Part shown: positions 1 through 45,635 of the stretch, piece after piece
How the letters are laid out: the number at the start of each line of letters is the position of its first letter
Numbering within the stretch: position 1 is the stretch's first letter
Assembly: GCA_001819395.1 (NCBI GenBank)
Contig: MHMQ01000033.1
Span: forward strand, 1-45,635
From: Candidatus Niyogibacteria bacterium RIFCSPLOWO2_01_FULL_45_48
Lineage (GTDB): Bacteria; Patescibacteriota; Minisyncoccia; HO2-45-28
DNA length: 45,635 nucleotides
Direction of reading: 5' to 3'
The notes under the pieces: generated by a model
Seen by the model: the letters and a program-made list of their open reading frames with translations, nothing else
What the model was told of the DNA's origin: nothing
The model's database searches: none
Translations under genes and position numbers: made by a program

Positions 1-2485
1 CGGCGCGATTTCCGTCTGGGCGCTTACTTTGGATATCCCTGATTTTGAGTCGTTTGACGCCCGAAAAATAATACAATCAACCAAAATATACGACCGATCC
101 GAAAACATTCTCCTTTACGATATACATAACGACATCAGAAGAACAGTCGTACCGCTCGCGGATATTCCTCCGTCCATAAGGAACGCTACCGTGGCGATAG
201 AAGACTCAAGTTTTTATAACCATCGCGGGGTAAGGCCTTTCGCTATCGTACGCGCGGCCCTAGTCAACACCCTATATGGAGGAGCGCGCCAAGGGGGATC
301 AACCATAACCCAGCAGCTGGTCAAAAAAGCCCTTTTAACCGACGAAAAAACAATCAGCCGAAAACTGAAAGAGCTGGTTTTGGCCCTTAAAGTTGAGCGG
401 GTTTTCAATAAAGATGAAATTTTGGGTTTTTACCTAAACGAAATACCCTACGGGTCTTCGGCCTACGGCATTGCGGCCGCCGCCGAAACGTTTTTCGGAA
501 AAAAAGTCCGGGATCTGACCTTGGCCGAGTCGGCTTACTTGGTGTCACTGCCCAACGCTCCGACCTTTTATTCCCCATACGGCTCGCACAGAGACAAGCT
601 TGATGACAGAAAAAATCTGGTTTTAAAAAGGATGCTTGATCTTGGTTTCATAAATTCCGAAGAGGCCCAAAAAGCAACGGAAGAAAAAGTTGAGTTTGTC
701 GCGCGCGGAAACGAAACCCTCAAAGCTCCCCATTTCGTGTTCTACGTTCGGGACTATCTTACCGAAAAGTACGGCGAAGACGCGGTGGAGTCGGGCGGTC
801 TAAAGGTTATAACCACGCTTGATTGGGAACTTCAGCAAAAAGCGGAGGATCTGACCGAACAATTCGTTGAAGACGAGGAAATAAAATTCAATGTTTATAA
901 CGCGGGCCTTACGGCAACGGATCCCCAAACAGGACAAATACTCGTTATGGTCGGATCAAAAAACTGGTTTTCGGACCCGGAACCGGAAGGATGTTCTCCG
1001 GGAGTAGACTGCAAATTTGAACCGCACGTAAACGTAACCGCTTACGCTTCGGGCCGCCAACCCGGGTCGGCTTTCAAGCCGTTTGTTTACGCAACAGCCT
1101 TCAGTAAAGGTTATACGCCCGATACGGCGGTTTTTGACCTTCCGACCGAATTTAATCCGTCGTGCGATCCGGATGCGGCATCTGCCATCGTGAGGGAGGC
1201 CTCCGGCGAAGAAAAAAAGGACGAGTGCTATCATCCTAAAAATTACGACGAAATTTTCCGCGGGCCGGTGACCCTGCGCGAAGCCCTGGCACAGTCAATA
1301 AACATACCGGCAGTTAAAACTTTATATCTTGCCGGAATAAATAACGCGTTAAAAACAGCCGGTTCTTTGGGTATAACAACACTTACCGAGCCTGATCGCT
1401 ACGGATTGTCCTTGGTTTTAGGAGGAGGAGAAGTTAAACTGCTTGAAATGGTGGGCGCTTACGGTGTTTTTGCGAACGACGGAATAAAAAACCCCCTAGT
1501 CGCGATCCTGCGTGTCGAAGACTCGAAAGGAAATATCCTCGAAGAATTCCATCACCAGCCTGCACAAGTCCTCGACCCGCAGACGGCACGTTTAATAAAC
1601 GATATTCTCTCGGACAACGCCGCAAGATCGCCCGCGTTCGGAGTCAGTTCTCCTTTATATTTTCCGGGCTGGAGTGTTGCGGCCAAAACAGGAACAACCA
1701 ACGACTCCCGAGACGCCTGGGTTATAGGATACACGCCGAATCTGGCCTGGGGCGTTTGGTTTGGAAACAACGATAATTCCGAAATGGTTAAAAGCATTGC
1801 CGGATTTATCGCAGCTCCTTTGTGGAATGCTTTTTTTCAAGAGGCGTCGAAAAATTTAGAGAAAAAAGAGTTTGTTCCGCCGGTCTCCGGCTCCGCACAA
1901 AAAGCGGTTCTCAAAGGAGAGTGGCGCGGAAGTAAAACATATTTGATAGACAAAATATCCGGCAAACTTGCAACGGAATTCACTCCGCCCCAATACCGCG
2001 AGGAAAAACCGCTGACCCAAATTCATTCTATTCTTTATTGGGTTGATAAAAACAATCCGGACGGGCCGTTTCCGGAAAATTCGTCGGCAGATTCGCAATT
2101 TAGTTTGTGGGAATATCCGGTAAGATTATGGACCCAGTCAAAAAATATCCGCGAAGAAAACGAAAACGATATTCCGTCTCAGTTCGACGACGTCCATCTG
2201 CCTGAGTACGAACCAAAAATTTCTTTCCACATTCCGCCTCCCGACGAAACTTCCTACTCGGGATTGGTTCCGTTTTCCATATCCGCGTCGTCGCGCTATC
2301 CCGTAAGCCAAATGGACATTATTTTCGGAAACAGGTTCATGGGATCGATAAAAAATCCGCCGTACTTTTTTTCCATAGACTTGTCCAAAATAAAAGATCT
2401 TAAGCCTCAGGAAAAACTGGTAATAAATATTTACGATAGTGTCGGAAACAGGTCTTCTCTGGAAAAAGACATCCGCTTAAAATAA
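1..2485 (+). CDS. class A penicillin-binding protein (PBP1A-type glycosyltransferase + transpeptidase), 5' end cut by window edge
   Basis: The frame is open from nt 2, with no stop before the listed TTG at 29, so the N-terminus lies outside the window. GT51 motifs are present (EDSSFYNHRGV, RQGGSTITQQLVK), followed by transpeptidase motifs SAFK (SxxK), SIN (SxN) and KTGTT. Confidence 0.9.
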   Translation, partial: GAISVWALTLDIPDFESFDARKIIQSTKIYDRSENILLYDIHNDIRRTVVPLADIPPSIRNATVAIEDSSFYNHRGVRPFAIVRAALVNTLYGGARQGGSTITQQLVKKALLTDEKTISRKLKELVLALKVERVFNKDEILGFYLNEIPYGSSAYGIAAAAETFFGKKVRDLTLAESAYLVSLPNAPTFYSPYGSHRDKLDDRKNLVLKRMLDLGFINSEEAQKATEEKVEFVARGNETLKAPHFVFYVRDYLTEKYGEDAVESGGLKVITTLDWELQQKAEDLTEQFVEDEEIKFNVYNAGLTATDPQTGQILVMVGSKNWFSDPEPEGCSPGVDCKFEPHVNVTAYASGRQPGSAFKPFVYATAFSKGYTPDTAVFDLPTEFNPSCDPDAASAIVREASGEEKKDECYHPKNYDEIFRGPVTLREALAQSINIPAVKTLYLAGINNALKTAGSLGITTLTEPDRYGLSLVLGGGEVKLLEMVGAYGVFANDGIKNPLVAILRVEDSKGNILEEFHHQPAQVLDPQTARLINDILSDNAARSPAFGVSSPLYFPGWSVAAKTGTTNDSRDAWVIGYTPNLAWGVWFGNNDNSEMVKSIAGFIAAPLWNAFFQEASKNLEKKEFVPPVSGSAQKAVLKGEWRGSKTYLIDKISGKLATEFTPPQYREEKPLTQIHSILYWVDKNNPDGPFPENSSADSQFSLWEYPVRLWTQSKNIREENENDIPSQFDDVHLPEYEPKISFHIPPPDETSYSGLVPFSISASSRYPVSQMDIIFGNRFMGSIKNPPYFFSIDLSKIKDLKPQEKLVINIYDSVGNRSSLEKDIRLK

Positions 2486-2758
2486 CTACTTGAAGAGAAT
2501 CTTCTCCGGGGCTTTTTCACCGAATTTGTCTCTTAATTCTTTAAAAAGGGAGTTCTGCGCGGTAAAAATAACGGTTTTAGCCGAGGCGCTTCTTGTTGAA
2601 ATGATTATATTGGGTCTCCGTACTTTAATGCTTATTTCTTTCGGATCCAGGTTGGTTTTTTTTAAACACCATCCGACAACTTCTTTTTCCACGGCCGAGC
2701 CGTGGTTTTTTATATTTTCAAACCTCTCGAGAAGTTCAAAAATTTTTTTAAAAGACAT
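2486..2758 (-). CDS. DUF721/DciA-like small protein (tentative)
   Basis: 90-aa ORF directly downstream of dnaN on the same strand. Its size, its position in the dnaA-dnaN cluster and its C-terminal pattern resemble DUF721 proteins. Assigned by recall only. Confidence 0.4.
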   Translation of the reverse strand: MSFKKIFELLERFENIKNHGSAVEKEVVGWCLKKTNLDPKEISIKVRRPNIIISTRSASAKTVIFTAQNSLFKELRDKFGEKAPEKILFK

Positions 2759-2763
2759 CGTAA

Positions 2764-3879
2764 TCAGGAACTCTTCATCGGCATCACCAGATACAAATAG
2801 GAAACATCCCTGGGGTTTTGTATCAAAAGCGGCCGATTCGCGCCGGAAAAACGCAAAATAACTCCGTCTGAATTCACGGGCTCAAGGCCCTCAAGTAAAT
2901 ACCTTTGATTAAAGGATATCTCCAAATTCTCTCCGGTTATTTGCGCCGGAAGATGGCTTGTGTGTTCTCCGAACTCGTTGTCGCTGGTGGTTATTTCGAG
3001 AAGGTTGTCCCCGGAATAAATGCGCATTTTTATTTCTTTTAGGCGTCCCGACAAAACTCCGGCCAATTTTAAATTTTCGATAAGATCTTTTTTAGACAGG
3101 GTGGCTTCAGTGGTAAACGATGATGGTATTATTTGTTCGTAATCAGGAAAACTTCCTTCCGTCAGCCGGGTAAAGTATGAAAAATAAGGATGCGAAACAA
3201 AAAGATGCTGGGCGTCGAAGTTTATTTCGACCTGGTCGTCAAAATTTTCTATTATTTTCATAAAATTCGACGCTGATCTCGCCGGAAAAAGAAAAGACCC
3301 TGTTTTTTCAAAATTTGCTTCGAAAGATTTCTCGGCTAAACGGAAAGAATCCGTGGCCGTTATTTTAAGCGAGCCCTCGGACTTATTCTTACTTCCTCCG
3401 GCCGAAAACAAAATAGCCGATATTTCCGGTTTAATGTCCGAATTCGCCGCGGCGAAAAAAACATTTTTTAAATTAGAAAAAAGTTTCTCTGTTTCCAAAA
3501 CCAGCTTATAACCGTTTTTTATTTTTGGTAATTTAGGAAAATCCTCGTTGTTGTATGTTTTTAAAACTGTAGATGTATTTTTTGTCGTCAGATATAAATT
3601 TCCTTCCTTCGACTCCATTTTTATTTTTTCGTCGTTTATGGACGACAACACCGATATGGCCGGTTTTGACGGAATAACCAACTCCCCCTCTTTTTTAATT
3701 TGAGCGGGTATTTTTGTTTCAAAACCGCTGTATAAGTCGGTCGATCTTATAATTAAATTATTTTTCTCGGCTTTTAAAAACACTCCGGTAAGAATCGGAT
3801 TTGTTTCTGTATGATTTGTATGTCTGTCGGCCAGTTGAAGACATTTTTGTATTTGGTTTTTTACACAGACCAGTTCCAT
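2764..3879 (-). CDS. dnaN: DNA polymerase III beta sliding clamp
   Basis: 371 aa, immediately downstream of dnaA. Clamp-sized three-domain protein with a typical N-terminus (NPILTGVFLKAEKNNLIIRSTDL) and C-terminus (RPLLIQNP..YLVMPM). Confidence 0.9.
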   Translation of the reverse strand: MELVCVKNQIQKCLQLADRHTNHTETNPILTGVFLKAEKNNLIIRSTDLYSGFETKIPAQIKKEGELVIPSKPAISVLSSINDEKIKMESKEGNLYLTTKNTSTVLKTYNNEDFPKLPKIKNGYKLVLETEKLFSNLKNVFFAAANSDIKPEISAILFSAGGSKNKSEGSLKITATDSFRLAEKSFEANFEKTGSFLFPARSASNFMKIIENFDDQVEINFDAQHLFVSHPYFSYFTRLTEGSFPDYEQIIPSSFTTEATLSKKDLIENLKLAGVLSGRLKEIKMRIYSGDNLLEITTSDNEFGEHTSHLPAQITGENLEISFNQRYLLEGLEPVNSDGVILRFSGANRPLLIQNPRDVSYLYLVMPMKSS

Positions 3880-4089
3880 AATATATTTTTATTTAATTTA
3901 AATAACTGTTGAAGTAGATACTCATGTGAATAAGTGGAAAGCACGTTTTAATCTTTATTTACAACAAATTTTAACACGGACTTTTTGTTGTTTTTGTGGA
4001 TAATCAGTGAAAAAAACCATGTAACTTTTGCGCCGGCAGAAAAAAATTTTAATTGTAAACATTTTTTCAACAGGATTTCCTAAAAATAA
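3880..4089. promoter_or_regulatory. dnaA-dnaN intergenic region with DnaA boxes (candidate oriC segment)
   Basis: AT-rich 210 bp. A perfect DnaA box TGTGGATAA (reverse complement of TTATCCACA) lies at 3995-4003, and an 8/9 box TGTGAATAA at 3925-3933. Confidence 0.5.
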
Positions 4090-5451
4090 TCACTGTTTTT
4101 CTTCTTCATATAACTGCGCTCTAATTGTTTTCAATTCTTCTTTAAGCCGATCGTCTTTTTTCAGATCGTTTAATATTTTTGTATAGGCGTGTATGGCTGT
4201 TGTGTGATCGCGGCCGCCAAATTTCTTGCCGATATAAGGAAAAGAGCCGTTAAAATCCTCCCTCATAAGATACATGGCAATCTGTCTGGGTTTAACCACC
4301 TCCTTTCTTCTTGTTTTTTCAAAAAGATTTTTTTCAGGCACTTCGTAAAATTGGGCTATTTTTCTTATTATATGCTGAGAGCTCAGGGTTTTTCTTGGTT
4401 TCTCGTTTTTGATCAGTATTTCTTTGACTTCAGGCAGGCTTAACGGTCTTTTTTTGATTTTGGATCTCGCGATTATTGAATTGAGTGATCCTTCAAGCTC
4501 TCTTATGTTGGACTGAACGCTTGCCGCTATGTGTTCCAACACTTCGGAAGACGGCCTATATTCCTGTTTCTCGGCCGCCTTAGACTGGAGTATCGCGAGT
4601 CTTGTCTCATAGTCCGGTTCGGCTATATCGGCAATCATTCCGCCCTCAAAGCGGGATCTTAATCGGTCTTCTATGTTGGAAATGGACTTGGGCGGGCGGT
4701 CCGAGGAGAATATGATTTGTTTGTTTGCCTGATACAGGGTATTGAAAGTATGGAATATTTCTTCCTGCGTGGACGACCCGCGGCTTGATATAAACTGAAT
4801 ATCGTCGAGTATCATTACGTCATAGGAACGATATTTATCTTTAAAAATCCCTGTTTCGTTATTCCTGATGGCTGAGACCAGCTCATTGGCGAATCTTTCG
4901 GCTGAAATATAAAAGATCTTTTTTTCCGGACGGTCTGTTTTTATTTTGTTTCCTATGGCCTGCATTAAATGAGTCTTGCCCAGTCCCACTCCGCCGTAAA
5001 TAAAAAGCGGGTTATATAAAACCCCGAGGTTGTTTATTACCGATAAAGCCGAAGCGTGGACCAGCTCGTTAAACGTACCCACAATAAAGTTATCAAAAGT
5101 GTATCGTGGGTTGAGATTTGTCTCCCGATCTATATATATCTCCCTAAAGTCCATTTGTTCCTCGGCGTTTTTGGTTTCGGACACCTTTTTCTCTTGCGGA
5201 GCCTCCTTGGACACGACCTTGAACTCGATTGAACGCACTTCGGGTGAACGTAGGCGCAGAAATTTTAAAATATTTTTTTGGTATTTGTCCTCGAGCCACT
5301 CTTTAACGAAAGCTGACGGAGTTCCTACGGTTATTTTTCCTTCTGACTGGTCAGCGACAAAAGTGTTTTGAAACCATGTCGCGAAATTGGCCTTTGAGAC
5401 CGTCAGTTCCAGTTCCCCAAGGATTTCTCTCCAGAGCTCTTCGTTGGTCAT
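4090..5451 (-). CDS. dnaA: chromosomal replication initiator DnaA
   Basis: 453 aa. Walker A GGVGLGKTHL, Walker B ILDDIQF, and a C-terminal DNA-binding domain (VKPRQIAMYL..GGRDHTTAIHAY). Confidence 0.97.
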   Translation of the reverse strand: MTNEELWREILGELELTVSKANFATWFQNTFVADQSEGKITVGTPSAFVKEWLEDKYQKNILKFLRLRSPEVRSIEFKVVSKEAPQEKKVSETKNAEEQMDFREIYIDRETNLNPRYTFDNFIVGTFNELVHASALSVINNLGVLYNPLFIYGGVGLGKTHLMQAIGNKIKTDRPEKKIFYISAERFANELVSAIRNNETGIFKDKYRSYDVMILDDIQFISSRGSSTQEEIFHTFNTLYQANKQIIFSSDRPPKSISNIEDRLRSRFEGGMIADIAEPDYETRLAILQSKAAEKQEYRPSSEVLEHIAASVQSNIRELEGSLNSIIARSKIKKRPLSLPEVKEILIKNEKPRKTLSSQHIIRKIAQFYEVPEKNLFEKTRRKEVVKPRQIAMYLMREDFNGSFPYIGKKFGGRDHTTAIHAYTKILNDLKKDDRLKEELKTIRAQLYEEEKQ

Positions 5452-5708
5452 ATATTGATTGAATTTATTAAGAAAACTTTTTAAAAAATTTTAAGACAAT
5501 GTTTATATTATATCCTCGATGTTTCTCGTTTACTAATGTCCGGATTTTTACTAAACCTTAATACTGATGTTAATAAAGTGTGGATGTCTTGTGAATATTG
5601 TTCGGGCTGTTTTTTTGTGGTAAGGTTAAATAATCGCCTGAAAATTTTTAACAAAAGCGGAGGGATTCGACGGACAGGTCTTATTATTCAATAAAAACCA
5701 GGCCTTGT
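5452..5708. promoter_or_regulatory. divergent rpmH/dnaA intergenic region (candidate oriC segment and promoters)
   Basis: 257-bp AT-rich spacer. Degenerate DnaA boxes TGTGGATGT at 5579-5587 and TGTGAATAT at 5590-5598, plus long A/T runs at 5461-5520. Confidence 0.4.
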
Positions 5709-5849
5709 ATGCCAAAAAGAACATATCAGCCAAAGCGCCGTAAAAGAAGAAGAGTCCACGGATTTCTTAAGAGGTCAAGGTCCGCGGGCGGGAGGCGCGT
5801 TTTAAGCGCCCGTAGGAAAAAAGGACGCAAAAGACTCACGGTTAAATAA
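5709..5849 (+). CDS. rpmH: 50S ribosomal protein L34
   Basis: Not in the ORF track because it is under 60 aa. Translation from ATG 5709 is [46 protein letters not shown], with stop TAA at 5847-5849. The stop overlaps the rnpA start (TAATG). This is the classic rpmH-rnpA arrangement. Confidence 0.95.
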
Positions 5850-6190
5850 TGGCGTTTGCGCGTAAAAACCGCCTAAGCGGCAAAAATGCCGTAAACGCCG
5901 TCATCCGCGGGGGGAGAAAGGTTGTCAGCGGAGGTTTTATCGCCTATTTCAAAGAGTCCGCGGAAAAAAATTGGAGGGCGGCGATATCGGTTTCAAAAAA
6001 AGTGGATAAACGCTCGACGGTCAGGAATAAGTTGCGCCGCCGGATAAGTGAAATAATGAAAAAAAACATTACCGGAAAAAACAGATGTTTTGATATATTT
6101 ATTCAGGTCCGTCCAGAAGCGGCAGGTCTTGATTTTGAACGGCTGAACGGCGAATTTGTCCGAGTTTTTAAATCTATGGCGAGTTTATAA
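5849..6190 (+). CDS. rnpA: ribonuclease P protein component
   Basis: 113 aa, basic, with the RNR-type motif (RNKLRRRISE). Located between rpmH and yidC. Confidence 0.9.
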   Translation: MAFARKNRLSGKNAVNAVIRGGRKVVSGGFIAYFKESAEKNWRAAISVSKKVDKRSTVRNKLRRRISEIMKKNITGKNRCFDIFIQVRPEAAGLDFERLNGEFVRVFKSMASL

Positions 6191-6192
6191 AA

Positions 6193-6963
6193 ATGTCCTG
6201 GTTCTCATTTCTTTTTAACGAAATTTTTTATCGCCCGCTTTTAAATGCGCTGGTGTTTTTGACCGATGTCCTGCCGTTTAACGACTTAGGGTTCGCGGTT
6301 ATTGTGCTTACTCTTACGGTTCGCCTTGCCTTATCTCCCTTGATGCACCGTTCTATAAAAACGCAGCAAAAAATGAAAATGATAGAGCCGGAACTTAAAA
6401 AAATAAAAGACGGTTTCAAAAATAAAGAGGAGCAGGCAAAGCGCACAATGGAACTTTACCGCGCGCACGGTGTCAATCCGCTTTCGGGGGTACTGCTTCT
6501 GTTTTTACAGCTTCCGGTTCTTATAGCGCTCTATCTGGTTTTTCGCGCGAGTATCCAGCCCGATCCGTCGTATCTTTATTCTTTCGTTCCTGTGCCGTCC
6601 CATATAAACTCTTTTTTTCTGGGACTGATTGATCTCGGGCGCGGAAGCATTGTTCTTGCGGCCACCGCCGCCGTTTCACAGTTTGTCCAGATAAAACTTG
6701 CGCAACTGCCGCAAACGGCGCAAAAACAGCAAAAGACCGCAAACGACTTCGGAAAGATGTTCAGCCTGCAGATGACTTATTTCATGCCGGTTTTCATTTT
6801 TTTTATCGCGATGCGTTTTCCGTCCGCGGTGGCTTTGTATTGGACAACCCTCAACCTTTTTGCTATAGTGCACGAGTGGGTGGTGCGGGAAAAGGCCAAA
6901 AATATTTATGATACCGGAGGAAACAACAAAGAAAATTCAAACGATAATACAAAACATGATTGA
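6193..6963 (+). CDS. yidC: membrane protein insertase YidC (short form)
   Basis: 256 aa, multi-TM, with a YidC/Oxa1 core pattern (LSPLMHRSIKTQQKM..ELYRAHGVNPLSG). Synteny with rnpA and jag supports the call. Confidence 0.9.
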   Translation: MSWFSFLFNEIFYRPLLNALVFLTDVLPFNDLGFAVIVLTLTVRLALSPLMHRSIKTQQKMKMIEPELKKIKDGFKNKEEQAKRTMELYRAHGVNPLSGVLLLFLQLPVLIALYLVFRASIQPDPSYLYSFVPVPSHINSFFLGLIDLGRGSIVLAATAAVSQFVQIKLAQLPQTAQKQQKTANDFGKMFSLQMTYFMPVFIFFIAMRFPSAVALYWTTLNLFAIVHEWVVREKAKNIYDTGGNNKENSNDNTKHD

Positions 6964-7372
6964 CCGGATGGGATGTTCCGGTTCGGTGGACCTTATCGAA
7001 TATCCCGAAAATCTTTTTTTTACGGTTCACACCAGAGACGGCGGAATTTTAATAGGAGAGGACGGGGAAAGACTCAAAGCGCTTAACCACGTTGTTCGCA
7101 AGATGGTTGAGCGCGAATTTCCGAGCGATGCCGACGATTTGAGATTTTTTGTGGACATCAACGATTACCAAAAACAAAAAATAGAAGAGATAAAAGACCT
7201 TGCGCGCCTTTCGGCCCAGCGGGTGCGTTATTTTAAAAAAGAAGTTGAAATGCGCCCGATGACCGCATATGAACGGCGGATAATCCATGCGACACTCACC
7301 GAATATCCGGACATCGTCACTCAAAGCACCGGCGAAGGAATGGAAAGGAGGGTGGTGATAAAGCCGCTCTAA
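6908..7372 (+). CDS. jag: Jag/KhpB-type KH + R3H RNA-binding protein
   Basis: Contains the R3H motif (ERRIIHATL) and follows yidC. The listed start overlaps yidC by 56 nt. An alternative ATG at 6956 (MIDRMG) would overlap it by only 8 nt. Confidence 0.8.
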   Translation: MIPEETTKKIQTIIQNMIDRMGCSGSVDLIEYPENLFFTVHTRDGGILIGEDGERLKALNHVVRKMVEREFPSDADDLRFFVDINDYQKQKIEEIKDLARLSAQRVRYFKKEVEMRPMTAYERRIIHATLTEYPDIVTQSTGEGMERRVVIKPL

Positions 7373-7376
7373 AAAA

Positions 7377-8537
7377 TTAGTTAACTATCCTGAGGCTCCA
7401 AAGTGAGCCGTTGTTTTTTTCCGTGAAATATAGAAACTTGCCGTCTTCGGAAAGCGCCACTTGTTCTATGTCGAACCCACGATCAGCCAGTTGTTTTCTT
7501 TGTCCGCCCGCGGAATCAATTTCCCAGACCAAGTCGTTTGTTGATACGGCGCCCCTCATCCAATCGTCCGGGTAGAGGGATGCGGGCAGGTTGCGGTCAA
7601 GTCCGCAGTAAATCTTGTTCTGGTTATTTTTTGAGAAAACGCACTTGTCGGCGAGTCCCAGCAGCTGAATGTTGGCTGTTTCTTTGGTTTTTAGATTATA
7701 TACGTATAATCTTGGCTGGCGGAATTGCGAGTCGTATGCCGAGTAGACCAGTTTTTGGCCGTCGGCCGAGAATTTTATTTGCAGACCGGCGAGATTATCC
7801 AAAATTTTATCCAAGGTTCCTGCCGATATGCTGTATCTGAAGAGAAATCCCCCGGCTGATCCAGATGGACGGCTCAAAAAATATACGAAATTATTTTCCG
7901 GCCAGAAGATGTCGAAATCTTTGAACGGCAGGTTTGTTGTCTCGGTTTGTTTTGTGTTGTCGGGGTCCGCGGCGATCAATCTTGAGCCGGCGGATGTTGG
8001 TACTAAGTAGGCGATTCGGTTTCTGTCGGGCGCGAAAGCAAATGAGATTATGTTTTGCGGGAGGACAACCGCCCTGGTTGAAGTTGAAACGAATTCGGCG
8101 GAGACGGTTCTCGTGTTTCCGCTCTCCAAGTATCTAAGAACCGTTTTTGACGCGTTTGGAGACCACGCGGAATCAAAAATTCCGGTTATGGTCGTATTTG
8201 AAACGCGCGTTTGCTCCTCTCCCCTCGGGCCTATTTCGGAGACGTGTCCGTTTTGTTTTGAAATGTATCTTACGCCCTTTTGGGTTGGAGTAAAACTTTC
8301 AATTGGCCCCGAATCCAGAAGCAGAAGGGCTGGTTTTTCCCCTTCTTCTGTCGGGGTTGGGGTTGTTGTGACCGGCTCCTCTTCCCCCCCGCCGAACAAC
8401 CCGAAAGGAAATCTTAAAATAGTCCCCCGCTCCGTCGTTGTTGGTTCTTCCGCGGGTCTCATTGTAAGCCAAATCGCCCCGCCGGCGATTACGAGTATGA
8501 AAAATATTATTAATCCGATGGCTAAAGGTTTATTCAT
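7377..8537 (-). CDS. membrane-anchored secreted protein, TolB/PD40-like beta-propeller repeats (tentative)
   Basis: 386 aa with an N-terminal TM helix and a low-complexity linker. Repeated segments (..RIAYLV.., FSADGQKLVYSAY, LSEDGKFLYFTE) are typical of PD40 blades. Confidence 0.45.
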   Translation of the reverse strand: MNKPLAIGLIIFFILVIAGGAIWLTMRPAEEPTTTERGTILRFPFGLFGGGEEEPVTTTPTPTEEGEKPALLLLDSGPIESFTPTQKGVRYISKQNGHVSEIGPRGEEQTRVSNTTITGIFDSAWSPNASKTVLRYLESGNTRTVSAEFVSTSTRAVVLPQNIISFAFAPDRNRIAYLVPTSAGSRLIAADPDNTKQTETTNLPFKDFDIFWPENNFVYFLSRPSGSAGGFLFRYSISAGTLDKILDNLAGLQIKFSADGQKLVYSAYDSQFRQPRLYVYNLKTKETANIQLLGLADKCVFSKNNQNKIYCGLDRNLPASLYPDDWMRGAVSTNDLVWEIDSAGGQRKQLADRGFDIEQVALSEDGKFLYFTEKNNGSLWSLRIVN

Positions 8538-8624
8538 CCGCTGATTTTATTATACCATACACTAGTCGTTGTGTTTTTGTGGTCAACCGAATTTTTACTA
8601 AAACTAAAACATTCTAAACCTTCA

Positions 8625-8645
8625 CCCTGGGATCGAATCCCAGGG
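8625..8645. repeat. hairpin repeat family P1, copy 1 (CCCTGGGAT-CGA-ATCCCAGGG)
   Basis: Perfect 9-bp stem with a 3-nt loop, 23 nt upstream of the Y1-transposase-like start codon. Confidence 0.9.
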
Positions 8646-8668
8646 AAGACTGTGCTACAATTATTTAT

Positions 8669-9364
8669 ATGCCCACCTTTAAGCCACAACTGGCCGATGA
8701 TGAGATATATCATATTTATAATCGCGGAATAGATGGCAAAATCGTTTTTCCTAAAAACGAGTACTATGAAAGATTTATTCAGGGATTAGGCTTGTTTAAC
8801 ACAGCAGATCCGGTAAACATTAAGGATGTGGTCGTCAATTCCAGCAACCCTGGGATTCGATCCCAGGGAAGAGGGGGCGAAAGGCTTGTTGATGTTGGCC
8901 TATTTAATCTTAGGCCGACACACTATCATTTGTTACTCAGACAAGTTGTCCCGAATGGCATATCCCTTTTTATGCAGAAAATTGGTACTGGTTTTACCAC
9001 TTTTTATAATTTAAAAAACAAGAGATCCGGTCCTTTGTTTCAGGGAGCCTTTCGAGCAAAGTTGGTAGACAAAGACCGTTATTTAAAGCACCTTTTTGCG
9101 TATATTGCGTTAAATAGCCTTGATAATGATATGCCGGAGTGGAGAGATGGCGGTATCACCGACCGGAAAAAAGCAGAAGAACTTCTGATCAATGCCAAGT
9201 GGTCAAATTTCGGGTCGTTGTTTAAAAATGACAAAAGATTTAATGGGGTTGTCAACGAAGATTTTGTGAAGGAATTTTTTGATAGCCATAGTGAACTCAA
9301 AGAGTTCGTTTTGTCCTGGGGTGTTGCCGAGGCGGATTTAATAAAAGAAATAACTGCTGGTTAA
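8669..9364 (+). CDS. HUH/Y1 tyrosine transposase-like protein (IS200 / REP-associated RAYT-like)
   Basis: 231 aa. N-terminal IYHIYNRG, HUH motif THYHLLL, FQGAFRAK, and C-terminal Tyr motif FAYIALNS. This matches the COG1943/Y1_Tnp pattern. The gene is flanked by P1 hairpins. Confidence 0.75.
   Translation: MPTFKPQLADDEIYHIYNRGIDGKIVFPKNEYYERFIQGLGLFNTADPVNIKDVVVNSSNPGIRSQGRGGERLVDVGLFNLRPTHYHLLLRQVVPNGISLFMQKIGTGFTTFYNLKNKRSGPLFQGAFRAKLVDKDRYLKHLFAYIALNSLDNDMPEWRDGGITDRKKAEELLINAKWSNFGSLFKNDKRFNGVVNEDFVKEFFDSHSELKEFVLSWGVAEADLIKEITAG
8848..8868. repeat. hairpin repeat family P1, copy 2, inside the CDS (CCCTGGGAT-TCG-ATCCCAGGG)
   Basis: Same 9-bp stem with the loop inverted (TCG instead of CGA). 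It is read in frame as NPGIRSQG within 8669-9364. Confidence 0.9.
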
Positions 9365-9368
9365 AAAT

Positions 9369-9387
9369 CCTGGGATCGAATCCCAGG
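9369..9387. repeat. hairpin repeat family P1, copy 3 (CCTGGGAT-CGA-ATCCCAGG)
   Basis: 8-bp stem and 3-nt loop, 5 nt after the stop codon of 8669-9364. Confidence 0.85.
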
Positions 9388-9410
9388 AATCCCAATAGTT
9401 TTCGGATAAT

Positions 9411-9429
9411 CCTGGGATCGAATCCCCGG
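9411..9429. repeat. hairpin repeat family P1, copy 4 (CCTGGGAT-CGA-ATCCCCGG, one stem mismatch)
   Basis: Direct reading. It shares the 5' flank AAT with copy 3. Confidence 0.8.
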
Positions 9430-9443
9430 AGAAATTGGTTTAT

Positions 9444-10220
9444 TCATGGAATTTCTACAAACTCGTCTAATATTTTCTCACACCCAGCGGGGAGTCGTTC
9501 TGGGGCAGACTGCACAATTCCCAGTCTTTTTAGTTCCATCGCCTGAAATATATTTATGCAGTTTATTTGTTTCACTCTTAACCGCGTGTTTCCGTTTGTG
9601 GGTTCAACACACACGCCACCAGATCCAGATTGATTTTTAAGCGCCTCTTGTCCCCTACCTGGGCACACGACGTTTTCAAAATTGTTTGCGGCATTTATTT
9701 GTTCTTGTCCGCCCGGAGAGCCGACGAATTTTTGAGCAGAACCCCCAAGTTCACCCAGTGGTTTCGGCGTTAGGTCGGCTGTGTTAGATGTTCCAAACAA
9801 CACCTCTCCCCAACTCGGGCACACTCCGCCGGGGCATTGCAACGTAAATCCCTTCGGCGCTTTTAGGGTGGTGAACGCCGGGTTTATGGTATTTAAAATG
9901 AGCCACGAGCCGAGGGCTATGGCCAAGCCCAAGACGGAGGCCGAAATCCTGTTTTTGGCGGCTTCAACCTGCGGAGGAGAAATGGCGCCGGCCATCCATT
10001 GGAAACCGGCGAATATAATGGAAAGAGTGGCGATTAAAGCGGCGCCCGCGATCATTACCGGAAAAAGCCAGCCAAGAAAATTAAGAAAACCGCCCGTGGC
10101 CCACTCGGGAACAGGGACCGGAGAGCTTCCTGTTATGTTTGCTTCAACCGCGGCAAAAACAGAAATAGGGCTTGCGAAAACGGCCGACGTTATTAAAAAA
10201 TAGAACATTTTAGAAAACAT
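9444..10220 (-). CDS. T4SS pilin-like (TrbC/VirB2-like) secreted membrane protein with Cys-containing C-terminal extension
   Basis: 258 aa. A signal peptide is followed by two hydrophobic helices separated by a short loop (..FAGFQWMAGAISPP..LGLAIALGSWLILNTINP). It is the last gene of the VirB4/VirB6 operon. Confidence 0.45.
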   Translation of the reverse strand: MFSKMFYFLITSAVFASPISVFAAVEANITGSSPVPVPEWATGGFLNFLGWLFPVMIAGAALIATLSIIFAGFQWMAGAISPPQVEAAKNRISASVLGLAIALGSWLILNTINPAFTTLKAPKGFTLQCPGGVCPSWGEVLFGTSNTADLTPKPLGELGGSAQKFVGSPGGQEQINAANNFENVVCPGRGQEALKNQSGSGGVCVEPTNGNTRLRVKQINCINIFQAMELKRLGIVQSAPERLPAGCEKILDEFVEIP

Positions 10221-11205
10221 TTATTGAAAAACTTTGTCTAGCGTCTTGTAATATGTTGGACAAATTTTTTACCAGAATATTTATTGACGCAAACCCTCCG
10301 GCGTCAGCCGTTGTTTTTAAACGAAGAATGTTTTTTGGTTCGTCCCCAAAAGCCTCTTGTCCGTTGACGATCCAGACGTAGTCTAAATTTACGCTTCCGT
10401 TTGAGAAAGAAAAGAAAAACGGATGGGCCACAAACGATTTTTCTTCCCCGGCAAAAATGGCGCCGCTTCTTTGTCCGCCAAAAGCCAGATTATTTTTCGT
10501 TCCCAAAAGAGCGTCGTGTTCGTAAATTAAAACTGACGGGCTTACCACATCTATGTTCACCGATTTTTTGGCGGTAATGTCGCCCGCGATGTTTGAAACT
10601 TCGAGGCTCACGGTGTGGGCAACGCCCGAAGAAAATCCGGCCGTGAACCGGAACGTGTTTTTTCCGGTTCCCGATTGCTGTTGTTTGAAATCATCGTCCA
10701 AGAACCAGCGAAAGATCAGGCCGGAGGAAGGAATTTTTCTTCCTCCAGAAACAATCTCCGGAAACGCGCTTACGGTTACCGCGGATTTCGGAGAAGCCAG
10801 CGCCTTGCCTTTGTACCAATAAGGGATTGATGTATCCGCATGCCACGGCATATAGATATCGGTTACGACGAACGAGAGTTCGGTGTCGTAACGAAGACCG
10901 TTCGTGTCGGTTGCCAAGACTACGAGCTTTTCTCTTGAGCCGAGAGAGCCGGCGGTGAAGGAGTATTCTTTGACACCCCCTCCCTGGGCGACGGTCCGGC
11001 CGTTATGGGTCCAGGTTATCTGCGCGCCGTTAAGATCGAACGAAGTCGTTGTCAGGCGCGCGGTTACGTACTGGCCCGGGGCCGGAGTGTCGGATGGCGC
11101 AAGTATGATGAAAAAATTCTGGGCCTGAAAATCAAATTGCGCCGAAGCCGGCAAAGCCAGAAAAACCAGAAGAAGTATTGTTGTTGATAAAAATTTGTTT
11201 GTCAT
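10210..11205 (-). CDS. secreted hypothetical protein (T4SS-like operon)
   Basis: 331 aa with an N-terminal signal peptide and a beta-rich composition. It overlaps the next gene by 11 nt. Confidence 0.6.
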   Translation of the reverse strand: MTNKFLSTTILLLVFLALPASAQFDFQAQNFFIILAPSDTPAPGQYVTARLTTTSFDLNGAQITWTHNGRTVAQGGGVKEYSFTAGSLGSREKLVVLATDTNGLRYDTELSFVVTDIYMPWHADTSIPYWYKGKALASPKSAVTVSAFPEIVSGGRKIPSSGLIFRWFLDDDFKQQQSGTGKNTFRFTAGFSSGVAHTVSLEVSNIAGDITAKKSVNIDVVSPSVLIYEHDALLGTKNNLAFGGQRSGAIFAGEEKSFVAHPFFFSFSNGSVNLDYVWIVNGQEAFGDEPKNILRLKTTADAGGFASINILVKNLSNILQDARQSFSINVF

Positions 11206-11208
11206 AAT

Positions 11209-11610
11209 TTATCCTCCGAAAAATGTTCTGAACTGCGGGCTGTTGTTATAAAGAATTATGGTCATGACCATCGCGGTGTACGTTGGAAGCAAATCGCCCA
11301 AAGGAATCATTTCAACCGCGCCTGACCACATAAGCATCTGGGGCCTGTCCAGTCCTTTGCTCATGACCCAGGCATAAATCGAAAACCACACTATACCGTC
11401 TATTATATCACCTACTATCGGAATCGAGCCGATAACTAAGTAGTCGGTAAGGTCGTTGAATCCGGCGATAGCCAGCATAAGCCCTCCATCGAGCATTTCT
11501 ACTTTCGGGCCTACCGGAGCTTTGGGGCCGGCATCGGACGGTCCGTCGTTTTTGCGCGATTCGGCAAGACTCATCGCCTGTTCGTTTTCAATTTGGTTTT
11601 GCTCCGCCAC
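11209..11610 (-). CDS. small integral membrane protein (T4SS-like operon)
   Basis: 133 aa, GTG start, with hydrophobic segments after a polar N-terminus. It lies 2 nt downstream of the VirB4-like stop. Confidence 0.55.
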   Translation of the reverse strand: MAEQNQIENEQAMSLAESRKNDGPSDAGPKAPVGPKVEMLDGGLMLAIAGFNDLTDYLVIGSIPIVGDIIDGIVWFSIYAWVMSKGLDRPQMLMWSGAVEMIPLGDLLPTYTAMVMTIILYNNSPQFRTFFGG

Positions 11611-11612
11611 TT

Positions 11613-13433
11613 TTATTTGTTATCGGGGCTAATTTCCTGTTTGGCCCTTTTAATCGCCAAAAGCTGGTGGGGGTCCGAGGTTATGACCTGGTCTTCGGTG
11701 TAAGACGATATTATTTTTATCGCCACATGTTTCAATCCCGCGAAAAACAACCCTTCGCCGACGCCTGATTCCAGTATCAAAAATTTTTCTTCGTCGGTCA
11801 GGGTGAATGTTTTTTGCACAAGGTCAATGGTCGCAGGTGATTGTTTTAGAAGAATCTGGATAGACGAGTTGGTGATGATGGGCACGCCGTAAGGAGAGCG
11901 TAGAAAGTCTCCGACGTCCTGCGTTATGGTTGCCACTCCCAAAAAATATTTCCTCGCTCGTTTGGCTATTCCGAATAAAAACGAGGCCCCTTGTTCTTCT
12001 TTCATGATCCACCACGCCTCGTCAATAACGAGAATTCTTTTTTTAATCGTTTTACGAACGGCGTTCCAGATATAGTGGACAATAAGATACATCGCGACCG
12101 GCCTTAGTTCGTCTTCCATATCCCGCACCGAGAAAGCCACCAGTTTTTTATTTATGTCCACGTTGGTCGGCTGGTTTATGAATCCGGCCCAGGTGCCCTG
12201 GGTGTATTTGCGCATTTTTTGGGCCAGCCCTTCCCCGCCTTCCATGTTCACGAGCACCAGTTCTAAGTCCGAAAGTATCGGCGGTATTTTGGAGGAAAAG
12301 TCGGAATCGGGCGTTATGTCCCTGGAGGCGTAAGTTTCGGTGATCGCCTTATCAAGCACCGAGTCTTCTTCGGGGGTGAGTCCGCCGAGCATTATTCTGA
12401 AAAGACCCACGAGATTTATTATGTTTGATCTCAATACGTCGGCCGGATCCTCGTCTTCGCGGGGTTTGGGTAGGTCAAACGGATTTATGTGATGCTGTGA
12501 CGAAAGGGAAATGTTGAAATATCTGCCGTCAACCGCTTCGGCCAAATATTCATACTCGCGTTCGGGATCGATTATTATTACGTCGGTATCAAACATAAGC
12601 GAGCGCAGTATCTCGAGTTTCGCCGCGTAGCTTTTTCCTGAACCGGATTTGGCAAAAATAACCGAGTTGTAATTTTCGAGGCTGAATCTGTCGAAAAGTA
12701 CTAAGCTGTTGTTGTGCCGGTTGACGCCGTAGAGGATTCCTTTGTTGGATGTCAGGTCGAACGAAACGAACGGAAAAAGGCTGGAAATCGGCGACGAATT
12801 AAGTTTGGAATTTATGCCTATCTTGTCGTATCCGAGCGGAAACACCGTCAGCAGTCCCTCGCCTTGCTGGAAAAGCGCGGGCTTGGCGTAAATCAGTTTG
12901 GATTCGAGCATCGATCTTATTTCCGATTCCTCGCGATCAAGCTCCTCGATTGTGTCGGCGTACAGGGTTATGTATAGGCCGAACGAGAAAAGTTTTTCTG
13001 TGGCCTGCTGTAGTCTGTCGCGGAGATCCTCAAGGTTTTGATGCGCGGCGTCCAGCATCGGGTCTCTCACCAGCCCCTTTTCTTCGCGCATGTGGATTTG
13101 CGACTGGACCTCGGCCACCTTTTTTTGCAGCTGTCTCAAAACCGTCGCGGTATCTATCGGGTGCACGTAAAGCGATATGTCGAAAACTTTGTCCATGTTT
13201 ATTATCGGACTAAACCAATTCATGGCGAGGTATCGCGGATACGAAAAAACAAAAAGGGTGCGGGCGATTTTTTCTCCGATTTTTATGAAGTTGGAGTTTA
13301 TTTCGAGCGCGGAGGGCGCAACGACGTCTTTTAACTCCAAAACCGCGGCCTCGTATATTTGCGAAGGCTCTATGGCGATTATTTCGTCATTTGCGCGCTC
13401 TTCTTTTTTTCCGAATAAATCTTTTAGAGCCAT
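11613..13433 (-). CDS. VirB4/TrbE/PrgJ-type T4SS ATPase
   Basis: Walker A FAKSGSGKSYAAK and Walker B RILVIDEAWW. The start is placed at ATG 13433 (MALKDLFG..), 2 nt after the upstream stop, giving 606 aa. The ORF-track start at 13586 would overlap the upstream gene by 151 nt. Confidence 0.85.
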   Translation of the reverse strand: MALKDLFGKKEERANDEIIAIEPSQIYEAAVLELKDVVAPSALEINSNFIKIGEKIARTLFVFSYPRYLAMNWFSPIINMDKVFDISLYVHPIDTATVLRQLQKKVAEVQSQIHMREEKGLVRDPMLDAAHQNLEDLRDRLQQATEKLFSFGLYITLYADTIEELDREESEIRSMLESKLIYAKPALFQQGEGLLTVFPLGYDKIGINSKLNSSPISSLFPFVSFDLTSNKGILYGVNRHNNSLVLFDRFSLENYNSVIFAKSGSGKSYAAKLEILRSLMFDTDVIIIDPEREYEYLAEAVDGRYFNISLSSQHHINPFDLPKPREDEDPADVLRSNIINLVGLFRIMLGGLTPEEDSVLDKAITETYASRDITPDSDFSSKIPPILSDLELVLVNMEGGEGLAQKMRKYTQGTWAGFINQPTNVDINKKLVAFSVRDMEDELRPVAMYLIVHYIWNAVRKTIKKRILVIDEAWWIMKEEQGASFLFGIAKRARKYFLGVATITQDVGDFLRSPYGVPIITNSSIQILLKQSPATIDLVQKTFTLTDEEKFLILESGVGEGLFFAGLKHVAIKIISSYTEDQVITSDPHQLLAIKRAKQEISPDNK

Positions 13434-13435
13434 AT

Positions 13436-14092
13436 TTAAATTCCGACTTGAGGCGCCCGGCCTCTTTCCAGCTCGCCCGGATTGAATAACCCGTAAAAAA
13501 GTTCGACCAGCTCTTCGGTGTTTAGCGGGACAGTCCTTACTCCGGTTGAAGCGATGGCACCCGAGACCGTCTCGGCTCTTTGCCAAAGCTGGGCACGGTA
13601 TTCTTCGAATTTTTCGTCGGCGACCTGTTTGGGGATTCTTTTTTCCCCGCCCATGAATTTTTTAAAAATCCCGCCAAGGCCTTCTTTTTTGCCTATTCCG
13701 AGAAGCGGCGGGACGAACGTAACCACAATGTAAAAACTTTTGGTTACGATTTTTGTATTTGACACGAAGGTGCGCACGAACTCCACGTATTCGCGCGTCT
13801 GTATTTTTAAGAGGTCGTTCGTCTGGTTCCTTTCCGCCTCACGGAGCGTTTCGAGATATGGTTCGATGTTAAGGCGTCTTGACTGGATCATTATTTGAAC
13901 CGAAAAGTCCAGTGAGTTTAAAAAATTCTGATATTGGGCGGTGATGGCCTCCTGTTCCTCTCCCGAGCGGAGGGCGAAATTGAGAGACGAGGCCATCAGG
14001 ATCATATGCAAATTGCCGTCGTCGGTTATCAGTATCCCGTCGCGGATTTCTTTTATTGGAACGAATTCCTGTGATGATAATGCTTTGGCCAT
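13436..14092 (-). CDS. VirB4 N-terminal-domain-like accessory protein (tentative)
   Basis: 218 aa. The pattern QEFVPIKEIRDGILITDDGNLHMILMASSLNFALRSGEEQEAI..FLNSLDFSVQI resembles N-terminal domains of Gram-positive-type VirB4 proteins. Assigned by recall only. Confidence 0.4.
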   Translation of the reverse strand: MAKALSSQEFVPIKEIRDGILITDDGNLHMILMASSLNFALRSGEEQEAITAQYQNFLNSLDFSVQIMIQSRRLNIEPYLETLREAERNQTNDLLKIQTREYVEFVRTFVSNTKIVTKSFYIVVTFVPPLLGIGKKEGLGGIFKKFMGGEKRIPKQVADEKFEEYRAQLWQRAETVSGAIASTGVRTVPLNTEELVELFYGLFNPGELERGRAPQVGI

Positions 14093-14097
14093 GCGTT

Positions 14098-14502
14098 TTA
14101 TTTAACCTTTTCCTTTACGTCCAGACTCCAGGCCAGATCTTTTAATTTACTTCCGGCGATTTTCGGAAGTACCAGTTTTTGTTCAATGGCCGGCGCCTTT
14201 TGAGCGTCCTCCTTTTTAACCTCCCGCCTTTTCCAGATGTAGAGTTTGGATTTGGTGTAGTGGGAGATGGCGCTGGACGCGATATTTATAAAAGGCTGGC
14301 CGTTTATTTTGTAAAAAGCGAGAGCCAGCGCTAGCGCCAAAATAGGCACCCCTAGGATAAAAAGGCCGATCATTCCTCCCAGAACGTAAATTATAAACGC
14401 CGCCGCCCCCCCTCCCAGAAGATAAATAAACTGCTTGAGCGTAAGCGGTCCAAAAATTTTGTCTTCAACTTCTATGAATTGCGGAACTGAAAATTGTCTC
14501 AT
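14098..14502 (-). CDS. PrgI/VirB3-like small membrane protein
   Basis: 134 aa. The N-terminus (VPQFIEVEDKIFGPLTLKQFIYLLGG) followed by two TM helices matches the PrgI-family pattern. It sits upstream of the VirB4-like genes. Confidence 0.55.
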   Translation of the reverse strand: MRQFSVPQFIEVEDKIFGPLTLKQFIYLLGGGAAAFIIYVLGGMIGLFILGVPILALALALAFYKINGQPFINIASSAISHYTKSKLYIWKRREVKKEDAQKAPAIEQKLVLPKIAGSKLKDLAWSLDVKEKVK

Positions 14503-14981
14503 GTTTTAGGTTCCCTATACGGGTCGGCCTTATCCGGATAACGGTTTTCTTTTTGCGCCCGCTCGACCTCTGTTTTTAACGGAGGGATGAAAACTTTTTC
14601 TTCAAGTTTTTGTTCGAACGGAGATTTTATCGCGGGCGGTTGTGTTGGTTGCGATGCAGTCCCCGTTTCTTTTATATCGTGGATACTCTTAAGGGACTCC
14701 CTTAAGGGCGCGAAAATCTGTTCGTTTACGTCGCCTGCGATATTTTTTGCGGTGTCGGCGCCGACTTCCAGCCTTTTTGAAAGACGTGAAACGTAATCGC
14801 GCGGGTGAGTAATTCCGGCGATGACGTTCATTGTTTCATCGTTAAGGTCCCCGATCCCGTCAATTGCCAGGCTGTATTTTTTTCCGATGGCCATTATCTT
14901 ATTCGCGACGTCTTCAGAAAAAATCGCGTCCTGAAGGTTCTGGGGCAGGTTTTTAAGTTTTTGTTGTAATTCTTCTTCCAT
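14499..14981 (-). CDS. hypothetical protein (T4SS-like operon)
   Basis: 160-aa soluble acidic ORF with a 4-nt overlap to the next gene. No family recognised. Confidence 0.55.
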   Translation of the reverse strand: MEEELQQKLKNLPQNLQDAIFSEDVANKIMAIGKKYSLAIDGIGDLNDETMNVIAGITHPRDYVSRLSKRLEVGADTAKNIAGDVNEQIFAPLRESLKSIHDIKETGTASQPTQPPAIKSPFEQKLEEKVFIPPLKTEVERAQKENRYPDKADPYREPKT

Positions 14982-15003
14982 GTTGGTTTTATCTCAAACT
15001 AGT

Positions 15004-17640
15004 TTACGGATTTTGTGGCCGGATAGGGGTGCCCGGGGGCTGAAATCCTGCTCCGCGCCCTCCTTGGTGCTGGCCTCCTGTCGGTGGTTGTTGCGGTGGA
15101 GGTTGTTGCGGTGGAGGTTGTTGCGGGGGTTGCGGCCGCGGCGGAAGTCCGAGGCGCCTTACGCCGTTAAGTCTGACCCAGTTTGAATAAGAAGTCGGAG
15201 GAACCTGTGTTTCCAGGGCGTCGGCTATGGCGTCTACGTTGTTGCCAAGTCCCGAAAGGGCTTGTTTAAGCGACCTTTCCATATCTCCGCCGGCTTTGAT
15301 TATATCTTGTATTTGCGCCGAAGTGATTCTGGCGAACGCTTGATTTATTGCCGCCGCCCCGTCGTTCTGGGAGACTTTTGTAAAGTCAATTTTGTTTGCG
15401 ACATCCGTTATTTGTTTGCCGACGGCGTTTGCGCTCATTGGAATCACGGTTAATGCGTCGCTTATGGCGCGGTCAATGGCTTGCTGGTTAACGTTGGGAA
15501 GAGCGCGGATTCGGCTCAACCCTGCCAAAAAGTCGCTGGCTCCGGCGCCTCCTCTGCCTTCGTACGCTTTGGCCGCCTTTTGGACATCTTCTTTCTTCAT
15601 CAAGTTGAATGAGCTGACCCTGAGCTGGTCGGGCAGAGAATCGATGGCGTTTGCCAGATCGTTTCCGGAAAGTTTCAGCGCGGCCTTGTTGAACTCGTCC
15701 GCGAATTTTTCCTGTTTTTCTATCGGGGATTGCGTCAGCGTGTTGCCTATCGTTGTTCTTATGTTGTTGGCCGTGGGACCGGTGTCGTTGTAAAGGGCAA
15801 CCAATTCGCGCTGTGACAGCTTGTCTTGTATGAATGAATTCTGCATTTGCTGGGGCAGGCCGTTAAAGAAGTTTGCTCTTTCGTTTTCCGGAGTCCGTTT
15901 GAACTGTTCCAGCCTTACGCCCTCTACCTTGCTTCTCGCGAGGCGCGTAAGTCCAGATTCAATAGAGTTTTTGTTTTCCGGGGAGACATTGGCTGACGTA
16001 AGCATCTGGGCTATTTCTGCCTCGGACATGCTGTTTAATAGGTTGCCTCTGGCCACCGTCGTAAGGCCGGCGGCGTAGGTCGCCTGGTCAACCGGCGAAA
16101 GGAGCTTCGCTGATTCAAGTTGTCCCTTTCTTATTTCGTCAAGCCCGCCGAGTTTCTTTCCTCTTTCGAGCGCGCGGATCGCCGCTCCTCCCATCATCCC
16201 GCCGACAAGAGGTATATTTGAAAGACTCCTGACAATCTTTCCGCGGTTTTCTTCGGTTGAGAGGCCCTCAGATGTTCTGGCAACAGCTCTTCCGGTGTAG
16301 CGTTTAACCCGGTCCCAAGCATATCCTCTCGCGGCCTTTGCTCCTATATCAGCCCATTGGGCCGCAACTCCGCCAATTTTTTTTGCCAGAAGCACGCTTG
16401 TGAGAAGCATTATTATTAAAAGTGTGTAGTAGCCGATCAAAGGGAAGTTGGTTATGAAGGCCGATCCGAGAAGGTTTGACGCAGCGCCTGCGTCCGCCTG
16501 AAACAAGTTTTTGGCTTGTCCGTATCTTATCATTGAAACCGTTACTCCGAAAAGAAAGAAAAACGCGGGAGCGAAAAACGCTTGTTTGAAAAGCTCGCTC
16601 CACCATTGTTTGGCGTGCGAATCAAGTCCCGGAACGACCCAGAACAAAAACGCGATGGGTGAAAGAATCATCAAAAACCATAAAATCACGACGCGTATTA
16701 AGAGGGCCAGACCCGCGAACGCCAGAGCGAACATGGCCACAAGTATGAACACGATTGTTCCGAGCATTGCTATTATGACCTGGCTCAATGTCGTGGCGAG
16801 CTCTTTGTTTTTCCGGTCGTTGGCCGCGCTGACAAGCTCTTTTTGTGCCCGATTCGTTTCCTCGCTTTCGACCAAAAATTCGTCTTCTTCCGTCCCAATC
16901 CCGTATTTGTCCAGGACATTTTTATATTGTTGGTCAACCGTTTCTATATTTTTATAGTCAGGCGAAAAACCGGAAAACATCACATTTGGATTTGCTCCGG
17001 CAAGAAACATGACCGACAGTTTTTCCCCTCCGGGATAGAAAAATTTGACCATAGAATTTGCCGAATAAACGACATACTGCGTTATCAAAAACGAAAAGTT
17101 TATTAAAATTGCCGCGGTTATCAGTTTTGGAAGAAGTTTTTTTGCGCCGTACGTTTCAATCTGTAAAATCGTGGCTATGGCGATTGTGAGAAGAATAAAT
17201 ATGAAAAACAGATTTGCCGTGTCGCGGACCATTTCCCATCCCTGGTATATAGCTCCCACGTTGTAGGTTGTTGGGTCCAGGGTCAGACCGGCCACTTGGT
17301 CGAAAAGCATTCCAAAAACCATGAACATTGCAGACACGAAAGCAAGGATATAAAAAATCGGCCATGCGACTAGTTTTCCTATACAAAGTCCGGTTATTGG
17401 TTCTTTGGCTATGTCGCATGTTGCTCCACTCAGAACACTCGAAAGGTCTATTTTTGCGGGAGAAGACGCGTTTGCGGCCGGCGTTGTGTTTGAGTTTGTC
17501 GCCTCTTCAATCAGCGCGGCTTCTTCCTCGGGGGGCAGGCCCTCCACGTCTTGGGCGAATGTTTTGAGCACCGATACCGCTGTCAGAGCGGCCAAAACCA
17601 GAACCAATATTATTATTTTTTTGTAATTTAACACAGTCAT
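15004..17640 (-). CDS. VirB6/TrbL-like polytopic membrane protein with long C-terminal domain and Pro/Gln-rich tail
   Basis: 878 aa with a signal/TM segment and then at least 6 hydrophobic helices in the first ~450 aa. The tail is PPRPQPPQQPPPQQPPPQQPP. Operon context supports the call. Confidence 0.5.
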   Translation of the reverse strand: MTVLNYKKIIILVLVLAALTAVSVLKTFAQDVEGLPPEEEAALIEEATNSNTTPAANASSPAKIDLSSVLSGATCDIAKEPITGLCIGKLVAWPIFYILAFVSAMFMVFGMLFDQVAGLTLDPTTYNVGAIYQGWEMVRDTANLFFIFILLTIAIATILQIETYGAKKLLPKLITAAILINFSFLITQYVVYSANSMVKFFYPGGEKLSVMFLAGANPNVMFSGFSPDYKNIETVDQQYKNVLDKYGIGTEEDEFLVESEETNRAQKELVSAANDRKNKELATTLSQVIIAMLGTIVFILVAMFALAFAGLALLIRVVILWFLMILSPIAFLFWVVPGLDSHAKQWWSELFKQAFFAPAFFFLFGVTVSMIRYGQAKNLFQADAGAASNLLGSAFITNFPLIGYYTLLIIMLLTSVLLAKKIGGVAAQWADIGAKAARGYAWDRVKRYTGRAVARTSEGLSTEENRGKIVRSLSNIPLVGGMMGGAAIRALERGKKLGGLDEIRKGQLESAKLLSPVDQATYAAGLTTVARGNLLNSMSEAEIAQMLTSANVSPENKNSIESGLTRLARSKVEGVRLEQFKRTPENERANFFNGLPQQMQNSFIQDKLSQRELVALYNDTGPTANNIRTTIGNTLTQSPIEKQEKFADEFNKAALKLSGNDLANAIDSLPDQLRVSSFNLMKKEDVQKAAKAYEGRGGAGASDFLAGLSRIRALPNVNQQAIDRAISDALTVIPMSANAVGKQITDVANKIDFTKVSQNDGAAAINQAFARITSAQIQDIIKAGGDMERSLKQALSGLGNNVDAIADALETQVPPTSYSNWVRLNGVRRLGLPPRPQPPQQPPPQQPPPQQPPTGGQHQGGRGAGFQPPGTPIRPQNP

Positions 17641-17641
17641 T

Positions 17642-19198
17642 TTAAGGTGAAACGGTTATTGTGGTGCTGGCGGTCAGTGTTCCCGATATGCCTGGGCACT
17701 CGAGCCGGTAACTCGAGGTTGTTATCGGAAAAACCTTTTGGTCGTTCGAGACGGGTCTTGAGCCGCTCCAGCCGGTGCCCAAAGCGGTACAGCTCGTTAC
17801 GTTCAGACTTGACCATGAAAGAATCGATGATCTGCCGGAGGTTATAAAAGTCGGAAACGCAGAAAGCGTCAGAAATTGGCGTGATGGGCCGGAAGTTTGC
17901 AGTTCCGAGATGAGCGCGTCGAGGCTGGTTTGCAAAGATGCGTTTTGAGCTTGGGCATCAAGTATTTCCGTCTGGGACCGCGTGTCCCTTTGGATGCCAA
18001 CCACCAACTGGGCGAGGTTGTTTACTTCCGCGATAGTCGTCATGCGCCCGACGTCCCTTAAAATATTTTCAAATCGTGCGAGCTTTATATCGGCGAGGTT
18101 AAACTCGGTCCGGATTCTGTCGAAGGCGTCGCGGTTCTGGGTTATTTCGGAGCTTCGTGACACACCTTGCGCCTTTTCCAGTTCCTGCAGAACGGATATT
18201 GAATGAAGCAGGGCATTTGCCGACAGTTGTTTTGCCTCGACATATTGAGTTTCGGGAGCGATTAGGTCGCCTCTTAACACCGACGATAAATATGCCCTCT
18301 GGCTTTCTATGACGCTCGAGTAATCAGGTGGAGGCTGGGCCTGGCTTCTGTAAAACCCGCCGGGTCTCGAACCGCTTACCGCGTTTCTTATAAGTTCTTG
18401 CGCAACGACCGAAACCAGTTCATTAAACTCGTCGCTGACCGCGGTTTTGATTGCCGAATACTGCTGAGGAAGGTCAAGTTGGTTTGCGACATAACTTCCC
18501 GGAGTTACGGTTCGCCATGTATCGCATTCGGCGTCCTCGTTGTAATTCGCGCATTCTTTCCAGCTCAAAAATCCGCGCGAAGCAAGGGCTTCATTTTGGA
18601 GTCCGGTTGTTTTTTTCGCTACCTCAAGCGAAACTCTGTCTAGGTTCAGAAGAAAGGAACCGAAGGCGTTATTGGCGACGTTGGCCGTGGATATTGATGC
18701 AAAACCGGCCCAGCCGTAAGTTTCAAAATTATTGTAAATAGAATTGACATTGGCGACCACGAGATCAAGCGTGCATCTGGCCCGAGGCCTTGATGTTGAC
18801 ACCAGCCCAAGCACCACATCCTCCCTGAACGGACCGCAGATATCAGGCGCGCCCTTGGCGATCAGGTCGTCTACGAAAATACCGAAGGCTTCATTTCCGG
18901 CTTTCTGCAAAAAATTTTCCCAGTCGGTGACAAACAGCGGCTTGCCGTCAAAACCGTTTCGCACCCAGCTCTGGATGTTGTCGGACATTGTCCGTATCAA
19001 AGCGACTCCGATGGCGTTGGTTATCGCATCAAGCGAAAATTCTTTAGGGTTGAGGCCGATGTCCAGTGTTGGGACGGAAAGTCCTAGTCCTGCAAGCTGG
19101 GCGTTTGTTTTGTGAAGAGGAAAAACAGTCAACGCAAAGACGCAGATAAGAACGACGGCGATAATCTTTGAAAATTTTATGTCCGGTCTGGTCCTCAT
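17642..19198 (-). CDS. secreted hypothetical protein with C-terminal two-Cys Ig-like module
   Basis: 518 aa with an N-terminal signal/TM. The C-terminal module (SSILSWSSLNVTSCTALGTGWSGSRPV..YRLECPG..) matches the repeats in 40727-42778. Confidence 0.6.
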   Translation of the reverse strand: MRTRPDIKFSKIIAVVLICVFALTVFPLHKTNAQLAGLGLSVPTLDIGLNPKEFSLDAITNAIGVALIRTMSDNIQSWVRNGFDGKPLFVTDWENFLQKAGNEAFGIFVDDLIAKGAPDICGPFREDVVLGLVSTSRPRARCTLDLVVANVNSIYNNFETYGWAGFASISTANVANNAFGSFLLNLDRVSLEVAKKTTGLQNEALASRGFLSWKECANYNEDAECDTWRTVTPGSYVANQLDLPQQYSAIKTAVSDEFNELVSVVAQELIRNAVSGSRPGGFYRSQAQPPPDYSSVIESQRAYLSSVLRGDLIAPETQYVEAKQLSANALLHSISVLQELEKAQGVSRSSEITQNRDAFDRIRTEFNLADIKLARFENILRDVGRMTTIAEVNNLAQLVVGIQRDTRSQTEILDAQAQNASLQTSLDALISELQTSGPSRQFLTLSAFPTFITSGRSSILSWSSLNVTSCTALGTGWSGSRPVSNDQKVFPITTSSYRLECPGISGTLTASTTITVSP

Positions 19199-20193
19199 TG
19201 TAGTTGGTTTATTAGGTTAAGAAACGCGAATCCGTATTCTTCAGGTCCGAAAACCAAACGATCGGCGTATATAGACACACTCAAAACGATAAGAGAATTT
19301 TTTATGTTATCGGCTTCGTCCAGGTATTGTCTGACCGCAGAGAGGCCGGATATGGGGTCGGACATGAATGTTGAGAAGGCCAGGTTTATTTCGGATAGGT
19401 TGTTGAGCGCGTTCAAATACCGAAGATGGGACAAGGCGTAATTTCGCGGTACGGACATTTTTAAAATATCCGCGGTCATTTTTTTGTAAACCGCGGCGTT
19501 GCCCGCAAATTCGCCGAATTTTTCAAAACTGTCCGAGGAGTTGGCAAGATTTATCGCCCTCTCCAAGGAGTTTAGTTCGTTTTCTTTTATTTTTTCTCCG
19601 CCCTCGCCGCTAATTCTCGCAAGTTCGTTGATATAGAATTTATTTTCTGTCAGTGAAGCATTGTCGACTGTTTTTATGTCTTTTTGGGAAAAATTGTTTT
19701 TAAACTCGGGAGCGCCGGCGTTATTTAAAACTGAGTTTACTATTCCTTCGGAGGCTGATGACGGGTCAAGCCCCGCCTGTCTTTGTTGTATGTAGGAGAC
19801 AAAAAGATCGCGCGTTGTTTTTTGGGTGAGGTTTAGCTCTTCCGGCGACACACCGTTGTCGTTGCTGGTGACGGACGGACTTACATAATCGTCCGGTCCT
19901 GGATTGAGCGGATCCCGGCCCAGTTTTATTTCTTCTCCGTCTGTTGTTCCGTCGTTATCGGTGTCTTGATTATTCGGGTCCGTGCCCCAAAGCCGTTCTT
20001 CCCAGTCTTTTAGGCCGTCCGAGTCGGAATCCGGAGTCTCTCCGGCTGGTTTTTTGTCCAAGACCGTGACGGTGTTTGCCTCGAGCGCGACTTTTTCATT
20101 TTCGGGTTTTCTGAAAATCCAAAAAGAACTTGCGGCTATCGCCAGAGCAAGAATTGCTGCGAAAACTATTCTTTTGTTTTTTAAAAATGCCAA
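19195..20193 (-). CDS. membrane-anchored protein with thrombospondin-type-3-like Asp-rich Ca-binding repeats
   Basis: 332 aa, TTG start, N-terminal TM helix, and DSDSDGLKDWEE..DTDNDGTTDGEE repeats. It is the first gene of the minus-strand operon. Confidence 0.55.
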   Translation of the reverse strand: MAFLKNKRIVFAAILALAIAASSFWIFRKPENEKVALEANTVTVLDKKPAGETPDSDSDGLKDWEERLWGTDPNNQDTDNDGTTDGEEIKLGRDPLNPGPDDYVSPSVTSNDNGVSPEELNLTQKTTRDLFVSYIQQRQAGLDPSSASEGIVNSVLNNAGAPEFKNNFSQKDIKTVDNASLTENKFYINELARISGEGGEKIKENELNSLERAINLANSSDSFEKFGEFAGNAAVYKKMTADILKMSVPRNYALSHLRYLNALNNLSEINLAFSTFMSDPISGLSAVRQYLDEADNIKNSLIVLSVSIYADRLVFGPEEYGFAFLNLINQLQ

Positions 20194-20309
20194 AATTGCA
20201 GGCAGTGCGCCTTACAATAATTATAGCATTTACTTTTTATATTGATTTTTCGTTGTTTTGGGGTGTGGATAATTACCACTGTGCAACGATCATTTGCTAT
20301 AATTAAAAC

Positions 20310-20657
20310 ATGAAGAAGGTTTTGATATCTGTTTTTGTGGTCATTTTCATGGTTTTTGCGCCGTTTTCAGTTCTTGGCAACAAGAACTTGGTTTCGGCCG
20401 CTCTGGTTGGCGGGCCGTTCGGAGGACAGGTCCTCAAAATAGACAGGTTCTGTGCCGGAGGTTTTACATTCATCCTCGGTCCTCCAAGCCCGGGCCTTTA
20501 TTTTTATCCTTACTTCGCGGTTACCTACCTTTATGGTCCTCCAAACAGGCCAGGTAAATGGGCTTTGGGCCTTGCCAGCGCCGGCGGTGTTTGTGTTGCC
20601 GGAAAAAAAACATATCCGACCCAATACACGGTCATAATGATCGGGACCAGCTTATAG
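20310..20657 (+). CDS. small secreted hypothetical protein
   Basis: 115 aa with a clear signal peptide and a Gly/Pro/Tyr-rich mature part. TATAAT lies 7 nt upstream of the ATG region. Confidence 0.5.
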   Translation: MKKVLISVFVVIFMVFAPFSVLGNKNLVSAALVGGPFGGQVLKIDRFCAGGFTFILGPPSPGLYFYPYFAVTYLYGPPNRPGKWALGLASAGGVCVAGKKTYPTQYTVIMIGTSL

Positions 20658-21524
20658 TTTTGGGATATTTTTTGCCAAACAAGCCCAATTTTCGAGCGAC
20701 AAATCTTCCGCTCGCGCATTCTCTTTCACCCCGCATTTTACTCGACATCCGATGTCGAGTAGGCCCTTCAGATTGTTTTTGAGGAGTTTGCGGGGGTGTG
20801 AAAAACCGGCCTTAACTATGTCAAAAAACCCTTCTTGGCTGATTTTATGCTGGCGAAAGAAGTCTTTTTCGCGTCTTTTGAACACCACAACCGCCGAATC
20901 AACCTTTGGTTGAGGCCAAAAATTGCCTTTTTTGACCAAAAAAGCAATTTTTGGATCAGCGTATGCCTGTACGGAAATGGACAAAACACTCTTTTTCTCT
21001 TTTTTTTCGACAAGAGCCGTGCTCTTGTCAGAAATGGTTAGAACCCGACTCTGATCGGCCACGATTCTTTTGGCCACCTCTTTTTGCAACATTAAAACCA
21101 CCATTTTTATCCCAAACTTGGTTTCAGACAGGAGGAGGCGCAAGATCTGGCCGGTAAGATAGTAAGGAATATTGGCCACCACCTTGTCTACGGTCAAAGT
21201 GACAAGAGCCGTGCTCTTGTCAGAAATGGTCAGAGCACGGCTCTTGTCATTCTTGCCACGGAAAAAATCGCGGATGTCGGCACGAACGAGGGTCAAACGG
21301 CTCGAGAGCACGAAAGTTTCAAACTTTTTGTTTAAAAAATCAAAAAGTTTAGGGTCTTTTTCGACGGCGACGACCCTCGCGCCCGTTTTCAAAAGCTCTT
21401 CGGTTAAAATTCCCCTGCCGGGACCTATTTCCAGAACAATATCTTTTGGGCCTGTTTCGGCCAAATCCGCCATTTTTTGCGCGATGCGTTTCGATATCAG
21501 AAAATTTTGTCCGAGTTTGGCCAT
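20652..21524 (-). CDS. rsmA: 16S rRNA (adenine1518/1519-N6)-dimethyltransferase
   Basis: QNFL start, SAM motif LEIGPGRGILT, ANIPYY, LQKEVAKR, and PKVDSAVV. It contains two extra 16-aa segments compared with E. coli KsgA from memory. Confidence 0.9.
   Translation of the reverse strand: MAKLGQNFLISKRIAQKMADLAETGPKDIVLEIGPGRGILTEELLKTGARVVAVEKDPKLFDFLNKKFETFVLSSRLTLVRADIRDFFRGKNDKSRALTISDKSTALVTLTVDKVVANIPYYLTGQILRLLLSETKFGIKMVVLMLQKEVAKRIVADQSRVLTISDKSTALVEKKEKKSVLSISVQAYADPKIAFLVKKGNFWPQPKVDSAVVVFKRREKDFFRQHKISQEGFFDIVKAGFSHPRKLLKNNLKGLLDIGCRVKCGVKENARAEDLSLENWACLAKNIPKL
20739..20761. repeat. perfect 10-3-10 hairpin inside rsmA (TACTCGACAT-CCG-ATGTCGAGTA)
   Basis: Direct reading. It encodes LLDIGCRV in a C-terminal segment whose length equals that of E. 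coli KsgA, so there is no net insertion. Confidence 0.85.
21009..21056. repeat. 48-nt palindromic element, in-frame in rsmA (copy A)
   Basis: It starts with GACAAGAGC-CGT-GCTCTTGTC (9-3-9). The first 30 nt are identical to copy B. It encodes DQSRVLTISDKSTALV. Confidence 0.9.
21201..21248. repeat. 48-nt palindromic element, in-frame in rsmA (copy B)
   Basis: GACAAGAGCCGTGCTC ... GAGCACGGCTCTTGTC forms a 16-nt inverted repeat, plus an internal 9-3-9 hairpin. It encodes DKSRALTISDKSTALV. Confidence 0.9.
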
Positions 21525-21530
21525 GGCGCG

Positions 21531-23444
21531 CTAAGAAAGTTCTATCGTTTTTCCGTTATCCGCCTGTTCCAAGATTTCGGCCGGTATGTCCTCCAAAAAT
21601 CTTGAAGGCATATTAACCTGGCGCTCGCCGAATATGGTGCGGAAAAAGGCGAGCGACAAATATATTTTCTTGCGCGCCCGGGTCAGCGCTACGTAGAAGA
21701 GCCTTCTCTCTTCCTCAAGCCTTAACTTTTCGTCTCCGCCGCCGACTGTTGTGTGCGGAAACAGGCCGTCTTCGAGTCCGGCGATGAACACATGATCGAA
21801 TTCCAGTCCCTTGGCCGCGTGTACCGTTGTCAAGGGAACACCTTTTTTGTTTTCGCTAACGGAGTCCTGCTCCGACATAAGGCTTGCCTCCTCGAGCATT
21901 TTTATAATTCCCTCCGGCGGATTTAACCCGTCAAATTTGACCGAAAGGCTGACCAATTCTTTAATATTCGCAAGGCGCATTGCGCCTTCTTCTGTTTCGG
22001 GGTCGAAAATTTCCGGGTATCCGCTTTTTTTGATGACCGACATGACCGCACGCGACGCCGGCAGTCTTTCGGCCGAAGAGCGTATCCCCAGGAGCAATTT
22101 TTCGAAGTCGGATATTTTATCCCGTTCCGCCGGTTTTAACTCCGCTCCGGCCAGATATTTTACCAAAAGTGTCTTGCCTATTCCTCGCGTGGGCGAATTT
22201 ATTATCCTTTTTTTACTGATCAGGTCGGATGGGTTCAGGCTTGCCCGGATATAAGCCAGAACATCTTTGACTTCCTTGCGGGCATAGAACTTGACGCCGA
22301 CGACGTAGTAAGGAACTCCGTAGGCCAGGAATTTTTCTTCGAGGATTCTTGATTGCGCGTTTGTTCTGAATAAAACGGCAATATTCTCCGGTTTTATTCC
22401 GGCATCGAGCGCGCTTTTTGTACGGGCGGCTATAAAATCGGCCTCGTCTTCTCCACTTTCGGCTGCGTATATTGCGATCTTCTCCCCGTCGCCGGTTTTG
22501 GTAAAAAGATTTTTTGGCTTACGGAGTTTGTTTTTGGCTATGACGGCGTTTGCCGCGCTTAAAATCTGCGGGGTTGAGCGGTAATTTTCTTCGAGAGTTA
22601 TTATTTTGGCTTCGGGCCATCCTATTTCAAAGTTCAAAATATTTCTAAAGTCGGCTCCGCGGAAAGAGTAAATGGACTGGTCCACGTCGCCTACGACGCA
22701 GATATTAGAGTGTTTGGCGGCAAGGGCGCTTGCGATTTTATATTGGACATGGTCGGTATCCTGAAACTCGTCAATTAAAATATATTTCCAAAGACTCTGG
22801 TATTTTTCCAAAATTTCGGAATGAGACGAAAAAAGACCGGCGGTTTTTACAAGCAGATCGTCAAAGTCCGCGGAGTCCGACGATTTTAACTTGCCTTCGT
22901 AGATGCGCCAGATAAGGGCGAGCGTTTTTGAGAACGGATCCCGGGCCTCGGCCGAAAATCCATCGGCGCTTTCGAGTTCGCATTTTTTTCTGGAGATGGC
23001 CTTTCTTATTCTGAACGGCTGGAACTGCTTTGGGTCGGCTCCGGCCTCTTTTATAGATTCCTTTATAAGCGACAGGCTGTCTTCCTCGTCGGCTATGGAG
23101 AAATTTTTGCTTAATCCCGCGGGTTTCCCCTCGTGCCTTAAAATCCATGCCCCGAGCGAGTGGAACGTGCCGATCCACGGGGCGGATGTTTGGGGTTGCG
23201 GGCCGGAAGTCGGGAGCAGTCGCGATACGCGGTTTTTCATTTCGTTTGCGGCCTTGTTGGTGAAAGTTATCGCAAGGATGCTTTCCGGCCTTACTCCGCC
23301 ATAAACCAGTTGGGCCACGCGGTGGGTCAGGACCCGGGTTTTTCCGGATCCGGCGCCTGCCACGATTAAAAGCGGGCCGTTTTTATGCAAAACGGCCTCC
23401 ATTTGCGCCGGATTCAACCCTTCTAGTGCCTCGTTTTTTTCCAC
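21531..23444 (-). CDS. pcrA: UvrD/PcrA-family ATP-dependent DNA helicase
   Basis: 637 aa. Motifs AGAGSGKTRVLTHR, TFTNKAA, DEFQDT, NYRS, and VHAAKGLEFD..YVALTRAR. Confidence 0.9.
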   Translation of the reverse strand: MEKNEALEGLNPAQMEAVLHKNGPLLIVAGAGSGKTRVLTHRVAQLVYGGVRPESILAITFTNKAANEMKNRVSRLLPTSGPQPQTSAPWIGTFHSLGAWILRHEGKPAGLSKNFSIADEEDSLSLIKESIKEAGADPKQFQPFRIRKAISRKKCELESADGFSAEARDPFSKTLALIWRIYEGKLKSSDSADFDDLLVKTAGLFSSHSEILEKYQSLWKYILIDEFQDTDHVQYKIASALAAKHSNICVVGDVDQSIYSFRGADFRNILNFEIGWPEAKIITLEENYRSTPQILSAANAVIAKNKLRKPKNLFTKTGDGEKIAIYAAESGEDEADFIAARTKSALDAGIKPENIAVLFRTNAQSRILEEKFLAYGVPYYVVGVKFYARKEVKDVLAYIRASLNPSDLISKKRIINSPTRGIGKTLLVKYLAGAELKPAERDKISDFEKLLLGIRSSAERLPASRAVMSVIKKSGYPEIFDPETEEGAMRLANIKELVSLSVKFDGLNPPEGIIKMLEEASLMSEQDSVSENKKGVPLTTVHAAKGLEFDHVFIAGLEDGLFPHTTVGGGDEKLRLEEERRLFYVALTRARKKIYLSLAFFRTIFGERQVNMPSRFLEDIPAEILEQADNGKTIELS

Positions 23445-23628
23445 TGCCCAGAGTTTAGCATCTTTTTGGGCTGTGGATAAGTTGTTTTGTCCGGATTGAT
23501 TTTCTGTCTCGGAAGAGCTATGATGAGAATACTCCGGTAAATGTTACCGGTTTTGTTGTTAAAGGCCGACTTGACCGTTTTTCCTTTAATTTAAGCCTAT
23601 TTTAGACTCCAAACATCGCTTTGACCCT

Positions 23629-24696
23629 TTGCCGAGATCGGGCAGACAAGGCTTTAAAACCACTTTTTTGACCCCTTCAGGACGGTTTGGGCTGTTGACT
23701 TTTGTGGCCATTTTTGGCCTATTTTTTATACTTTTTAACGAAGCAGAGGCCGGTTTTTTTGATATCCTAAAAAACATGTTCTCGGCGGAGGCCAAGACGC
23801 AGGAGGCATCGGTTTTCAACCCGCAGACCATGCCTCTTCTGGAGGCGCCGAACAACGTCAATCCTTTGGCGGGTATCGGCGGCGGTGATATAACCATAGT
23901 CCAGAACAGCGCTCTGCTTGCGGTTTCCGGTCCTTTAGGGAGCCTGGCTGACGCAGAGGTTGAATCGCGAAAACGGGATCAGATTTCGATTTATGTTGTC
24001 CGCGAGAAGGACAATCTTTCAAGCATTGCCAAAATGTTCGGGGTTTCGGTAAACACTATCGTGTGGGCGAACGATCTCAAAAGAAACGACCTGATAACTC
24101 CCGGGCAGACCCTGGTCATTCTTCCGATCTCCGGAGTCCAATATGAAGTTAAAAAAGGAGATACGATTCAATCCGTCGCCAAGCAGTTTAAGGGCGATGC
24201 GGATGAAATAATAAGTTTTAACGATCTGCCCGCGAACGGAACTCTTGCCGTGGGGCAGACCATAGTTATCCCTAACGGCGAATCATACTTGGTTTCAAGC
24301 GGGATTTATTCCACGAACCCGTACCGCGGAGGAGGCGGACCGAGTTACTCCAGTTATTATCTGCGTCCGATATCGGGAGGCAGGAAAACACAAGGACTCC
24401 ACGGCTATAACGGGGTTGATCTTGCCAGCTACTGCGGGGCGCCGGTAATGGCTTCGGCTTCGGGCAGAGTTATTGTATCAAGGTCTTACGGCTGGAACGG
24501 GGGTTACGGGCTTTACGTTGTTATAAGCCATACCAACGGAACCCAGACTCTTTATTCGCATTTAAGTTCGGCGATAGTACAACAAGGCTGGAACGTGGTT
24601 CAAGGACAGGTAATCGGCTACGAAGGGGCAACCGGCAACGCGACCGGATGCCATGTCCACTTTGAAGTCAGAGGTGCCGCCAATCCGTTTATTTAA
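23629..24696 (+). CDS. LysM-domain M23 metallopeptidase (cell-wall hydrolase)
   Basis: N-terminal TM helix and two LysM repeats (YVVREKDNLSSIAKMFG.., YEVKKGDTIQSVAKQF..). M23 motifs HGYNGVDL and CHVHFEV are present. Confidence 0.85.
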   Translation: MPRSGRQGFKTTFLTPSGRFGLLTFVAIFGLFFILFNEAEAGFFDILKNMFSAEAKTQEASVFNPQTMPLLEAPNNVNPLAGIGGGDITIVQNSALLAVSGPLGSLADAEVESRKRDQISIYVVREKDNLSSIAKMFGVSVNTIVWANDLKRNDLITPGQTLVILPISGVQYEVKKGDTIQSVAKQFKGDADEIISFNDLPANGTLAVGQTIVIPNGESYLVSSGIYSTNPYRGGGGPSYSSYYLRPISGGRKTQGLHGYNGVDLASYCGAPVMASASGRVIVSRSYGWNGGYGLYVVISHTNGTQTLYSHLSSAIVQQGWNVVQGQVIGYEGATGNATGCHVHFEVRGAANPFI

Positions 24697-24700
24697 ACAT

Positions 24701-26218
24701 TCAAAAATTATTCTTTGGTCTATACTGCAGGGCCTCAAGAATGTGGCCTTGTTTTATTTCGTTCTCGTTTTCCAGGTCGGCAATTGTCCGGCTTATTTTT
24801 ATCACCCGATGATAGGCTCTGGGCGAAAGGTCCATATGTTTTGCCGCGAGATTCAGAGAGTTTCTTGCTTCCGACGACAGCGGAGCGAGCGTTTCAATGT
24901 CGCGAACGCCGATTTCGCTGTTTGAAATTATGCCTAGATTTTTGAATCTGGCGATTTGCCTGTTTCTGGCGTCAATGACTTTAAGGCGTATTTCGGCTGA
25001 CTCGGGCGCGGTATTTTTTTGAGACAATTCTTCGTGGTCGATGTTGGACACCTCCATCCAAAGGTCGATTCGATCCGCTATCGGACCCGAAACCTTTCTT
25101 TGATAGCGAAAAAGGGATGAGGGAGAGCAAAGACACATTTTGTTTTTTGAGCCGAGATTTCCGCACGGGCAAGGGTTCATTGCCGCAACAAGCATGAACT
25201 TGGCTGGGAATTTCACGGTTCCTTTGGCGCGGGCCACGGTTATGACCCCGTCTTCAAGCGGCTGGCGCAGGGCCTCGATGACTCTTCGTTCAAATTCCGG
25301 AAACTCGTCGGCGAACAAAACTCCGCGATGCGCCAGCGTTATTTCCCCCGGCCTCGGCCAGACTCCTCCTCCTACAATGGCGACGTACGAAGATGTGTGG
25401 TGGGGAGAACGAAACGGCCTGATTTTGGCAAAGGGTCCGTCTATTGTTCCCGCGACGCTGTGAATCGTGGTAACTTCAAGAGCTTCTTCGTGTGAAAGTG
25501 GCGGCAGTATCGACGGCAGGGCTCTGGCAAGAAGCGTTTTTCCTGTTCCGGGAGGGCCGGACATCAAAATGTTGTGGCCTCCGGCCGCCGCGATCATCAA
25601 AGCCCTTTTGGCATTTTCTTGTCCTCGTATGTCCGAAAGATCATGGTCCGTTGTCGCGGCGCCGTAATTTATTTCTGTTTTAGGCAGAGGGTCGATTAAA
25701 GACTCGTTTCTAAGGTGGCTAAGCACGTGGTTCAGACTTTCAGCTTCGCGGACGGCAATATCTCCGATTATTGCCGCCTCTTCCCCGTTGCCCTTAGGCA
25801 CGTAAATTTCTTTAAAACCGGCAGACACGGCTTTTCTGGCAAGAGCCAGAGTTCCTTTTACCGGCCTTAGTGTTCCGTCTAGAGCGAGTTCTCCAAGAAA
25901 TATTTTTTCTTTTGTGTCGAATTCGGCTTGTTTAGATGCCATTATGTAGCCCAGAGCGATGGCCAGATCAAAAGCCGACCCTTCTTTTTTGAGGTCGGCG
26001 GGCGCTAAAGACACTATGACTTTTTGATTTTGTTTATGCGGGGGCTTGAGTCCTATGTTTTTTATCGCGTAAGATATTCTTTCTTTGGCTTCATCTACGG
26101 CTTTGTCGGCAAGACCCACAATGGTAAAAGAGCGAAGGCCTTTTGAGTAGTCAACCTCAACATCAATTATTTCTCCGGAAAGACCCAAAACTTCCGCCGC
26201 GTGCAGTTTGACTGACAT
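24701..26218 (-). CDS. comM: YifB/ComM-family Mg-chelatase-like AAA+ ATPase
   Basis: 505 aa. Lon-like N-terminal domain, GPPGTGKT, and the LFADEFPEF..RQPLEDG pattern. Confidence 0.9.
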   Translation of the reverse strand: MSVKLHAAEVLGLSGEIIDVEVDYSKGLRSFTIVGLADKAVDEAKERISYAIKNIGLKPPHKQNQKVIVSLAPADLKKEGSAFDLAIALGYIMASKQAEFDTKEKIFLGELALDGTLRPVKGTLALARKAVSAGFKEIYVPKGNGEEAAIIGDIAVREAESLNHVLSHLRNESLIDPLPKTEINYGAATTDHDLSDIRGQENAKRALMIAAAGGHNILMSGPPGTGKTLLARALPSILPPLSHEEALEVTTIHSVAGTIDGPFAKIRPFRSPHHTSSYVAIVGGGVWPRPGEITLAHRGVLFADEFPEFERRVIEALRQPLEDGVITVARAKGTVKFPAKFMLVAAMNPCPCGNLGSKNKMCLCSPSSLFRYQRKVSGPIADRIDLWMEVSNIDHEELSQKNTAPESAEIRLKVIDARNRQIARFKNLGIISNSEIGVRDIETLAPLSSEARNSLNLAAKHMDLSPRAYHRVIKISRTIADLENENEIKQGHILEALQYRPKNNF

Positions 26219-26250
26219 AATAGGATAAATCCTAACTTATTTTTATAAAT

Positions 26251-26284
26251 AAAAAAACCCGCCCGGTCCCGAAGGACTGGGCGG
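26251..26284 (-). terminator. rho-independent terminator after small ORF 26307-26501
   Basis: On the minus strand, a GC-rich stem (CCGCCCAGTCC/GGACCGGGCGG, one mismatch) is followed by T7. Confidence 0.6.
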
Positions 26285-26306
26285 CGGTTCTGTTTCTGTT
26301 GCGGCG

Positions 26307-26501
26307 TTACGTTCGGACACGCTCCGTGATGAACAGCTTCAGGGTCACGAGGCTGGACATGACGGCCAGAACTACGACGACCACGAGAATCATGCCGACG
26401 GGCGCCGCGGCTTCCGGCCCGTACTTCGGGCTTTCCACCATCAGGCGGTAGGTCAGACCGACGAGACTGGAGGCCACGAGCGTCGCGAAAGTCAGGTGCA
26501 A
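26307..26501 (-). CDS. small two-TM membrane protein candidate (paralog-like of 35100-35309)
   Basis: 64 aa, TTG start with no well-spaced SD. The segment is GC-rich and bracketed by a consensus promoter and a terminator. It shares a TM-loop(YGP)-TM layout with 35100-35309. Confidence 0.3.
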   Translation of the reverse strand: MHLTFATLVASSLVGLTYRLMVESPKYGPEAAAPVGMILVVVVVLAVMSSLVTLKLFITERVRT

Positions 26502-26586
26502 CGAAACATTTCTCGCATGTCCTTCCCCCCTTTGCGTTTTTGGGCTGTGTTTTAGTGTACTTCGTCGTTTCCAGCTTTACTCTCCT

Positions 26587-26615
26587 AATTATAGCAAAAA
26601 TATACCCCCTTGTCA
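26587..26615 (-). promoter_or_regulatory. consensus sigma70-type promoter (TTGACA-17-TATAAT)
   Basis: On the minus strand: TTGACA (26615-26610), a 17-nt spacer, then TATAAT (26592-26587). Confidence 0.6.
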
Positions 26616-26662
26616 ATAGCGAGCACTAAAACCCCTTTATTTTCAACGTTTTTTAGCTTCCC

Positions 26663-26703
26663 TACCCAAACTTACCTACCTACCGGCAGGCAGGGTTTGG
26701 GTA
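26663..26703 (-). repeat. long hairpin TACCCAAAC ... GTTTGGGTA with nested CCTACCTACCGG/CAGGCAGG stem
   Basis: The 9-bp outer stem shares the CCCAAAC/GTTTGGG arms of family P2. The inner mismatches become G-U pairs only on the minus-strand RNA, downstream of the dksA-like gene. Confidence 0.6.
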
Positions 26704-26710
26704 ATAAAAT

Positions 26711-26731
26711 GGTTAGAACCGAGTTCTAACC
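26711..26731. repeat. hairpin repeat family P3, copy 1 (GGTTAGAAC-CGA-GTTCTAACC)
   Basis: Perfect 9-3-9 hairpin. Its 3' arm contains the final Gly codon and the stop codon (26726-26728) of the dksA-like gene. Confidence 0.9.
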
Positions 26732-27088
26732 AGTGGCGTGTTCTATGCAGGTTTCGGCCGCTGGGTTGGCCTCAAGACGCGCTTCCGGTATGGGAACTTG
26801 GTCAACGGAGCAGTGGCCGTAGGTTCTTTTTTCAATACGGGTAATCGCCGCGTTTATTTCATTGAGGCGAGTTTCAAGTTCAATCTCGCGGGCGGCGCGG
26901 TTGCCCATTTCTTCAAAACGGTCAGCCATCTCGCTTATTTCCCCCGGCTGTATGTCGGTCTCGGGAGGCACCGATTGCCAGTCCTTGGGGTTATCCGGCG
27001 ATATTTTGGCGATAGTTTTAAGTTCGCCTTCAACCCTAAGGCGCTCTTCGTCCAATCTTCTTCTGAAATGATTTAAATCCAAAGCCAT
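26726..27088 (-). CDS. DksA/TraR-family protein (degenerate zinc finger)
   Basis: 120 aa. A coiled-coil N-terminus is followed by ..RIEKRTYGHCSVDQVPIPEARLEANPAAETCIEH. Only 2 Cys are present instead of the usual 4. Confidence 0.7.
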   Translation of the reverse strand: MALDLNHFRRRLDEERLRVEGELKTIAKISPDNPKDWQSVPPETDIQPGEISEMADRFEEMGNRAAREIELETRLNEINAAITRIEKRTYGHCSVDQVPIPEARLEANPAAETCIEHATG

Positions 27089-27119
27089 TTAAAAATTATA
27101 GCACGGCTTAACGCCGATT

Positions 27120-27983
27120 TCACCTCGGTGGAAGCGCCGACATCTGCCTTATTGCGGCTTCTATCGCTTGGGGCGATTGGGCGATTATTAAAAACCTCCT
27201 GTTGAATATTGAATATCCAAGAATGAATTCACCAAGCCTGTTTCGGAGGAATCTTGCGTCGTTGTTGGCCACGACCAAGTCGGTGAAGACCTCCTCCCCC
27301 CGATCGTAAGAAAGTCCCGGTATAAGCAAGTCTTTCAGATCGTCGGCCATCTTTTCTTCCCACCGCAGAAGTCCGGCAAAAGCCTGCGAGTAGGATTTAA
27401 CCTCGATTATAAAAATTGCTTCGTTTCCGCGGGATGTATCCATGAATCCGACAGTGCTTCTTTGACCGAAGCTGTCCGAAAGCAACGGAGGAGGGAATGA
27501 TTCCAAAACAGCCAGCATTTCCAGCCAATCCAGGTATTTATTTTGTTCTTGGTCGAGCGTTTTAATGTAAAGAAATTCTCTGGGGAGCAGCTGGCTGTCC
27601 GCGAGTTTTTGCCATTCTTTAAACAGGGCTTCTTTGTCTCCGGAACTTTTGAGCTCCAGCAGGTATTCTTTTCCGGCCGTTACGAGCGGAGCGGGGGCAG
27701 TTATTACCGCTTTGTCGGATGGTTCGAAGGCTTGTTTGATCCAAAAAGCCCCGAAGCCCGCAAGAATCAGAATTAAAACCGCGGATATAACGTAAGCCCA
27801 GGGTTTTATTTTTTCGATTACCGATTCGTCCTCATCCTCTGTCCTTCTTCCTTTGTTTGCCACGAGTTCGCCCAAGGAAAACTTCTTACCGCTCGCGTAC
27901 TCCTGAACGTCCGAAACCATGGTCCTTATGCCGGACTTTTTTGGTTCGGTTTTTTCCGGAACATTCTGATTCTCGGGACTCAT
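27120..27983 (-). CDS. membrane-anchored hypothetical protein
   Basis: 287 aa with one TM helix (WAYVISAVLILILAGFGAFWI). No family recognised. Confidence 0.6.
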   Translation of the reverse strand: MSPENQNVPEKTEPKKSGIRTMVSDVQEYASGKKFSLGELVANKGRRTEDEDESVIEKIKPWAYVISAVLILILAGFGAFWIKQAFEPSDKAVITAPAPLVTAGKEYLLELKSSGDKEALFKEWQKLADSQLLPREFLYIKTLDQEQNKYLDWLEMLAVLESFPPPLLSDSFGQRSTVGFMDTSRGNEAIFIIEVKSYSQAFAGLLRWEEKMADDLKDLLIPGLSYDRGEEVFTDLVVANNDARFLRNRLGEFILGYSIFNRRFLIIAQSPQAIEAAIRQMSALPPR

Positions 27984-27986
27984 TTT

Positions 27987-30089
27987 TTATTTTTTTTCTC
28001 GGTATTGGCTTGACTGTTTTATCGAAAGGTTTACTCTGCCCAGCTCGTCTATGCTTATTATTTTCACCGGCACCTCGTCGCCTATGTTTACGACATCGCG
28101 GACTTTGCCTACCCGGTAAGGCGCAAGTTCGGAAATGTGCACCAGGCCTTCCTGCTTCGTGCCCATTTCAACCATTGCTCCGAATTCAAATATGCGGCTT
28201 ACTTTTCCCGTGAATTCCTCGCCGACCGCGTACTCATGGGTCAGATTTTTTACTGCCTCGGCCGCCTTTTCTGCGGATTCCCGGTTCCTGCCGGTTATGA
28301 AAATCTCCCCGGTCTGCTCGATGTCTATTTCCGCCCCGGTTTCGTCGATGATCTTGTTAATCGTTTTTCCTCCGGGACCGACCACATCTCTTATTTTATC
28401 AGGATTTATGGTCATTATTATGATCTTGGGGGCGCTTGGCGAAACCTCCGCTCTGGGTTTCGCGATTTCTTTGAGCATTACTTCCATTATTTTAATTCTG
28501 GCCGCTTTTGCGTCGCGCAGGGTTTCGCTTAAAATTTCCAAAGTAACACCCCCCACTTTTACGTCCATCTGTATCGCGCTTATTCCGTTTTTTGTTCCCG
28601 CGGCCTTAAAGTCCATGTCGCCATGGTGGTCTTCGGGGCCCTGAATGTCGGTTAAAACTTTATATTTTTTATCGTTTTCCATCATGAGGCCCATCGCGAT
28701 GCCCGCCACCGGCTCTTTTATCGGAACGCCCGCGTCCATCAGCGCCAAGGTTGAAGCGCAGACCGATCCCATTGAAGTTGAGCCGTTTGAAGACATGGCT
28801 TCGGATACGAGGCGTATGGTGTAAGGAAAAATTTCTTTGGGCGGAATTACGGCTTCAAGCGCGCGCTCGGCCAGCGCCCCGTGCCCGATTTCCCGTCTTC
28901 CGGGAGAGCCCATTCTGCCCGTTTCTCCGGTGGAAAAAGGAGGAAAGTTGTAGTGGTGCATGAACCTTTTTTTGGTCTGGATTTCCATCCCCTCGATAAG
29001 TTGAACGTCTCCGGGCGCGCCGAGAGTGGCGACAGACAAAATATGAGTTTCCCCGCGATAAAAAATTCCGGAACCGTGAACACGGTCAAGTACGCCAGCT
29101 TTGGCGAATATGTCTCTCAGCTCGTTGAGTTTGCGGGTATCAGGCCTTTTTTCGTGTTCAATAATGTTTTTGTGGACAATATCGTTAATGGCTTCCTCGT
29201 AAATATCGTCGGCAAAAAGCAATGAGTCTTCGCCAAGGTTTTCTTCCGCCCAGTCGGTCCATTCTTTTTTCAGCTCGCCCAGCCTCGTGTTTCTCACAGC
29301 CTTTTCAGAAATATAAATATAGTCTTCAAGGCGCCCTTTAATGTTTTTATTAAAAGCCTCCGCAAGTTTCTCCGGCTCCTCGGGTAATTTTATTTCCAGC
29401 TTTTCTTTGCCCTCTTTTGATATTATTTCTTTTTGGAACTTTTCTATTTTTTCAAATTCGGGGACAGCCTCTTTGAGCGCCGACATTATGTCTTCTTCGG
29501 CGACCTCTTTGGCTCCGGCTTCAATCATGTTTATTTTTCCTTCTTTGGCGCAGGCAACAAGGTCAAGCGGGGAGTTTTCGCGTTCGGCGTTTGTTGGATT
29601 GAAAATAACCTTTTTGCCGTCAAATCCCAGTCTTAAAGGACTTACCGGTCCCGCCCATGGAATGTCGGATGTGGCGAGAGCGAGTGAGGCCGCGATTATC
29701 GACGGAACATCCGGGTCATTTTCTCCGTCAATCGAAAGAGGCATTATTACGATTTGTACTTCGTTTCTCAATTTGTTTGAAAAAAGCGGACGAAGCGTCC
29801 GGTCGATTAAGCGTCCGGTGAGCACCGCTTCGTCGGACGGCTTGCCCTCCCTTTTCATAAAGCGCGAGCCCAGAATTTGCCCCGCGGCGTAAAACTTTTC
29901 TTCGTAATTCACGGAGAGCGGAAAATAATCTATTCCGGTTCTGGCTTCTTTAGACATGGTGGCTGCCGCAAAAATGGCGGTTTTACCGTATCTGACCAAA
30001 ACCGATCCGCTCGCGTGCAGGGCTAAATCGGAAAACTCGACTTCAAGTTTGCGTCCGGCTATTTCGGTCGAATATTTTTTTATTTGCAT
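27987..30089 (-). CDS. pnp: polyribonucleotide nucleotidyltransferase (PNPase)
   Basis: 700 aa with two RNase PH domains (..GSPGRREIGHG..) and KH and S1 domains at the C-terminus. Confidence 0.97.
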   Translation of the reverse strand: MQIKKYSTEIAGRKLEVEFSDLALHASGSVLVRYGKTAIFAAATMSKEARTGIDYFPLSVNYEEKFYAAGQILGSRFMKREGKPSDEAVLTGRLIDRTLRPLFSNKLRNEVQIVIMPLSIDGENDPDVPSIIAASLALATSDIPWAGPVSPLRLGFDGKKVIFNPTNAERENSPLDLVACAKEGKINMIEAGAKEVAEEDIMSALKEAVPEFEKIEKFQKEIISKEGKEKLEIKLPEEPEKLAEAFNKNIKGRLEDYIYISEKAVRNTRLGELKKEWTDWAEENLGEDSLLFADDIYEEAINDIVHKNIIEHEKRPDTRKLNELRDIFAKAGVLDRVHGSGIFYRGETHILSVATLGAPGDVQLIEGMEIQTKKRFMHHYNFPPFSTGETGRMGSPGRREIGHGALAERALEAVIPPKEIFPYTIRLVSEAMSSNGSTSMGSVCASTLALMDAGVPIKEPVAGIAMGLMMENDKKYKVLTDIQGPEDHHGDMDFKAAGTKNGISAIQMDVKVGGVTLEILSETLRDAKAARIKIMEVMLKEIAKPRAEVSPSAPKIIIMTINPDKIRDVVGPGGKTINKIIDETGAEIDIEQTGEIFITGRNRESAEKAAEAVKNLTHEYAVGEEFTGKVSRIFEFGAMVEMGTKQEGLVHISELAPYRVGKVRDVVNIGDEVPVKIISIDELGRVNLSIKQSSQYREKK

Positions 30090-30091
30090 AT

Positions 30092-30616
30092 TTATTTTAT
30101 GTTTTTCTTTGGGAGTTCCAACAAAAACTTGGCCGATTCTCCCAAGTCAATAAACTCGTCGGCCTCGTCTTTCAATTTTCCCGAAGCCGAACGGCCGAAA
30201 GCCATGACTTCAACTTGCGTGCCGTGCATGCCTTTAAGGTATTCAACAAGAGGGACAAAATCGCCGTCTCCGGTAATCAGAACCAGGGCATCAACGCTAT
30301 GTCCGAGACGTACGGCGTCAATCGTCAGCCCGACATCCCAGTCGGCTTTTTTCATTCCTCCGGCAAAAATTTGCAAATCCTTGAATTTCGGCTCTATTCC
30401 TATTTTTGCCAAAGCCTCAAAAAATGCCGATTCTTCCCCGGACTCCGTTTTTATAACGTATCCTATGGCCCGGACGAGTTTTCTTCCGGCGACCGCCGTT
30501 TTTAAAACTTCCTTGAAGTTGACGCGCTTTCCGTAGAGATTGCGCGCCGAATGGTACATGTTTTGAACGTCGATTAAAACGGCGACTCTTTGTTCGCGGT
30601 GTTTTATTACGGTCAT
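30092..30616 (-). CDS. NYN-domain (LabA-like) putative ribonuclease
   Basis: 174 aa. The patterns VAVLIDVQNMYHSA and ..ITGDGDFVPLVEYLK are typical of NYN/LabA proteins. Confidence 0.75.
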   Translation of the reverse strand: MTVIKHREQRVAVLIDVQNMYHSARNLYGKRVNFKEVLKTAVAGRKLVRAIGYVIKTESGEESAFFEALAKIGIEPKFKDLQIFAGGMKKADWDVGLTIDAVRLGHSVDALVLITGDGDFVPLVEYLKGMHGTQVEVMAFGRSASGKLKDEADEFIDLGESAKFLLELPKKNIK

Positions 30617-30622
30617 GTTTTA

Positions 30623-30889
30623 TTACTTCTTTAGTCCTATTTTTTTGATAATGCTGGAGTAGCGCTTTTCGTCTTCGTCGGAAAGATATTTCAAAAGAGC
30701 CTTTCTTTTTGAAACCATTTTCAAAAGCCCGCGCCTTGAATGGGTGTCTTTGGGGTGGTCTTTCAAATGCGTGGTCAGGCGCTTGATTTCCTCGGTAATA
30801 AGCGCGATCTGAACCTCGGAAGAACCCGTGTCTTTCTCGTGGAGCTTGTACTTTTCTATTACTTTCTGCTTGGTTTTAGTTGCCAACAT
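30623..30889 (-). CDS. rpsO: 30S ribosomal protein S15
   Basis: 88 aa. Motifs GSSEVQIALITEEI..LTTHLK.H.KD.HSRRGLL. Confidence 0.95.
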   Translation of the reverse strand: MLATKTKQKVIEKYKLHEKDTGSSEVQIALITEEIKRLTTHLKDHPKDTHSRRGLLKMVSKRKALLKYLSDEDEKRYSSIIKKIGLKK

Positions 30890-30970
30890 TGGTTAAATCC
30901 TAGCACATATCTGGATTTTATGCAATGTCGGCCCCTTTTAAGCCTCATTTCAATGTCGTAAAATATAACC

Positions 30971-31876
30971 ATGGCGCAGTCGGACAAAAACGATTTTTTA
31001 AGGCAATATTTGGAATATCTGGAAATTGAGAAGGGGCGGAGTTTGAAGACGGTTGAAAATTACGGCCGGTATCTCTCTGTTTTTTTTAATTTTTCAAAAA
31101 TTGCTACGCCCGTGGACATCACCGACGATGTGGTGCGCGATTTTCGGATGTGGCTTAATCGCAAAAACCTCAAGAAGAAAACGCAAAATTATCACCTGAT
31201 TGCGCTTCGCGGATTTTTGAAATATCTGGCGCGTAAAGAAATCCCGTCTTTGGCTGCCGAAAAAATAGAGCTGGCCAAAACGGGCGAGCGGGAAATTGAC
31301 CTGATTTCAGAAGATGATTTGGAGCGACTGCTTTCTGCTCCCGCCAGCAAAGAACCCAAAACTTTGCGTGATAAAGCGATTCTGGAACTTTTGTTTTCAA
31401 CAGGGCTCCGCGTCTCCGAGCTTTGTTCGCTTAACCGCGACTCCGTCAATTTAAAAAAGGGCGAGTTTTCAATTCGCGGGAAAGGAGAAAAAATGCGGGT
31501 TGTGTTTTTGTCCGATGGCGCGAAAATCGCTGTTGAAAATTGGCTTGGCAAACGCGCCGATGTCCACGAAGCTCTTTTTGTCAACTTCAAGCCCGGAAAA
31601 AAAGATAATCTGGACGAAAACGCGCGCCTGACGCCTCGTTCGGTTGAACGCACCATAAAACATTACGCGATTAAGGCCGGAATTTCCAAAAAAGTTACAC
31701 CTCACACCTTGCGTCATTGCTTTGCCACCGACCTTCTTTCGGGCGGAGCGGATTTGCGTTCGGTTCAAATGATGCTTGGGCACGCAAACATTTCAACCAC
31801 TCAAATTTACACCCACATAACCAACCGCCAGTTAAAAGATATCCATAAGGCATTTCATGCGAAAAAAAGAAAATAA
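30971..31876 (+). CDS. XerC/XerD-family tyrosine recombinase
   Basis: 301 aa with an SAM-like N-terminal domain. Catalytic pattern: ..GLRVSEL.., HTLRHCFAT, LGHANISTTQIYTH. Confidence 0.9.
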   Translation: MAQSDKNDFLRQYLEYLEIEKGRSLKTVENYGRYLSVFFNFSKIATPVDITDDVVRDFRMWLNRKNLKKKTQNYHLIALRGFLKYLARKEIPSLAAEKIELAKTGEREIDLISEDDLERLLSAPASKEPKTLRDKAILELLFSTGLRVSELCSLNRDSVNLKKGEFSIRGKGEKMRVVFLSDGAKIAVENWLGKRADVHEALFVNFKPGKKDNLDENARLTPRSVERTIKHYAIKAGISKKVTPHTLRHCFATDLLSGGADLRSVQMMLGHANISTTQIYTHITNRQLKDIHKAFHAKKRK

Positions 31877-31904
31877 AAATGTGCACTTCTGAAGTGCACA
31901 TTTT
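31877..31904. terminator. bidirectional terminator hairpin between convergent xer and transaldolase genes
   Basis: AAATGTGCACTTC-T-GAAGTGCACATTT, with A and T runs on both sides. Confidence 0.7.
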
Positions 31905-31908
31905 GTTG

Positions 31909-32631
31909 CTATGAAGTTAAAGGTTCCCTGTCTTTTAGGAATCTTTTAATTCCGTCCTCGGTAAGGCCGAGAGGGTCCGAAAAAATATCCCAGAAAACTT
32001 CCGGAGGCATTGAAATCACATCTACTCCGCAATCGGCTGCGAGTGTGACGTGCGTGAAGTCCCGCACGCTTGCCGCGAGAATTTTAGATTCAGAACCGTA
32101 CCGTTCTTTGTAAGACACCATTCTCTCAAGATCGCGTCTTATTTCAGATATGGCGTAAGATTCGGCTTCCGACGGGGCCTTGGGGTCCTCGCCATGTTTT
32201 TCACGAATCTTGTCTTCCTGCCTGCCCATGAAATAGCTGATGAAGGTCACTTTCGCTTCCATCGCGAGCAATGCCTGATTTGGAGTAAACGTAAGAGTTA
32301 TGTTCGTGTGTATCTCCTTCTTTCTGCGAAGAAGTTTCGCTGCTGTCAGGCCGTGCGGATTCATTGGAAGTTTTACCGCTATTTTACCAGGGAAAATCGC
32401 ATCAAGTTCAATTCCTTCTCTGAACATTCCGTCGGCGTTCTGGTCTTCCCTTGCTTGAGCGCTTACGCTTTCAAGGCCGCTTATATCGCACATTTCGGAA
32501 ATCATTTTTCGGTAATCCGGCCGATTCGCCTTTTTGGCCAAAGTCGGATTGGTTGTAACTCCCGAAATAAGGCCGGTATCGGCCGCGTTTCTTACCGCTT
32601 CCACGTTGCAGGTGTCCAGAAACATTTTCAT
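31909..32631 (-). CDS. transaldolase-family protein (short TalC/FSA-type)
   Basis: 240 aa. FLDT.., GVTTNPTL, and the probable Schiff-base Lys context IAVKLP. Confidence 0.75.
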   Translation of the reverse strand: MKMFLDTCNVEAVRNAADTGLISGVTTNPTLAKKANRPDYRKMISEMCDISGLESVSAQAREDQNADGMFREGIELDAIFPGKIAVKLPMNPHGLTAAKLLRRKKEIHTNITLTFTPNQALLAMEAKVTFISYFMGRQEDKIREKHGEDPKAPSEAESYAISEIRRDLERMVSYKERYGSESKILAASVRDFTHVTLAADCGVDVISMPPEVFWDIFSDPLGLTEDGIKRFLKDREPLTS

Positions 32632-33806
32632 CCCTCGCCCTCCTTATTTTCCAGGAACGGTTCAAGCGTCATTATAGGCGCGATTTTCATCTTTATCAAT
32701 TCACCAAGGATGTCTTCAAAATCCGCAACTTCGTGAGGCAAATAAACTCCCGCCGGAAATTTTTTTCGCGAAAGTTTTTGGGCTATGGCCGCGACAACGC
32801 TTGACGTCGCAATCTGCATTGCCGAGAGTCCAGTTTCGCGGTTGCAGTAGATTGTTGTTTCAATCTGCTGTATTTTTTTCCAGTCTTTTTTGAAAACGAC
32901 TCTGAAAATCATATAATCTTTTTCGGCCTCGGGCATATTTTGGTCAAAAAGTCGCTCGGTAATTTCAAGCGGAATAATTCTATTTACTCCGACCCACAGG
33001 GGTTTCTCCGAAAGAAGGCCGAGCTCTTTTAAGGCCATGAGCACTTGATGGTGGCCTTTCGGACGAAGGGTTTTTGAGAACGCGTTTTTGACTCCGGCGT
33101 TTTGCAATGCTTTTGCTGTCGGGCCGAAAGGCATTCTTGTATAAAAAGCCTCGTAGTCTTCCTCACAGTCGCCCGACTCAATCAAAGAATAACCGCCGAG
33201 CGCTTCAACTTCTTTTATTTCGCCGTCTTCAAGAACAACGGTTTTGCCGACATATTCGTCGAAAACTCCCGCGAAAAGTTTCGCGTATCGGAATGCCGTT
33301 TTTGGTTTTGATGCGATTCCGCCGACGTAAATTTCAACGCCGTTTGCCTGCCACTTTTTGGCGCCACCGACGGCCACAATGTCCGAAAGTCCCGGCTCAA
33401 CTCCGCAGTTTGGTATTACCGTAACATTTTTTTCTTTCGCCGATTCGTCTAGTTCCAGCTGACGCGCGACGACGCCTTCGTCAAAACCGTAGTCGCAGTA
33501 ATTTGTTCCGGCTTTAATGGCGAGTTTCGTCAATTCCAAGTTGAATCTGTGAGGAAGAGCGCTTATTAAAACGTTAAAACGAGAAACAAGTTTTACTGCC
33601 TTGTTGTCGCAATCTTCCACCACGGCGTTTAAGAAGGCGGTTTTGCATTCAGGACCGAGAAGTTTTTTGAGTTCAATGGCTGTTTTCGCCGCCCTTTTTT
33701 TATCTATGTCAACGAAAGCGATTTGATTCGCGCCGTAGTGTTTGGCGAGAAAATATCCCAAAGCAAAACCCTGCCGTCCCGCGCCGAAGATGATGAAATT
33801 GGCCAC
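32628..33806 (-). CDS. saccharopine dehydrogenase-like NAD(P)-binding oxidoreductase
   Basis: 392 aa with an N-terminal Rossmann motif (IIFGAGRQG). Length and layout match the Sacchrp_dh family. It has an ATGA overlap with the downstream gene. Confidence 0.55.
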   Translation of the reverse strand: MANFIIFGAGRQGFALGYFLAKHYGANQIAFVDIDKKRAAKTAIELKKLLGPECKTAFLNAVVEDCDNKAVKLVSRFNVLISALPHRFNLELTKLAIKAGTNYCDYGFDEGVVARQLELDESAKEKNVTVIPNCGVEPGLSDIVAVGGAKKWQANGVEIYVGGIASKPKTAFRYAKLFAGVFDEYVGKTVVLEDGEIKEVEALGGYSLIESGDCEEDYEAFYTRMPFGPTAKALQNAGVKNAFSKTLRPKGHHQVLMALKELGLLSEKPLWVGVNRIIPLEITERLFDQNMPEAEKDYMIFRVVFKKDWKKIQQIETTIYCNRETGLSAMQIATSSVVAAIAQKLSRKKFPAGVYLPHEVADFEDILGELIKMKIAPIMTLEPFLENKEGEG

Positions 33807-33884
33807 GCTCTTACTCCTTATTTAAAAGAAACCAAAACCCGCTTTAATTTAGCCAGATTTTATGATAATTTTCAATACTTGACA

Positions 33885-33908
33885 AAAGTTTATCTTAAGA
33901 TAAACTTT
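33885..33908. promoter_or_regulatory. 24-nt perfect palindrome (AAAGTTTATCTT/AAGATAAACTTT), likely antitoxin operator
   Basis: It directly follows a TTGACA hexamer (33879-33884) and ends 6 nt before the antitoxin ATG. Confidence 0.5.
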
Positions 33909-33914
33909 GTTTAT

Positions 33915-34142
33915 ATGAATAAACTCATCGGATTAAAAGAGCTTAGGAAAAACGCGGATGTTTACATATCGGAGGTGGAAAAGGGGAAATCCTTTATTGT
34001 AGTTAAGCGTTCTAAGCCGGTATTTAAAATAACGCCGCCCGACGAGGATGATGGGGCGTGGGAAACCGTCGTTAATTTCACCGATTTTTACAAAGACGGA
34101 ATTTCCGCGAAACAGCTTTTAAAAAGAATCGGCTCTTTGTAA
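33915..34142 (+). CDS. Phd/YefM-like type II antitoxin
   Basis: 75 aa (MNKLIGLKELRKNADVYISEVEKGKSFIVVKRSKPVFKI..). The start is moved to ATG 33915. The track start at 33723 would overlap the upstream minus-strand gene. Confidence 0.6.
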   Translation: MNKLIGLKELRKNADVYISEVEKGKSFIVVKRSKPVFKITPPDEDDGAWETVVNFTDFYKDGISAKQLLKRIGSL

Positions 34143-34145
34143 ATA

Positions 34146-34388
34146 ATGAAAAATTTTGAAAGGGAGCTCAAAAAATTTTCTCAAAAAGAAATAAGGAGAA
34201 TTGAATTCTTGCTGCGAAAAATTATAGTTAAAAATTTTAAGGGACTCGACCTGAAAAAACTTAAGGGTCTTAAAAATATTTTTCGTCTGCGAAAAGGCAG
34301 AATCCGCGTTATTTTTAGTTTGGAGGACAAAAAAGAGCCGAGAATTCTCGCGATTGAGCGAAAATCCGATACGACTTATAATTTATAG
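34146..34388 (+). CDS. RelE/ParE-family type II toxin
   Basis: 80 aa, 3 nt after the antitoxin stop. The ..LKGLKNIFRLRKGRIRVIFSLEDK..ILAIERKSD pattern is typical of RelE/ParE toxins. Confidence 0.6.
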   Translation: MKNFERELKKFSQKEIRRIEFLLRKIIVKNFKGLDLKKLKGLKNIFRLRKGRIRVIFSLEDKKEPRILAIERKSDTTYNL

Positions 34389-34399
34389 GGTTATTACAA

Positions 34400-34471
34400 G
34401 TCCCCGTGGTGAAATGGATATCACGACTGCCTTCGAAGCAGTTGTTGGGGGTTCGAATCCCTCCGGGGACG
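34400..34471 (+). tRNA. tRNA-Arg (anticodon TCG)
   Basis: Hand-folded cloverleaf: acceptor GTCCCCG/CGGGGAC, anticodon arm ACTGC-CTTCGAA-GCAGT, T-arm GGGGG-TTCGAAT-CCCTC. No encoded CCA. Confidence 0.85.
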
Positions 34472-34495
34472 CACGAAGACAATTTTACTTGTAGG

Positions 34496-34511
34496 CGAAT
34501 CCCTCCGGGGA
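34496..34511 (+). repeat. 16-nt direct repeat of the tRNA-Arg 3' end (CGAATCCCTCCGGGGA)
   Basis: Identical to 34454-34469 and located 26 nt downstream of it. Confidence 0.85.
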
Positions 34512-34544
34512 TGAAAATTTATTTTTTCAAAATATTAAAATCTT

Positions 34545-34868
34545 TTATAAGTTAAGAACCGAAAAAACCCACTCTTTGAGGTTTTCGTAGGAGCCCGGGT
34601 TGCAGATGAGGCGGTCTTGCTTTGCGTCGTAAAAACTCGGCACGATCATATAGCCCGAGCAGTTGGCGTCGTAATGGCGCTTGAGAGAGTCCATACGCGC
34701 CTGATTGGTTTCGTTGTATGTTTTTTCGTGCTTAGTGCCTTCCCACACCTCCAATTTTTCAAACTCAACGCCCTCGGAAGCCGGCTTTTCAACCGCAGGT
34801 GCAATCGCCTCGCAAAAAGGGCACCCGTTTCCATAAAAATATGTTATTTTTTTATTTTCCGGATTCAT
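34545..34868 (-). CDS. thioredoxin-fold protein (CxxC)
   Basis: 107 aa with the motif YGNGCPFCE. TATAAT ends 7 nt before the ATG and there is no SD, so the mRNA may be leaderless. Confidence 0.65.
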   Translation of the reverse strand: MNPENKKITYFYGNGCPFCEAIAPAVEKPASEGVEFEKLEVWEGTKHEKTYNETNQARMDSLKRHYDANCSGYMIVPSFYDAKQDRLICNPGSYENLKEWVFSVLNL

Positions 34869-34906
34869 GTTTTTGATTATACTAAAAAATCAAAAAATAA
34901 AAAACA

Positions 34907-34939
34907 GGGCGCCCGCGCGAATGTTTTGCGCGAACGCCC
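34907..34939 (-). terminator. GC-rich terminator hairpin with T-runs on both strands
   Basis: GGGCG..CGCGC / GCGCG..CGCCC stem. The minus-strand RNA is followed by TGTTTTTTATTTTTT. It lies downstream of the small ORF 35100-35309 and its stacked hairpins. Confidence 0.55.
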
Positions 34940-34985
34940 CGTTTTTTGTTTTTGAAATGAACCCCCGCCAAAACCAGCTTCTTTA

Positions 34986-35014
34986 CAGTGGTTAGAACTC
35001 GGTTCTAACCACTG
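34986..35014. repeat. hairpin repeat family P3, copy 2 (extended 13-3-13: CAGTGGTTAGAAC-TCG-GTTCTAACCACTG)
   Basis: Perfect stem. The loop is inverted (TCG) relative to copy 1. Confidence 0.9.
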
Positions 35015-35039
35015 TTGGTCAGAACCGAGTTCTAACCAA
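35015..35039. repeat. hairpin repeat family P3, copy 3 (TTGGTCAGAAC-CGA-GTTCTAACCAA, one mismatch)
   Basis: Directly abuts copy 2. The mismatch becomes a G-U pair on the minus-strand RNA. Confidence 0.85.
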
Positions 35040-35099
35040 AGTTGGCTTTGGTAGGAGGACAACCAAATTTCGGTTGTCCAACGTTGCTTTGCTTCGGCC

Positions 35100-35309
35100 T
35101 TACTGACGCGAACTGCGCCAAATCAGACCGACGCCGAACACGATTGCCAGGATGCCGACGTAAAATATCACCGTCAGCGGGCCGTAATTGTGAATGATCT
35201 GGCCGGTTTCAGATGCCTTTTGGACCGCAAGCTGGATCGCGCCCACGATCCCGAGTCCGCATAAGGCGAAAAGCGCGCCAGCAAACACACCACCGACTCT
35301 GTTGTGCAT
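35100..35309 (-). CDS. small two-TM membrane protein
   Basis: 69 aa, ATG start preceded by AAGGGGGTG (SD-like). Two hydrophobic helices flank ..NYGP... The 3' UTR carries several hairpins. Confidence 0.5.
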   Translation of the reverse strand: MHNRVGGVFAGALFALCGLGIVGAIQLAVQKASETGQIIHNYGPLTVIFYVGILAIVFGVGLIWRSSRQ

Positions 35310-35606
35310 GACACCCCCTTTTTTATTAAATGAAGGAACTTCCCAACTCCGATTCAGCCCCGCTACTTACTTGTAATACAAAAAATGTCTAGCGGGACTG
35401 AAGCGGGGCGGGGAAACTTAATTCCCCAGTACGGCCCCACGCCGCTTTTAGTTCGCATCGGTACATCAGGCCGAATTTTCTAATTTGAAGCCTTTTCCCT
35501 TCGCAAACTAACACCGGAGCACCTTTCAAGAGTTTTATGGTCAAGACCCATTAAAGATGCCCAGCTTGTGATTCCCCATGCGTATACCCCTGTCTATCAA
35601 TGTTAC
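35310..35606 (-). promoter_or_regulatory. ~300-nt structured 5' leader (riboswitch- or attenuator-like, class unassigned)
   Basis: It lies between the consensus promoter (35641-35613) and the ATG at 35309. It contains nested GC stems (GGGGAATTAAGTTTCCCC inside AGCGG..GGGGC/GCCCCGCT), two GGGGAAT motifs and an internal T6 run. Confidence 0.3.
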
Positions 35607-35612
35607 TAAACG

Positions 35613-35641
35613 CATTATACACCCAATGAGTTCATTTGTCA
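35613..35641 (-). promoter_or_regulatory. consensus sigma70-type promoter (TTGACA-17-TATAAT)
   Basis: On the minus strand: TTGACA at 35641-35636, a 17-nt spacer, TATAAT at 35618-35613. The -35 lies in the inverted repeat TTGTCAAG-CCCC-CTTGACAA (35635-35654). Confidence 0.6.
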
Positions 35642-35774
35642 AGCCCCCTTGACAAGTTTTGTTTATTTTCATGTCAGAAATGTTAAAAAACGGCTTATTT
35701 AAGCCATTTTTAAGACTAGATAAAAATTGTCAAAGTCGGCCAACGAGAGCAATTTTATAATATTGTCAATTTCA

Positions 35775-35803
35775 CTTGACAAAGTGTCAACTATTTGCTA
35801 TAA
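35775..35803 (+). promoter_or_regulatory. consensus sigma70-type promoter (TTGACA-17-TATAAT)
   Basis: TTGACA at 35775-35780 and TATAAT at 35798-35803. The -35 is half of the inverted repeat TTGTCAA-TTTCAC-TTGACAA (35762-35781). Confidence 0.6.
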
Positions 35804-35809
35804 TGCAAC

Positions 35810-36087
35810 CAGAAGTATGAAGCGGTCGGCATGGGGTCGGCCGCATGGTTCAATCGGAGGGCTGCTCTGTGGCAAAAGAAGCGGGTCAAATAAGAACCCA
35901 CTTTAGAAGCCAAAGAGAGACATATAGAGCAGATAAAAAGCAAGAAAAGCGGCCCTCCACAGCCAATCGGAGGGACGCCGAGTGAATATAGGCGGCGACG
36001 GCGGTTATTAAGTAAGAAGCAATAAAATCAGTGAGCAAGTCTTTGTTGATTCTTCTGGGGTCGTGCGAATGCGCGGCCCTTATTTTT
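35810..36087 (+). ncRNA. candidate ~280-nt non-coding RNA (unknown class)
   Basis: It is bounded by a perfect consensus promoter and an intrinsic terminator, with no ORF of 60 aa or more. CAATCGGAGGG occurs twice (35850-35860, 35963-35973), with a complementary GCCCTCC (35951-35957). The 5' CCAGAAG can pair with CTTCTGG at 36051-36057. Confidence 0.35.
36057..36087 (+). terminator. rho-independent terminator
   Basis: GGGTCGTGC-GAAT-GCGCGGCCC (9 bp, two G-U pairs) followed by TTATTTTTT. It abuts the stop of the convergent TrmB-family gene. Confidence 0.6.
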
Positions 36088-36833
36088 TATTTATACTTTT
36101 CTGTCGCCTCCCATGCCAGATTAAAAATTGAACGCAGGCTATTGGCCATGTCGTTGTTTTCTATAATTACGCCCATCAATTTTTCTTTTAGGCCCATTAT
36201 GGCAATTTTATTTTCGTAAATTACAATGTCTGCGTCTATCGGGAATATTTTTTCCGGCACAAATTTATACTCGGTTAGCTCCGGCGGTTCTAAACGCTCT
36301 CCGCTCGCACGCGTGTATATGGCTCTTACCGAAATTTTCTTTTTAGCCCGCTCTTTTAAATACTCTTCGCGTTCTTTTTTTGAAAATACACCCTCAATTG
36401 CATCAAAAGAATAAATCGCTTCTATTTTTTTGGAGTCGGTTTTCAAAAACTCCCCTCGCATCGTAATCAGCCCCTCTTTTCCTTCAAAAAAGCGAACGCG
36501 GGGGCGTTCGCCCGCGGTCTCAAACATTTTTGTGAGATTAGGCAGAAGTTTCTCGAGTTCTTTTTGTTTTGATTCCAGATCGCCGGCCTGTTTTTCAAAA
36601 AGCCGTTTTAAATATTCGGGAGATTCCGGCGCGAAATACGTTTTTTTGTCCTCGTCGTATGAGCTCATAAGTCCCTTTTGTTTTAATGTTTCAATCTGGA
36701 CATAGGTTGTTGAGCGGTTCACTTTGGCTTGTTTGGCCAGTTCGTCCGCTGTCGCACGCCCCAATTCCAAAGCCGCAAGATAGACTCTTGCCTCTTTTTC
36801 TGACAAACCAAAATCTTGAAGTTCCTGAAGCAT
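36087..36833 (-). CDS. TrmB-family transcriptional regulator
   Basis: 248 aa. The N-terminal winged-helix pattern (LSEKEARVYLAALELGRATADELAKQAKVNRSTTYVQIETLKQKGLM) is typical of TrmB. Confidence 0.75.
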   Translation of the reverse strand: MLQELQDFGLSEKEARVYLAALELGRATADELAKQAKVNRSTTYVQIETLKQKGLMSSYDEDKKTYFAPESPEYLKRLFEKQAGDLESKQKELEKLLPNLTKMFETAGERPRVRFFEGKEGLITMRGEFLKTDSKKIEAIYSFDAIEGVFSKKEREEYLKERAKKKISVRAIYTRASGERLEPPELTEYKFVPEKIFPIDADIVIYENKIAIMGLKEKLMGVIIENNDMANSLRSIFNLAWEATEKYK

Positions 36834-36900
36834 ATTAATTTATTATATCTTAATAGTCGTAATTATATTCTATTTTCAAATAATTGTCAGGTTCTTGTAG

Positions 36901-36929
36901 TTGTAATATAAATTATTACAGATTATAAT
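36901..36929 (+). promoter_or_regulatory. promoter TTGTAA-17-TATAAT with palindrome GTAATATAAATTATTAC in the spacer
   Basis: Direct reading. It lies 8 nt upstream of the RHH antitoxin ATG region. Confidence 0.45.
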
Positions 36930-36937
36930 GGCTTTAT

Positions 36938-37156
36938 ATGAGAAACATAATCAACATATCGTTGTCCAAAGAGTTGAATCAGGAGGTGGAAAAAAGGGTT
37001 AAAAAGGGCCACTATTCTTCCAAAAGCGAATATTTTCGAGAACTTATCCGTGAAAAAGTCGAGGAAGACAGGCTGGTTCGCGAGCTTGAGGAGTCGCATA
37101 ATGAGTTGGCTATGGGAAAGGGTAAAATTTTGCGTTCTCTGAAAGACCTTCGGTAG
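36938..37156 (+). CDS. ribbon-helix-helix (CopG/ParD-like) type II antitoxin
   Basis: 72 aa (..INISLSKELNQEVEKRVKKGHYSSKSEYFRELIRE..). It precedes a RelE/ParE-like ORF by 2 nt. Confidence 0.6.
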   Translation: MRNIINISLSKELNQEVEKRVKKGHYSSKSEYFRELIREKVEEDRLVRELEESHNELAMGKGKILRSLKDLR

Positions 37157-37158
37157 TC

Positions 37159-37416
37159 ATGAAGATTTTTTACTCGAGCAAATTTGTTCGAGAATATGAA
37201 CAATTACCCGTAAAGGTTCAGGATGCTGCCGAGAACAGAACGCTGATTTTTAGAAAAAATCTTTTTGATAAAAGATTGCGAACGCACAAACTTTCAGGAA
37301 GAATGAATAGATATTGGTCGTTTTCGGTTGATTATAAATATAGGATTATTTTTGAGTTTGCGTCCGAAAATATTATTTGGTTCCACTCAGTTGGCGACCA
37401 TTCGATTTATCAATGA
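37159..37416 (+). CDS. RelE/ParE-superfamily type II toxin
   Basis: 85 aa (..LRTHKLSGRMNRYWSFSVDYKYRIIFEF..IIWFHSVGDHSIY). Its stop overlaps the cca start (ATGA). Confidence 0.6.
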   Translation: MKIFYSSKFVREYEQLPVKVQDAAENRTLIFRKNLFDKRLRTHKLSGRMNRYWSFSVDYKYRIIFEFASENIIWFHSVGDHSIYQ

Positions 37417-38876
37417 AAATCCCGAAGGAAATTAAAGAGGTTTATGACGAACTGGCGAATGCCGGATACGAGGTGTATCTTGTCGGCGGGTGCGTGCGGG
37501 ACCTGTTGCGCGGAGTTAAGCCGAAGGACTGGGACATAACGACGAACGCGAAGCCGGAAGAGGTTCAAAAAATATTTCCGGACAGTTTTTATGAAAACGA
37601 TTTCGGAACAGTTGGAGTAAAGACCGCCTCCGAAGATCCGACTTTGGCCGTTGTTGAAATAACACCATACCGCGTTGAGGAAAAATATTCCGACAAACGA
37701 CATCCCGACTCCGTGAAATTCGCCGACAAACTTGAGGACGATTTGAAACGACGCGATTTCACGACAAACGCTCTTGCGCTCCAACTTGGACGTGAAACGT
37801 CCAAGTTGGGGGTCGTTGATCTTTTTGATGGTGAAAAAGACCTGAAAAATAAAATTATCCGCGCGGTTGGCAATCCGAAAGAAAGGTTTGAAGAAGATGC
37901 TTTGCGAATAATGCGGGCGGTGAGATTCGCGGCGGAGCTTGGTTTTTCGATTGAAGACAAAACACGAGACGCGCTTGAGGCCAAAAAGGGCCTTCTGGAA
38001 TTTGTCTCAAAAGAAAGGGTCAGAGACGAGCTCATAAAGATTTTTGAAACAAGCCGGCCATCTTTGGGTTTTGAGTTAATGCGTGAACTCGGTATTTTAA
38101 AATACGTTATGCCGGAAGTTGAAGAGGGCTGGATGGTGGGACAAAACAAGCACCACATTTATACCGTCTGGGAACATAACGTGCGCACCATGGATTACGC
38201 AGCCAAAGAAGGCTGGTCTTTGGAACTGAGAATCGCATCCCTCCTTCACGATGTGGCCAAGCCTAGAACCAAGGAAGGCGATGGCCCAGATTCAACTTTT
38301 TACAACCACCAGATGGTCGGCGCGAAAATGGCCGCCCAGATTTTGTCCAGATTGCGTTTTTCTAAAAAAACGATCGAGAAAGTGGTCAAGCTCGTGCGCT
38401 ATCATATGTTTTATTACAACGTCGGCGAGGTGACCGATTCCTCGGTCAGGCGTCTTTTGGCCAAAGTCGGGCCCGATGACATGAACGACCTGATAAACGT
38501 GCGCATAGCAGAGCGTATCGGTTCGGGCGTACCCAAGGCCGAACCCTACAAGCTTCGCCATTTTCGGTTCATGGTTGAAAAGCTCCAACGCGACCCTATT
38601 TCGGTGCGTATGCTAAAACTCAACGGTGACGAGGTGATGAAAATTTGCGAAATTCCGGCCGGGCCTAAAGTCGGCGCGGTTCTGGATGTTTTGCTCGAGG
38701 ATGTGCTTGACGATCCGAAACTTAACGATAAGGATTATCTTTCCGGAAAAGCCAAGGAATTATGCGCGGTGTCGGACTCCGAGTTGTCTAAAATGCGTGA
38801 AGATGCTAAAAAAAAGAAAGTCGGATTTGAGGAGGAAGAGGTTGGAAAGATAAAAAAGAAATATTATGTGAAGTAA
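37413..38876 (+). CDS. cca: CCA-adding enzyme / tRNA nucleotidyltransferase with HD domain
   Basis: The start is moved to ATG 37413 (MKIPKEI..). Motifs include GGCVRDLLRGVKPKDWD and RRDFTTNALA, plus an HD domain (LLHDVAKP). Confidence 0.85.
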   Translation: MKIPKEIKEVYDELANAGYEVYLVGGCVRDLLRGVKPKDWDITTNAKPEEVQKIFPDSFYENDFGTVGVKTASEDPTLAVVEITPYRVEEKYSDKRHPDSVKFADKLEDDLKRRDFTTNALALQLGRETSKLGVVDLFDGEKDLKNKIIRAVGNPKERFEEDALRIMRAVRFAAELGFSIEDKTRDALEAKKGLLEFVSKERVRDELIKIFETSRPSLGFELMRELGILKYVMPEVEEGWMVGQNKHHIYTVWEHNVRTMDYAAKEGWSLELRIASLLHDVAKPRTKEGDGPDSTFYNHQMVGAKMAAQILSRLRFSKKTIEKVVKLVRYHMFYYNVGEVTDSSVRRLLAKVGPDDMNDLINVRIAERIGSGVPKAEPYKLRHFRFMVEKLQRDPISVRMLKLNGDEVMKICEIPAGPKVGAVLDVLLEDVLDDPKLNDKDYLSGKAKELCAVSDSELSKMREDAKKKKVGFEEEEVGKIKKKYYVK

Positions 38877-38900
38877 TTTTCCCCGCCATGGCGGGGCAAG

Positions 38901-38937
38901 CGGGATGCAGTATATCGGCAGTACGTGCGCTTCGGGG
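38901..38937 (+). pseudogene. tRNA-Pro 5'-half fragment
   Basis: CGGGATGCAGTATATCGGCAGTACGTGCGCTTCGGGG matches nt 1-37 of the adjacent tRNA-Pro(CGG) with 2 substitutions, including U8 to C. It then diverges. Confidence 0.75.
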
Positions 38938-38969
38938 AAATTTTTAAAACAAGTTTTTGTGAATCCTGT

Positions 38970-39040
38970 CGGGATGTAGTATACCGGCAGTACGTGCGCT
39001 TCGGGTGCGCAAAGACTGGGTTCGATTCCCAGCATCCCGA
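38970..39040 (+). tRNA. tRNA-Pro (anticodon CGG)
   Basis: Hand-folded: acceptor CGGGATG/CATCCCG, anticodon arm TGCGC-TTCGGGT-GCGCA (G37), T-arm CTGGG-TTCGATT-CCCAG. No encoded CCA. Flanks GAATCCTGT/ACAGGATTC extend the acceptor helix to 16 bp. Confidence 0.85.
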
Positions 39041-39070
39041 CAGGATTCGTAAAACGACAATAAAAATTTC

Positions 39071-39091
39071 CGGACTTCCTGCGGAAGTCCG
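39071..39091. repeat. perfect 9-3-9 hairpin (CGGACTTCC-TGC-GGAAGTCCG)
   Basis: Direct reading. It lies between the intact tRNA-Pro and the duplicated 3' half. Confidence 0.85.
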
Positions 39092-39105
39092 TGGTTCCGA
39101 GGGAG

Positions 39106-39139
39106 GCAAAGACTGGGTTCGATTCCCAGCATCCCGACA
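39106..39139 (+). pseudogene. tRNA-Pro 3'-half fragment (perfect 34-nt repeat of 39009-39042)
   Basis: GCAAAGACTGGGTTCGATTCCCAGCATCCCGACA is identical to the 3' half of the intact gene. It ends at the A of the next gene's ATG. Confidence 0.85.
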
Positions 39140-39588
39140 TGAAAAAATTAAAAATACCCTATTATCGCCAGGAAACGGATTATTTTTGCGGACCGGCCGC
39201 TTTGAAAATGGCTCTGGAATTTTTCGGTAAAAAAGTAAGCCAGAAAAAACTCGCCGGGCTCCTTAAAACAAACGAAAAGCGGGGAACCTTAAGGCGGGAC
39301 ATGATAAAGACAGCAAGAGGGTTCGGCCTTTCGGCCAGGGGATTTTTTGGAAAAAATTTGGACGAAGTTAAAAAATTTTTAAACACCGGCAATATAGCAA
39401 TAGTCATTTTTGTTGAGCCGTCTTCGGAAGAAGACCATTACTCGGTTCTTGCTGGAGTTGGCCGCGGTTGTGTTGTTTTAAACGATCCCTTGTCAGGAAA
39501 AAATTTTGAGATAAAAGAAAAAGATTTTATTGCCAGATGGAATAAATGGAACAGATGGTTTATGGTGATTGGCCGGCGCGCTCTATAG
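39139..39588 (+). CDS. stand-alone peptidase C39-like (papain-fold Cys protease) domain protein
   Basis: The start is moved to ATG 39139 (MKKLKIPYYRQETDYFCGPAALKMAL..). The catalytic Cys context is FCGPAA and the His context is EDHYSVL. The track start at 39091 runs through the tRNA fragment. Confidence 0.6.
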   Translation: MKKLKIPYYRQETDYFCGPAALKMALEFFGKKVSQKKLAGLLKTNEKRGTLRRDMIKTARGFGLSARGFFGKNLDEVKKFLNTGNIAIVIFVEPSSEEDHYSVLAGVGRGCVVLNDPLSGKNFEIKEKDFIARWNKWNRWFMVIGRRAL

Positions 39589-40587
39589 TTCGCTCGGCCC
39601 GATTATTATGTCATCTGGGGCGTCGGCCGGCAGAAGGCTCTCCTCTTTAGCGTGGGACAAAAGTACTCCCACCGCTTCAACCTCTTTTTCTCCCCATTCC
39701 GAATAAATAAACTCCGGAGCGTTTTCGCGCAGCAGTTTTTTGGTTTCCTCGGAATTAAGGCCGTTTTTTTCCAGAAACTCTTTGATGCCCGGGATTGACT
39801 CGTCGGTTAGGAGTTCCGGCGTATCTTTTATAAGCTGTGCTGTTTCGTTGCTGGCCTCTACGAATCTTTTGACTGTTCTCCTATTTTCTTTGACGCGAAG
39901 CCAGTCTTCAAAAGCGACCATTACCACGAACGGATGGCTCGTGTTGTGGCTTTCTTCCCAAATTTTTTCAAGATCGGCCACAAATCTAAACTCCCCGCTT
40001 GCAAAAAGCGAGGCCGCCGTCGGATACGAAACCATTGCCGCGTCAGCCCGTCCTTCTCGCACCAGTTTAACCATTTCCGGTATCGGGCCGAAGGTAAGAC
40101 TCAAGTCGGTGTCCGGATTTATCCCGACGTGCAGCAGGATGAGGGCAAGCGAGCTGTAGGCGGCCGTGGCTTTTGGCAACACCCCCACCCTTTTTCCTTT
40201 TAAGTCTTCAAGCGTTCGTATGTTTGAATCGTTTCTTACCGCAATATAGTAGTTCATTTGAAGCTCAGCCGAAAGAATTCTAACCTTTTTATCTTCAAGA
40301 TTTGCTTTGGATGCCACCAGAGGCGACATTCCTCCAAGACCCCCGGTTTCTCCGCTGAAAAACCTCCTTTCCAGCTCTCCCGGATCAAACACCGGAAAAT
40401 CAATATCCAAACCGTGTTTTTTGTCCAGGCCGAAATGTTTCATTATTATATATTTCATTTCGGTTACAGTTCCTCTGGGCGTTCCTCGGCTGATTTTGAT
40501 TATCCGCACGTTCTCGTACCAGTACCAATAACCTATGCCGGCGATTATCACCGCTATCAGAATCCATAAAATATATTTGTTTTTCAT
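39583..40587 (-). CDS. membrane-anchored ABC-type substrate-binding protein (NMT1/SsuA-like)
   Basis: 334 aa with an N-terminal TM helix and a type 2 periplasmic-binding-fold layout (..KGKRVGVLPKATAAYS..). No permease or ATPase gene is adjacent. Confidence 0.5.
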   Translation of the reverse strand: MKNKYILWILIAVIIAGIGYWYWYENVRIIKISRGTPRGTVTEMKYIIMKHFGLDKKHGLDIDFPVFDPGELERRFFSGETGGLGGMSPLVASKANLEDKKVRILSAELQMNYYIAVRNDSNIRTLEDLKGKRVGVLPKATAAYSSLALILLHVGINPDTDLSLTFGPIPEMVKLVREGRADAAMVSYPTAASLFASGEFRFVADLEKIWEESHNTSHPFVVMVAFEDWLRVKENRRTVKRFVEASNETAQLIKDTPELLTDESIPGIKEFLEKNGLNSEETKKLLRENAPEFIYSEWGEKEVEAVGVLLSHAKEESLLPADAPDDIIIGPSEL

Positions 40588-40645
40588 GTTTATATTATGA
40601 CACGTCTTTTAAAAATGTCCCAACTTTGATAGAGTTATTTTGTTT

Positions 40646-40716
40646 GGGCCTATGGTCTAGTGGTACGACGCCACATTCGCATTGTGGAGACGGCAGTTCG
40701 ATTCTGCCTAGGTCCA
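40646..40716 (+). tRNA. tRNA-Ala (anticodon CGC)
   Basis: Hand-folded: acceptor GGGCCTA/TAGGTCC with the G3-U70 identity pair, anticodon arm CCACA-TTCGCAT-TGTGG, T-arm GGCAG-TTCGATT-CTGCC. No encoded CCA. Confidence 0.85.
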
Positions 40717-40726
40717 AAATTAAATT

Positions 40727-42778
40727 TTATATCTCCCTGAATTCCGGGAGGCGCTCGATTACATTGAGCGGAATATTTACTGTGTCCGAAACTCCTCCGC
40801 CGGTCCCTCGGATTCTTATCGTGTATCCGCCAGTCGCGGTTGTCCTTGGTATAGTCACCCAGAAATCAACTGTTTTGGGGTAAGGCGCTGAAAGATTTGC
40901 CGTTGACGCTCCGCTTGTTCCGAAATAAGCCGTTCCGCCTGCTGGCATGCCGGCGGGTTCGACTGAAAGACCAACGTTGGCATCAAAGAGATTGAGCGGG
41001 TTTACGGTTATCTGGATTTTGTTTGACTCCGCAAGCGGATTTACCGAAACTCCGGCCTCAAGATTTCCGCTTTTTGAGAGGGTGAAATATCGAGGGGGTT
41101 CAAGAATTGTTAAAAGAGGAGTGCCTATGGCATTTGTTGCCGACAAGCTGTCGCGCTCCGTTATTACTTTTGGCCTGAAATTGCATGTTCCGCCGCCGGC
41201 AGAGCAGGTGAAAGTATGCGGACGCGAAAGCGAGGGCGAATTTACCGCCTCGCATTTAACCCCGTTTGAGTTTTCACTGCAGGTTCCTGAGGGCGTTGAT
41301 GCCGAAGAAGGCAGTGGGCCGCAGCGGTTATCGTTTTCGGCAACGTTAACGTGGTCTGTCGGGTTCGGACAGCTCCACCACAAGGAATAATTTATTTTCC
41401 CAATCGCCGTTCCGCTCGTGTTTGCCGTAAGTGTGGTGGTGTAACTTGAGGCTGTTCCCGGAGGCGGTAGCGGGTTTGCCGAAAGCGCGACCGACAGCGT
41501 TGGAGCGGCGACATTGACCCTTACCGAATCCGAGGCCGAGCCGAGCGCGCCCGTGCAGGAAATTGAATATGTTTGCGAGGATTGAAGCGGGCCGGTTGAT
41601 TGATTGCCTGATGTTCCTGGAGCGAACAATGTTCCGTCTTTGGAAACGGAACACGAACCGCTGTATTGAGGAAATTGCGAACCGAGTTGGGGCGCATAGA
41701 CAGATGTCCAGGAAATGGTTTCCGATTGGTAATAGCCAATACTAATCGGCCCGTCGGAGCCGCTGGCCTTAATGTCGGCCGAGGGCAACGGGTCGGAAAC
41801 GGTTATGGTTCTGGACTTAGAGTCATTTCCGCCGGGGCCGGAACAACCTAGTGTATAAGTGTGGTTGCCAACGCTCGGAGGCGTTACGCTTTGCGAGCCG
41901 GTTGTTGATTTTCCGCCAGACCAAGCGCCGGAAGCCGAACAGGAGACATTGGTTCCGGTTACATCCCAAGAAAGAGTTGAAGATTCGCCCAATCGGATGT
42001 CAGTGCGACTTGCAGATAATGAAACAGACGGCGGGACAGGAGGCGCAACATTTATGTTTACGGTTTTTATTGCGGGGGCGCTTGTTCCATCTTGCGCAAG
42101 ACAAGTCAGTATGTAGTTTTTATTTGAAGTCAGCGTTCCGGTGTTTTCTGCGCCGGCTATGGGTTTAGTCCCCGACCAGTCTCCGGAGGCGACGCAAGGC
42201 GAAACGGTGTTGGCCGACGACCAGCGAAGCGTGGTTGCGCCGCCATATGGAATATTCGTGTTGTCGGCAGTGAAGGTAAGGGTGGGCGGTTGAACGACTT
42301 GCTGGTAGTTGCCGCCCGGGAACGTGAATTGAAGTTTCATTCCGCTTGCAAATCTATCGTCAACTCCACCGCCTTTGGTGTGCCTCCATTGGTAGTTTAT
42401 TGTCAGGATTTTATTTTGATAGCTGACGCCGTTGATGGATATGAAGCACCAATAGGGCGTCCCGCCATCGTCCCCGCATCTGCTGTTGAGCAGAGTTCCC
42501 GCGAAGTTCATGTTGAAGAAAGGAGGACTTCCAAAGCCCGCGGCGGCCAGATTGCCGCCATCCTCATACAACGAGTAAGAATAGTAACTCAACCGAGTGC
42601 TTGCGGGGATGATCACTTCCGGGTAAGAGCGAAGGTCAATGGTGGCCGTTCCTGGACCACTGTAAAGCGGCTGGATTGTGGTTGTTATGGCGGGAATCGA
42701 GACGGAAGTTTGTGCCTGGGCCATCCCGAAAGCGGCCGCAAGTGCTAGAGGTATAAGTATAAGGTAGATTTTTTTCAT
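40727..42778 (-). CDS. large secreted protein with repeated two-Cys Ig-like modules
   Basis: 683 aa with a signal peptide. At least three repeats follow the pattern ..L.WSS.N..SC.ASG.WSG.K...G......Y.L.C.G..G......V.V. Confidence 0.65.
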   Translation of the reverse strand: MKKIYLILIPLALAAAFGMAQAQTSVSIPAITTTIQPLYSGPGTATIDLRSYPEVIIPASTRLSYYSYSLYEDGGNLAAAGFGSPPFFNMNFAGTLLNSRCGDDGGTPYWCFISINGVSYQNKILTINYQWRHTKGGGVDDRFASGMKLQFTFPGGNYQQVVQPPTLTFTADNTNIPYGGATTLRWSSANTVSPCVASGDWSGTKPIAGAENTGTLTSNKNYILTCLAQDGTSAPAIKTVNINVAPPVPPSVSLSASRTDIRLGESSTLSWDVTGTNVSCSASGAWSGGKSTTGSQSVTPPSVGNHTYTLGCSGPGGNDSKSRTITVSDPLPSADIKASGSDGPISIGYYQSETISWTSVYAPQLGSQFPQYSGSCSVSKDGTLFAPGTSGNQSTGPLQSSQTYSISCTGALGSASDSVRVNVAAPTLSVALSANPLPPPGTASSYTTTLTANTSGTAIGKINYSLWWSCPNPTDHVNVAENDNRCGPLPSSASTPSGTCSENSNGVKCEAVNSPSLSRPHTFTCSAGGGTCNFRPKVITERDSLSATNAIGTPLLTILEPPRYFTLSKSGNLEAGVSVNPLAESNKIQITVNPLNLFDANVGLSVEPAGMPAGGTAYFGTSGASTANLSAPYPKTVDFWVTIPRTTATGGYTIRIRGTGGGVSDTVNIPLNVIERLPEFREI

Positions 42779-42786
42779 GTTCTTGT

Positions 42787-43596
42787 TTAATTTATCTCTA
42801 CAATAGCGATGCTTGCGGCCTCAAAAGAAGTATTTTCGATAATGTTTACGAAATCTTTACTGCCCACAACGACCTGGGCGCCCACGCTGATGTCTTCAGG
42901 GGCGGCTTTTTCGGAGGATGCGATCTTGGTGATCTTGGTTTTGCCGGTAATAAGGACTTTGCGCAACGCTCCCTTGGGGAGATATTTTCCTTCCGGCGCG
43001 TAGTTTTGTCCGGTTCTCGTGATCGCGTCGTTTGCGCTCACGATTATATAGTCGCCGTCCTTTTCGGTCACAACCCCGCTGAACGTAGCCTTAAAAATAT
43101 CCGGCACGTCTCCAACGACCTGCTCCCCGTAAATTATTGCCGGTTTTTCCGGCAATATACTGACGGCAGTGGCCATTTTTTCCTGAACGGTCGTGTCCGT
43201 TGTAAACTCTCCTTGTATAACAACGCCGTCTCCTATTTGAATATTATCGAAATCGGCCTTTTTAAACATCGCGGCCCGGCTTTGGTTTTCGGTCTCCGGC
43301 TGTATTATCCTCTGAATAATGGCTTCGTCGGCTATATAAAATGTTTTTCTTATTCCGGGCGGTATAAGCTGGTCCTCGGCCGAAGCTATGGTTATTGTTC
43401 TTAAAGCGTCGTCCTTTCCAACAACATCTCCGGAAACAAAACTAAAGGTTTGGTACTGAGACTCTTTGGGCTGATACAGGAAAAAGTAATACAACGCTAC
43501 ACCGGCAACCGCAATAACAGCCACAATCATCAAAGCCGGAACATTTTTCTTCTGGCTCATTGTTTCGTTGTTATTATTTTCCCGAATCTCCTCCAT
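42787..43596 (-). CDS. membrane-anchored hypothetical protein
   Basis: 269 aa with one TM helix near the N-terminus and a beta-rich ectodomain. Confidence 0.6.
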   Translation of the reverse strand: MEEIRENNNNETMSQKKNVPALMIVAVIAVAGVALYYFFLYQPKESQYQTFSFVSGDVVGKDDALRTITIASAEDQLIPPGIRKTFYIADEAIIQRIIQPETENQSRAAMFKKADFDNIQIGDGVVIQGEFTTDTTVQEKMATAVSILPEKPAIIYGEQVVGDVPDIFKATFSGVVTEKDGDYIIVSANDAITRTGQNYAPEGKYLPKGALRKVLITGKTKITKIASSEKAAPEDISVGAQVVVGSKDFVNIIENTSFEAASIAIVEIN

Positions 43597-43607
43597 TGTT
43601 TTTATTA

Positions 43608-43913
43608 TTAGTCCGCCGTTTTCTTCTTAAAAAATAACTCCCAAAACCTGGGATGGTCAACTACCAGTTCGCTAAACACGGCGAAAGGCAGGGCGACAAT
43701 AAAAGCGACCCAAATGACCCCCAAATCTATTTTAGCGTCAGTTGCGAAGAAAATAGCAATTAAGTCCTCTATTATTCCCAAGAGTACTCCGATAATCAAA
43801 AACTCAATAAACCTAAGCTTTTTAGCGCTCAATAATTTTATTATACACAGATAAACCAAAACAAGCTTGTGTATAATTATCTTATTGATTTTGTGGTTTC
43901 TGGCCAGTTTCAC
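43608..43913 (-). CDS. small membrane protein (start uncertain)
   Basis: 101-aa ORF with a GTG start and two or three hydrophobic helices. No family recognised. Confidence 0.4.
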   Translation of the reverse strand: MKLARNHKINKIIIHKLVLVYLCIIKLLSAKKLRFIEFLIIGVLLGIIEDLIAIFFATDAKIDLGVIWVAFIVALPFAVFSELVVDHPRFWELFFKKKTAD

Positions 43914-43939
43914 GTTTTACAAACCTGTTTTTATTACTA

Positions 43940-43956
43940 CTCAAACTTAGTTTGGG
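43940..43956. repeat. hairpin repeat family P2, copy 1 (CTCAAAC-TTA-GTTTGGG)
   Basis: 7-3-7 hairpin with one T-G position in the stem. Confidence 0.8.
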
Positions 43957-44043
43957 GACGGCTGTAACGGACATATGCGCTATTGGACAGACAACATGAC
44001 TCATTTTTATGTCCATTATAACTGTTTTATGTCTTCAATTTGA

Positions 44044-44060
44044 CCCAAACTTAGTTTGGG
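44044..44060. repeat. hairpin repeat family P2, copy 2 (CCCAAAC-TTA-GTTTGGG)
   Basis: Perfect hairpin. It sits between TTGACC (44040-44045) and TATAAT (44064-44069) upstream of the second Y1-transposase-like gene. Confidence 0.9.
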
Positions 44061-44093
44061 TAGTATAATTACTTTGTTTCATATGAAACATTT

Positions 44094-44735
44094 ATGAGAA
44101 ATCACCAATTTATTAAAGGAGAATTTTATCATGTTTATATTCATGCTATTGAGGGCAGAAATTTATTCAATAACACAGAGGATTATGAAAGATTCATCAC
44201 TACCCTTTTTGCTGCCAACGGAACCAAGTCGGTTCCAAGAATAGAAGGCTCAAACTACCTAAACTTAGTTTGGGATATAAGGGATGGCGATGTCGACGTG
44301 GGGGAAGAAATGGTAGATATTGTTGGTTTTTGTTGCAATCCTACTCACGCACACCTGGTTTTAGGCGAAAGAGAAGAAGGAAATATCTCCAGATTTATGC
44401 ACAAATCTCAAGTCAGCTATGCAAAATATTACAATATTAAACACGATCGGCGCGGCCACCTGTTTGAGAGAAACTTTAACTCCAAACACTTACAAGATAA
44501 CGAGTATTTGCTTAGCGTTTCGTGCTATGTTCATCTTAATCCAAAGGATACAAAAGAATGGTCCGGCAAAGAGTATTTATATCCTTGGTCGAGTTATCAG
44601 GATTATGCAATAAAAAACAGGTGGGGCCGTTTATTAAAAACAGACATTGTTTTGTCTCAATTTAATAATAATGATGAGTATAAACTTTTTGTTGAACAGT
44701 ATAAAGACGGTGATCTTGAAGAAGTTTCACGTTAA
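44094..44735 (+). CDS. HUH/Y1 tyrosine transposase-like protein (IS200 / RAYT-like), second divergent paralog
   Basis: 213 aa. EFYHVYIHA, HUH motif THAHLVL, GHLFERNFNSK, and Tyr motif SCYVHLNP. The gene is flanked by P2 hairpins. Confidence 0.75.
   Translation: MRNHQFIKGEFYHVYIHAIEGRNLFNNTEDYERFITTLFAANGTKSVPRIEGSNYLNLVWDIRDGDVDVGEEMVDIVGFCCNPTHAHLVLGEREEGNISRFMHKSQVSYAKYYNIKHDRRGHLFERNFNSKHLQDNEYLLSVSCYVHLNPKDTKEWSGKEYLYPWSSYQDYAIKNRWGRLLKTDIVLSQFNNNDEYKLFVEQYKDGDLEEVSR
44258..44274. repeat. hairpin repeat family P2, copy 3, inside the CDS (CCTAAAC-TTA-GTTTGGG)
   Basis: Read in frame as (Y)LNLVW(D) within 44094-44735. Confidence 0.85.
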
Positions 44736-44750
44736 ACATTTTATGACGCA

Positions 44751-44767
44751 CCTAAACTAAGTTTGGG
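44751..44767. repeat. hairpin repeat family P2, copy 4 (CCTAAAC-TAA-GTTTGGG, inverted loop)
   Basis: Located between the Y1-transposase-like stop and the yraN start. Confidence 0.85.
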
Positions 44768-44778
44768 AAAACTGGAAA

Positions 44779-45168
44779 ATGATTTCTGAAAAGAGAAAGT
44801 TGGGGAATACGGGGGAAGATTTTTGTGTGAAACATCTTGTGAAACAAGGGTATGATATTCTAGATAGAAATTATCTTAAAAAATGGGGCGAAATAGATAT
44901 GGTGGCTAAAAAAGACGGGGTTATTCATTTTGTTGAAGTTAAAACGAAAGAATTGGAAAGTTTCATGTGGAACAGTTTGGAGAATTATGATCCGGAAGAA
45001 AATGTGCATCCGTGGAAATTAAAACGGCTTTCGCGCGCGATACAGACATATTTGATAGAAAAAAATGTTGATGATGAAACCGAGTGGCAGGTTGATGTCG
45101 CGGCTGTTTTTCTTGATTTTGAGGCCAAAAAAGCTACGATTAGAATTACCGAGGATATTGGCTTGTAA
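44779..45168 (+). CDS. yraN: YraN-family (UPF0102) PD-(D/E)xK endonuclease-like protein
   Basis: 129 aa. G.TGEDFCVKHLVKQGYDILDRNY....GEIDMVAKKDGVIHFVEVKT matches the YraN pattern. Confidence 0.75.
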   Translation: MISEKRKLGNTGEDFCVKHLVKQGYDILDRNYLKKWGEIDMVAKKDGVIHFVEVKTKELESFMWNSLENYDPEENVHPWKLKRLSRAIQTYLIEKNVDDETEWQVDVAAVFLDFEAKKATIRITEDIGL

Positions 45169-45172
45169 TCTA

Positions 45173-45189
45173 CCCAAACTAAGTTTGGG
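45173..45189. repeat. hairpin repeat family P2, copy 5 (CCCAAAC-TAA-GTTTGGG, inverted loop)
   Basis: With its inward flank it forms a 20-nt inverted repeat (CCCAAACTTAGTTTGGGTAG) with copy 2. Confidence 0.9.
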
Positions 45190-45211
45190 AGGTTTGGGAG
45201 AGTGGGATTAG

Positions 45212-45282
45212 CGGGGTGTAGTATACCGGTAGTACGCCTGCTTTGGGAGCAGGTAGACCGAGTTCGATTCTCGGCACCCCGA
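45212..45282 (+). tRNA. tRNA-Pro (anticodon TGG)
   Basis: Hand-folded: acceptor CGGGGTG/CACCCCG, anticodon arm CCTGC-TTTGGGA-GCAGG (G37), T-arm CCGAG-TTCGATT-CTCGG. No encoded CCA. Confidence 0.85.
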
Positions 45283-45464
45283 CACAGTTTATTTACATAA
45301 AATTAACTCTTTATTAACAGGTTGTTTTTGTTGTCCTTGCTTTGTTTTTTGGTATTGACACATTATGGTTTTTATTGTATAGACTTGCTTTTTTGCATTG
45401 CATATGGTATGGTGTGCGTACAAAGGTCGGTGTTCTTTTTTTGTCAGCTTAACTAATTACTTTT

Positions 45465-45572
45465 ATGGCTAATTGTCCAAAGTGCAACACCGAGGTTGAA
45501 GATATGGATCAGCACATGGCGGAAGCTCATGCCGAAGGAGGCGCTGAGCAGTCTGCCGGTGAGGGTCAATAA
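45465..45572 (+). CDS. possible 35-aa CxxC micro-protein (MANCPKCNTEVEDMDQHMAEAHAEGGAEQSAGEGQ)
   Basis: ATG-to-TAA ORF below the track cutoff. No clear SD, and only a weak upstream promoter (TTGACA 45355-45360, 17 nt, TATAGA). Confidence 0.2.
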   Translation: MANCPKCNTEVEDMDQHMAEAHAEGGAEQSAGEGQ

Positions 45573-45635
45573 TTTAACCCCGACCATTGGTTGACCTTGT
45601 TTGTTTAGCTTTTGGTCGTTAAAATCACCCCGCAG

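Follow-up and report, generated by a model that had tools for sequence, protein, structure and literature searches.

The hairpin-flanked gene and its paralogue

We analyzed a 45.6-kb stretch of DNA, hereafter the window. It contains an ORF of 231 aa with the hallmarks of a Y1 HUH enzyme, surrounded by copies of a short palindrome, P1, and with one further copy inside the coding sequence. The features of this locus are given below by coordinates, strand, and description.

8625..8645, strand not applicable: upstream copy of P1 (U), CCCTGGGAT-CGA-ATCCCAGGG, a perfect 9-3-9 palindrome
8653..8661, plus strand: inferred extended -10 element TGcTACAAT, from the sequence and family-wide positional enrichment
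8669..9364, plus strand: ORF of 231 aa, Y1 HUH ssDNA endonuclease/transposase-like, TnpA-REP (RAYT) lineage by fold and motifs
8848..8868, strand not applicable: in-ORF copy of P1 (I), CCCTGGGAT-TCG-ATCCCAGGG, with the loop reverse-complemented relative to U
8921..8929, plus strand: codons of the HUH metal-binding motif, H85-Y86-H87, from the sequence and alignments
9101..9115, plus strand: codons of the catalytic Tyr motif, Y145-I-A-L-N149, of the class-2 type (Y---N)
9368..9388, strand not applicable: first downstream copy of P1 (D1), TCCTGGGAT-CGA-ATCCCAGGA
9410..9430, strand not applicable: second downstream copy of P1 (D2), TCCTGGGAT-CGA-ATCCCCGGA, with one stem mismatch

All four hairpin copies that the original prediction had placed around and inside the ORF were found there, and the number of P1 matches expected by chance in dinucleotide shuffles is 0.00. 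No further copy occurs in the 45.6-kb window at up to three mismatches. U ends 23 nt ahead of the ATG at 8669, I translates in frame as N60-P-G-I-R-S-Q-G67, and D1 begins 3 nt past the stop codon. U and I also share direct flanks (A...AAGA), giving a 26-nt repeat unit in which only the 3-nt loop is flipped. Folded as ssDNA, U and I each reach -9.8 kcal/mol and D1 reaches -9.0 kcal/mol, with z scores of -4.0 to -4.9 (-4.0 for U); the folding of D2, at -5.1 kcal/mol, is not significant. On the minus strand, TTTTT follows D1, which thereby resembles a terminator serving the convergent gene at 9444-10220. At the feet of the window hairpins, TTCA and GCAA each precede CCCTGGG, and AAAA precedes TCCTGGG. 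The canonical GT[AG]G foot is absent from the window hairpins as well as from the family consensus, aAAtcTAT.GArGT. An Rfam search of the window returned four tRNAs only, and the hairpins match no RNA family. Readings of the repeats as integron attC sites or as CRISPR-like were dropped, since they are 21-nt perfect palindromes and not arrays; there is also no adjacent integrase or cas gene.

The HUH and C-terminal Tyr motifs claimed for the ORF are both present. H85 and H87 are invariant in alignments A1 and A2, and the H85-Y86-H87, Y145, and N149 positions are invariant in a family alignment of 121 sequences. In place of the family consensus YIHLNP, the window protein has YIALNS, as do its closest relatives, keeping the Tyr and Asn and losing the Pro. 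On curated thresholds, the original prediction fell short: no Pfam model matches the window protein even at E ≤ 1, PF01797 (Y1_Tnp) included, and the NCBIfam model REP_Tyr_transpos (NF047646) gives 17.2 bits (E = 0.0035) against a cut-off of 80 bits. The Y1 homology of the window protein is therefore transitive, by way of the 114 of 121 relatives that match PF01797 at E ≤ 1e-3 and of a second paralogue that also matches it. At the same threshold, 116 of the 121 match NF047646 (best 1.7e-14), and no other transposase model matched.

Sequence search of solved structures gave no direct match for the window protein and weak matches only for the family profile (4er8 at E = 0.039 and ISDra2 at E = 0.059), so a fold comparison was needed. 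The AF2 model of the window protein has a pLDDT of 90.1 and contains the four-stranded sheet plus helices of the TnpA fold, as well as a C-terminal helical domain of ~75 aa. The best PDB match by Foldseek is 4er8_A (probability 1.0, TM 0.68), the complex of E. coli TnpA-REP with a REP hairpin. The TnpA proteins of IS608 and ISDra2 come next, and the probability is also 1.0 for 2a6m, 2xm3, and 2vjv. Matches to Thg1 were disregarded for their poor TM-scores and high rmsd. A Y1 HUH fold closest to TnpA-REP/RAYT, as had been predicted, is thus supported by the model and by the relatives that match the REP-tyrosine-transposase family. No HTH family was detected in the window protein, and PADLOC found no defense-system match for either paralogue or the neighboring genes.

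With the extended -10 element ending 7 nt ahead of the ATG, a leaderless mRNA is predicted. The window ORF has no Shine-Dalgarno sequence ahead of it, and SD-like words occur in 2 of the 84 related loci described below. A TATAAT-like box ending 4-12 nt before the ATG, with a mode of 6-7 nt, is found in 48 of these 84 loci compared with 33% of control ORFs (p = 3.6e-5), and the hairpin stands immediately ahead of this box. Judging from the sequence, U probably covers the -35 position of this leaderless promoter. A strict -35/-10 consensus sigma-70 scan did not call the promoter, as its -35 is weak.

The window also contains a second Y1 gene that is associated with a different hairpin, P2.

44094..44735, plus strand: paralogous Y1 gene, 213 aa, 30% identical, motifs HAH and YVHLNP (tblastn E = 3e-19)
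43940..45189, strand not applicable: region with five copies of hairpin P2, CCCAAAC-TTA-GTTTGGG (0.14 expected by chance)
43940-43956 and 44044-44060, strand not applicable: upstream copies of P2, the second directly abutting TATAAT
44258-44274, strand not applicable: in-frame copy of P2 in the sequence at ~aa 56 of the ORF
44751-44767, strand not applicable: copy of P2 in the sequence past the stop
45173-45189, strand not applicable: copy of P2 in the sequence beyond the next gene

The paralogue clears the Pfam Y1_Tnp gathering score (24.7 vs 23). The window holds two orthogonal gene/hairpin pairs, with a parallel layout and a different hairpin in each. A gene-less hairpin family, P3, has three intergenic copies in the window. 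Within the window, the ksgA gene and the gene for the CCA-adding enzyme also contain single hairpins of like architecture.

Hairpins and the in-ORF copy across related loci

The closest named homologues of the window protein are from Parcubacteria/Patescibacteria MAGs, which agrees with the CPR-type setting proposed originally. The wider protein family comprises 1,608 cluster representatives at E ≤ 1e-10, taken regardless of taxonomy, and we compared 84 non-redundant related loci at 34-100% identity. A hairpin copy lies upstream of the gene in 78 of the 84, downstream in 74, and internally in 69, and a locus-specific triloop hairpin occupies all three positions in 58. Hairpins on both sides of the gene are found in 70 loci; the window has one upstream and two downstream. 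They hug the gene, lying 5-30 nt ahead of the start and 0-10 nt past the stop. Seven loci (L026, L031, L048, L057, L060, L064, and L075) make up a hairpin-free, syntenic clade. The arrangement first noticed in the window, a gene flanked by its own hairpin with an in-frame copy inside, recurs in most of these loci. The three-site layout is a family trait, mostly of CPR/Parcubacteria, in which each gene has its own hairpin sequence. The fixed sites are the -35 region of a probable leaderless promoter, the alphaA-beta2 loop, where the copy is in frame, and the stop codon or the sequence right behind it.

The hairpin copies show concerted evolution within loci: of 20 arm nucleotides, 1.5-1.9 differ between copies in the same locus and 9.6 differ across loci. 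Stems reach 13-20 bp, and the 3-nt center is fixed. In a stem alignment with one hairpin per locus (A3, 77 rows), 88% of cells pair, double-sided changes are seen at all 13 pairs, and the covariation score is 0.70 compared with 0.20 when shuffled and 0.10-0.18 when slid; the row for P2 is mis-centered, a slight noise that leaves the result unchanged. Orthologues that are 70% identical may bear unrelated hairpin types, with the upstream and in-ORF copies switched together (L068 vs L087). Loop orientation between sites is random (29 flipped, 26 same). In the closest relative of the window locus, L001 (94% identical), U has a compensatory double change, CCTTGGGAT-CGA-ATCCCAAGG, and I has a synonymous change that disrupts a stem pair.

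The family hairpin consensus is GArGT-nnn-ACyTC, with 5' flanks rich in A and 3' flanks rich in T. This consensus bears on the likeness noted earlier between the P1 stem and the T-stem of tRNA-Pro(CGG). The likeness is genuine, as P1 agrees at 15 of 17 positions with the T-arm, CTGGGTTCGATTCCCAG at 39016-39032. The tRNA-derived origin that it had hinted at did not hold up. Neither the consensus nor orthologous hairpins such as CCCTGAGGT-TAA-ACCTCAGGG resemble a T-arm, and we therefore treat the match as coincidence.

The in-ORF copy lies at aa 45-70 in 60 of the 84 loci, and rarer second sites occur at ~aa 150-175 and beyond aa 175. In the window protein, it encodes part of N60-G67. This NPGIRSQG segment falls in a loop of the AF2 model, that between alphaA and beta2, where confidence is low (mean pLDDT of 67 for residues 51-60 and 57 for residues 61-70). 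Synonymous differences in same-residue codons amount to 19% in the in-ORF copy vs 38% in the rest of the gene (p = 2.4e-4, 20 independent orthologue pairs). If the palindrome were incidental coding sequence, the same peptide would be expected in orthologues lacking the hairpin. This is not so, and a different hairpin comes with a correspondingly different peptide: NTEVKPQG in L004, NAGIRSL in L005, and DTEIKSQ in L003.

The in-ORF copy is an old, frame-conserved family feature. The original prediction pictured a gene colonized by its own substrate, and of this the in-frame copy stands; a one-off event does not, as the in-ORF copies share one reading frame in 51 of the 60 loci (p = 1e-16). The idea that the hairpin accounts for a spacer ~25 aa longer than in E. 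coli RayT also failed. A loop of 23-48 residues forms the alphaA-beta2 spacer throughout the family, and members that lack the internal hairpin have 23-35 residues there (median of 27, vs 33 with the hairpin). The hairpin contributes ~6-8 residues only.

Hairpins are dispersed at low density in the relatives. Their flanks, 543 kb in total, contain 34 extra copies compared with 1.55 expected, or ~1 per 16 kb. Most of the 18 dispersed sites inspected are intergenic, and six are within other long ORFs. A P1 19-mer scan of 185,579 species-representative genomes gave seven scattered single hits in unrelated phyla, about chance level by our own estimate, and it is silent on copy number in the source genome, which evidently lies outside this set.

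The genomic neighborhood of the unit is variable, and the largest shared neighbor family covers 10 of ~80 loci. In L005-L008, the unit lies between ftsI and murE of the dcw cluster, which implies past insertion of the whole unit. At least two family members occur in one stretch in the window, L014, and L058, and the window and L001 keep the same neighbors. Homology among the window, L001, and L003 begins or ends at hairpins. One mosaic junction (~aa 140 in P0003) is away from any hairpin, and the junctions come from short MEGAHIT metagenome contigs. For these two reasons, we do not take the mosaic structure as proof of enzyme-mediated exchange and keep it as suggestive only.

Interpretation of the unit

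We consider it likely that the unit is REPtron-like, consisting of a predicted catalytically intact Y1 HUH ssDNA endonuclease of the TnpA-REP/RAYT lineage and 9-3-9 palindromes as its putative cognate substrates. The finding is a variant of the known REP/RAYT system and not a new kind of system. The REP/RAYT-like unit of the original prediction was upheld by the fold and the flanking hairpins and not by the curated thresholds, the GT[AG]G foot, or dispersed P1 copies in the window. The missing foot counts against the REPtron-like reading itself, as do the scores below the curated thresholds, YIALNS in place of the class-2 Y---NP, the chance-level outcome of the P1 scan, the random loop orientation, and the stem-disrupting change in the in-ORF copy of L001. 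Stem covariation would also be expected of a double-stranded operator for a dimer.

In a REPtron-like unit, the enzyme would bind the extruded hairpin on ssDNA, then nick and rejoin beside it. Because every copy would offer the same site, copies could be repeatedly replaced from one another, and such homogenization would leave the three copies alike within a locus and diverging between loci. Occasional copies would be seeded elsewhere, between genes and at times within other genes without breaking their frame. An old insertion in frame, adding ~6-8 residues to a surface loop that tolerates it, may have given rise to the in-ORF copy, whose nucleotide sequence would be maintained by homogenization, selection, or both. 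The promoter copy would give the protein an obvious means to repress its own transcription, and the flanking copies might also insulate the gene from outside transcription.

We are doubtful that the in-ORF hairpin has a function in the system and is not a tolerated passenger. As a functional element, it would let the transcribed gene expose its own substrate as ssDNA beside the nascent enzyme. It could also be a protected master that serves as template for renewing the copies at the promoter, at the terminator, and at dispersed sites. Furthermore, it would split the gene into two hairpin-bounded modules for the enzyme to cut and rejoin, permitting self-limitation and module exchange between strains. 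The near 50:50 loop orientations, the joint type switching at several sites, and the homology breaks at hairpins in L001 and L003 are traces that HUH-driven hairpin transfer of this sort would be expected to leave. Parvovirus terminal repeats, an analogue for hairpin transfer, occur in flip and flop forms.

Other explanations account for parts of these data. The U and D hairpins could be the ends of a minimal, active IS200-type IS, excised and reinserted as ssDNA, with the in-ORF copy as a passenger. Such an element would suit hairpins that sit tight against the gene, a varying neighborhood, the placement inside the dcw cluster, and the two or more family members per stretch. We nevertheless find it improbable. 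The paralogues of one genome are 30% identical and not near-identical copies, both ends have the same palindrome and not distinct left and right ends, the window and L001 share the same neighbors, and solo gene-less hairpins exist. The Tyr motif is Y---N (class 2), whereas that of IS200 is Y---Q (PMC6006769). An IS would also leave the single-frame upkeep and synonymous conservation of the in-ORF copy unexplained. It is very improbable that the palindromes are double-stranded operators, bound as duplexes by a protein dimer (for example, through the C-terminal helical domain) or by another regulator, with the three sites forming an autoregulatory or looping set and neither hairpin extrusion nor cutting. 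HUH and Tyr residues that are invariant in 121 sequences would be needless for a pure repressor. No HTH family was found in the protein, although in subclass 2.1, which is related by its motifs, the C-terminal tails are reported to resemble helix-turn-helix domains (PMC6006769). Perfect dyad symmetry with a fixed 3-nt center is what an operator would have, the upstream site overlaps the -35 position, and random loop orientation would be irrelevant to a duplex site. However, stems that reach 13-20 bp and covary at all 13 positions, with no conserved half-site, do not look like operators, nor do copies dispersed far from promoters and within other genes.

The reading to which we give the least credence is that the hairpins are structural transcription or RNA elements unrelated to the enzyme's activity. 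They would be insulators, terminators, or mRNA-stabilizing stem-loops, the in-ORF one an attenuator or pause site, and their similarity would stem from local duplication. REPs are known to stabilize upstream mRNA and to terminate transcription, which fits the terminator-like minus strand of D1 and the A-rich 5' and T-rich 3' consensus flanks. Such elements have no need of a shared sequence, yet fewer than 2 of 20 nt differ within a locus as opposed to 9.6 between loci. Hairpin types switch jointly at several sites, and each paralogue has its own type. The upstream copy, moreover, precedes the inferred transcription start and hence is outside the mRNA.

Comparison with known REP/RAYT and related systems

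To our knowledge, REP/RAYT systems are widespread, and work on them has dealt almost exclusively with Proteobacteria and Cyanobacteria. The present family would extend them to CPR bacteria, as its source-named relatives are almost all Parcubacteria/Patescibacteria MAGs. The CPR form is compact, with few perfect triloop hairpins, one of them in the promoter and one in frame within the enzyme's gene.

Quentin, Siguier, Chandler and Fichant (2018) described in-frame REPs inside the tnpA-REP genes of TnpA-Y1 subclass 2.4 (PMC6006769). There, in-ORF REPs are called unique to this subclass, with no mention of Parcubacteria or Patescibacteria. Like subclass 2.4, the CPR family has a class-2 Y1 gene, cognate palindromes flanking and within the ORF with the frame unbroken, and insertions in a peripheral protein region that is variable. 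In subclass 2.4, the HuH and Tyr motifs bracket the insertions (beta3-alphaC), while those of the CPR family lie mainly before HuH, in the alphaA-beta2 loop. REPs of subclass 2.4 are long or double-foot, have a GT[AG]G foot, and occur in Cyanobacteria and Bacteroidetes (PMC6006769); those of the CPR family are perfect palindromes with a triloop and no GTAG. Features not described for subclass 2.4 in the sections of that paper drawn on here are frame conservation, synonymous-site conservation, and promoter overlap. In-frame self-insertion is not confined to subclass 2.4.

In a comparison of motifs only, the CPR family resembles subclass 2.1, which corresponds to Bertels RAYT Group 1 and to the TIRYT of Di Nocera 2013 (PMC3733652). 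Subclass 2.1 is marked by NH[YF]H, FQ, and Y[IV]HLNP, its C-terminal tail carries an SS motif, and its median length is 238 aa (PMC6006769, Table 1). The corresponding family consensus is MPNHYHLLL, GPLFQG, YIHLNPLD, and RWSS at ~230 aa, within a range of ~215-250 aa, and low copy number and few flanking repeats are common to both. Subclass 2.1 is reported to occur most often in epsilon-, beta-, and delta-proteobacteria and to have no REP-like sequences nearby, with terminal inverted repeats, GGGG[AT][CG]A[CG], in some (PMC6006769). Unlike subclass 2.1, the CPR family has hairpins in nearly all loci and on both sides in 70 of 84, and the GGGGWSAS motif was not seen in the family hairpin consensus. 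On sequence grounds, a motif class reported to be REP-less has putative cognate hairpins in the CPR lineage. Subclass 2.6 and class 3 are likewise reported to be without GT[AG]G (PMC6006769).

Strand specificity is a feature of known TnpA-REP enzymes, which often read the loop as well (PMC8266576). E. coli TnpA-REP (RayT/YafM; subclass 2.2; 4ER8), the best structural match of the window protein, is a HUH/Tyr enzyme present in single copy, and the hairpins that it binds and cuts as ssDNA flank its gene. Enzyme and hairpin co-evolve (PMC8266576). The E. coli enzyme has 165 aa, compared with 231 aa in the window protein with its alphaA-beta2 loop (23-48 residues) and C-terminal helical domain (~75 aa), and its gene lacks an in-ORF copy. 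REPs of E. coli occur in hundreds of copies and combine a bulged stem with a GTAG foot, whereas the CPR hairpins have a perfect stem, a 3-nt loop, no GTAG, and few to perhaps tens of copies.

The TnpA proteins of IS200/IS605 elements (IS608, ISDra2, and IS200) have the same fold, with hairpins at both gene ends. Those at the ends of IS200 block outside transcription and limit the element's own expression. Unlike IS200/IS605 (subclass 1.1), the CPR family has Y---N and not Y---Q in its Tyr motif, and the window protein has 231 aa with a C-terminal domain compared with a core of ~150 aa. No tnpB is adjacent to the window gene. The same palindrome lies at both ends, and the genome's paralogues are divergent (30% identical) and differ in their hairpins.

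Rickettsia palindromic elements (RPE) and intragenic REPs are in-frame palindromes within coding genes that are tolerated in loops (cited in PMC3733652). Like RPE, dispersed copies occur inside other long ORFs in relatives of the window locus. RPE and intragenic REPs are scattered over unrelated genes, whereas the in-frame copy of the CPR family is in the presumed mobilizing enzyme's own gene, at a conserved site and frame.

Two enzyme/hairpin pairs within one 45-kb stretch make a small, defined test system for the reading of perfect palindromes by a Y1 enzyme without a GTAG guide, for copy upkeep, and for possible self-regulation. For annotation, palindromic peptides such as xEVGLPxI, in the family and in CPR housekeeping proteins, may be footprints of hairpin elements.

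A Y1 HUH enzyme and its own hairpins

The 231-aa ORF had no match in Pfam or, by sequence, in the PDB, and scored 17 bits against NCBIfam REP_Tyr_transpos, below the cut-off of 80. Its homologues number in the hundreds, the majority with PF01797, and those with a named source are nearly all from Parcubacteria/Patescibacteria MAGs; an exhaustive search returned 6,887 cluster representatives at E<=1e-3, a number that falls to 1,608 at E<=1e-10. H85, H87, Y145, and N149 show no variation among 121 aligned sequences. Y1_Tnp was matched by 114 of these 121 relatives and REP_Tyr_transpos by 116, and none matched any other transposase model. The AlphaFold model of the protein is confident (pLDDT 90.1).

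Elements of the AlphaFold model
Residues 13-20: beta1
Residues 30-42: alphaA
Residues 51-73: low-confidence stretch
Residues 74-81: beta2
Residues 85-92: beta3, bearing the HUH motif
Residues 97-116: alphaC
Residues 129-132: beta4
Residues 139-151: alphaD, bearing Y145
Residues 158-229: C-terminal helical domain

The top PDB match of the model is 4er8_A, E. coli TnpA-REP with a bound REP hairpin, followed by the TnpA proteins of IS608 and ISDra2. Judging from the HMM matches of its relatives and from 4er8_A as best fold, the predicted protein is a Y1 HUH enzyme that lies closer to REP-associated enzymes than to IS200.

Upon re-examination of the window sequence, all four copies of the P1 hairpin lie where the original prediction had placed them.

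P1 copies at the Y1 gene (8669-9364, + strand)
8625-8645: U, upstream, perfect 9-3-9 hairpin CCCTGGGAT-CGA-ATCCCAGGG, 23 nt 5' of the ATG at 8669
8848-8868: I, within the ORF, U stem with the loop reverse-complemented (TCG), read as N60-PGIRSQ-G67
9368-9388: D1, downstream, TCCTGGGAT-CGA-ATCCCAGGA, 3 nt past the stop codon
9410-9430: D2, downstream, one stem mismatch

The ssDNA folding energies of U, I, and D1 are roughly -9 to -10 kcal/mol (z -4 to -5), and D2 folds weakly. Because U and I have direct flanks in common, the repeat unit is 26 nt, with the loop alone flipped. Compared with U of L001, a 94%-identical relative, U of the window shows a compensatory double change in the stem. No further P1 copy with <=3 mismatches was found in the 45.6-kb window, nor in shuffled sequence, and thus no dispersed copy in the window; the representative genomes scanned do not include the source genome. 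With a looser pattern, only two more sites in the window match: the tRNA-Pro(CGG) T-arm and a duplicated piece of that arm. Despite this match, we dropped the earlier idea of a tRNA-derived origin of P1.

A three-site layout under constraint

Orthologues near and far keep the three-site layout, each locus with its own hairpin.

Hairpins of three orthologous loci (identity to the window protein)
L003 (78%): upstream CTGGGAT-TTA-ATCTCAG; in ORF, its exact reverse complement; downstream, a window-type hairpin
L004 (67%): upstream CCCTGAGGT-TAA-ACCTCAGGG; in ORF, the identical hairpin, peptide NTEVKPQG; downstream, a degenerate copy
L005 (47-48%): upstream ACAGGGAT-CGA-ATCCCTGT; in ORF, CAGGGAT-TCG-ATCCCTG, peptide NAGIRSL; downstream, ACAGGGAT-CGA-ATCCCTGT, overlapping the final codons and stop

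We then added 80 metagenome loci (34-45% identity), scanned all loci, and counted 84 non-redundant ones. A locus-specific triloop hairpin lies <=120 nt upstream at 78/84 loci, at the stop or directly past it at 74/84, and within the ORF at 69/84 (60 of those at aa 45-70); 58/84 have all three. Less common in-ORF sites are at aa 145-175 (7 loci) and past aa 175 (6 loci). The arms of copies differ by 1.5-1.9/20 nt in one locus versus 9.6/20 between loci.

The alignment used for covariation has 77 rows, each a single hairpin from a different locus, with one row mis-centred. Over 13 stem pairs, 88% of cells are paired and double-sided changes occur at every pair, in 293 cells versus 96.5 when shuffled. 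The covariation score is 0.70, compared with 0.20 for shuffled and 0.10-0.18 for slid alignments. The family consensus is aAAtcTAT.GArGT-nnn-ACyTC.ATAgaTTt, in which pair 6 from the loop is paired less often than adjacent pairs. The stem is under constraint.

The core of the in-ORF hairpin is in one codon phase in 51/60 loci (p=1e-16), giving peptides of the type x-E/D-V-x-L/P-P/R-x-I. Using 20 phylogenetically independent orthologue pairs and codons with the same encoded residue, we found synonymous differences in 16/85 hairpin codons (19%) versus 1,221/3,198 (38%) in the rest of the gene (p=2.4e-4). Because the frame is kept and synonymous differences are fewer in the hairpin codons, the palindrome is held at the nucleotide level and is no accident of coding. 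The copy may be functional, or it may be kept merely by homogenisation. Its residues fall in the lowest-confidence part of the AlphaFold model. The long spacer is not a product of the hairpin: the alphaA-beta2 loop is 23-35 residues (median 27) in members without an internal copy and has a median of 33 in those with one. Since copy-less members retain the loop, the hairpin itself accounts for ~6-8 residues of a flexible loop that was already there.

One clade (L026, L031, L048, L057, L060, L064, and L075) has upstream and/or downstream hairpins, none in the ORF, and the shortest loop (23-25 residues). Most of its members have the same conserved neighbour genes on one or both sides. This clade may represent the state preceding in-frame insertion, or a loss.

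Both REPtrons (a REP-associated Y1 gene plus its REP hairpins) and TnpA-REP/REP co-evolution are already known (PMC6006769, PMC8266576), as are in-frame REPs inside tnpA-REP genes, reported by Quentin et al. 2018 (PMC6006769). That source describes the latter as unique to subclass 2.4, in Cyanobacteria and Bacteroidetes, with GTAG-footed REPs inserted between the HuH and Tyr motifs (PMC6006769). In contrast, the present family has its in-frame copy before the HUH motif and perfect triloop hairpins without a GTAG foot. By motifs and length it resembles subclass 2.1 (NH[YF]H, FQ, Y[IV]HLNP, SS tail, about 238 aa; PMC6006769). However, subclass 2.1 was reported there without nearby REPs (PMC6006769), and most loci here have their own hairpins. 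The same paper makes no mention of Parcubacteria or Patescibacteria (PMC6006769), and the literature searched yielded nothing linking REP or RAYT with Patescibacteria/CPR. The REP/RAYT-like reading stands in substance (fold, layout) but not as formal membership (HMM scores, GTAG foot). We describe the family as putative CPR-wide class-2 Y1 genes with perfect triloop hairpins lacking the GTAG foot, one of them in the probable promoter and one kept in frame before the HUH motif.

Probable promoter and possible exchange at the hairpins

In most loci, the interval from the upstream hairpin to the ATG contains a TATAAT-like box that stops 6-7 nt short of the start codon. Boxes that end 4-12 nt upstream of the ATG are present at 48/84 loci versus 33% of control ORFs (p=3.6e-5), and a Shine-Dalgarno word at 2/84.

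8653-8661: putative promoter box TGcTACAAT of the window Y1 gene

Because the -10-like box ends close to the ATG, the mRNA of this gene is probably leaderless, with U over the -35 position. At some loci the 5' arm of the hairpin itself provides a correctly spaced TTGACG/TTGAAG. On the minus strand, D1 is followed by TTTTT and is terminator-like for the convergent pilin-like gene. The promoter box, the -35 overlap of U, and the terminator-like D1 make autoregulation and insulation by the hairpins plausible. Among control ORFs of >=150 aa from L009-L088, a TATAAT-like box ends 4-12 nt upstream of the start codon in one third, and Shine-Dalgarno words occur in 29/446, so leaderless expression may be common in these CPR genomes.

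The loop is oriented at random from site to site: upstream and internal loops are flipped at 29 loci and the same at 26, and upstream and downstream loops at 35 and 32. Orthologues 70% identical can have unrelated hairpin types, with the upstream and in-ORF sites switched together, and L087, L001, and L003 mix types. In the comparison of the window with L003, the interval bounded by the upstream and internal hairpins is ~60% identical. The next interval, which runs up to the downstream hairpin, is mostly 75-100% identical (90-100% in its last 300 nt), and past that hairpin the sequences are unrelated. Alignability with L001 begins exactly at the upstream hairpin. In L005-L008 (the 47-48% orthologue; gene at L005 2494-3168), the whole hairpin unit sits inside the cell-division (dcw) cluster, where it has an ftsI-type PBP gene on one side and murE on the other, all oriented alike. 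The loop flips, type switching, homology breaks, and dcw insertion fit enzyme-mediated cutting and rejoining at the hairpins. Ordinary recombination or assembly chimeras are possible alternatives, and one junction in P0003, a homologous protein, does not coincide with a hairpin.

Proteins P0002-P0004 (and L003) have one N-terminal module in common up to the internal hairpin, followed in P0002-P0004 by three different C-terminal parts. One resembles the window protein from ~aa 70 onwards; in another the change comes at ~aa 140, close to the less common in-ORF sites (aa 145-175) of other members. L001 (1-680) and L002 have an inserted HicB-like antitoxin gene upstream of the unit, an insertion the window lacks; in L001 it is flanked by a ~55-nt direct duplication of the neighbouring gene's 5' end.

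A second Y1 gene and other hairpins

44094-44735: second family member, 213 aa, 30% identical, motifs HAH and YVHLNP, score above the Pfam threshold
43940-45189: five sites of its hairpin P2, CCCAAAC-TTA-GTTTGGG

Two P2 sites are upstream, one is in frame at ~aa 56, one is past the stop, and one is past the next gene. This fifth copy, beyond the adjacent UPF0102 gene, lies just ahead of tRNA-Pro(TGG). The presence of two enzyme/hairpin pairs side by side, with neither gene carrying the other's hairpin, argues for specific enzyme-hairpin recognition. The flanks of related loci (543 kb) hold 34 extra copies of the locus's hairpin versus 1.55 expected, part of them adjoining a second paralogue. 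Inspection of 18 such sites placed 12 between genes and six within other long ORFs.

A covariance model of the family hairpin, run on the window, also matched other elements.

Other palindromes in the window
26710-26732, 34989-35011, and 35016-35038: TGGTTAGAAC-nnn-GTTCTAACCA, three intergenic copies, loops flipped
20741-20759: single perfect triloop palindrome CTCGACAT-CCG-ATGTCGAG, inside the ksgA/rsmA gene
37785-37805: single perfect triloop palindrome CTTGGACGT-GAA-ACGTCCAAG, inside the CCA-adding enzyme gene
31873-31907: 12-bp triloop hairpin AAAAATGTGCACTTC-TGA-AGTGCACATTTT with A-run and T-run flanks, between two convergent genes

No Y1 gene in the window adjoins the three intergenic copies, of which those at 34989 and 35016, spaced 27 nt apart, make up a REPIN-like doublet. 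The doublet opens a ~1.1-kb stretch (34955-36087) without a long ORF. The ksgA/rsmA and CCA-adding enzyme palindromes are in frame, have the family architecture, and occur once each in the window; they may be candidate in-frame hairpin insertions in housekeeping genes. The hairpin at 31873-31907 has the appearance of an ordinary bidirectional terminator, yet matches the hairpin model at E=0.006.

The tRNA-Pro(CGG) gene (38970-39041; region 38900-39139) has a copy of its 5' half upstream, at about 38900-38937, and a 33-nt copy of its 3' end (39010-39041) at 39107-39139, 65 nt past the tRNA. The region resembles a scar left by an integration or excision event at this tRNA. Between the tRNA and its 3'-end copy is a 9-bp triloop hairpin, CGGACTTCC-TGC-GGAAGTCCG (39071-39091), with arms that permute those of the GGAAGT...ACTTCC hairpins frequent in this Y1 family.

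Follow-up and report, generated by a model that had tools for sequence, protein, structure and literature searches.

Rickettsia palindromic elements (RPEs) are reportedly inserted in frame in conserved genes, where surface regions tolerate them and the proteins stay functional. RPE-1 is about 100–150 bp long and has no known transposase. In the mitochondria of the fungus Allomyces, mobile double-hairpin elements lie inside protein and rRNA genes; these reside in organelle genomes and, unlike the Patescibacteria families described below, are not known to have an associated HUH enzyme.

Outside Rickettsia, intragenic REPs tagged with GTAG or CGTC, dimers included, have already been described in frame (Di Nocera et al. 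2013, PMC3733652). They are short palindromes within ORFs, single or dimeric and sometimes present twice per ORF, and they occupy housekeeping genes such as uvrA, recB, and tRNA synthetases. The recB genes of two Xanthomonas species have different REPs at about the same site, and the GTAG type is tied to RAYT genes. In REPINs (Bertels & Rainey 2011, PMC3116915), two inverted REPs and a spacer fold as one long hairpin, singlets resemble decayed doublets, and every family has a Y1/HUH gene of its own with copies of the repeat on its flanks. REPINs are extragenic and 70–110 nt long.

Here, we analyzed a 45,635-nt stretch of DNA (the window) from an ultra-small groundwater member of the Patescibacteria whose ribosome-maturation gene rsmA/ksgA contains in-frame hairpins. 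We consider it probable that these inserts are REP/REPIN-like repeats, namely 21-nt hairpins of 9-3-9 design, often arranged head to head as 48-nt doublets with a single long hairpin fold, whose families co-occur with RAYT-like Y1/HUH genes in Patescibacteria. Like RPEs, they are in-frame palindromes in surface regions of a conserved protein gene; size (21 or 48 nt) and host set them apart from RPE-1, as does their link to Y1 genes. REPs and REPINs with RAYT-like enzymes are the closer match. The first-pass annotation had proposed an RPE-like process, of which the dispersed in-frame palindromes stand and RPEs as closest kin do not.

With the intragenic REPs, the rsmA hairpins share their in-frame position, their single or doublet form, a housekeeping host, and the presence of different repeats at one site in relatives. 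They differ in having neither the GTAG nor the CGTC tag, in their uniform 9-3-9 build, with CG in the 3-nt loop, and in their Patescibacteria host, where several families of apparently low copy number occupy four fixed sites of one gene clade-wide. The intact doublet of rsmA resembles a REPIN and the partly decayed one a REPIN singlet, and two families of the window are likewise paired with Y1/HUH genes that they flank. Unlike extragenic REPINs, the 48-nt doublet is translatable: copies lie inside the frames of rsmA, the Y1 genes, and cca, and of cysS and uppP in other contigs. The Y1 proteins (213–231 aa) are longer than RAYTs and divergent, and the cognate hairpin lies inside their own coding sequence. 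Because relatives bear different hairpins at the same spots of rsmA, the locus adds a new example, from a new phylum, to a protein-changing route that is rare but known. In-frame REPs have precedents in print, among them dimers (Rickettsia RPEs; Di Nocera 2013). The phylum appears to be new, as do the untagged 21-nt hairpin families, family turnover at fixed positions within a single gene, and the cognate hairpin inside each Y1 gene. A literature search for RAYTs or REPs in Patescibacteria found nothing relevant.

The rsmA gene and its hairpins

The features of the gene are as follows.

20652–21524, minus strand: rsmA/ksgA coding sequence, 290 aa, intact, with the complete set of methyltransferase motifs
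21201–21248, minus strand: copy B, a hairpin doublet at site 1, between motif III (DIRD) and motif IV (NIPYY)
21009–21056, minus strand: copy A, a decayed and an intact hairpin at site 3, within KsgA loop 12; encodes DQSRVLTISDKSTALV
21192–21200, minus strand: extra arm-like 9-mer ACTTTGACC, next to copy B on its downstream side (gene strand), from alignment with relatives P0002 and P0003
21249–21257, minus strand: extra arm-like 9-mer GGCAAGAAT, next to copy B on its upstream side (gene strand), where relatives read GGTCARAAT
21111–21127: decayed hairpin CCCAAACTTGGTTTCAG at site 2, from a repeat scan
20739–20761: C-terminal-domain hairpin TACTCGACATC-C-GATGTCGAGTA, encoding LLDIGCRV with the length unchanged

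rsmA/ksgA is conserved universally yet dispensable in E. coli, so the label "essential" given to it at first is too strong. Its product matches the Pfam RrnaAD family (2.8e-49, 168 bits versus a cut-off of 24), with 284 residues aligned to 254 profile positions. In a protein alignment of the window RsmA with 25 relatives, the SAM-binding GxGxG, NxPY, and FxPxPxVxS motifs are invariant. An AlphaFold model of RsmA (mean pLDDT 83.9) has the KsgA fold, as KsgA structures were the top Foldseek matches and B. subtilis KsgA (6ifs) was the best. The two inserts (91–110 and 156–175) are the only stretches where the pLDDT falls under about 50, which suggests that both sit at tolerated positions. Judged by the open frame and the conserved motifs, the hairpins are probably translated within an otherwise intact RsmA.

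The two 48-nt copies were confirmed by a repeat finder, which returned 44 nt at 91% identity, and by a count of the 21-mer GACAAGAGCCGTGCTCTTGTC, which occurs exactly twice versus 0 expected (100 shuffles). As had been noticed before, their first 30 nt are identical and the remainder about 70% so (12 of the last 18 nt match), and both copies add peptides in the same frame, DQSRVLTISDKSTALV and DKSRALTISDKSTALV, 64 codons (192 nt) apart. On the gene strand, copy B reads GACAAGAGC-CGT-GCTCTGACC, ATTTCT, GACAAGAGC-ACG-GCTCTTGTC, encodes DKSRALTISDKSTALV, and forms a 17-bp hairpin (-20.1 kcal/mol, z = -8.9). Its first hairpin has a 3' arm whose outer end (GACC) is of the GGTCAGAAC type. Copy A keeps just one 9-bp hairpin (-9.3 kcal/mol, z = -3.4): positions 21036–21056 read GATCAGAGT-CGG-GTTCTAACC on the gene strand, a decayed GGTYAGAAC-type hairpin, followed by the spacer ATTTCT and, at 21009–21029, an intact GACAAGAGC-ACG-GCTCTTGTC hairpin.

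The description that suits each element best is a pair of 21-nt (9-3-9) hairpins in inverted orientation plus a 6-nt spacer. The 9-3-9 unit of the first description is retained, and its third arm is dropped. Copy A is a chimera, with one decayed hairpin of the GGTYAGAAC type and another of the GACAAGAGC type. A single 48-nt element inserted twice had been envisaged; dispersed hairpin families are indeed involved, but with copy A chimeric, a simple double insertion no longer fits. The 30 nt identical in both copies suggest that one site was copied into the other or that one hairpin was replaced. At site 1, ACTTTGACC resembles a GTTCTGACC arm and explains the 9-nt excess over relatives; this 9-mer and the one on the other side of copy B are probably leftover arms.

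The proposal that the inserts are lineage-specific and lie where other KsgA proteins are shorter was borne out by the 26-protein alignment, by the loops of the model, and by comparison with B. subtilis KsgA, relative to which copy A is a clean 14-residue insertion adjoining K169. Loop 12 of KsgA, in the K169 region, touches rRNA (bioRxiv 10.1101/2021.09.15.460497).

The remaining two sites hold one hairpin each. The decayed hairpin of site 2 has three mismatches to the CCCAAACTNAGTTTGGG family around the Y1 gene at 44094–44735, and relatives have intact hairpins from other families there. The C-terminal hairpin is a perfect 11-1-11 palindrome. It had been called perfect, neutral in length, and unrelated to the others; only the last part fails, as its class also flanks a Y1 gene in a relative (L036). 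Among seven distinct orthologous sequences of this hairpin, 90.7% of cells are paired and both sides have changed in 7 of 11 pairs, versus 24–47% paired in slid controls.

Changing palindromes at the same sites in relatives

Length varies at three sites only in the 26-protein alignment, and the more distant RsmA proteins are without inserts. By codon alignments and scans, 11 of 12 related Patescibacteria rsmA genes have hairpins, and these share four sites. In RsmA, the in-frame copies thereby fall in four tolerant places: two length-variable loops, a third loop, and a segment of the C-terminal domain. Across the clade, these sites are occupied by whichever hairpin families reside in each genome, and at least nine or ten stem families were found at them (GACAAGAGC/GCCAAGAGC, GGTYAGAAC, GTYAAACAT, GTCGGATAC, TCCGAAC, GGACAAAG, CCAAGTC, CTTGGA, ACCCTAGGG, and GGACAGCCC). 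Non-palindromic DNA encoding similar segments in orthologues would have spoken against the first reading; the DNA at these sites is palindromic.

The hairpins of relatives have compensated stems and sometimes a different reading phase. In P0016, one family is read in two phases to give GQNRVLT and VRTRFWP, and at the C-terminus P0005 and P0002 have 25-mers that are exact reverse complements of each other. Conservation is therefore at the DNA level, as these two reading phases, this inversion, and the C-terminal covariation show. Loops and spacers are likewise flipped in place between sites and between genomes. A conserved peptide motif that is palindromic by chance was ruled out by the different phases in which the same DNA hairpin is read and by in-place flips of hairpins.

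A recent change is visible in two relatives, L001 and L004, which match completely along about 1.34 kb save a patch of roughly 100 nt with or without the site-3 doublet. The patch has flanking substitutions, and homologous recombination between alleles fits it no less than transposition does. The contigs compared showed no junction of an insertion or excision.

Hairpin families elsewhere and their Y1/HUH genes

The following features lie outside rsmA in the window.

34990–35037: intergenic 48-nt doublet of the GGTYAGAAC family, GGTTAGAAC-TCG-GTTCTAACC, ACTGTT, GGTCAGAAC-CGA-GTTCTAACC; fold -20.7 kcal/mol, z = -9.1
26711–26731: intergenic single hairpin GGTTAGAAC-CGA-GTTCTAACC, with the 14-mer AAATGGTTAGAACC in common with copy A
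37781–37809, plus strand: perfect 13-3-13 hairpin CCAACTTGGACGT-GAA-ACGTCCAAGTTGG in the CCA-adding enzyme gene (cca), in frame, LGRETSK
8625–9430, plus strand: RAYT-like Y1/HUH gene (8669–9364) with HUH and Tyr motifs and its own hairpins, CCCTGGGAT-CGA-ATCCCAGGG
43940–45189, plus strand: second RAYT-like Y1/HUH gene (44094–44735; Pfam Y1_Tnp 2.7e-5) with the hairpin family CCCAAACT-N-AGTTTGGG

The GGTYAGAAC, CCCAAACT, and CCCTGGGAT families have dispersed loci inside the window, whereas the GACAAGAGC family occurs there in rsmA only. Copy numbers are apparently low, at 3–6 per family in 45 kb. The intergenic doublet is 88–92% identical to the in-frame site-3 insert of rsmA in L001 and L005. 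The 14-nt block said to link copy A to an intergenic hairpin is real: AAATGGTTAGAACC occurs at 21032 and 26707, with 0 expected. The cca hairpin is of the same family as the C-terminal rsmA hairpin of L091, a contig in which an identical stem is present in rsmA and uvrD.

We then scanned two collections, of genome and of metagenome contigs, neither of which returned the window, with GACAAGAGCNNNGCTCTTGTC as the query; many matches in high-GC organisms (e.g., L064) are chance or unrelated families. In other Patescibacteria, GACAAGAGC hairpins lie in frame in cysS (contigs L055 and L031) and uppP (L075), and about half of the copies in the contigs scanned fall outside long ORFs. Confinement of the element to this one gene had been named as a finding that would count against the first reading; its hairpin family recurs in other genes and other genomes.

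Each Y1 gene of the window has hairpins on both sides and one inside. The CCCTGGGAT hairpins are at 8625 (5' flank), 8848 (inside the gene, in frame), and 9368 and 9410 (3' flank); the CCCAAACT hairpins are at 43940 and 44044 (5' flank), 44258 (inside the gene, in frame), and 44751 and 45173 (3' side). The product of 44094–44735 scores 24.7 bits for Pfam Y1_Tnp versus a cut-off of 23. The P-x-H-x-H (HUH) and Y-x-x-x-N (Tyr) columns are invariant in all six Y1 proteins aligned. A phmmer search of PDB with a single Y1 protein gave no match, and a profile of the six sequences was needed to reach the best one, E. coli TnpA-REP (4er8; E = 0.0019). All six match the NCBIfam model REP_Tyr_transpos (NF047646) weakly, below its 80-bit equivalog cut-off (best E-value 3.4e-9; 17.2 bits for 8669–9364). 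The six form a divergent group related to RAYTs.

No Y1 gene cognate to the GACAAGAGC family was found within the 45-kb window. In another genome (L040), a Y1 gene is flanked by GACAAGAGC hairpins on its 5' and 3' sides and contains the hairpin internally as well, and a Y1 gene in L035 holds an internal one. In L036, the hairpin flanking a Y1 gene, of the C-terminal class, is also present in rsmA on the same contig. The Y1/HUH enzymes of the window had been suggested as the driver of the rsmA inserts. Hairpin families are indeed linked to Y1 genes, but the window offers no such gene for GACAAGAGC.

Mechanism and alternative explanations

We infer that Y1 enzymes catalyze hairpin movement. Hairpins already present may be replaced, flipped, or overwritten in place, by either of two routes: a Y1 enzyme could cleave and join single-stranded hairpin DNA, or copies could recombine or switch templates with one another. 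Of the four doublet hairpins in this genome, three would have started as the GGTYAGAAC type and become the GACAAGAGC type by conversion, with a 30-nt tract common to both sites.

As a more tentative extension, which we regard as possible rather than probable, rsmA might be a long-lived landing pad, with Y1 enzymes preferring existing hairpins and each newly dominant family overwriting its predecessor at four codon-exact sites. If so, rsmA would be a fossil record of hairpin and enzyme co-evolution, KsgA loop 12, which contacts 16S rRNA helices 45 and 27, would be under ongoing remodeling, and the in-frame cognate hairpin in every Y1 gene would belong to the system, for example in self-recognition or self-regulation.

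Occupancy of the four rsmA sites holds down to 49% protein identity, and rsmA is a hot spot, with 2.0 perfect hairpins per kb versus 0.26 elsewhere (7.6-fold over the flanks; 12 loci), a comparison affected by common ancestry and by ascertainment, as the loci were fetched via rsmA. The hot spot also counts toward the REP/REPIN-like reading. Both observations would be expected if the hairpins were functional and selected in rsmA, as protein-binding or RNA-processing sites regulating rsmA or a uvrD-rsmA operon, or as Y1 docking sites, with the peptides as a by-product. Double changes that keep the stems paired, and the retention of an internal hairpin at a fixed position in Y1 genes as well, agree with this. 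We nevertheless think selection unlikely: site 3 is empty in P0004 and P0016 and the C-terminus in P0014 and P0016, copy A and the site-2 hairpin are decayed in the window, and more distant RsmA proteins lack the inserts. Furthermore, these families are not restricted to rsmA, being found also in cysS, uppP, cca, uvrD, and DNA between genes. A comparison of the rsmA hairpins with Rfam and terminator signals gave nothing above threshold, with sub-threshold look-alikes only, such as miRNA precursor models.

It is, in our estimation, rather improbable that no transposase is involved, such that an old insertion or duplication has been kept palindromic by template switching (quasi-palindrome correction) and recombination of inverted arms, and the second 48-nt copy was made from the first inside rsmA. 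Stems that are identical although their loci are unlinked (Y1 flanks and rsmA in L036, rsmA and uvrD in L091, the intergenic doublet of the window and rsmA of L001 and L005, and cysS in two genomes) would be left unexplained, as would the regular flank-internal-flank layout around Y1 genes. Such a process would account well for the 30-nt tract, for the in-place flips of loops and spacers between sites and genomes, and for partly converted arms, which resemble conversion tracts. Simple tandem or internal duplication was ruled out by the 192-nt spacing, by the other palindromes at both sites in relatives, and by the intergenic doublet; between-site copying is retained solely as the explanation of the shared 30 nt.

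An origin of the inserts as an artefact of assembly or as part of a pseudogene, which a metagenome source, short contigs in relatives, and the capacity of repeats to mislead assemblers might suggest, is very improbable given a separate assembly (L089) that is 100% identical over 2408 nt with both inserts included, an open frame with all catalytic motifs intact, and similar inserts in many samples and projects.

With REP/REPIN-like repeats as the preferred reading, the ultra-small, gene-dense genomes of Patescibacteria still keep several repeat-plus-enzyme systems. Intergenic room is scarce, and so the repeats are housed in conserved genes (rsmA, cysS, uppP, cca, and uvrD) as well as in the genes of their own enzymes. 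The presence of many families at shared rsmA sites in many genomes provides a natural experiment on the replacement of repeats and on joint specificity change of REP-type repeats and Y1 enzymes. The 7- and 16-residue inserts would be driven by nucleic acid, which advises caution in calling them functional protein motifs, even in an rRNA-contacting loop.

Hairpin flanks

The GTAG or CGTC tag of classical REPs was not found in the hairpin flanks and stems inspected. Flanks of the rsmA hairpin families were also inspected for a conserved tetranucleotide (guide or target), and no consistent motif was seen. In the CCCAAACT family, CTAC recurs on one side in three of five copies.

The rsmA gene and its two 48-nt elements

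Two copies of a 48-nt element lie within the RsmA/KsgA gene of the window.

Features of the rsmA gene
20652-21524, minus strand: RsmA/KsgA open reading frame of 290 amino acids (Pfam RrnaAD, 2.8e-49)
21201-21248: copy B, at rsmA site 1
21009-21056: copy A, at rsmA site 3

The Pfam RrnaAD alignment places 284 RsmA residues on 254 profile positions, so the window RsmA has about 30 extra residues. The first-pass annotation had claimed that the copies share orientation and reading frame, and this holds: a repeat finder recovers 44 nt at 91% identity, and the copies are spaced by 192 nt (64 codons) and encode the peptides DQSRVLTISDKSTALV and DKSRALTISDKSTALV. The 21-mer GACAAGAGCCGTGCTCTTGTC occurs exactly twice in the window, against zero expected. 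On the gene strand, either copy is laid out as two inverted 21-nt hairpins (9-3-9, arm-loop-arm) joined by the 6-nt spacer ATTTCT. Copy B folds as one 17-bp hairpin (-20.1 kcal/mol, z = -8.9) and copy A as one 9-bp hairpin only (-9.3 kcal/mol, z = -3.4). The rsmA region is 100% identical across 2408 nt in an independent assembly (contig L089). Convergent with rsmA and overlapping its 3' end by 6 nt is a 115-amino-acid ORF on the plus strand (20310-20657), which has no Pfam match and is also called by gene callers in contigs L001, L004, and L089.

We aligned the window RsmA with 25 of its closest homologues, all Patescibacteria (n = 26). Length variation is confined to three sites, bearing out the earlier claim of insertions relative to the canonical protein, and every catalytic motif of the window RsmA is intact.

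Sites of length variation in RsmA
Site 1: after ADIRDF, in the variable link from motif III to the NIPY motif
Site 2: after LRLLL
Site 3: after QKEVAxRI

Compared with B. subtilis KsgA, the window RsmA has 14 residues cleanly inserted at site 3, at the S168/K169 junction. This position falls in KsgA loop 12, a specificity loop of variable length whose K169 touches 16S rRNA helices 45 and 27 (bioRxiv 10.1101/2021.09.15.460497). The AlphaFold model of the window RsmA has KsgA structures as its closest structural matches and a mean pLDDT of 83.9; it is confident except at residues 91–110 and 156–175, which are modelled as weak beta-hairpins.

Different hairpins occupy the same sites in related rsmA genes

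We codon-aligned or scanned the DNA of 12 related Patescibacteria rsmA genes (49-73% protein identity; P numbers below). Hairpins are found at the same sites in 11 of the 12, with differing stems. The exception, P0004, has a site-1 doublet yet scored zero perfect 8-bp hairpins.

Site-1 hairpins in related rsmA genes
P0002, P0003, P0004: GGTCAGAAC-CGA doublet
P0006, P0016: single hairpin of GGTCAGAAC-CGA type
P0007: GCCAAGAGC-TTA
P0005: GTTAAACAT-CCG
P0009: TGTCAAACAT-CGA
P0014: TCCGAAC doublet
P0020: ACCCTAGGG doublet

Stem-family diversity at sites 2 and 3 and at the C-terminal site is comparable to that at site 1. The site-1 element of P0002 occupies exactly the codons of copy B with the same 21+6+21 layout, and its stems differ from those of copy B at four of nine positions, all four compensated. 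One hairpin family is read in two reading phases in P0016, and P0005 and P0002 have C-terminal 25-mers that are exact reverse complements of each other. Across seven distinct sequences, 90.7% of cells in the C-terminal hairpin are paired (24-47% in slid controls), with both-sided change in 7 of 11 pairs. The two phases, the reverse complement, and the C-terminal covariation indicate that conservation at the hairpin sites resides in the DNA, not in the peptide. Among 121 homologues, site 1 is 2.3-fold and site 3 is 4.9-fold enriched in palindrome-compatible heptapeptides, a signal coming mostly from the ~20 closest.

Several genomes carry one family at more than one site: P0005 shares one between sites 2 and 3, P0007 between sites 1 and 3, P0009 between site 1 and the C-terminus, and P0020 among site 2, the C-terminus, and uvrD. 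Such sharing would not be expected from independent drift of each site and is the pattern expected if genome-wide families were kept alike or replaced. In contig L091 (GCA_022563755.1), two overlapping ORFs are called for the uvrD that precedes rsmA (3008-5004; the split may be real or an assembly error), and this uvrD has a CTTGGACAC hairpin cluster at 3287-3324.

Mosaic copies and apparent recent change

In copy A, a decayed hairpin of GGTYAGAAC type, four mismatches away from the family, precedes an intact GACAAGAGC hairpin. In the first hairpin of copy B, the 5' arm and inner 3' arm are of GACAAGAGC type and the outer 3' arm is of the old type (GACC). The hairpin at site 2 is a decayed member of the CCCAAACT family; together, these mosaics and this relic give the window rsmA traces of four of the window's five hairpin families. 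The 30 nt identical between copies A and B comprise the spacer, the second hairpin, and three further nucleotides, which suggests that site 1 or site 3 received a copy of this unit from the other, or that both second hairpins were overwritten from one source.

Contigs L001 and L004 are identical over ~1.34 kb save for a ~100-nt patch with or without the site-3 doublet, an apparent sign of recent change. rsmA also looks like a hairpin hot spot: over 12 loci, perfect hairpins number 2.0/kb in rsmA versus 0.26/kb in flanking DNA (binomial p ~1e-9), a comparison swayed by locus choice and shared ancestry.

Hairpins elsewhere and their link to Y1/HUH genes

The window has perfect hairpins with stems of at least 9 bp at 17 places; shuffled sequence gives 1.7 hits. 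The C-terminal rsmA hairpin (20739-20761) is indeed perfect, as an 11-1-11 palindrome (10-3-10 in the first-pass annotation), and the 14-mer which that annotation had noted in both copy A and a hairpin elsewhere in the window is real (second copy at 26707-26720). At 26660-26700, CCCAAAC-family arms TACCCAAAC and GTTTGGGTA enclose a 23-nt loop containing a second small palindrome (CCTACCGGCAGG...); the structure lies directly upstream of a GGTTAGAAC hairpin and has the appearance of a hairpin nested in a hairpin. The CCA-adding enzyme gene (37377-38876) contains, in the part coding for the head domain, a perfect 13-3-13 hairpin (37781-37809) read in frame as LGRETSK; the stem family of this hairpin is that of the L091 rsmA C-terminal hairpin (LGRGTSK) and the L091 uvrD doublet.

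The GGTYAGAAC doublet at 34990-35037 is intergenic in the window; contigs L001 and L005 have it as an in-frame insert at site 3, with 88-92% identity. Scans of the contig collection with GACAAGAGCNNNGCTCTTGTC matched many low-GC, Patescibacteria-type contigs, where around half the copies fall outside any long ORF; uppP/BacA of contig L075 has an in-frame hairpin of this family. In two contigs, the cysteinyl-tRNA synthetase gene (cysS) has in-frame GACAAGAGC-family hairpins in the segment linking the catalytic and DALR domains, making it a second conserved gene with same-site occupancy in different Patescibacteria contigs.

Hairpins in cysS
L055, 7781-7847: in-frame doublet
L031, 5132-5152: in-frame single hairpin

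All six Y1 proteins have HUH and Tyr motifs in common and match NCBIfam REP_Tyr_transpos, each below its cut-off; among solved structures, E. coli TnpA-REP (4er8) is the closest to them. In L040, GACAAGAGC hairpins lie on the 5' and 3' flanks of the Y1 gene and also inside it, ~200 nt from its start. This layout, with a different family each time, is also seen at the Y1 genes at 8669-9364 and 44094-44735 and in L036 and L012; the L035 gene has the internal hairpin only. In L036, the GTCAAACAY hairpin flanking the Y1 gene recurs in frame at the rsmA C-terminal site, 6 kb off.

Every RAYT-like Y1 gene examined (n = 6; L035 internal only) has its own flanking hairpin copied inside the coding sequence.

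Y1 gene and hairpin regions
Window: 8625-9430 and 43940-45189
L036: 4142-4887
L040: 456-1193
L012: 6897-7385
L035: 5444-5464

The internal hairpin lies ~160-200 nt into the gene, directly ahead of the HUH motif, where the sequence is variable and rich in gaps. Relative to the 5'-flank copy it has an inverted loop, and its reading phase varies between genes. The L036 internal hairpin encodes VKHRMFD, the peptide at RsmA site 1 in P0009.

Interpretation and comparison with known repeats

The hairpins are best read as REP/REPIN-like repeats that belong to families associated with RAYT-like enzymes and that RsmA tolerates in frame in its permissive regions. The main rival, that hairpins are selected for at the rsmA sites, has to contend with orthologues that have no hairpin at a given site, with the decayed copies in the window rsmA, and with the same families in unrelated genes. 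For REP/REPIN-like repeats, the repeated use of the same sites would be most simply explained if existing hairpins attract or template new ones, whether by Y1 enzymes acting on single-stranded hairpin DNA or by recombination or template switching between hairpin copies.

In-frame palindromic repeats (RPEs) are known from Rickettsia. In several bacteria, GTAG and CGTC REPs lie within ORFs, singly or as dimers and at times two to an ORF, in genes for repair proteins and tRNA synthetases; in recB, two Xanthomonas species have different REPs at nearly the same position (Di Nocera et al. 2013, PMC3733652). Unlike those tagged REPs, the 9-3-9 families here are untagged. REPINs are hairpin-folding REP doublets, each paired with a RAYT (Bertels & Rainey, PMC3116915). 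Our literature searches found no description of such repeat-enzyme systems in Patescibacteria, of untagged 9-3-9 families, of clade-wide family turnover at four fixed sites in one gene, or of an in-frame cognate hairpin within a Y1 gene.

Neighboring features

A tRNA-Pro(CGG) gene (38970-39041) is flanked by partial tRNA-Pro copies: the 5' half is repeated at 38901-38936 and the 3' half at 39103-39139, and the hairpin CGGACTTCC-TGC-GGAAGTCCG (39071-39091) precedes the 3'-half copy. The observation covers 38901-39139 and 45212-45284; an integrated element could have left these copies as a scar, and the window has a tyrosine recombinase gene at 30971-31876. Upstream of the uvrD-rsmA block, 9878-17340 is homologous and syntenic to positions 9157-15869 of contig L038, whose genes belong to PrgI, TraC-like, and TraG-like P-loop Pfam families; this synteny suggests a conserved secretion or conjugation-like gene cluster.

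Follow-up and report, generated by a model that had tools for sequence, protein, structure and literature searches.

Group I introns with homing endonuclease genes occupy the anticodon loops of bacterial tRNAs, and introns and inteins are, to our knowledge, the two known ways in which homing-type elements occupy essential genes. The leader-trailer stems of bacterial rRNA operons are substrates of RNase III; we know of no description of such processing stems for tRNAs. SegB, a free-standing phage GIY-YIG homing endonuclease encoded in the T-even tRNA gene cluster, cuts tRNA-containing DNA and drives both the preferential inheritance and the recombination-dependent duplication of the tRNA-plus-segB segment, the latter at microhomology at the tRNA 5' end (PMC13096335). 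Partial tRNA copies are also found flanking integrated elements (attL/attR), for instance in archaea, where a 5' piece of tRNA-Thr lies next to a recombinase element (PMC3293823; bioRxiv 10.1101/2022.07.05.498093).

In the window (the whole stretch of 45,635 nucleotides analysed here), which belongs to a patescibacterium close to Cand. Niyogibacteria, a complete tRNA-Pro(CGG) gene is enclosed by a 5' and a 3' fragment of the same gene. A literature search recovered no published accounts of nested tRNA genes in Patescibacteria. The locus was compared with genomes and loci of related ultra-small bacteria, designated by L-numbers (e.g., L007, L141), and its layout is probably the footprint of a tRNA gene-replacement element, not an intron or a viral scar. 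To the reading in which a nuclease-driven tRNA replacement cassette left the window locus as a relic without an ORF, we assign a probability of roughly 0.5. As in the SegB system, a GIY-YIG gene is physically located among tRNA genes (here at tRNA-Lys and tRNA-Gln loci), but the host is a cellular bacterium and not a phage, the protein is a bare catalytic domain of ~85 aa closest to UPF0213/SLX1, and instead of a tandem array the tRNA is nested inside its own broken copy, with no nuclease gene in the window.

The nested tRNA-Pro locus

The following parts were delimited:

37413..38876, + strand: cca gene (CCA-adding enzyme; Pfam PolyA_pol, PolyA_pol_RNAbd and HD), upstream synteny anchor
38881..38896: perfect 16-nt palindrome CCCCGCCATGGCGGGG within the ancestral leader, 5 nt upstream of the 5' dead copy (sequence and inverted-repeat search)
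38901..38937, + strand: dead 5' copy of the tRNA-Pro gene, comprising its nt 1-36 and one additional G
38938..38969, + strand: spacer X, contributing the 5' strands of both helices formed with the trailer
38970..39040, + strand: intact tRNA-Pro(CGG) (ARAGORN and Rfam), presumably functional
39040..39071, + strand: native trailer, including the clamp's 3' strand (39040-39054) and that of the distal helix (39061-39071)
39071..39091, + strand: hairpin C, 9-bp stem and 3-nt loop (inverted-repeat search)
39092..39105, + strand: motif A (TGGTTCCGAGGGAG), a conserved mini-hairpin directly 5' of the 3' dead copy
39106..39139, + strand: dead 3' copy of tRNA-Pro, spanning canonical positions 41-73 followed by CA (perfect 34-nt repeat)
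39139..39588, + strand: C39-family peptidase gene (ORF; Pfam Peptidase_C39)

A 301-nt region covering the locus was 100% identical in five independent metagenome assemblies and identical too in the 99%-identical strain L143, which excludes an assembly artefact. The inner gene was recognized as tRNA-Pro(CGG) by ARAGORN (38970-39041) and as a tRNA by Rfam (38970-39040, 55.7 bits against a threshold of 29), in agreement with the first-pass annotation of this DNA. It has the C1-G72 pair, A73, U8, G37 and the TTCGATT T-loop of bacterial tRNA-Pro, and does not differ at any base from the single-position gene of L141 (100% identity).

The two fragments described in the annotation were recovered as well. 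The 5' one (38901-38936) agrees with the intact gene at 34 of the latter's first 36 nt, the two substitutions being T8 to C at 38908 (U8C) and a D-loop C to T at 38915, and the 3' one (39106-39139) is a perfect 34-nt copy of 39009-39042, where 100 shuffles gave an expectation of 0 matches. The peptidase gene begins, as had been noticed, at the end of the 3' fragment, since the first base of its ATG (39139-39141) is also the last base of the fragment. A longer, decayed 3' copy starting from the D loop was hinted at by a resemblance in the window, L141 and L146 only, which did not reach significance against shuffles (p ~0.18, 0.02 and > 0.19, respectively).

The gene order in relatives is cca, tRNA-Pro(CGG), tRNA-Ala(CGC). 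In L140 the same leader hairpin is followed by a single tRNA-Pro, and in L007 a single tRNA-Pro ends 4 nt before the same peptidase ATG; the dead copies thus occupy the ancestral tRNA-Pro site, with the 5' fragment beginning at the ancestral position 25 nt past the cca stop. As judged from their sequences, the flanking pieces are non-functional remains of a tRNA-Pro copy at this cca-peptidase position, and the inner copy is the predicted working gene.

The suggestion that the fragments together make up almost a whole tRNA failed on closer alignment: positions 38-40 are absent from the joined halves, the substitute bases cannot close the anticodon stem, of which 3 bp remain, and U8 is replaced by C, so the halves cannot rebuild a tRNA. 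This bears directly on the reading of the outer halves as a functional split or intron-containing tRNA from whose RNA the 168-nt insert is removed, which we regard as barely credible. The break does fall at 37/38, where tRNA introns canonically sit; all 239 nt of the region form one nested rod in the minimum-free-energy fold (z = -7.4); the outer acceptor strands are still complementary; and motif A can pair with the anticodon loop. By inspection, however, rejoining fails in any register, no bulge-helix-bulge is present (the 5' junction lies within a continuous helix in the fold), and the outer anticodon in the window duplicates the inner one. The outer copies (shells) of other loci are damaged further, by an inserted 38-nt palindrome and the loss of 4 nt in the 5' fragment of L011, by interruptions of the D arm and T loop in L146 and L128, by mismatches in the D-stem and T-stem in L110, and by a further insertion/mismatch in L021. 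Searches of Rfam at gathering and permissive thresholds in the window and 13 related loci returned tRNAs and rRNA only, with no ribozyme or intron match even at E up to 10. The locus resembles group I introns in that an essential tRNA gene is invaded at the anticodon loop, with a nuclease association and a patchy distribution; it differs from them by having no ribozyme or splicing, the rescue coming from a spare gene in the insert and not from removal of the insert.

Helices around the inner tRNA

The 9-bp inverted repeats GAATCCTGT/ACAGGATTC that had been reported to flank the inner tRNA are real and unique within the window, and they are longer than was thought: the repeat grows to 15 pairs between 38955-38969 and 39040-39054 (13 Watson-Crick and 2 G.U), which together with the acceptor stem gives a helix of 22 bp, referred to as the clamp. 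A second helix, missed in the first-pass annotation, is formed by 38936-38946, which pairs perfectly with 39061-39071 over 11 bp. Spacer X essentially repeats the trailer's first 32 nt in reverse complement, and being fully accounted for in this way it shows no visible ORF remnant; it holds no ORF, and BLAST found no repeat of it elsewhere in the window. The trailer ACAGGATTCGTAAAA...TAAAAATT is present in L141 and L010, and in L146 it is the trailer of the outer (resident) gene, running to the peptidase ATG.

The acceptor-stem extension score was ≤ 4 in 301 of 311 contexts and 7 in L015, while scores ≥ 11 were found only at 8 loci with partial tRNA copies (9 contexts), where the total helix measures 20-23 bp. 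Across these loci both sides have changed in 14 of the 16 clamp pairs (covariation), 92% of cells are paired vs. 33-56% in slid controls (the controls being computed over the whole 37-pair structure), and the mismatches comprise 7 G.U, 0 A.C and 2 others, a G.U bias that points to selection at the RNA level. The clamp is probably maintained through selection on the transcript. In fold simulations it lifts the predicted probability of the acceptor stem from ~0.5 to 0.996, with or without the flanking halves, and no specific counteraction of these halves by the clamp was seen; it may serve to keep the inner tRNA's own halves together or act as a double-strand processing stem. Like the rRNA leader-trailer stems, it is a helix of at least ~20 bp made by sequences flanking a structural RNA, conserved in structure and not in sequence; unlike them, it directly continues the acceptor stem, and cleavage by RNase III is hypothetical. 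The clamp would represent a new covarying RNA element attached to a tRNA.

Inverted repeats around a gene could also mark a mini-transposon that carried a tRNA into its paralogue, as the annotation had considered. Repeats of 13-16 bp surround the inner tRNA at nested loci, and L089 is a true insertion, with relatives that have its shell allele as one intact gene. Nevertheless, the flank repeats are wholly unrelated between loci, which leaves no common transposase site, they abut the tRNA instead of marking the ends of the inserted segment, neither solo nor extra copies of them occur in the window, a clear target-site duplication is absent, and the G.U-biased mismatches indicate RNA selection. 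We therefore consider a mini-transposon very unlikely. As to the recurrence that the annotation had asked for, inverted flanks were found at nested loci in other genomes; their sequences differ, and the window has no solo copies.

Alleles and spread among relatives

The inner and outer genes are different alleles at two loci. In L146 the shell is CGGGATG/CATCCCG, followed by the trailer ACAGGATTCGTAAAA and the peptidase, and the inner gene is CGGGGCG/CGCCCCG; in L089 the shell is CGGGCTG/CAGCCCG and the inner gene CGGGGTG/CACCCCG. L120 and L113, which have parts of the L089 flanks in common, carry the L089 shell allele as one intact gene. These allele differences demonstrate that a whole tRNA gene can sit inside another. 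The window locus is a nested gene that arose at the DNA level. Because one allele makes up both its inner and its outer copies, a local duplication could also have produced this locus. L141 lacks a 5' half but has everything from the intact gene through the same 64-nt spacer to the 3' half, and the 5' and 3' sides are thus separable: either the window locus was built by two separate events or L141 deleted its 5' half. Of the view that an older tRNA-Pro was split by an insert, the split at the ancestral position (L140, L007) and the insertion of foreign alleles (L089, L146) are borne out, while the single event it implied is complicated by L141. No tandem intact tRNA-Pro(CGG) genes were present at the locus among the relatives examined, against the proposed decayed tandem duplication; simple tandem duplication with decay was rejected for this reason and for the unequal spacings of the tRNA copies (69 and 97 nt).

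Partial tRNA copies within 350 nt were detected in 37 of 304 distinct tRNA contexts (~12%) and in 0 of 370 shuffled controls; for tRNA-Pro(CGG) the count was 17 of 86 contexts. The nested layout is found again in related genomes, at genes for tRNA-Pro, Lys, Ala, Arg and Gln, and its distribution on the cca tree is patchy. The tRNA, spacer and 3' half are 97.6% identical between the window and L141 (the 64-nt spacer alone at 61 of 64 positions), vs. 73% for the cca DNA, and spacer X is identical to that of L011 at 31 of 32 positions (97%), vs. 78% for cca. The distance from the intact gene to the 3' half is alike in many lineages (43-64 nt). Motif A, as TGGYTYCG-N(1-2)-RGGAG, occurs 4 times in ~1 Mb of loci, each time beside a tRNA-Pro 3' fragment, and was found in L141 and L146; both it and the nested geometry recur in distant lineages. 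The patchy distribution on the host tree, the foreign inner alleles and a non-coding block that is 95-98% identical despite 73-78% in cca argue for spread, and on this sequence evidence the layout appears to be a recurrent, horizontally spreading structure at Paceibacteria tRNA genes.

The same data weigh on a local replication or repair error that needs no mobile element, in which fold-back and template switching duplicated the 5' part, the 3' part and the inverted trailer, and gene conversion kept the 3' copy identical. Such an error would agree with the near-complete derivation of spacer X from the inverted trailer, the perfect 9-bp palindrome of hairpin C, the shared allele of the inner and outer copies in the window and the separable 3' and 5' additions (L141), and a double template switch could yield the leader and 5' half together with the inverted trailer and tRNA in a single event. 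It accounts poorly for foreign inner alleles within resident shells (L146, L089), for the conservation of the non-coding block above that of cca and its patchiness on the host tree, for the recurrence of geometry and motif A in distant lineages, and for the nuclease ORFs at the equivalent position of Lys and Gln loci. We judge this explanation unlikely for the window.

The annotation had also suggested att scars. In this scenario, tyrosine-integrase elements targeted tRNA-Pro around its anticodon loop, left a partial duplicate of the gene and were subsequently emptied of their internal sequence. The typical attL/attR arrangement does consist of a complete gene and, displaced downstream of it, a 3' half that starts close to the anticodon arm; many loci have a 3' half only or a 3'-end copy (positions 55-72) 180-320 nt downstream, and motif A looks by inspection like a degenerate anticodon loop, as an attR core would. 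The locus shares with att-flanked elements the truncated direct-repeat copies by an intact gene, the break in or near the anticodon arm and the character of the copies as non-functional by-products. Against this origin, only 64 nt without an ORF separate the intact gene from the 3' half, with no integrase or element body; a 5' half is present, although elements that restore the 3' end do not make 5' halves, and fragments of both kinds surround the intact gene within 170 nt. The entire inner gene of L146 and of L089, its 5' half included, is foreign, and a covarying clamp is present, neither of which is a feature of att-flanked elements. The junction cores are not identical (left CTTCGGGG/AAATTT, right TTCCGAGGGAG/GCAAAG), their resemblance being degenerate only, and neither motif A nor the tRNA anticodon arm had a match when used to scan viral contigs. 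Among the 20 large ORFs of the window, Pfam revealed no mobile-element genes other than a syntenic Xer-type recombinase, the sole integrase, ~7 kb upstream (30971-31876). Att scars are thus decidedly unlikely.

BLAST against all sequence compared found no extra copies of spacer X, of the 64-nt spacer or of the L010 tail, and no distant 3' halves were located kilobases downstream of 5'-half-only loci in the sequence searched. Hairpin C, whose 9-3-9 form at 39071-39091 was present as annotated, is terminator-like only when read on the minus strand, and scans for promoters and terminators on the plus strand of the locus yielded nothing useful. A hairpin of different sequence takes its position in L021, L083, L146, L110, L048 and L128.

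A link to GIY-YIG nucleases

Fuller loci contain a stand-alone GIY-YIG ORF of ~85 aa between the 5' dead copy and the intact tRNA, namely at tRNA-Lys CTT (L124, L096/L106), tRNA-Gln (L085) and tRNA-Lys TTT (L148, L153). The first-pass annotation had overlooked these genes at equivalent loci. Their Pfam GIY-YIG matches reach E = 1.5e-15 and 3.4e-19, and the proteins, whose closest families are UPF0213 and SLX1, consist of the catalytic domain alone and score under the NCBIfam cut-off for intron endonucleases. All 9 GIY-YIG matches in ~1 Mb are located < 600 nt from a same-strand tRNA gene, 8 of them within ~300 nt. In L124 the GIY-YIG ORF is accompanied by a 13-bp clamp, the native trailer supplying its 3' strand. 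Dead copies with the palindrome TCCGCCAGCTGGCGGA were seen as well. No GIY-YIG ORF was detected in the 45 kb of the window (tblastn, E < 1e-3), and a nuclease ORF between the 5' half and the intact gene was absent from every tRNA-Pro locus sampled. The putative tie of the nuclease to the tRNA-Pro loci rests on shared architecture and taxon. Two features of a homing cassette, i.e., presence/absence polymorphism between close relatives and an insert more conserved than its flanks, were found; a nuclease gene in or next to the insert was seen at the Lys and Gln loci and not in the window.

By analogy, the GIY-YIG nuclease would cut tRNA genes, and we infer that the window locus descends from a nuclease-bearing element. 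In the replacement-cassette reading, a tRNA-gene-directed nuclease would cut the resident tRNA gene, and repair would copy in a cassette with its own complete tRNA, which would substitute for a splicing intron. The broken resident gene would then persist as a shell, and the window copy may have lost its nuclease gene or never had one, making it either an ORF-less relic or a cassette mobilised in trans. Upstream of the inner gene, the leader is the native trailer inverted, and the two prolong the acceptor stem into the 22-bp clamp. The wider proposal is put forward tentatively, as possible though on balance doubtful: an undescribed selfish GIY-YIG cassette would invade essential Patescibacteria tRNA genes, the host would be spared by the carried replacement tRNA and not by splicing, successive invasions would give nested shells, the 20-23-bp clamp would be selected for processing or folding, and the window locus would be a nuclease-less member.

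If true, a spare-copy cassette would add a third route into essential genes, the tRNA genes of reduced bacteria would turn over by an undescribed, nuclease-linked route of replacement from inside, and the patchiness of tRNA alleles relative to the host tree would be explained. At the frequency of partial copies seen in the sampled tRNA contexts, gene-finder miscalls and assembly breaks are possible. In a separate observation, two small ORFs upstream of tRNA-Arg appear, from their sequences, to resemble a toxin-antitoxin pair and not nucleases.

The nested tRNA-Pro locus and its dead outer copy

All elements listed in the first-pass annotation were found at the locus using ARAGORN, Rfam and repeat comparison, and the 9-bp inverted repeats reported at the intact gene proved to be the core of a longer leader-trailer helix (hereafter the clamp):

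38901–38936: 5' fragment, the first 36 nt of the intact gene with two substitutions
38936–38946 with 39061–39071: second helix, 11 bp, perfect, closing the remainder of the spacer
38955–38969 with 39040–39054: clamp, 15 pairs
38970–39041 (ARAGORN) or 38970–39040 (Rfam, 55.7 bits): intact tRNA-Pro(CGG)
39106–39139: 3' fragment, an exact copy of the last 34 nt of the intact gene

The clamp prolongs the acceptor stem from 7 to 22 bp, and the 239-nt region is predicted to fold into a single nested rod (−108.7 kcal/mol, z = −7.4). An assembly artefact is excluded, as the locus is identical at every base in five independent assemblies plus one 99% strain variant. Read on the minus strand, the hairpin at 39071–39091 together with GAAATTTTTA (39071–39100) resembles an intrinsic terminator, and the equivalent hairpin at the related locus L021 carries a comparable T-rich tail on that strand.

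Readings of the outer halves as intron-split exons or as a functional split tRNA were rejected, because the fragments, if joined, lack positions 38–40 and leave an anticodon stem of just 3 bp, U8 is replaced by C in the 5' fragment, and the outer copies (shells) in other genomes compared carry insertions or stem mismatches. In addition, Rfam gave no ribozyme match at this or related loci, and the predicted fold contains no bulge-helix-bulge motif, since the 5' junction is embedded in an uninterrupted helix.

Relatives and recurrence of the nested layout

Judged by the neighbouring cca gene (CCA-adding enzyme), the window belongs to Patescibacteria, nearest to Candidatus Niyogibacteria, and the order cca, tRNA-Pro(CGG), tRNA-Ala(CGC) is found throughout the group. 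Loci from relatives, with cca protein identity to the window, were arranged as follows:

L140 (79%): one tRNA-Pro, with the same leader hairpin upstream as the window's 5' fragment
L007 (79%): one tRNA-Pro, 4 nt upstream of the start codon (ATG) of the same C39 peptidase gene
L011 (81%): same 5' fragment and same spacer between it and the intact gene (31/32), the fragment disrupted by insertion of a 38-nt palindrome and loss of 4 nt
L141 (complete genome CP066691.1; 76%): an identical copy of the intact gene immediately after cca, then the same 64-nt spacer (61/64) and 3' half; 5' half absent
L146 (79%): shell of the window's allele with trailer ACAGGATTCGTAAAA and the peptidase gene, with palindromes interrupting its D arm and T loop; inner gene of another allele (CGGGGCG)

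The layout of the single-gene relatives, such as the leader of L140 and the peptidase spacing of L007, indicates that both fragments of the window lie at their ancestral positions. The assemblies L010 (1415–1561) and L141 (4053–4200) have 100% identical cca proteins and diverge completely from nt 14 of the tRNA-Pro trailer onwards: in place of the spacer and 3' half of L141, L010 has unrelated DNA with a TTGACA/TATAAT-like promoter; this could be a strain-level polymorphism or a chimeric contig. The C39 peptidase start codon (39139–39141) overlaps the end of the window's 3' fragment, with no Shine-Dalgarno sequence visible, and in relatives the gene begins 4–25 nt past the tRNA or tRNA fragment (L007:2572–2583, L146:3157–3169). 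Speculatively, RNase Z-type cleavage after the discriminator would give a nearly leaderless peptidase mRNA.

Metagenomes scanned with a segment of the tRNA as query yielded 52 loci, and each tRNA in all collected loci was compared with its own flanks, a partial copy being scored if it lay within 350 nt. Such copies occurred in 37 of 304 distinct tRNA contexts (17/86 for tRNA-Pro(CGG)) and in none of 370 shuffled-sequence queries. Full nests were present at tRNA-Pro, Lys and Ala genes, and Arg and Gln genes had one-sided partial copies. The window's own tRNA-Arg(TCG) (34400–34472) has a 15–16-nt copy of its 3' end (GAATCCCTCCGGGGA) 19 nt downstream (region 34455–34503), a small version of the same theme that is also a terminator-like hairpin before a T run.

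At L089, the outer halves (CGGGCTG/CAGCCCG) correspond to the single intact gene of its relatives L120 and L113, with which it has parts of its flanking sequence in common, and the inner gene is a foreign allele (CGGGGTG/CACCCCG), which shows that true insertion does occur. The window sequence alone is compatible with local fold-back and template-switch duplication, because a single allele makes up both its inner and its outer copy and the spacer 38938–38969 is an inverted copy of the trailer; we consider this unlikely, and it is the strongest rival to the cassette reading set out below. The nested state is scattered over the cca protein tree, and the non-coding spacer is 95% identical between the window and L141 (adjacent coding DNA 73%) and 97% between the window and L011 (78%), so recent horizontal spread fits better than vertical descent of neutral DNA.

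The clamp and the nuclease link

The extension of the acceptor stem into the flanks was scored in 311 tRNA contexts. Scores were ≤ 4 in 301 and 7 in one, and values ≥ 11 were reached solely at eight loci (nine contexts), every one with partial tRNA copies and a total helix of 20–23 bp. The clamp covaries: both sides have changed in 14 of 16 pairs in an alignment of seven tRNA-Pro loci, and 92% of clamp cells are paired, compared with 33–56%, calculated for the whole structure, in controls with the partner slid by 1–3 columns. Mismatches comprised seven G.U, no A.C and two others; the G.U/A.C split among transitions alone (one-sided probability ~0.008) only hints at selection acting on the sense transcript, because the scoring slightly favours G.U. 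As the 3' strand is the native trailer in the window, L146 and L124, the leader is the derived inverted copy. In folding simulations the clamp raised the stability predicted for the inner tRNA's acceptor stem from ~0.5 to 0.996, independently of the flanking halves; the clamp could just as plausibly be a stem for processing by a double-strand-specific RNase as a stabiliser of the acceptor stem.

At tRNA-Lys(CTT) loci (L124, L096/L106), the 5' dead copy is separated from the intact tRNA by an 86–88-aa ORF encoding a GIY-YIG catalytic domain (Pfam E = 1.5e−15 and 3.4e−19), and L124 additionally has a 13-bp clamp. The ORF is likewise placed at tRNA-Gln (L085) and, at loci reached via protein homologues, at tRNA-Lys(TTT) (L148–L152, L153–L155). 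All nine GIY-YIG matches in ~1 Mb of compared loci were on the same strand as a tRNA gene within 600 nt, eight of them within ~300 nt. The ORF product matches UPF0213 proteins and SLX1 best, and I-TevI more weakly. This placement is reminiscent of SegB, a phage GIY-YIG enzyme encoded among tRNA genes, which cleaves tRNA-containing DNA and causes a tRNA-plus-segB segment to be duplicated by a recombination-dependent route (PMC13096335).

The best-supported account, to which we give about an even chance (roughly 0.5), is that the window locus is a relic of a nuclease-linked tRNA replacement cassette. The comparisons above show the anatomy of the locus, its recurrence, the decay of the shells, the foreign inner alleles, the covariation of the clamp and the association of nuclease genes with tRNA genes. 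Beyond these, the account supposes that the nuclease would cut tRNA genes, that the tRNA-Pro cassettes would descend from nuclease-bearing ones, and that the clamp would stabilise the inner tRNA or help to process it. The window contains no nuclease ORF, nor was one found inside the nest at any tRNA-Pro locus sampled, and both observations count against this account. Integrase att-site scars and a terminal-inverted-repeat transposon, both raised in the first-pass annotation, were rejected as the main explanation along with an intron, as each misses a defining feature. The components are of known kinds, namely homing-type nucleases located close to tRNA genes and the partial gene copies that mobile DNA leaves behind; their combination and the cellular host are new, and literature searches turned up no account of tRNA clamps or nested tRNA genes from Patescibacteria.

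Palindromes, inserts and neighbouring genes

In dead tRNA-Lys copies of unrelated genomes (L124, L096/L106, L148, L153), a perfect 16-nt palindrome, TCCGCCAGCTGGCGGA (variants e.g., TCCGCCGCAGGCGGA), stands in place of positions 24–31, and it also occurs within inserts at tRNA-Pro (L120) and tRNA-Ala (L049). A GC-rich palindromic element of ~37 nt (CCYGCCYGCAACGCTTYGCGTAGCRATGC...; L011:5521–5558, L146:3093–3129) is inserted in two dead tRNA-Pro copies, at the D loop in one and at the T loop in the other, and looks like a small mobile hairpin element targeting tRNA loops. Inserts of 120–215 nt that separate an intact tRNA from a second copy of its 3'-terminal ~18–22 nt (L023:6170–6286, L033:6194–6311, L120, L088, L126, L148:1560–1640) have in common a piece of the T arm in inverted orientation (GGAATCGAAC) and the motif GGGGTCGGGRAAAC-GGGAG; they matched no Rfam family.

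The window begins near the chromosomal replication origin, as judged from dnaN and dnaA at 2764–5451, ~30–40 kb away from the tRNA cluster. Two small two-gene pairs, immediately 5' of tRNA-Arg (33915–34388) and cca (36938–37416), look by sequence like toxin-antitoxin modules, the former with an antitoxin-like and a RelE/ParE-like ORF and the latter with an RHH protein and a ParE-like ORF.

Follow-up and report, generated by a model that had tools for sequence, protein, structure and literature searches.

RAYT-like HUH/Y1 nuclease genes of Patescibacteria with covarying palindromes in the promoter, in the reading frame and at the stop codon

The stretch of Patescibacteria DNA analysed here (the window, 45,635 nt) carries two genes of the HUH/Y1 type, each with a palindrome family of its own. 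The gene at 44094-44735 (+ strand) encodes a 213-aa protein with the HUH motif H85-A-H87 and the predicted catalytic tyrosine Y145; H85, H87, Y145 and N149 are invariant across 30-35 homologs. The protein matches Pfam Y1_Tnp with 24.7 bits against a cut-off of 23. The 80-bit cut-off of NCBIfam NF047646 (REP_Tyr_transpos) is reached neither by this gene (24.5 bits) nor by its paralog at 8669 (17.2 bits), which has no Y1_Tnp hit in Pfam. A profile search against PDB sequences found only ISDra2 TnpA (E about 0.15), and the relation needed a fold search. The AlphaFold2 model (pLDDT 91.2) has as its top Foldseek match in the PDB the E. coli RAYT bound to a REP hairpin (4ER8, E = 2.8e-5, target-normalised TM 0.67), with IS608 and ISDra2 TnpA as weaker matches. 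On sequence and predicted structure the product is an HUH/Y1 nuclease of RAYT-like type, in support of what had been proposed from the sequence alone. It is followed on the same strand by yraN (44779-45168, +; UPF0102, PD-(D/E)xK; Pfam UPF0102 6.6e-20) and by tRNA-Pro(tgg) at 45212-45283 (+), a syntenic neighbour; both had been recognised before and both assignments hold. The NCBIfam YraN models all stay below their curated cut-offs (88.8 bits against 111 for the best), and a Pfam scan of the neighbouring genes found no functional link.

Five copies of the palindrome P2, CC[CT]AAAC-TWA-GTTTGGG, lie within 43940-45189, where the number expected by chance is 0. The motif did not occur in 100 dinucleotide-preserving shuffles, and no copy was found elsewhere in the window. 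The outer upstream copy, CTCAAAC-TTA-GTTTGGG (43940-43956, +; CTCAAACTTAGTTTGGG), is sublineage-specific: equivalents sit at -166 to -176 in the orthologous loci L001, L071 and L074, and most other orthologs are without it. The second copy, a perfect 7-3-7 palindrome (44044-44060, +; CCCAAACTTAGTTTGGG), occupies the promoter spacer. The third, CCTAAAC-TTA-GTTTGGG (44258-44274, +; CCTAAACTTAGTTTGGG), is in frame inside the gene and codes LNLVW, residues 56-60 of the 213-aa ORF. The fourth (44751-44767, - strand; CCTAAACTAAGTTTGGG) begins 16 nt past the stop codon of the Y1 gene and has the opposite orientation, and the fifth (45173-45189, -; CCCAAACTAAGTTTGGG) is again perfect, with equivalents at +1054 in L001 and +1087 in L071. 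In order of position the loops are TTA, TTA, TTA, TAA and TAA. As free single-stranded DNA the two perfect copies have a predicted folding energy of -6 to -7 kcal/mol, and the three with one mismatch reach only -2.7 to -3.7 kcal/mol. The sequence-only reading had listed all five copies with these loops and the LNLVW frame, and each of these observations was reproduced.

The best promoter-like site of the region is TTGACC-18 nt-TATAAT at 44040-44069 (+), with 11 of 12 matches. The 44044 copy does lie in its spacer, as had been remarked, and the -35 hexamer overlaps the outer palindrome arm. In orthologs the promoter copy is likewise embedded in TTGACC-17/18 nt-(T/A)ATAAT, and the upstream consensus reads cTTGACCcAAACtaaGTTT.GG.CAa.aat. 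Of 48 orthologs, 37 have TTGAC at the hairpin; the background frequency is 3.2%.

We compared 55 non-redundant orthologs with 47-90% protein identity; the closest homolog among GTDB representatives has 65% identity, and the 90%-identical relative, L071, is a 3.6-kb metagenome contig. About 50 of the 55 share a layout of three palindromic sites per gene: one in the -35/-10 spacer, one in frame at codons 55-61, and one at the stop codon or beside it. Almost every one of the 55 has a homologous promoter copy, placed between -30 and -60. Only about two lack the internal copy at nt +164 or +167, which bears out its expected presence in close orthologs; L020 and L120 have lost it with the ORF intact. 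The downstream copy falls at +614 to +697, and in 26 of 46 orthologs the stop codon is inside the palindrome. The clade palindrome is 17-23 nt long with the consensus TGA-CCNAAAC-NNN-GTTTNGG-NCA; no conserved motif was found in the orthologs outside the 23-nt palindrome. The three copies of one locus share a conserved central triplet. Its orientation in the flanks relative to the internal copy is opposite in 21 cases, the same in 13-15 and other in 7-8, so that a fixed rule of inverted flanks is unsupported by the counts, and a loop inversion distinguishes even the close relatives L071 and the window. A tie between the mismatch at stem pair 3 and loop orientation was likewise considered and proved inconsistent on inspection by eye.

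The extent of the unit differs from what had been proposed, namely a cassette of the Y1 gene plus yraN enclosed by 20-nt inverted repeats. The repeat exists as an exact match (44044-44063 and 45170-45189), but its 3-nt extension past the 17-mer is not kept in L071 or L001 and is therefore probably due to chance; as a unit boundary it was rejected, being unconserved in close relatives. Only the window, L071 and L001 have the outer pair around yraN, and yraN adjoins the Y1 gene only in the sublineage of the window, L001 and L071-L074. The tRNA also follows yraN in L071 and L074. From these comparisons, the family-wide unit is the Y1 gene alone, from the promoter copy to the stop-codon copy, and the enclosure of yraN would be a lineage-specific local spread of the P2 hairpin. 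In L074 a P2 copy sits in frame inside yraN itself.

The paralogous gene (8669-9364, +) encodes 231 aa, with 30% identity to the first, and has its own hairpin family, P1. The upstream copy, CCCTGGGAT-CGA-ATCCCAGGG, lies at 8625-8645 (+; -9.8 kcal/mol, z = -4.3); an internal copy with the loop TCG (8848-8868, -) is in frame and codes NPGIRSQG; and two copies, 9369-9387 and 9411-9429, lie just past the stop codon (9368-9429, +). P1 was not found elsewhere in the 45.6-kb window. The earlier proposal that each of these paralogs is paired with its own hairpin is thus upheld. Five of the six relatives fetched for the 8669 family carry three lineage-specific copies with stems unrelated to P2, and the segment hosting the internal copy varies in length in this family.

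The association extends to other genomes, as a survey proposed in the sequence-only reading had been meant to establish. The family comprises 610 clusters at 50% identity (E <= 1e-30). In distant clades the upstream and downstream repeats match in 48 of 55 cases and the loop is 3 nt in 26 of 29; stems measure 6-13 bp where the two flanks match, and the in-ORF hairpin of L036 reaches 22 bp. The proposed equivalence of the internal position applies to both families present in the window but is not universal: other clades have the copy at about +268 or at +380-410, in some of them between HUH and Y (+380-410), and roughly two thirds of the distant clades have none. As judged from these genes, the internal copy is not essential: L020 and L120 lost it while the gene stayed intact, and some two thirds of the distant clades do not have it.

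The three copies of a locus resemble each other more than they resemble those of other loci. The internal copy differs from its own flanks at 1.4 of 17 positions and from other loci at 3.4, with 6-9 for a control ORF segment, and its similarity to its own flanks was reached by 0 of 2000 permutations. Pairing stands at 86.5% in the internal stems, where 7 of the 10 pairs show changes on both sides, and at 91.6% in the flank stems, which contain 66 double-changed cells; none of 500 shuffles scored as high in either case. The compensatory stem changes alter the peptide, from DLNLVWD to DRNLVSD, LSLAW or LNPIWG, and pairing is kept even by coupled radical substitutions (L to R with W to S). Natural covarying stem variants include CCGAAAC/GTTTCGG and CCCAAGC/GCTTGGG. 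Third-position entropy reaches its minimum for the ORF at codons 54-61, the stretch under the strongest synonymous constraint, with Leu56 as CTA in 43 of 45, Asn57 as AAC in 44 of 47 and Val59 as GTT in 43 of 44. Where one genome has several paralogs their hairpins differ, and more distant proteins tend to have more distant hairpins (Mantel r = 0.40; 0 of 2000 permutations), which supports the covariation suspected earlier. On this comparative evidence, co-evolution links the three copies to one another and to the protein. The coupled L/W to R/S changes are a clear case of nucleic-acid constraint overriding protein sequence, and changes of this type matter for annotation and for analyses of evolutionary rate.

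Such matching could also arise if the internal copy were a neutral passenger, a tolerated in-frame REP-like insertion kept similar to its flanks merely by template switching or short-tract gene conversion. In-frame REP insertions are known in tnpAREP and other genes and are thought to be harmless in loops (PMC6006769). The entry of P2 in frame into the yraN gene of L074 fits this reading, as do the several positions of internal copies across clades, their absence from many clades, the intact ORFs of L020 and L120, the variable host segment in the 8669 family, and the loop inversion between the window and L071, which template switching would explain. It accounts poorly, however, for one codon position kept in about 53 of 55 orthologs down to 47% identity, for a protein that accepts radical coupled substitutions with pairing kept, and for the peak of synonymous constraint at the copy, and homogenisation across 200-480 bp from 17-23 nt of identity would need high efficiency. 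We therefore regard a neutral passenger as unlikely.

The covarying palindromes could instead be duplex sites. Here the 10-3-10 palindromes would be bound without hairpin formation by a symmetric dimer, the Y1 protein or another factor, which would repress the promoter, perhaps with looping to the internal and 3' sites. Like a classical operator, the palindrome takes up the spacer between -35 and -10, a free loop (or spacer) orientation is expected of a symmetric site, and palindrome-preserving covariation fits co-evolving half-sites. Against this stand the family and the shape of the sites. Y1/HUH proteins bind folded single-stranded DNA (PMC8266576), and the predicted model has no helix-turn-helix. 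Arms vary from 6 to 22 bp between clades around a constant central 3 nt, a pattern easier to reconcile with a hairpin than with fixed half-sites; the copies of one locus share their central triplet, which an operator spacer would not require; and at internal pair 3 a T-G wobble is the commonest state. A double-stranded operator thus seems to us distinctly unlikely.

That wobble is G-U-compatible and found in 35 of 48 internal copies, and would be at home in a hairpin that acts in mRNA, on translation, decay or termination, as REPs in 3' UTRs do; REPs are described as stabilising or terminating transcripts (10.64898/2026.03.23.713779). The upstream copy, however, is outside the gene's own transcript because of its placement between -35 and -10, on the sense strand many flanking copies contain C-A mismatches, and a generic RNA hairpin needs no three identical, locus-specific sequences. 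A known RNA family was rejected, with no Rfam match apart from the tRNA. So was a generic terminator: no copy is followed by a T-run or has a terminator-like call, P2 occurs only at the Y1 gene, and the pooled-flank data given below contradict a spread after unrelated genes. An action at the RNA level is very improbable.

Outside the units, about 13 extra copies of the cognate palindromes were counted in 477 kb around the orthologs and 10 in 412 kb around distant homologs, so about 23 in a pooled 889 kb, the majority no further than about 1.4 kb from the gene; the census covers pooled flanks in partial genomes. On this census the hairpins are private to the Y1 gene and form no dispersed REP family. 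The P2 17-mer occurs in only 1 of 2.9 million viral contigs, and a phage-borne target or defence role was set aside. The gene itself resides in conserved synteny blocks whose neighbours diverge about as much as it does, and each genome has 1-3 diverged Y1 paralogs. Transposition had been considered when the flanks of near-identical pairs seemed unrelated in ungapped comparison, and was dismissed when BLAST placed them at the same locus with indels; no relocated near-identical copy was found, every near-identical pair being in the same locus. By synteny, then, the Y1 gene is a long-term resident.

These data bear on whether the flanking hairpins are the ends of an active or recently active transposon of the IS200/IS605 type, a peel-and-paste element of about 0.7 kb in which the internal copy would be incidental. 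As in IS200, IS608 and ISDra2, a coding sequence is bordered by subterminal hairpins of the kind that a Y1 transposase reads as single-stranded DNA. The compact unit of about 700 bp resembles IS200, the hairpins bracket promoter and ORF exactly, the left one lies near the promoter as in these elements, and the Y1 fold also matches IS608 and ISDra2 TnpA. Strain-level indels begin beside the hairpins, and L066 retains a Y1 remnant seemingly deleted from one hairpin to another. The cassette nonetheless has no signature of multiple copies or mobility: synteny is conserved, with neighbours diverging in parallel, near-identical pairs share one locus, and the paralogs of a genome are diverged instead of identical. 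In IS200/IS605 elements the left and right ends differ and have guide and cleavage tetranucleotides; both ends of the cassette carry the same palindrome in either orientation, and the sequence comparison showed no conserved motif outside it that might be a cleavage site. The cassette also has an internal, third copy; its protein is longer by about 60 aa and is best matched in structure by a RAYT, not by IS200 TnpA. We consider a mobile element of this type quite unlikely.

Among known systems the closest is the REPtron, exemplified by E. coli yafM (4ER8; PMC3479197, PMC8266576), which has the same HUH/Y1 fold as the 213-aa protein. TnpAREP recognises REP in its folded single-stranded form, and the two co-evolve (PMC8266576), and every tnpAREP owns a REP family (Quentin et al. 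2018; PMC6006769). In REPtrons, as here, cognate palindromes flank the gene, are distinct for each paralog and co-evolve with the protein, and the gene occurs in one to few copies per genome and behaves as a vertically inherited gene of housekeeping type. The P2 system differs in that a dispersed REP/REPIN population was not found in the 889 kb of flanks, whose extra copies are mostly local; in the perfect, short P2 stems with a 3-nt loop; in the building of the upstream copy into the promoter spacer and of the downstream copy onto the stop codon; and in the protein, with its length of 213 aa, its RAYT score of 24.5 against 80 bits and its Patescibacteria host. P2 also has no 5' GT[AG]G foot, the foot consensus being TGA...NCA. 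A GGGTAG is present in the window, on the wrong side of the hairpin and unconserved.

The sequence-only reading knew of no description of such an arrangement for RAYTs. In kind, however, the in-frame hairpin is already known: in-frame REP insertions within tnpAREP characterise subclass 2.4 (Quentin et al. 2018; PMC6006769). The likeness covers a cognate palindrome in frame in its own nuclease gene, flanking copies, and an inserted segment proposed to be peripheral in the protein (PMC6006769). In the P2 gene, by contrast, the copy is N-terminal to HUH (residues 56-60 versus 85-87) at a fixed codon, its retention throughout a deep clade goes with covariation and synonymous constraint, and the hairpin belongs to this gene only. 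A literature search found no paper that links Patescibacteria with Y1, HUH or RAYT.

Our preferred reading, to which we give a probability of roughly 0.55, is that these genes form a large Patescibacteria lineage of RAYT-like HUH/Y1 genes organised as compact, self-contained cassettes whose hairpins are bound by their own protein. Folded as hairpins, the palindromes would be bound by the encoded Y1 protein, and probably nicked and rejoined, while replication or transcription leaves the DNA single-stranded; both activities are proposed because of the analogy with REP/RAYT and with IS200/IS605 ends, and by that analogy the protein probably does bind its own hairpins. Occupancy or extrusion of the promoter copy, which holds the -35 box, may give negative feedback on transcription; taken by itself, this autoregulatory step is less likely than not. 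The internal copy may have arisen long ago, when the same site was inserted in frame into an added surface helix; it would still be a live substrate and so stay matched to the flanks, through Y1 action or through template switching between copies. The copies at 43940, at 45173 and inside the yraN of L074 would then reflect local hairpin spread in a sublineage.

Several observations weigh against this reading. The loop orientation of the flanks is not fixed, whereas known TnpAREP and IS200/IS605 transposases read their hairpins strand-specifically, and the GT[AG]G foot is missing. Palindrome-preserving covariation is equally expected for a duplex operator bound by a symmetric dimer, and template switching at quasi-palindromes can yield compensatory stem changes and loop inversions without selection. 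The imperfect copies of the window are weak hairpins as free DNA, and L020 and L120 have lost the internal copy without decay of the gene.

A stronger version of the preferred reading, which we hold to be doubtful, is that these are domesticated Y1 nucleases whose main genomic substrates are the three sites of their own gene, a self-addressed switch of single-stranded DNA that Patescibacteria at large would have maintained without a REPIN population. If true, this would mean autoregulation coupled to replication or transcription through hairpin capture, or reversible nicking and rejoining or excision between copies, and would give RAYT-like genes in Patescibacteria a selective reason other than REP dissemination. 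The function of RAYTs and REPs is a long-standing question, and prior work has centred on Proteobacteria with hundreds of REPs per genome. The Patescibacteria cassette is a stripped-down case in tiny genomes, one nuclease with three private sites, and a minimal system for probing the roles of "domesticated transposases". If the protein acts on these sites, the natural covarying pairs provide an easily built test of Y1-hairpin recognition, of feedback through single-stranded DNA structure and of how palindromes stay identical.

An HUH nuclease with its nicking site inside its own coding sequence has a precedent in the phiX174 gene A protein. That protein is a Y2 Rep initiator of rolling-circle phage replication with a single origin and no flanking copies, whereas the Y1 cassette is flanked. 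Short palindromic repeats inserted in frame in surface segments of proteins are familiar as Rickettsia palindromic elements. REP insertions, too, occur in coding regions (PMC3733652), and the insertion in the yraN of L074 is of exactly such a type. Those insertions are scattered in unrelated genes and drift later, whereas the internal P2 copy lies in its presumed cognate gene and stays matched to the flanks.

P2, the hairpin that accompanies the RAYT-like HUH/Y1 nuclease gene at 44094-44735 (the Y1 gene), is a 17-mer, CC[CT]AAAC-TWA-GTTTGGG, found in the window at 43940, 44044, 44258, 44751 and 45173. Two of the five copies are perfect and three have one mismatch, their loops read TTA, TTA, TTA, TAA and TAA in coordinate order, and the 17-mer is absent from 100 dinucleotide-preserving shuffles. 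The copy at 44258 lies in frame in the 213-aa ORF and encodes L56-N-L-V-W60. That at 44044 fills the spacer of TTGACC-18 nt-TATAAT, the top promoter-like site of the region (11/12 matches). An exact 20-nt inverted repeat occupies 44044-44063 and 45170-45189, with yraN (44779-45168) 3' of the Y1 gene and tRNA-Pro(tgg) (45212-45283) 3' of yraN. The paralogous gene 1 (8669-9364), 30% identical to the Y1 gene, has its own hairpin P1, CCCTGGGAT-CGA-ATCCCAGGG, once upstream, once in frame and in two downstream copies. Outside their own units, neither P2 nor P1 occurs elsewhere in the 45.6-kb window. The sequence-only reading had described the five hairpins with their loops, the in-frame LNLVW copy, the promoter copy, the inverted repeat with yraN and the tRNA gene, and the paralog with its own hairpin and in-frame copy; all were borne out.

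A search through GTDB genomes and JGI/ENA metagenomes turned up 150 Y1 loci, among which 55 non-redundant orthologs share 47-90% identity. Nearly all 55 carry three copies of a locus-specific palindrome, at -30 to -60, at +164 or +167, and at +614 to +697 relative to the ORF. The common core, CCNAAAC-NNN-GTTTNGG, becomes 10-3-10 with its TGA...NCA extension, beyond which no conserved flank was found in the orthologs. The upstream copy sits within cTTGACC...-(T/A)ATAAT: TTGAC is present at the upstream hairpin in 37/48 orthologs and 14/29 distant clades (background 3.2%), with a -10-like hexamer 15-19 nt 3' of it (mostly 17-18) in 32. In 26 of 46 orthologs the stop codon falls within the downstream copy, supplied by the foot TGA, the TAA of CCTAAAC, the loop TAA or the TAG of GTTTAGG. 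Where the ORF reads into this copy, the frame is that of the internal copy in 20/29 cases (P ~9e-5), and thus many Y1 proteins end with a second DLNLVWD-like peptide. Such hairpin-encoded tails occur, for example, at loci L004, L011, L074 and L084 and in the gene-1 relatives P0127 and P0130; the peptide is then carried twice, as with an internal DLNLVWD and a tail ...DLNQVWDI-stop. In a few loci (L076:3624-3650 and flanks; L118 and L123 upstream) the flanking palindrome, compared with the internal copy, has a shifted centre or is turned inside-out, as in CACTTAGTGT-CTG-ACACTAAGTG against an internal CATAAAC-TTA-GTGTATG, or in GCTTAGG-TAG-CCTAAGC, which suggests tandem or shifted palindromes.

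The copies change together. A mean of 1.4 positions separates the internal 17-mer from its own flanks and 3.4 separate it from those of other loci; 0/2000 permutations come as close, and a control ORF segment differs from the flanks at 6-9. Variants shared across all three sites include CCGAAAC-TWA-GTTTCGG (internal peptide DRNLVSD), CCYAAGC-...-GCTTRGG (LSLAW, LSQAW), CCYAAAT-CSG-ATTTRGG (LNPIWG), the loop CGA (LNRVW) and, in L111, arms CCT...AGG replacing TGA...TCA. Pairing is 86.5% in the internal copy, with both sides changed in 7/10 pairs (slid controls, 23-44%), and 91.6% in the flanking copies, with 66 double-changed cells; for each, 0/500 shuffles are as high. Third-position entropy of the ORF has its minimum at codons 54-61 (0.64 vs. 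a mean of 1.43). Within the internal hairpin, Leu56 is CTA in 43/45, Asn57 AAC in 44/47 and Val59 GTT in 43/44; codon use for these amino acids elsewhere in the ORF is mixed. The proposed covariation of protein and hairpin is supported by a correlation between protein and hairpin distances (Mantel r = 0.40, 0/2000 permutations), and same-genome paralogs have distinct hairpins (L004/L019, L008/L017, L009/L010). One rival reading is a neutral passenger homogenised by template switching; the present data fit both selection for pairing and mutational homogenisation of the palindromes. At 44044-44060 in the window the loop of the promoter copy reads TTA, but at L071:253-269, in a relative whose gene is 87.5% identical at the DNA level, it reads TAA; this whole-loop inversion fits hairpin template switching.

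For gene 1, the comparison covered six relatives (45-79% identity). Five have their own hairpin in three copies, at about -23 to -47, +163 to +190 and +654 to +707, except that the downstream copy of L151 is a P1-like variant; the sixth, L153, has flank copies only. The stems are CTGAGGT-TAA-ACCTCAG, CAGGGAT-CGA-ATCCCTG, CAGGGGT-TCA-ACCCCTG, CATGGAT-CCG-ACCCATG and CTGGGAT-TTA-ATCTCAG. Among 55 distant homologs (25-40% identity), the upstream/downstream pair is nearly universal (48/55, <=1 mismatch), with 3-nt loops in 26/29 and matched stems of 6-13 bp; one in-ORF hairpin, that of L036, has a 22-bp stem. The conserved internal position that had been claimed holds for the orthologs and the gene-1 family, but only about one third of the distant homologs have an internal copy, most at about +135 to 175 and others at ~+268 (L031, L044, L147) or ~+380-410 (L029, L041, L045, L055).

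The protein barely passes the Pfam Y1_Tnp threshold (24.7 bits against 23) and falls far under the NCBIfam RAYT cut-off (24.5 against 80). Its HUH histidines (H85, H87) and Y145 do not vary among homologs. Among PDB entries, a confident AlphaFold2 model (pLDDT 91.2; 35 homologs in the alignment) best matches 4ER8 (E = 2.8e-5, target-normalised TM 0.67), in which the E. coli RAYT is in complex with a REP hairpin; IS608 and ISDra2 TnpA rank below it. In this model the hairpin-encoded residues 55-61 belong to an extra helix (52-63), modelled with lower pLDDT, that follows helix 1 and precedes the strand before HUH; shorter relatives such as P0119 (188 aa) do not have this segment. The family comprises 610 clusters (50% identity, E <= 1e-30), and named members nearly always belong to Patescibacteria; the literature searched contained no paper linking Patescibacteria or Parcubacteria to Y1, HUH or RAYT proteins.

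These comparisons show that the nuclease gene, of RAYT fold, has three palindromes of its own that co-evolve and occupy fixed functional landmarks; the original observation is confirmed and much extended, and its interpretation partly supported. TnpAREP and REP co-evolve, and the protein binds REP as a folded single strand in a strand-specific manner (PMC8266576), with one REP family per tnpAREP gene (PMC6006769). By analogy, the palindromes would be single-stranded hairpin sites of the encoded protein. Binding at the promoter copy, which includes the -35 box, could then exert negative feedback, and the internal copy may be an old in-frame insertion kept as a live site. The palindromes could instead be a duplex operator or an RNA element; the present data fit both hairpin and duplex recognition. 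REPtrons and RAYTs with an in-frame REP are a known kind; the Y1 gene is set apart by its private hairpins, by palindromes built into promoter and stop codon, by its deep conservation, accompanied by compensatory changes in the coding sequence, and by a new phylum-level host range.

The claimed bracketing of the Y1 gene and yraN by inverted repeats is real in the window, but the outer copies (43940, 45173) are conserved only in its sublineage (L071, -176/+1087; L001, -166/+1054), and therefore the family-wide unit is the Y1 gene alone. L074 has no downstream outer copy; it has a P2 copy within yraN (L074:3854-3870), in the frame used by the Y1-internal copy, encoding NPNLVWE in a YraN 5 aa longer than the window's. 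Now and then hairpin copies spread nearby, and in-frame copies are tolerated. Extra copies outside the units are few (~13 in 477 kb around orthologs, 10 in 412 kb around distant homologs) and mostly within ~1.4 kb of the gene, which argues against a dispersed REP family; a single viral contig has the P2 17-mer. Against a hopping insertion sequence, synteny is conserved within sublineages and near-identical Y1 genes share one locus in every case. The order C12-C2-C13-Y1-yraN (C12, C2 and C13 being neighbour genes) is common to the window and L001, with identities of 50-86% for neighbours and 65% for Y1, and other sublineages have their own synteny blocks. A fixed IS200-like element is a further rival.

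Several smaller features were noted. A second inverted repeat, GGACA...TGTCC (~43991-44016, by eye), lies between the outer and promoter P2 copies (43957-44040) and is common to the window, L071, L001, L074 and L073 (alignment A5). The palindrome GTTTCATATGAAAC (44077-44090), kept in the window, L071 and L001, immediately precedes the Y1 start codon at the ribosome-binding-site position, reminiscent of the RBS-occluding stem of IS200. P1-type hairpins GGGATCGAATCCC and CAGGGGTTCAACCCCTG (window 8625-8645; L154, L155) are close to tRNA T-arm sequences GGTTCGAATCC, which may be coincidence. The gene-1 relatives L154 and L156 (47-48% identity, two genomes) lie in a cell-division/cell-wall cluster, between PBP transpeptidase (ftsI-like) and Mur ligase genes. 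Strain-level indels of 0.3-0.65 kb, one with a putative hydrolase ORF (judged by its translation), directly adjoin the upstream or downstream hairpin (L098 vs. L015, after +675; L093 vs. L009; L100 vs. L102), which makes the hairpins candidate hot spots of local rearrangement. In a Zambryskibacteria MAG, a Y1 remnant (L066:5030-5443) without the N-terminal ~100 aa, HUH included, is truncated at the hairpin TGTCAAAGG-CGC-CCTTTGACA and has the cognate hairpin at its 3' end; it looks like a hairpin-to-hairpin deletion.
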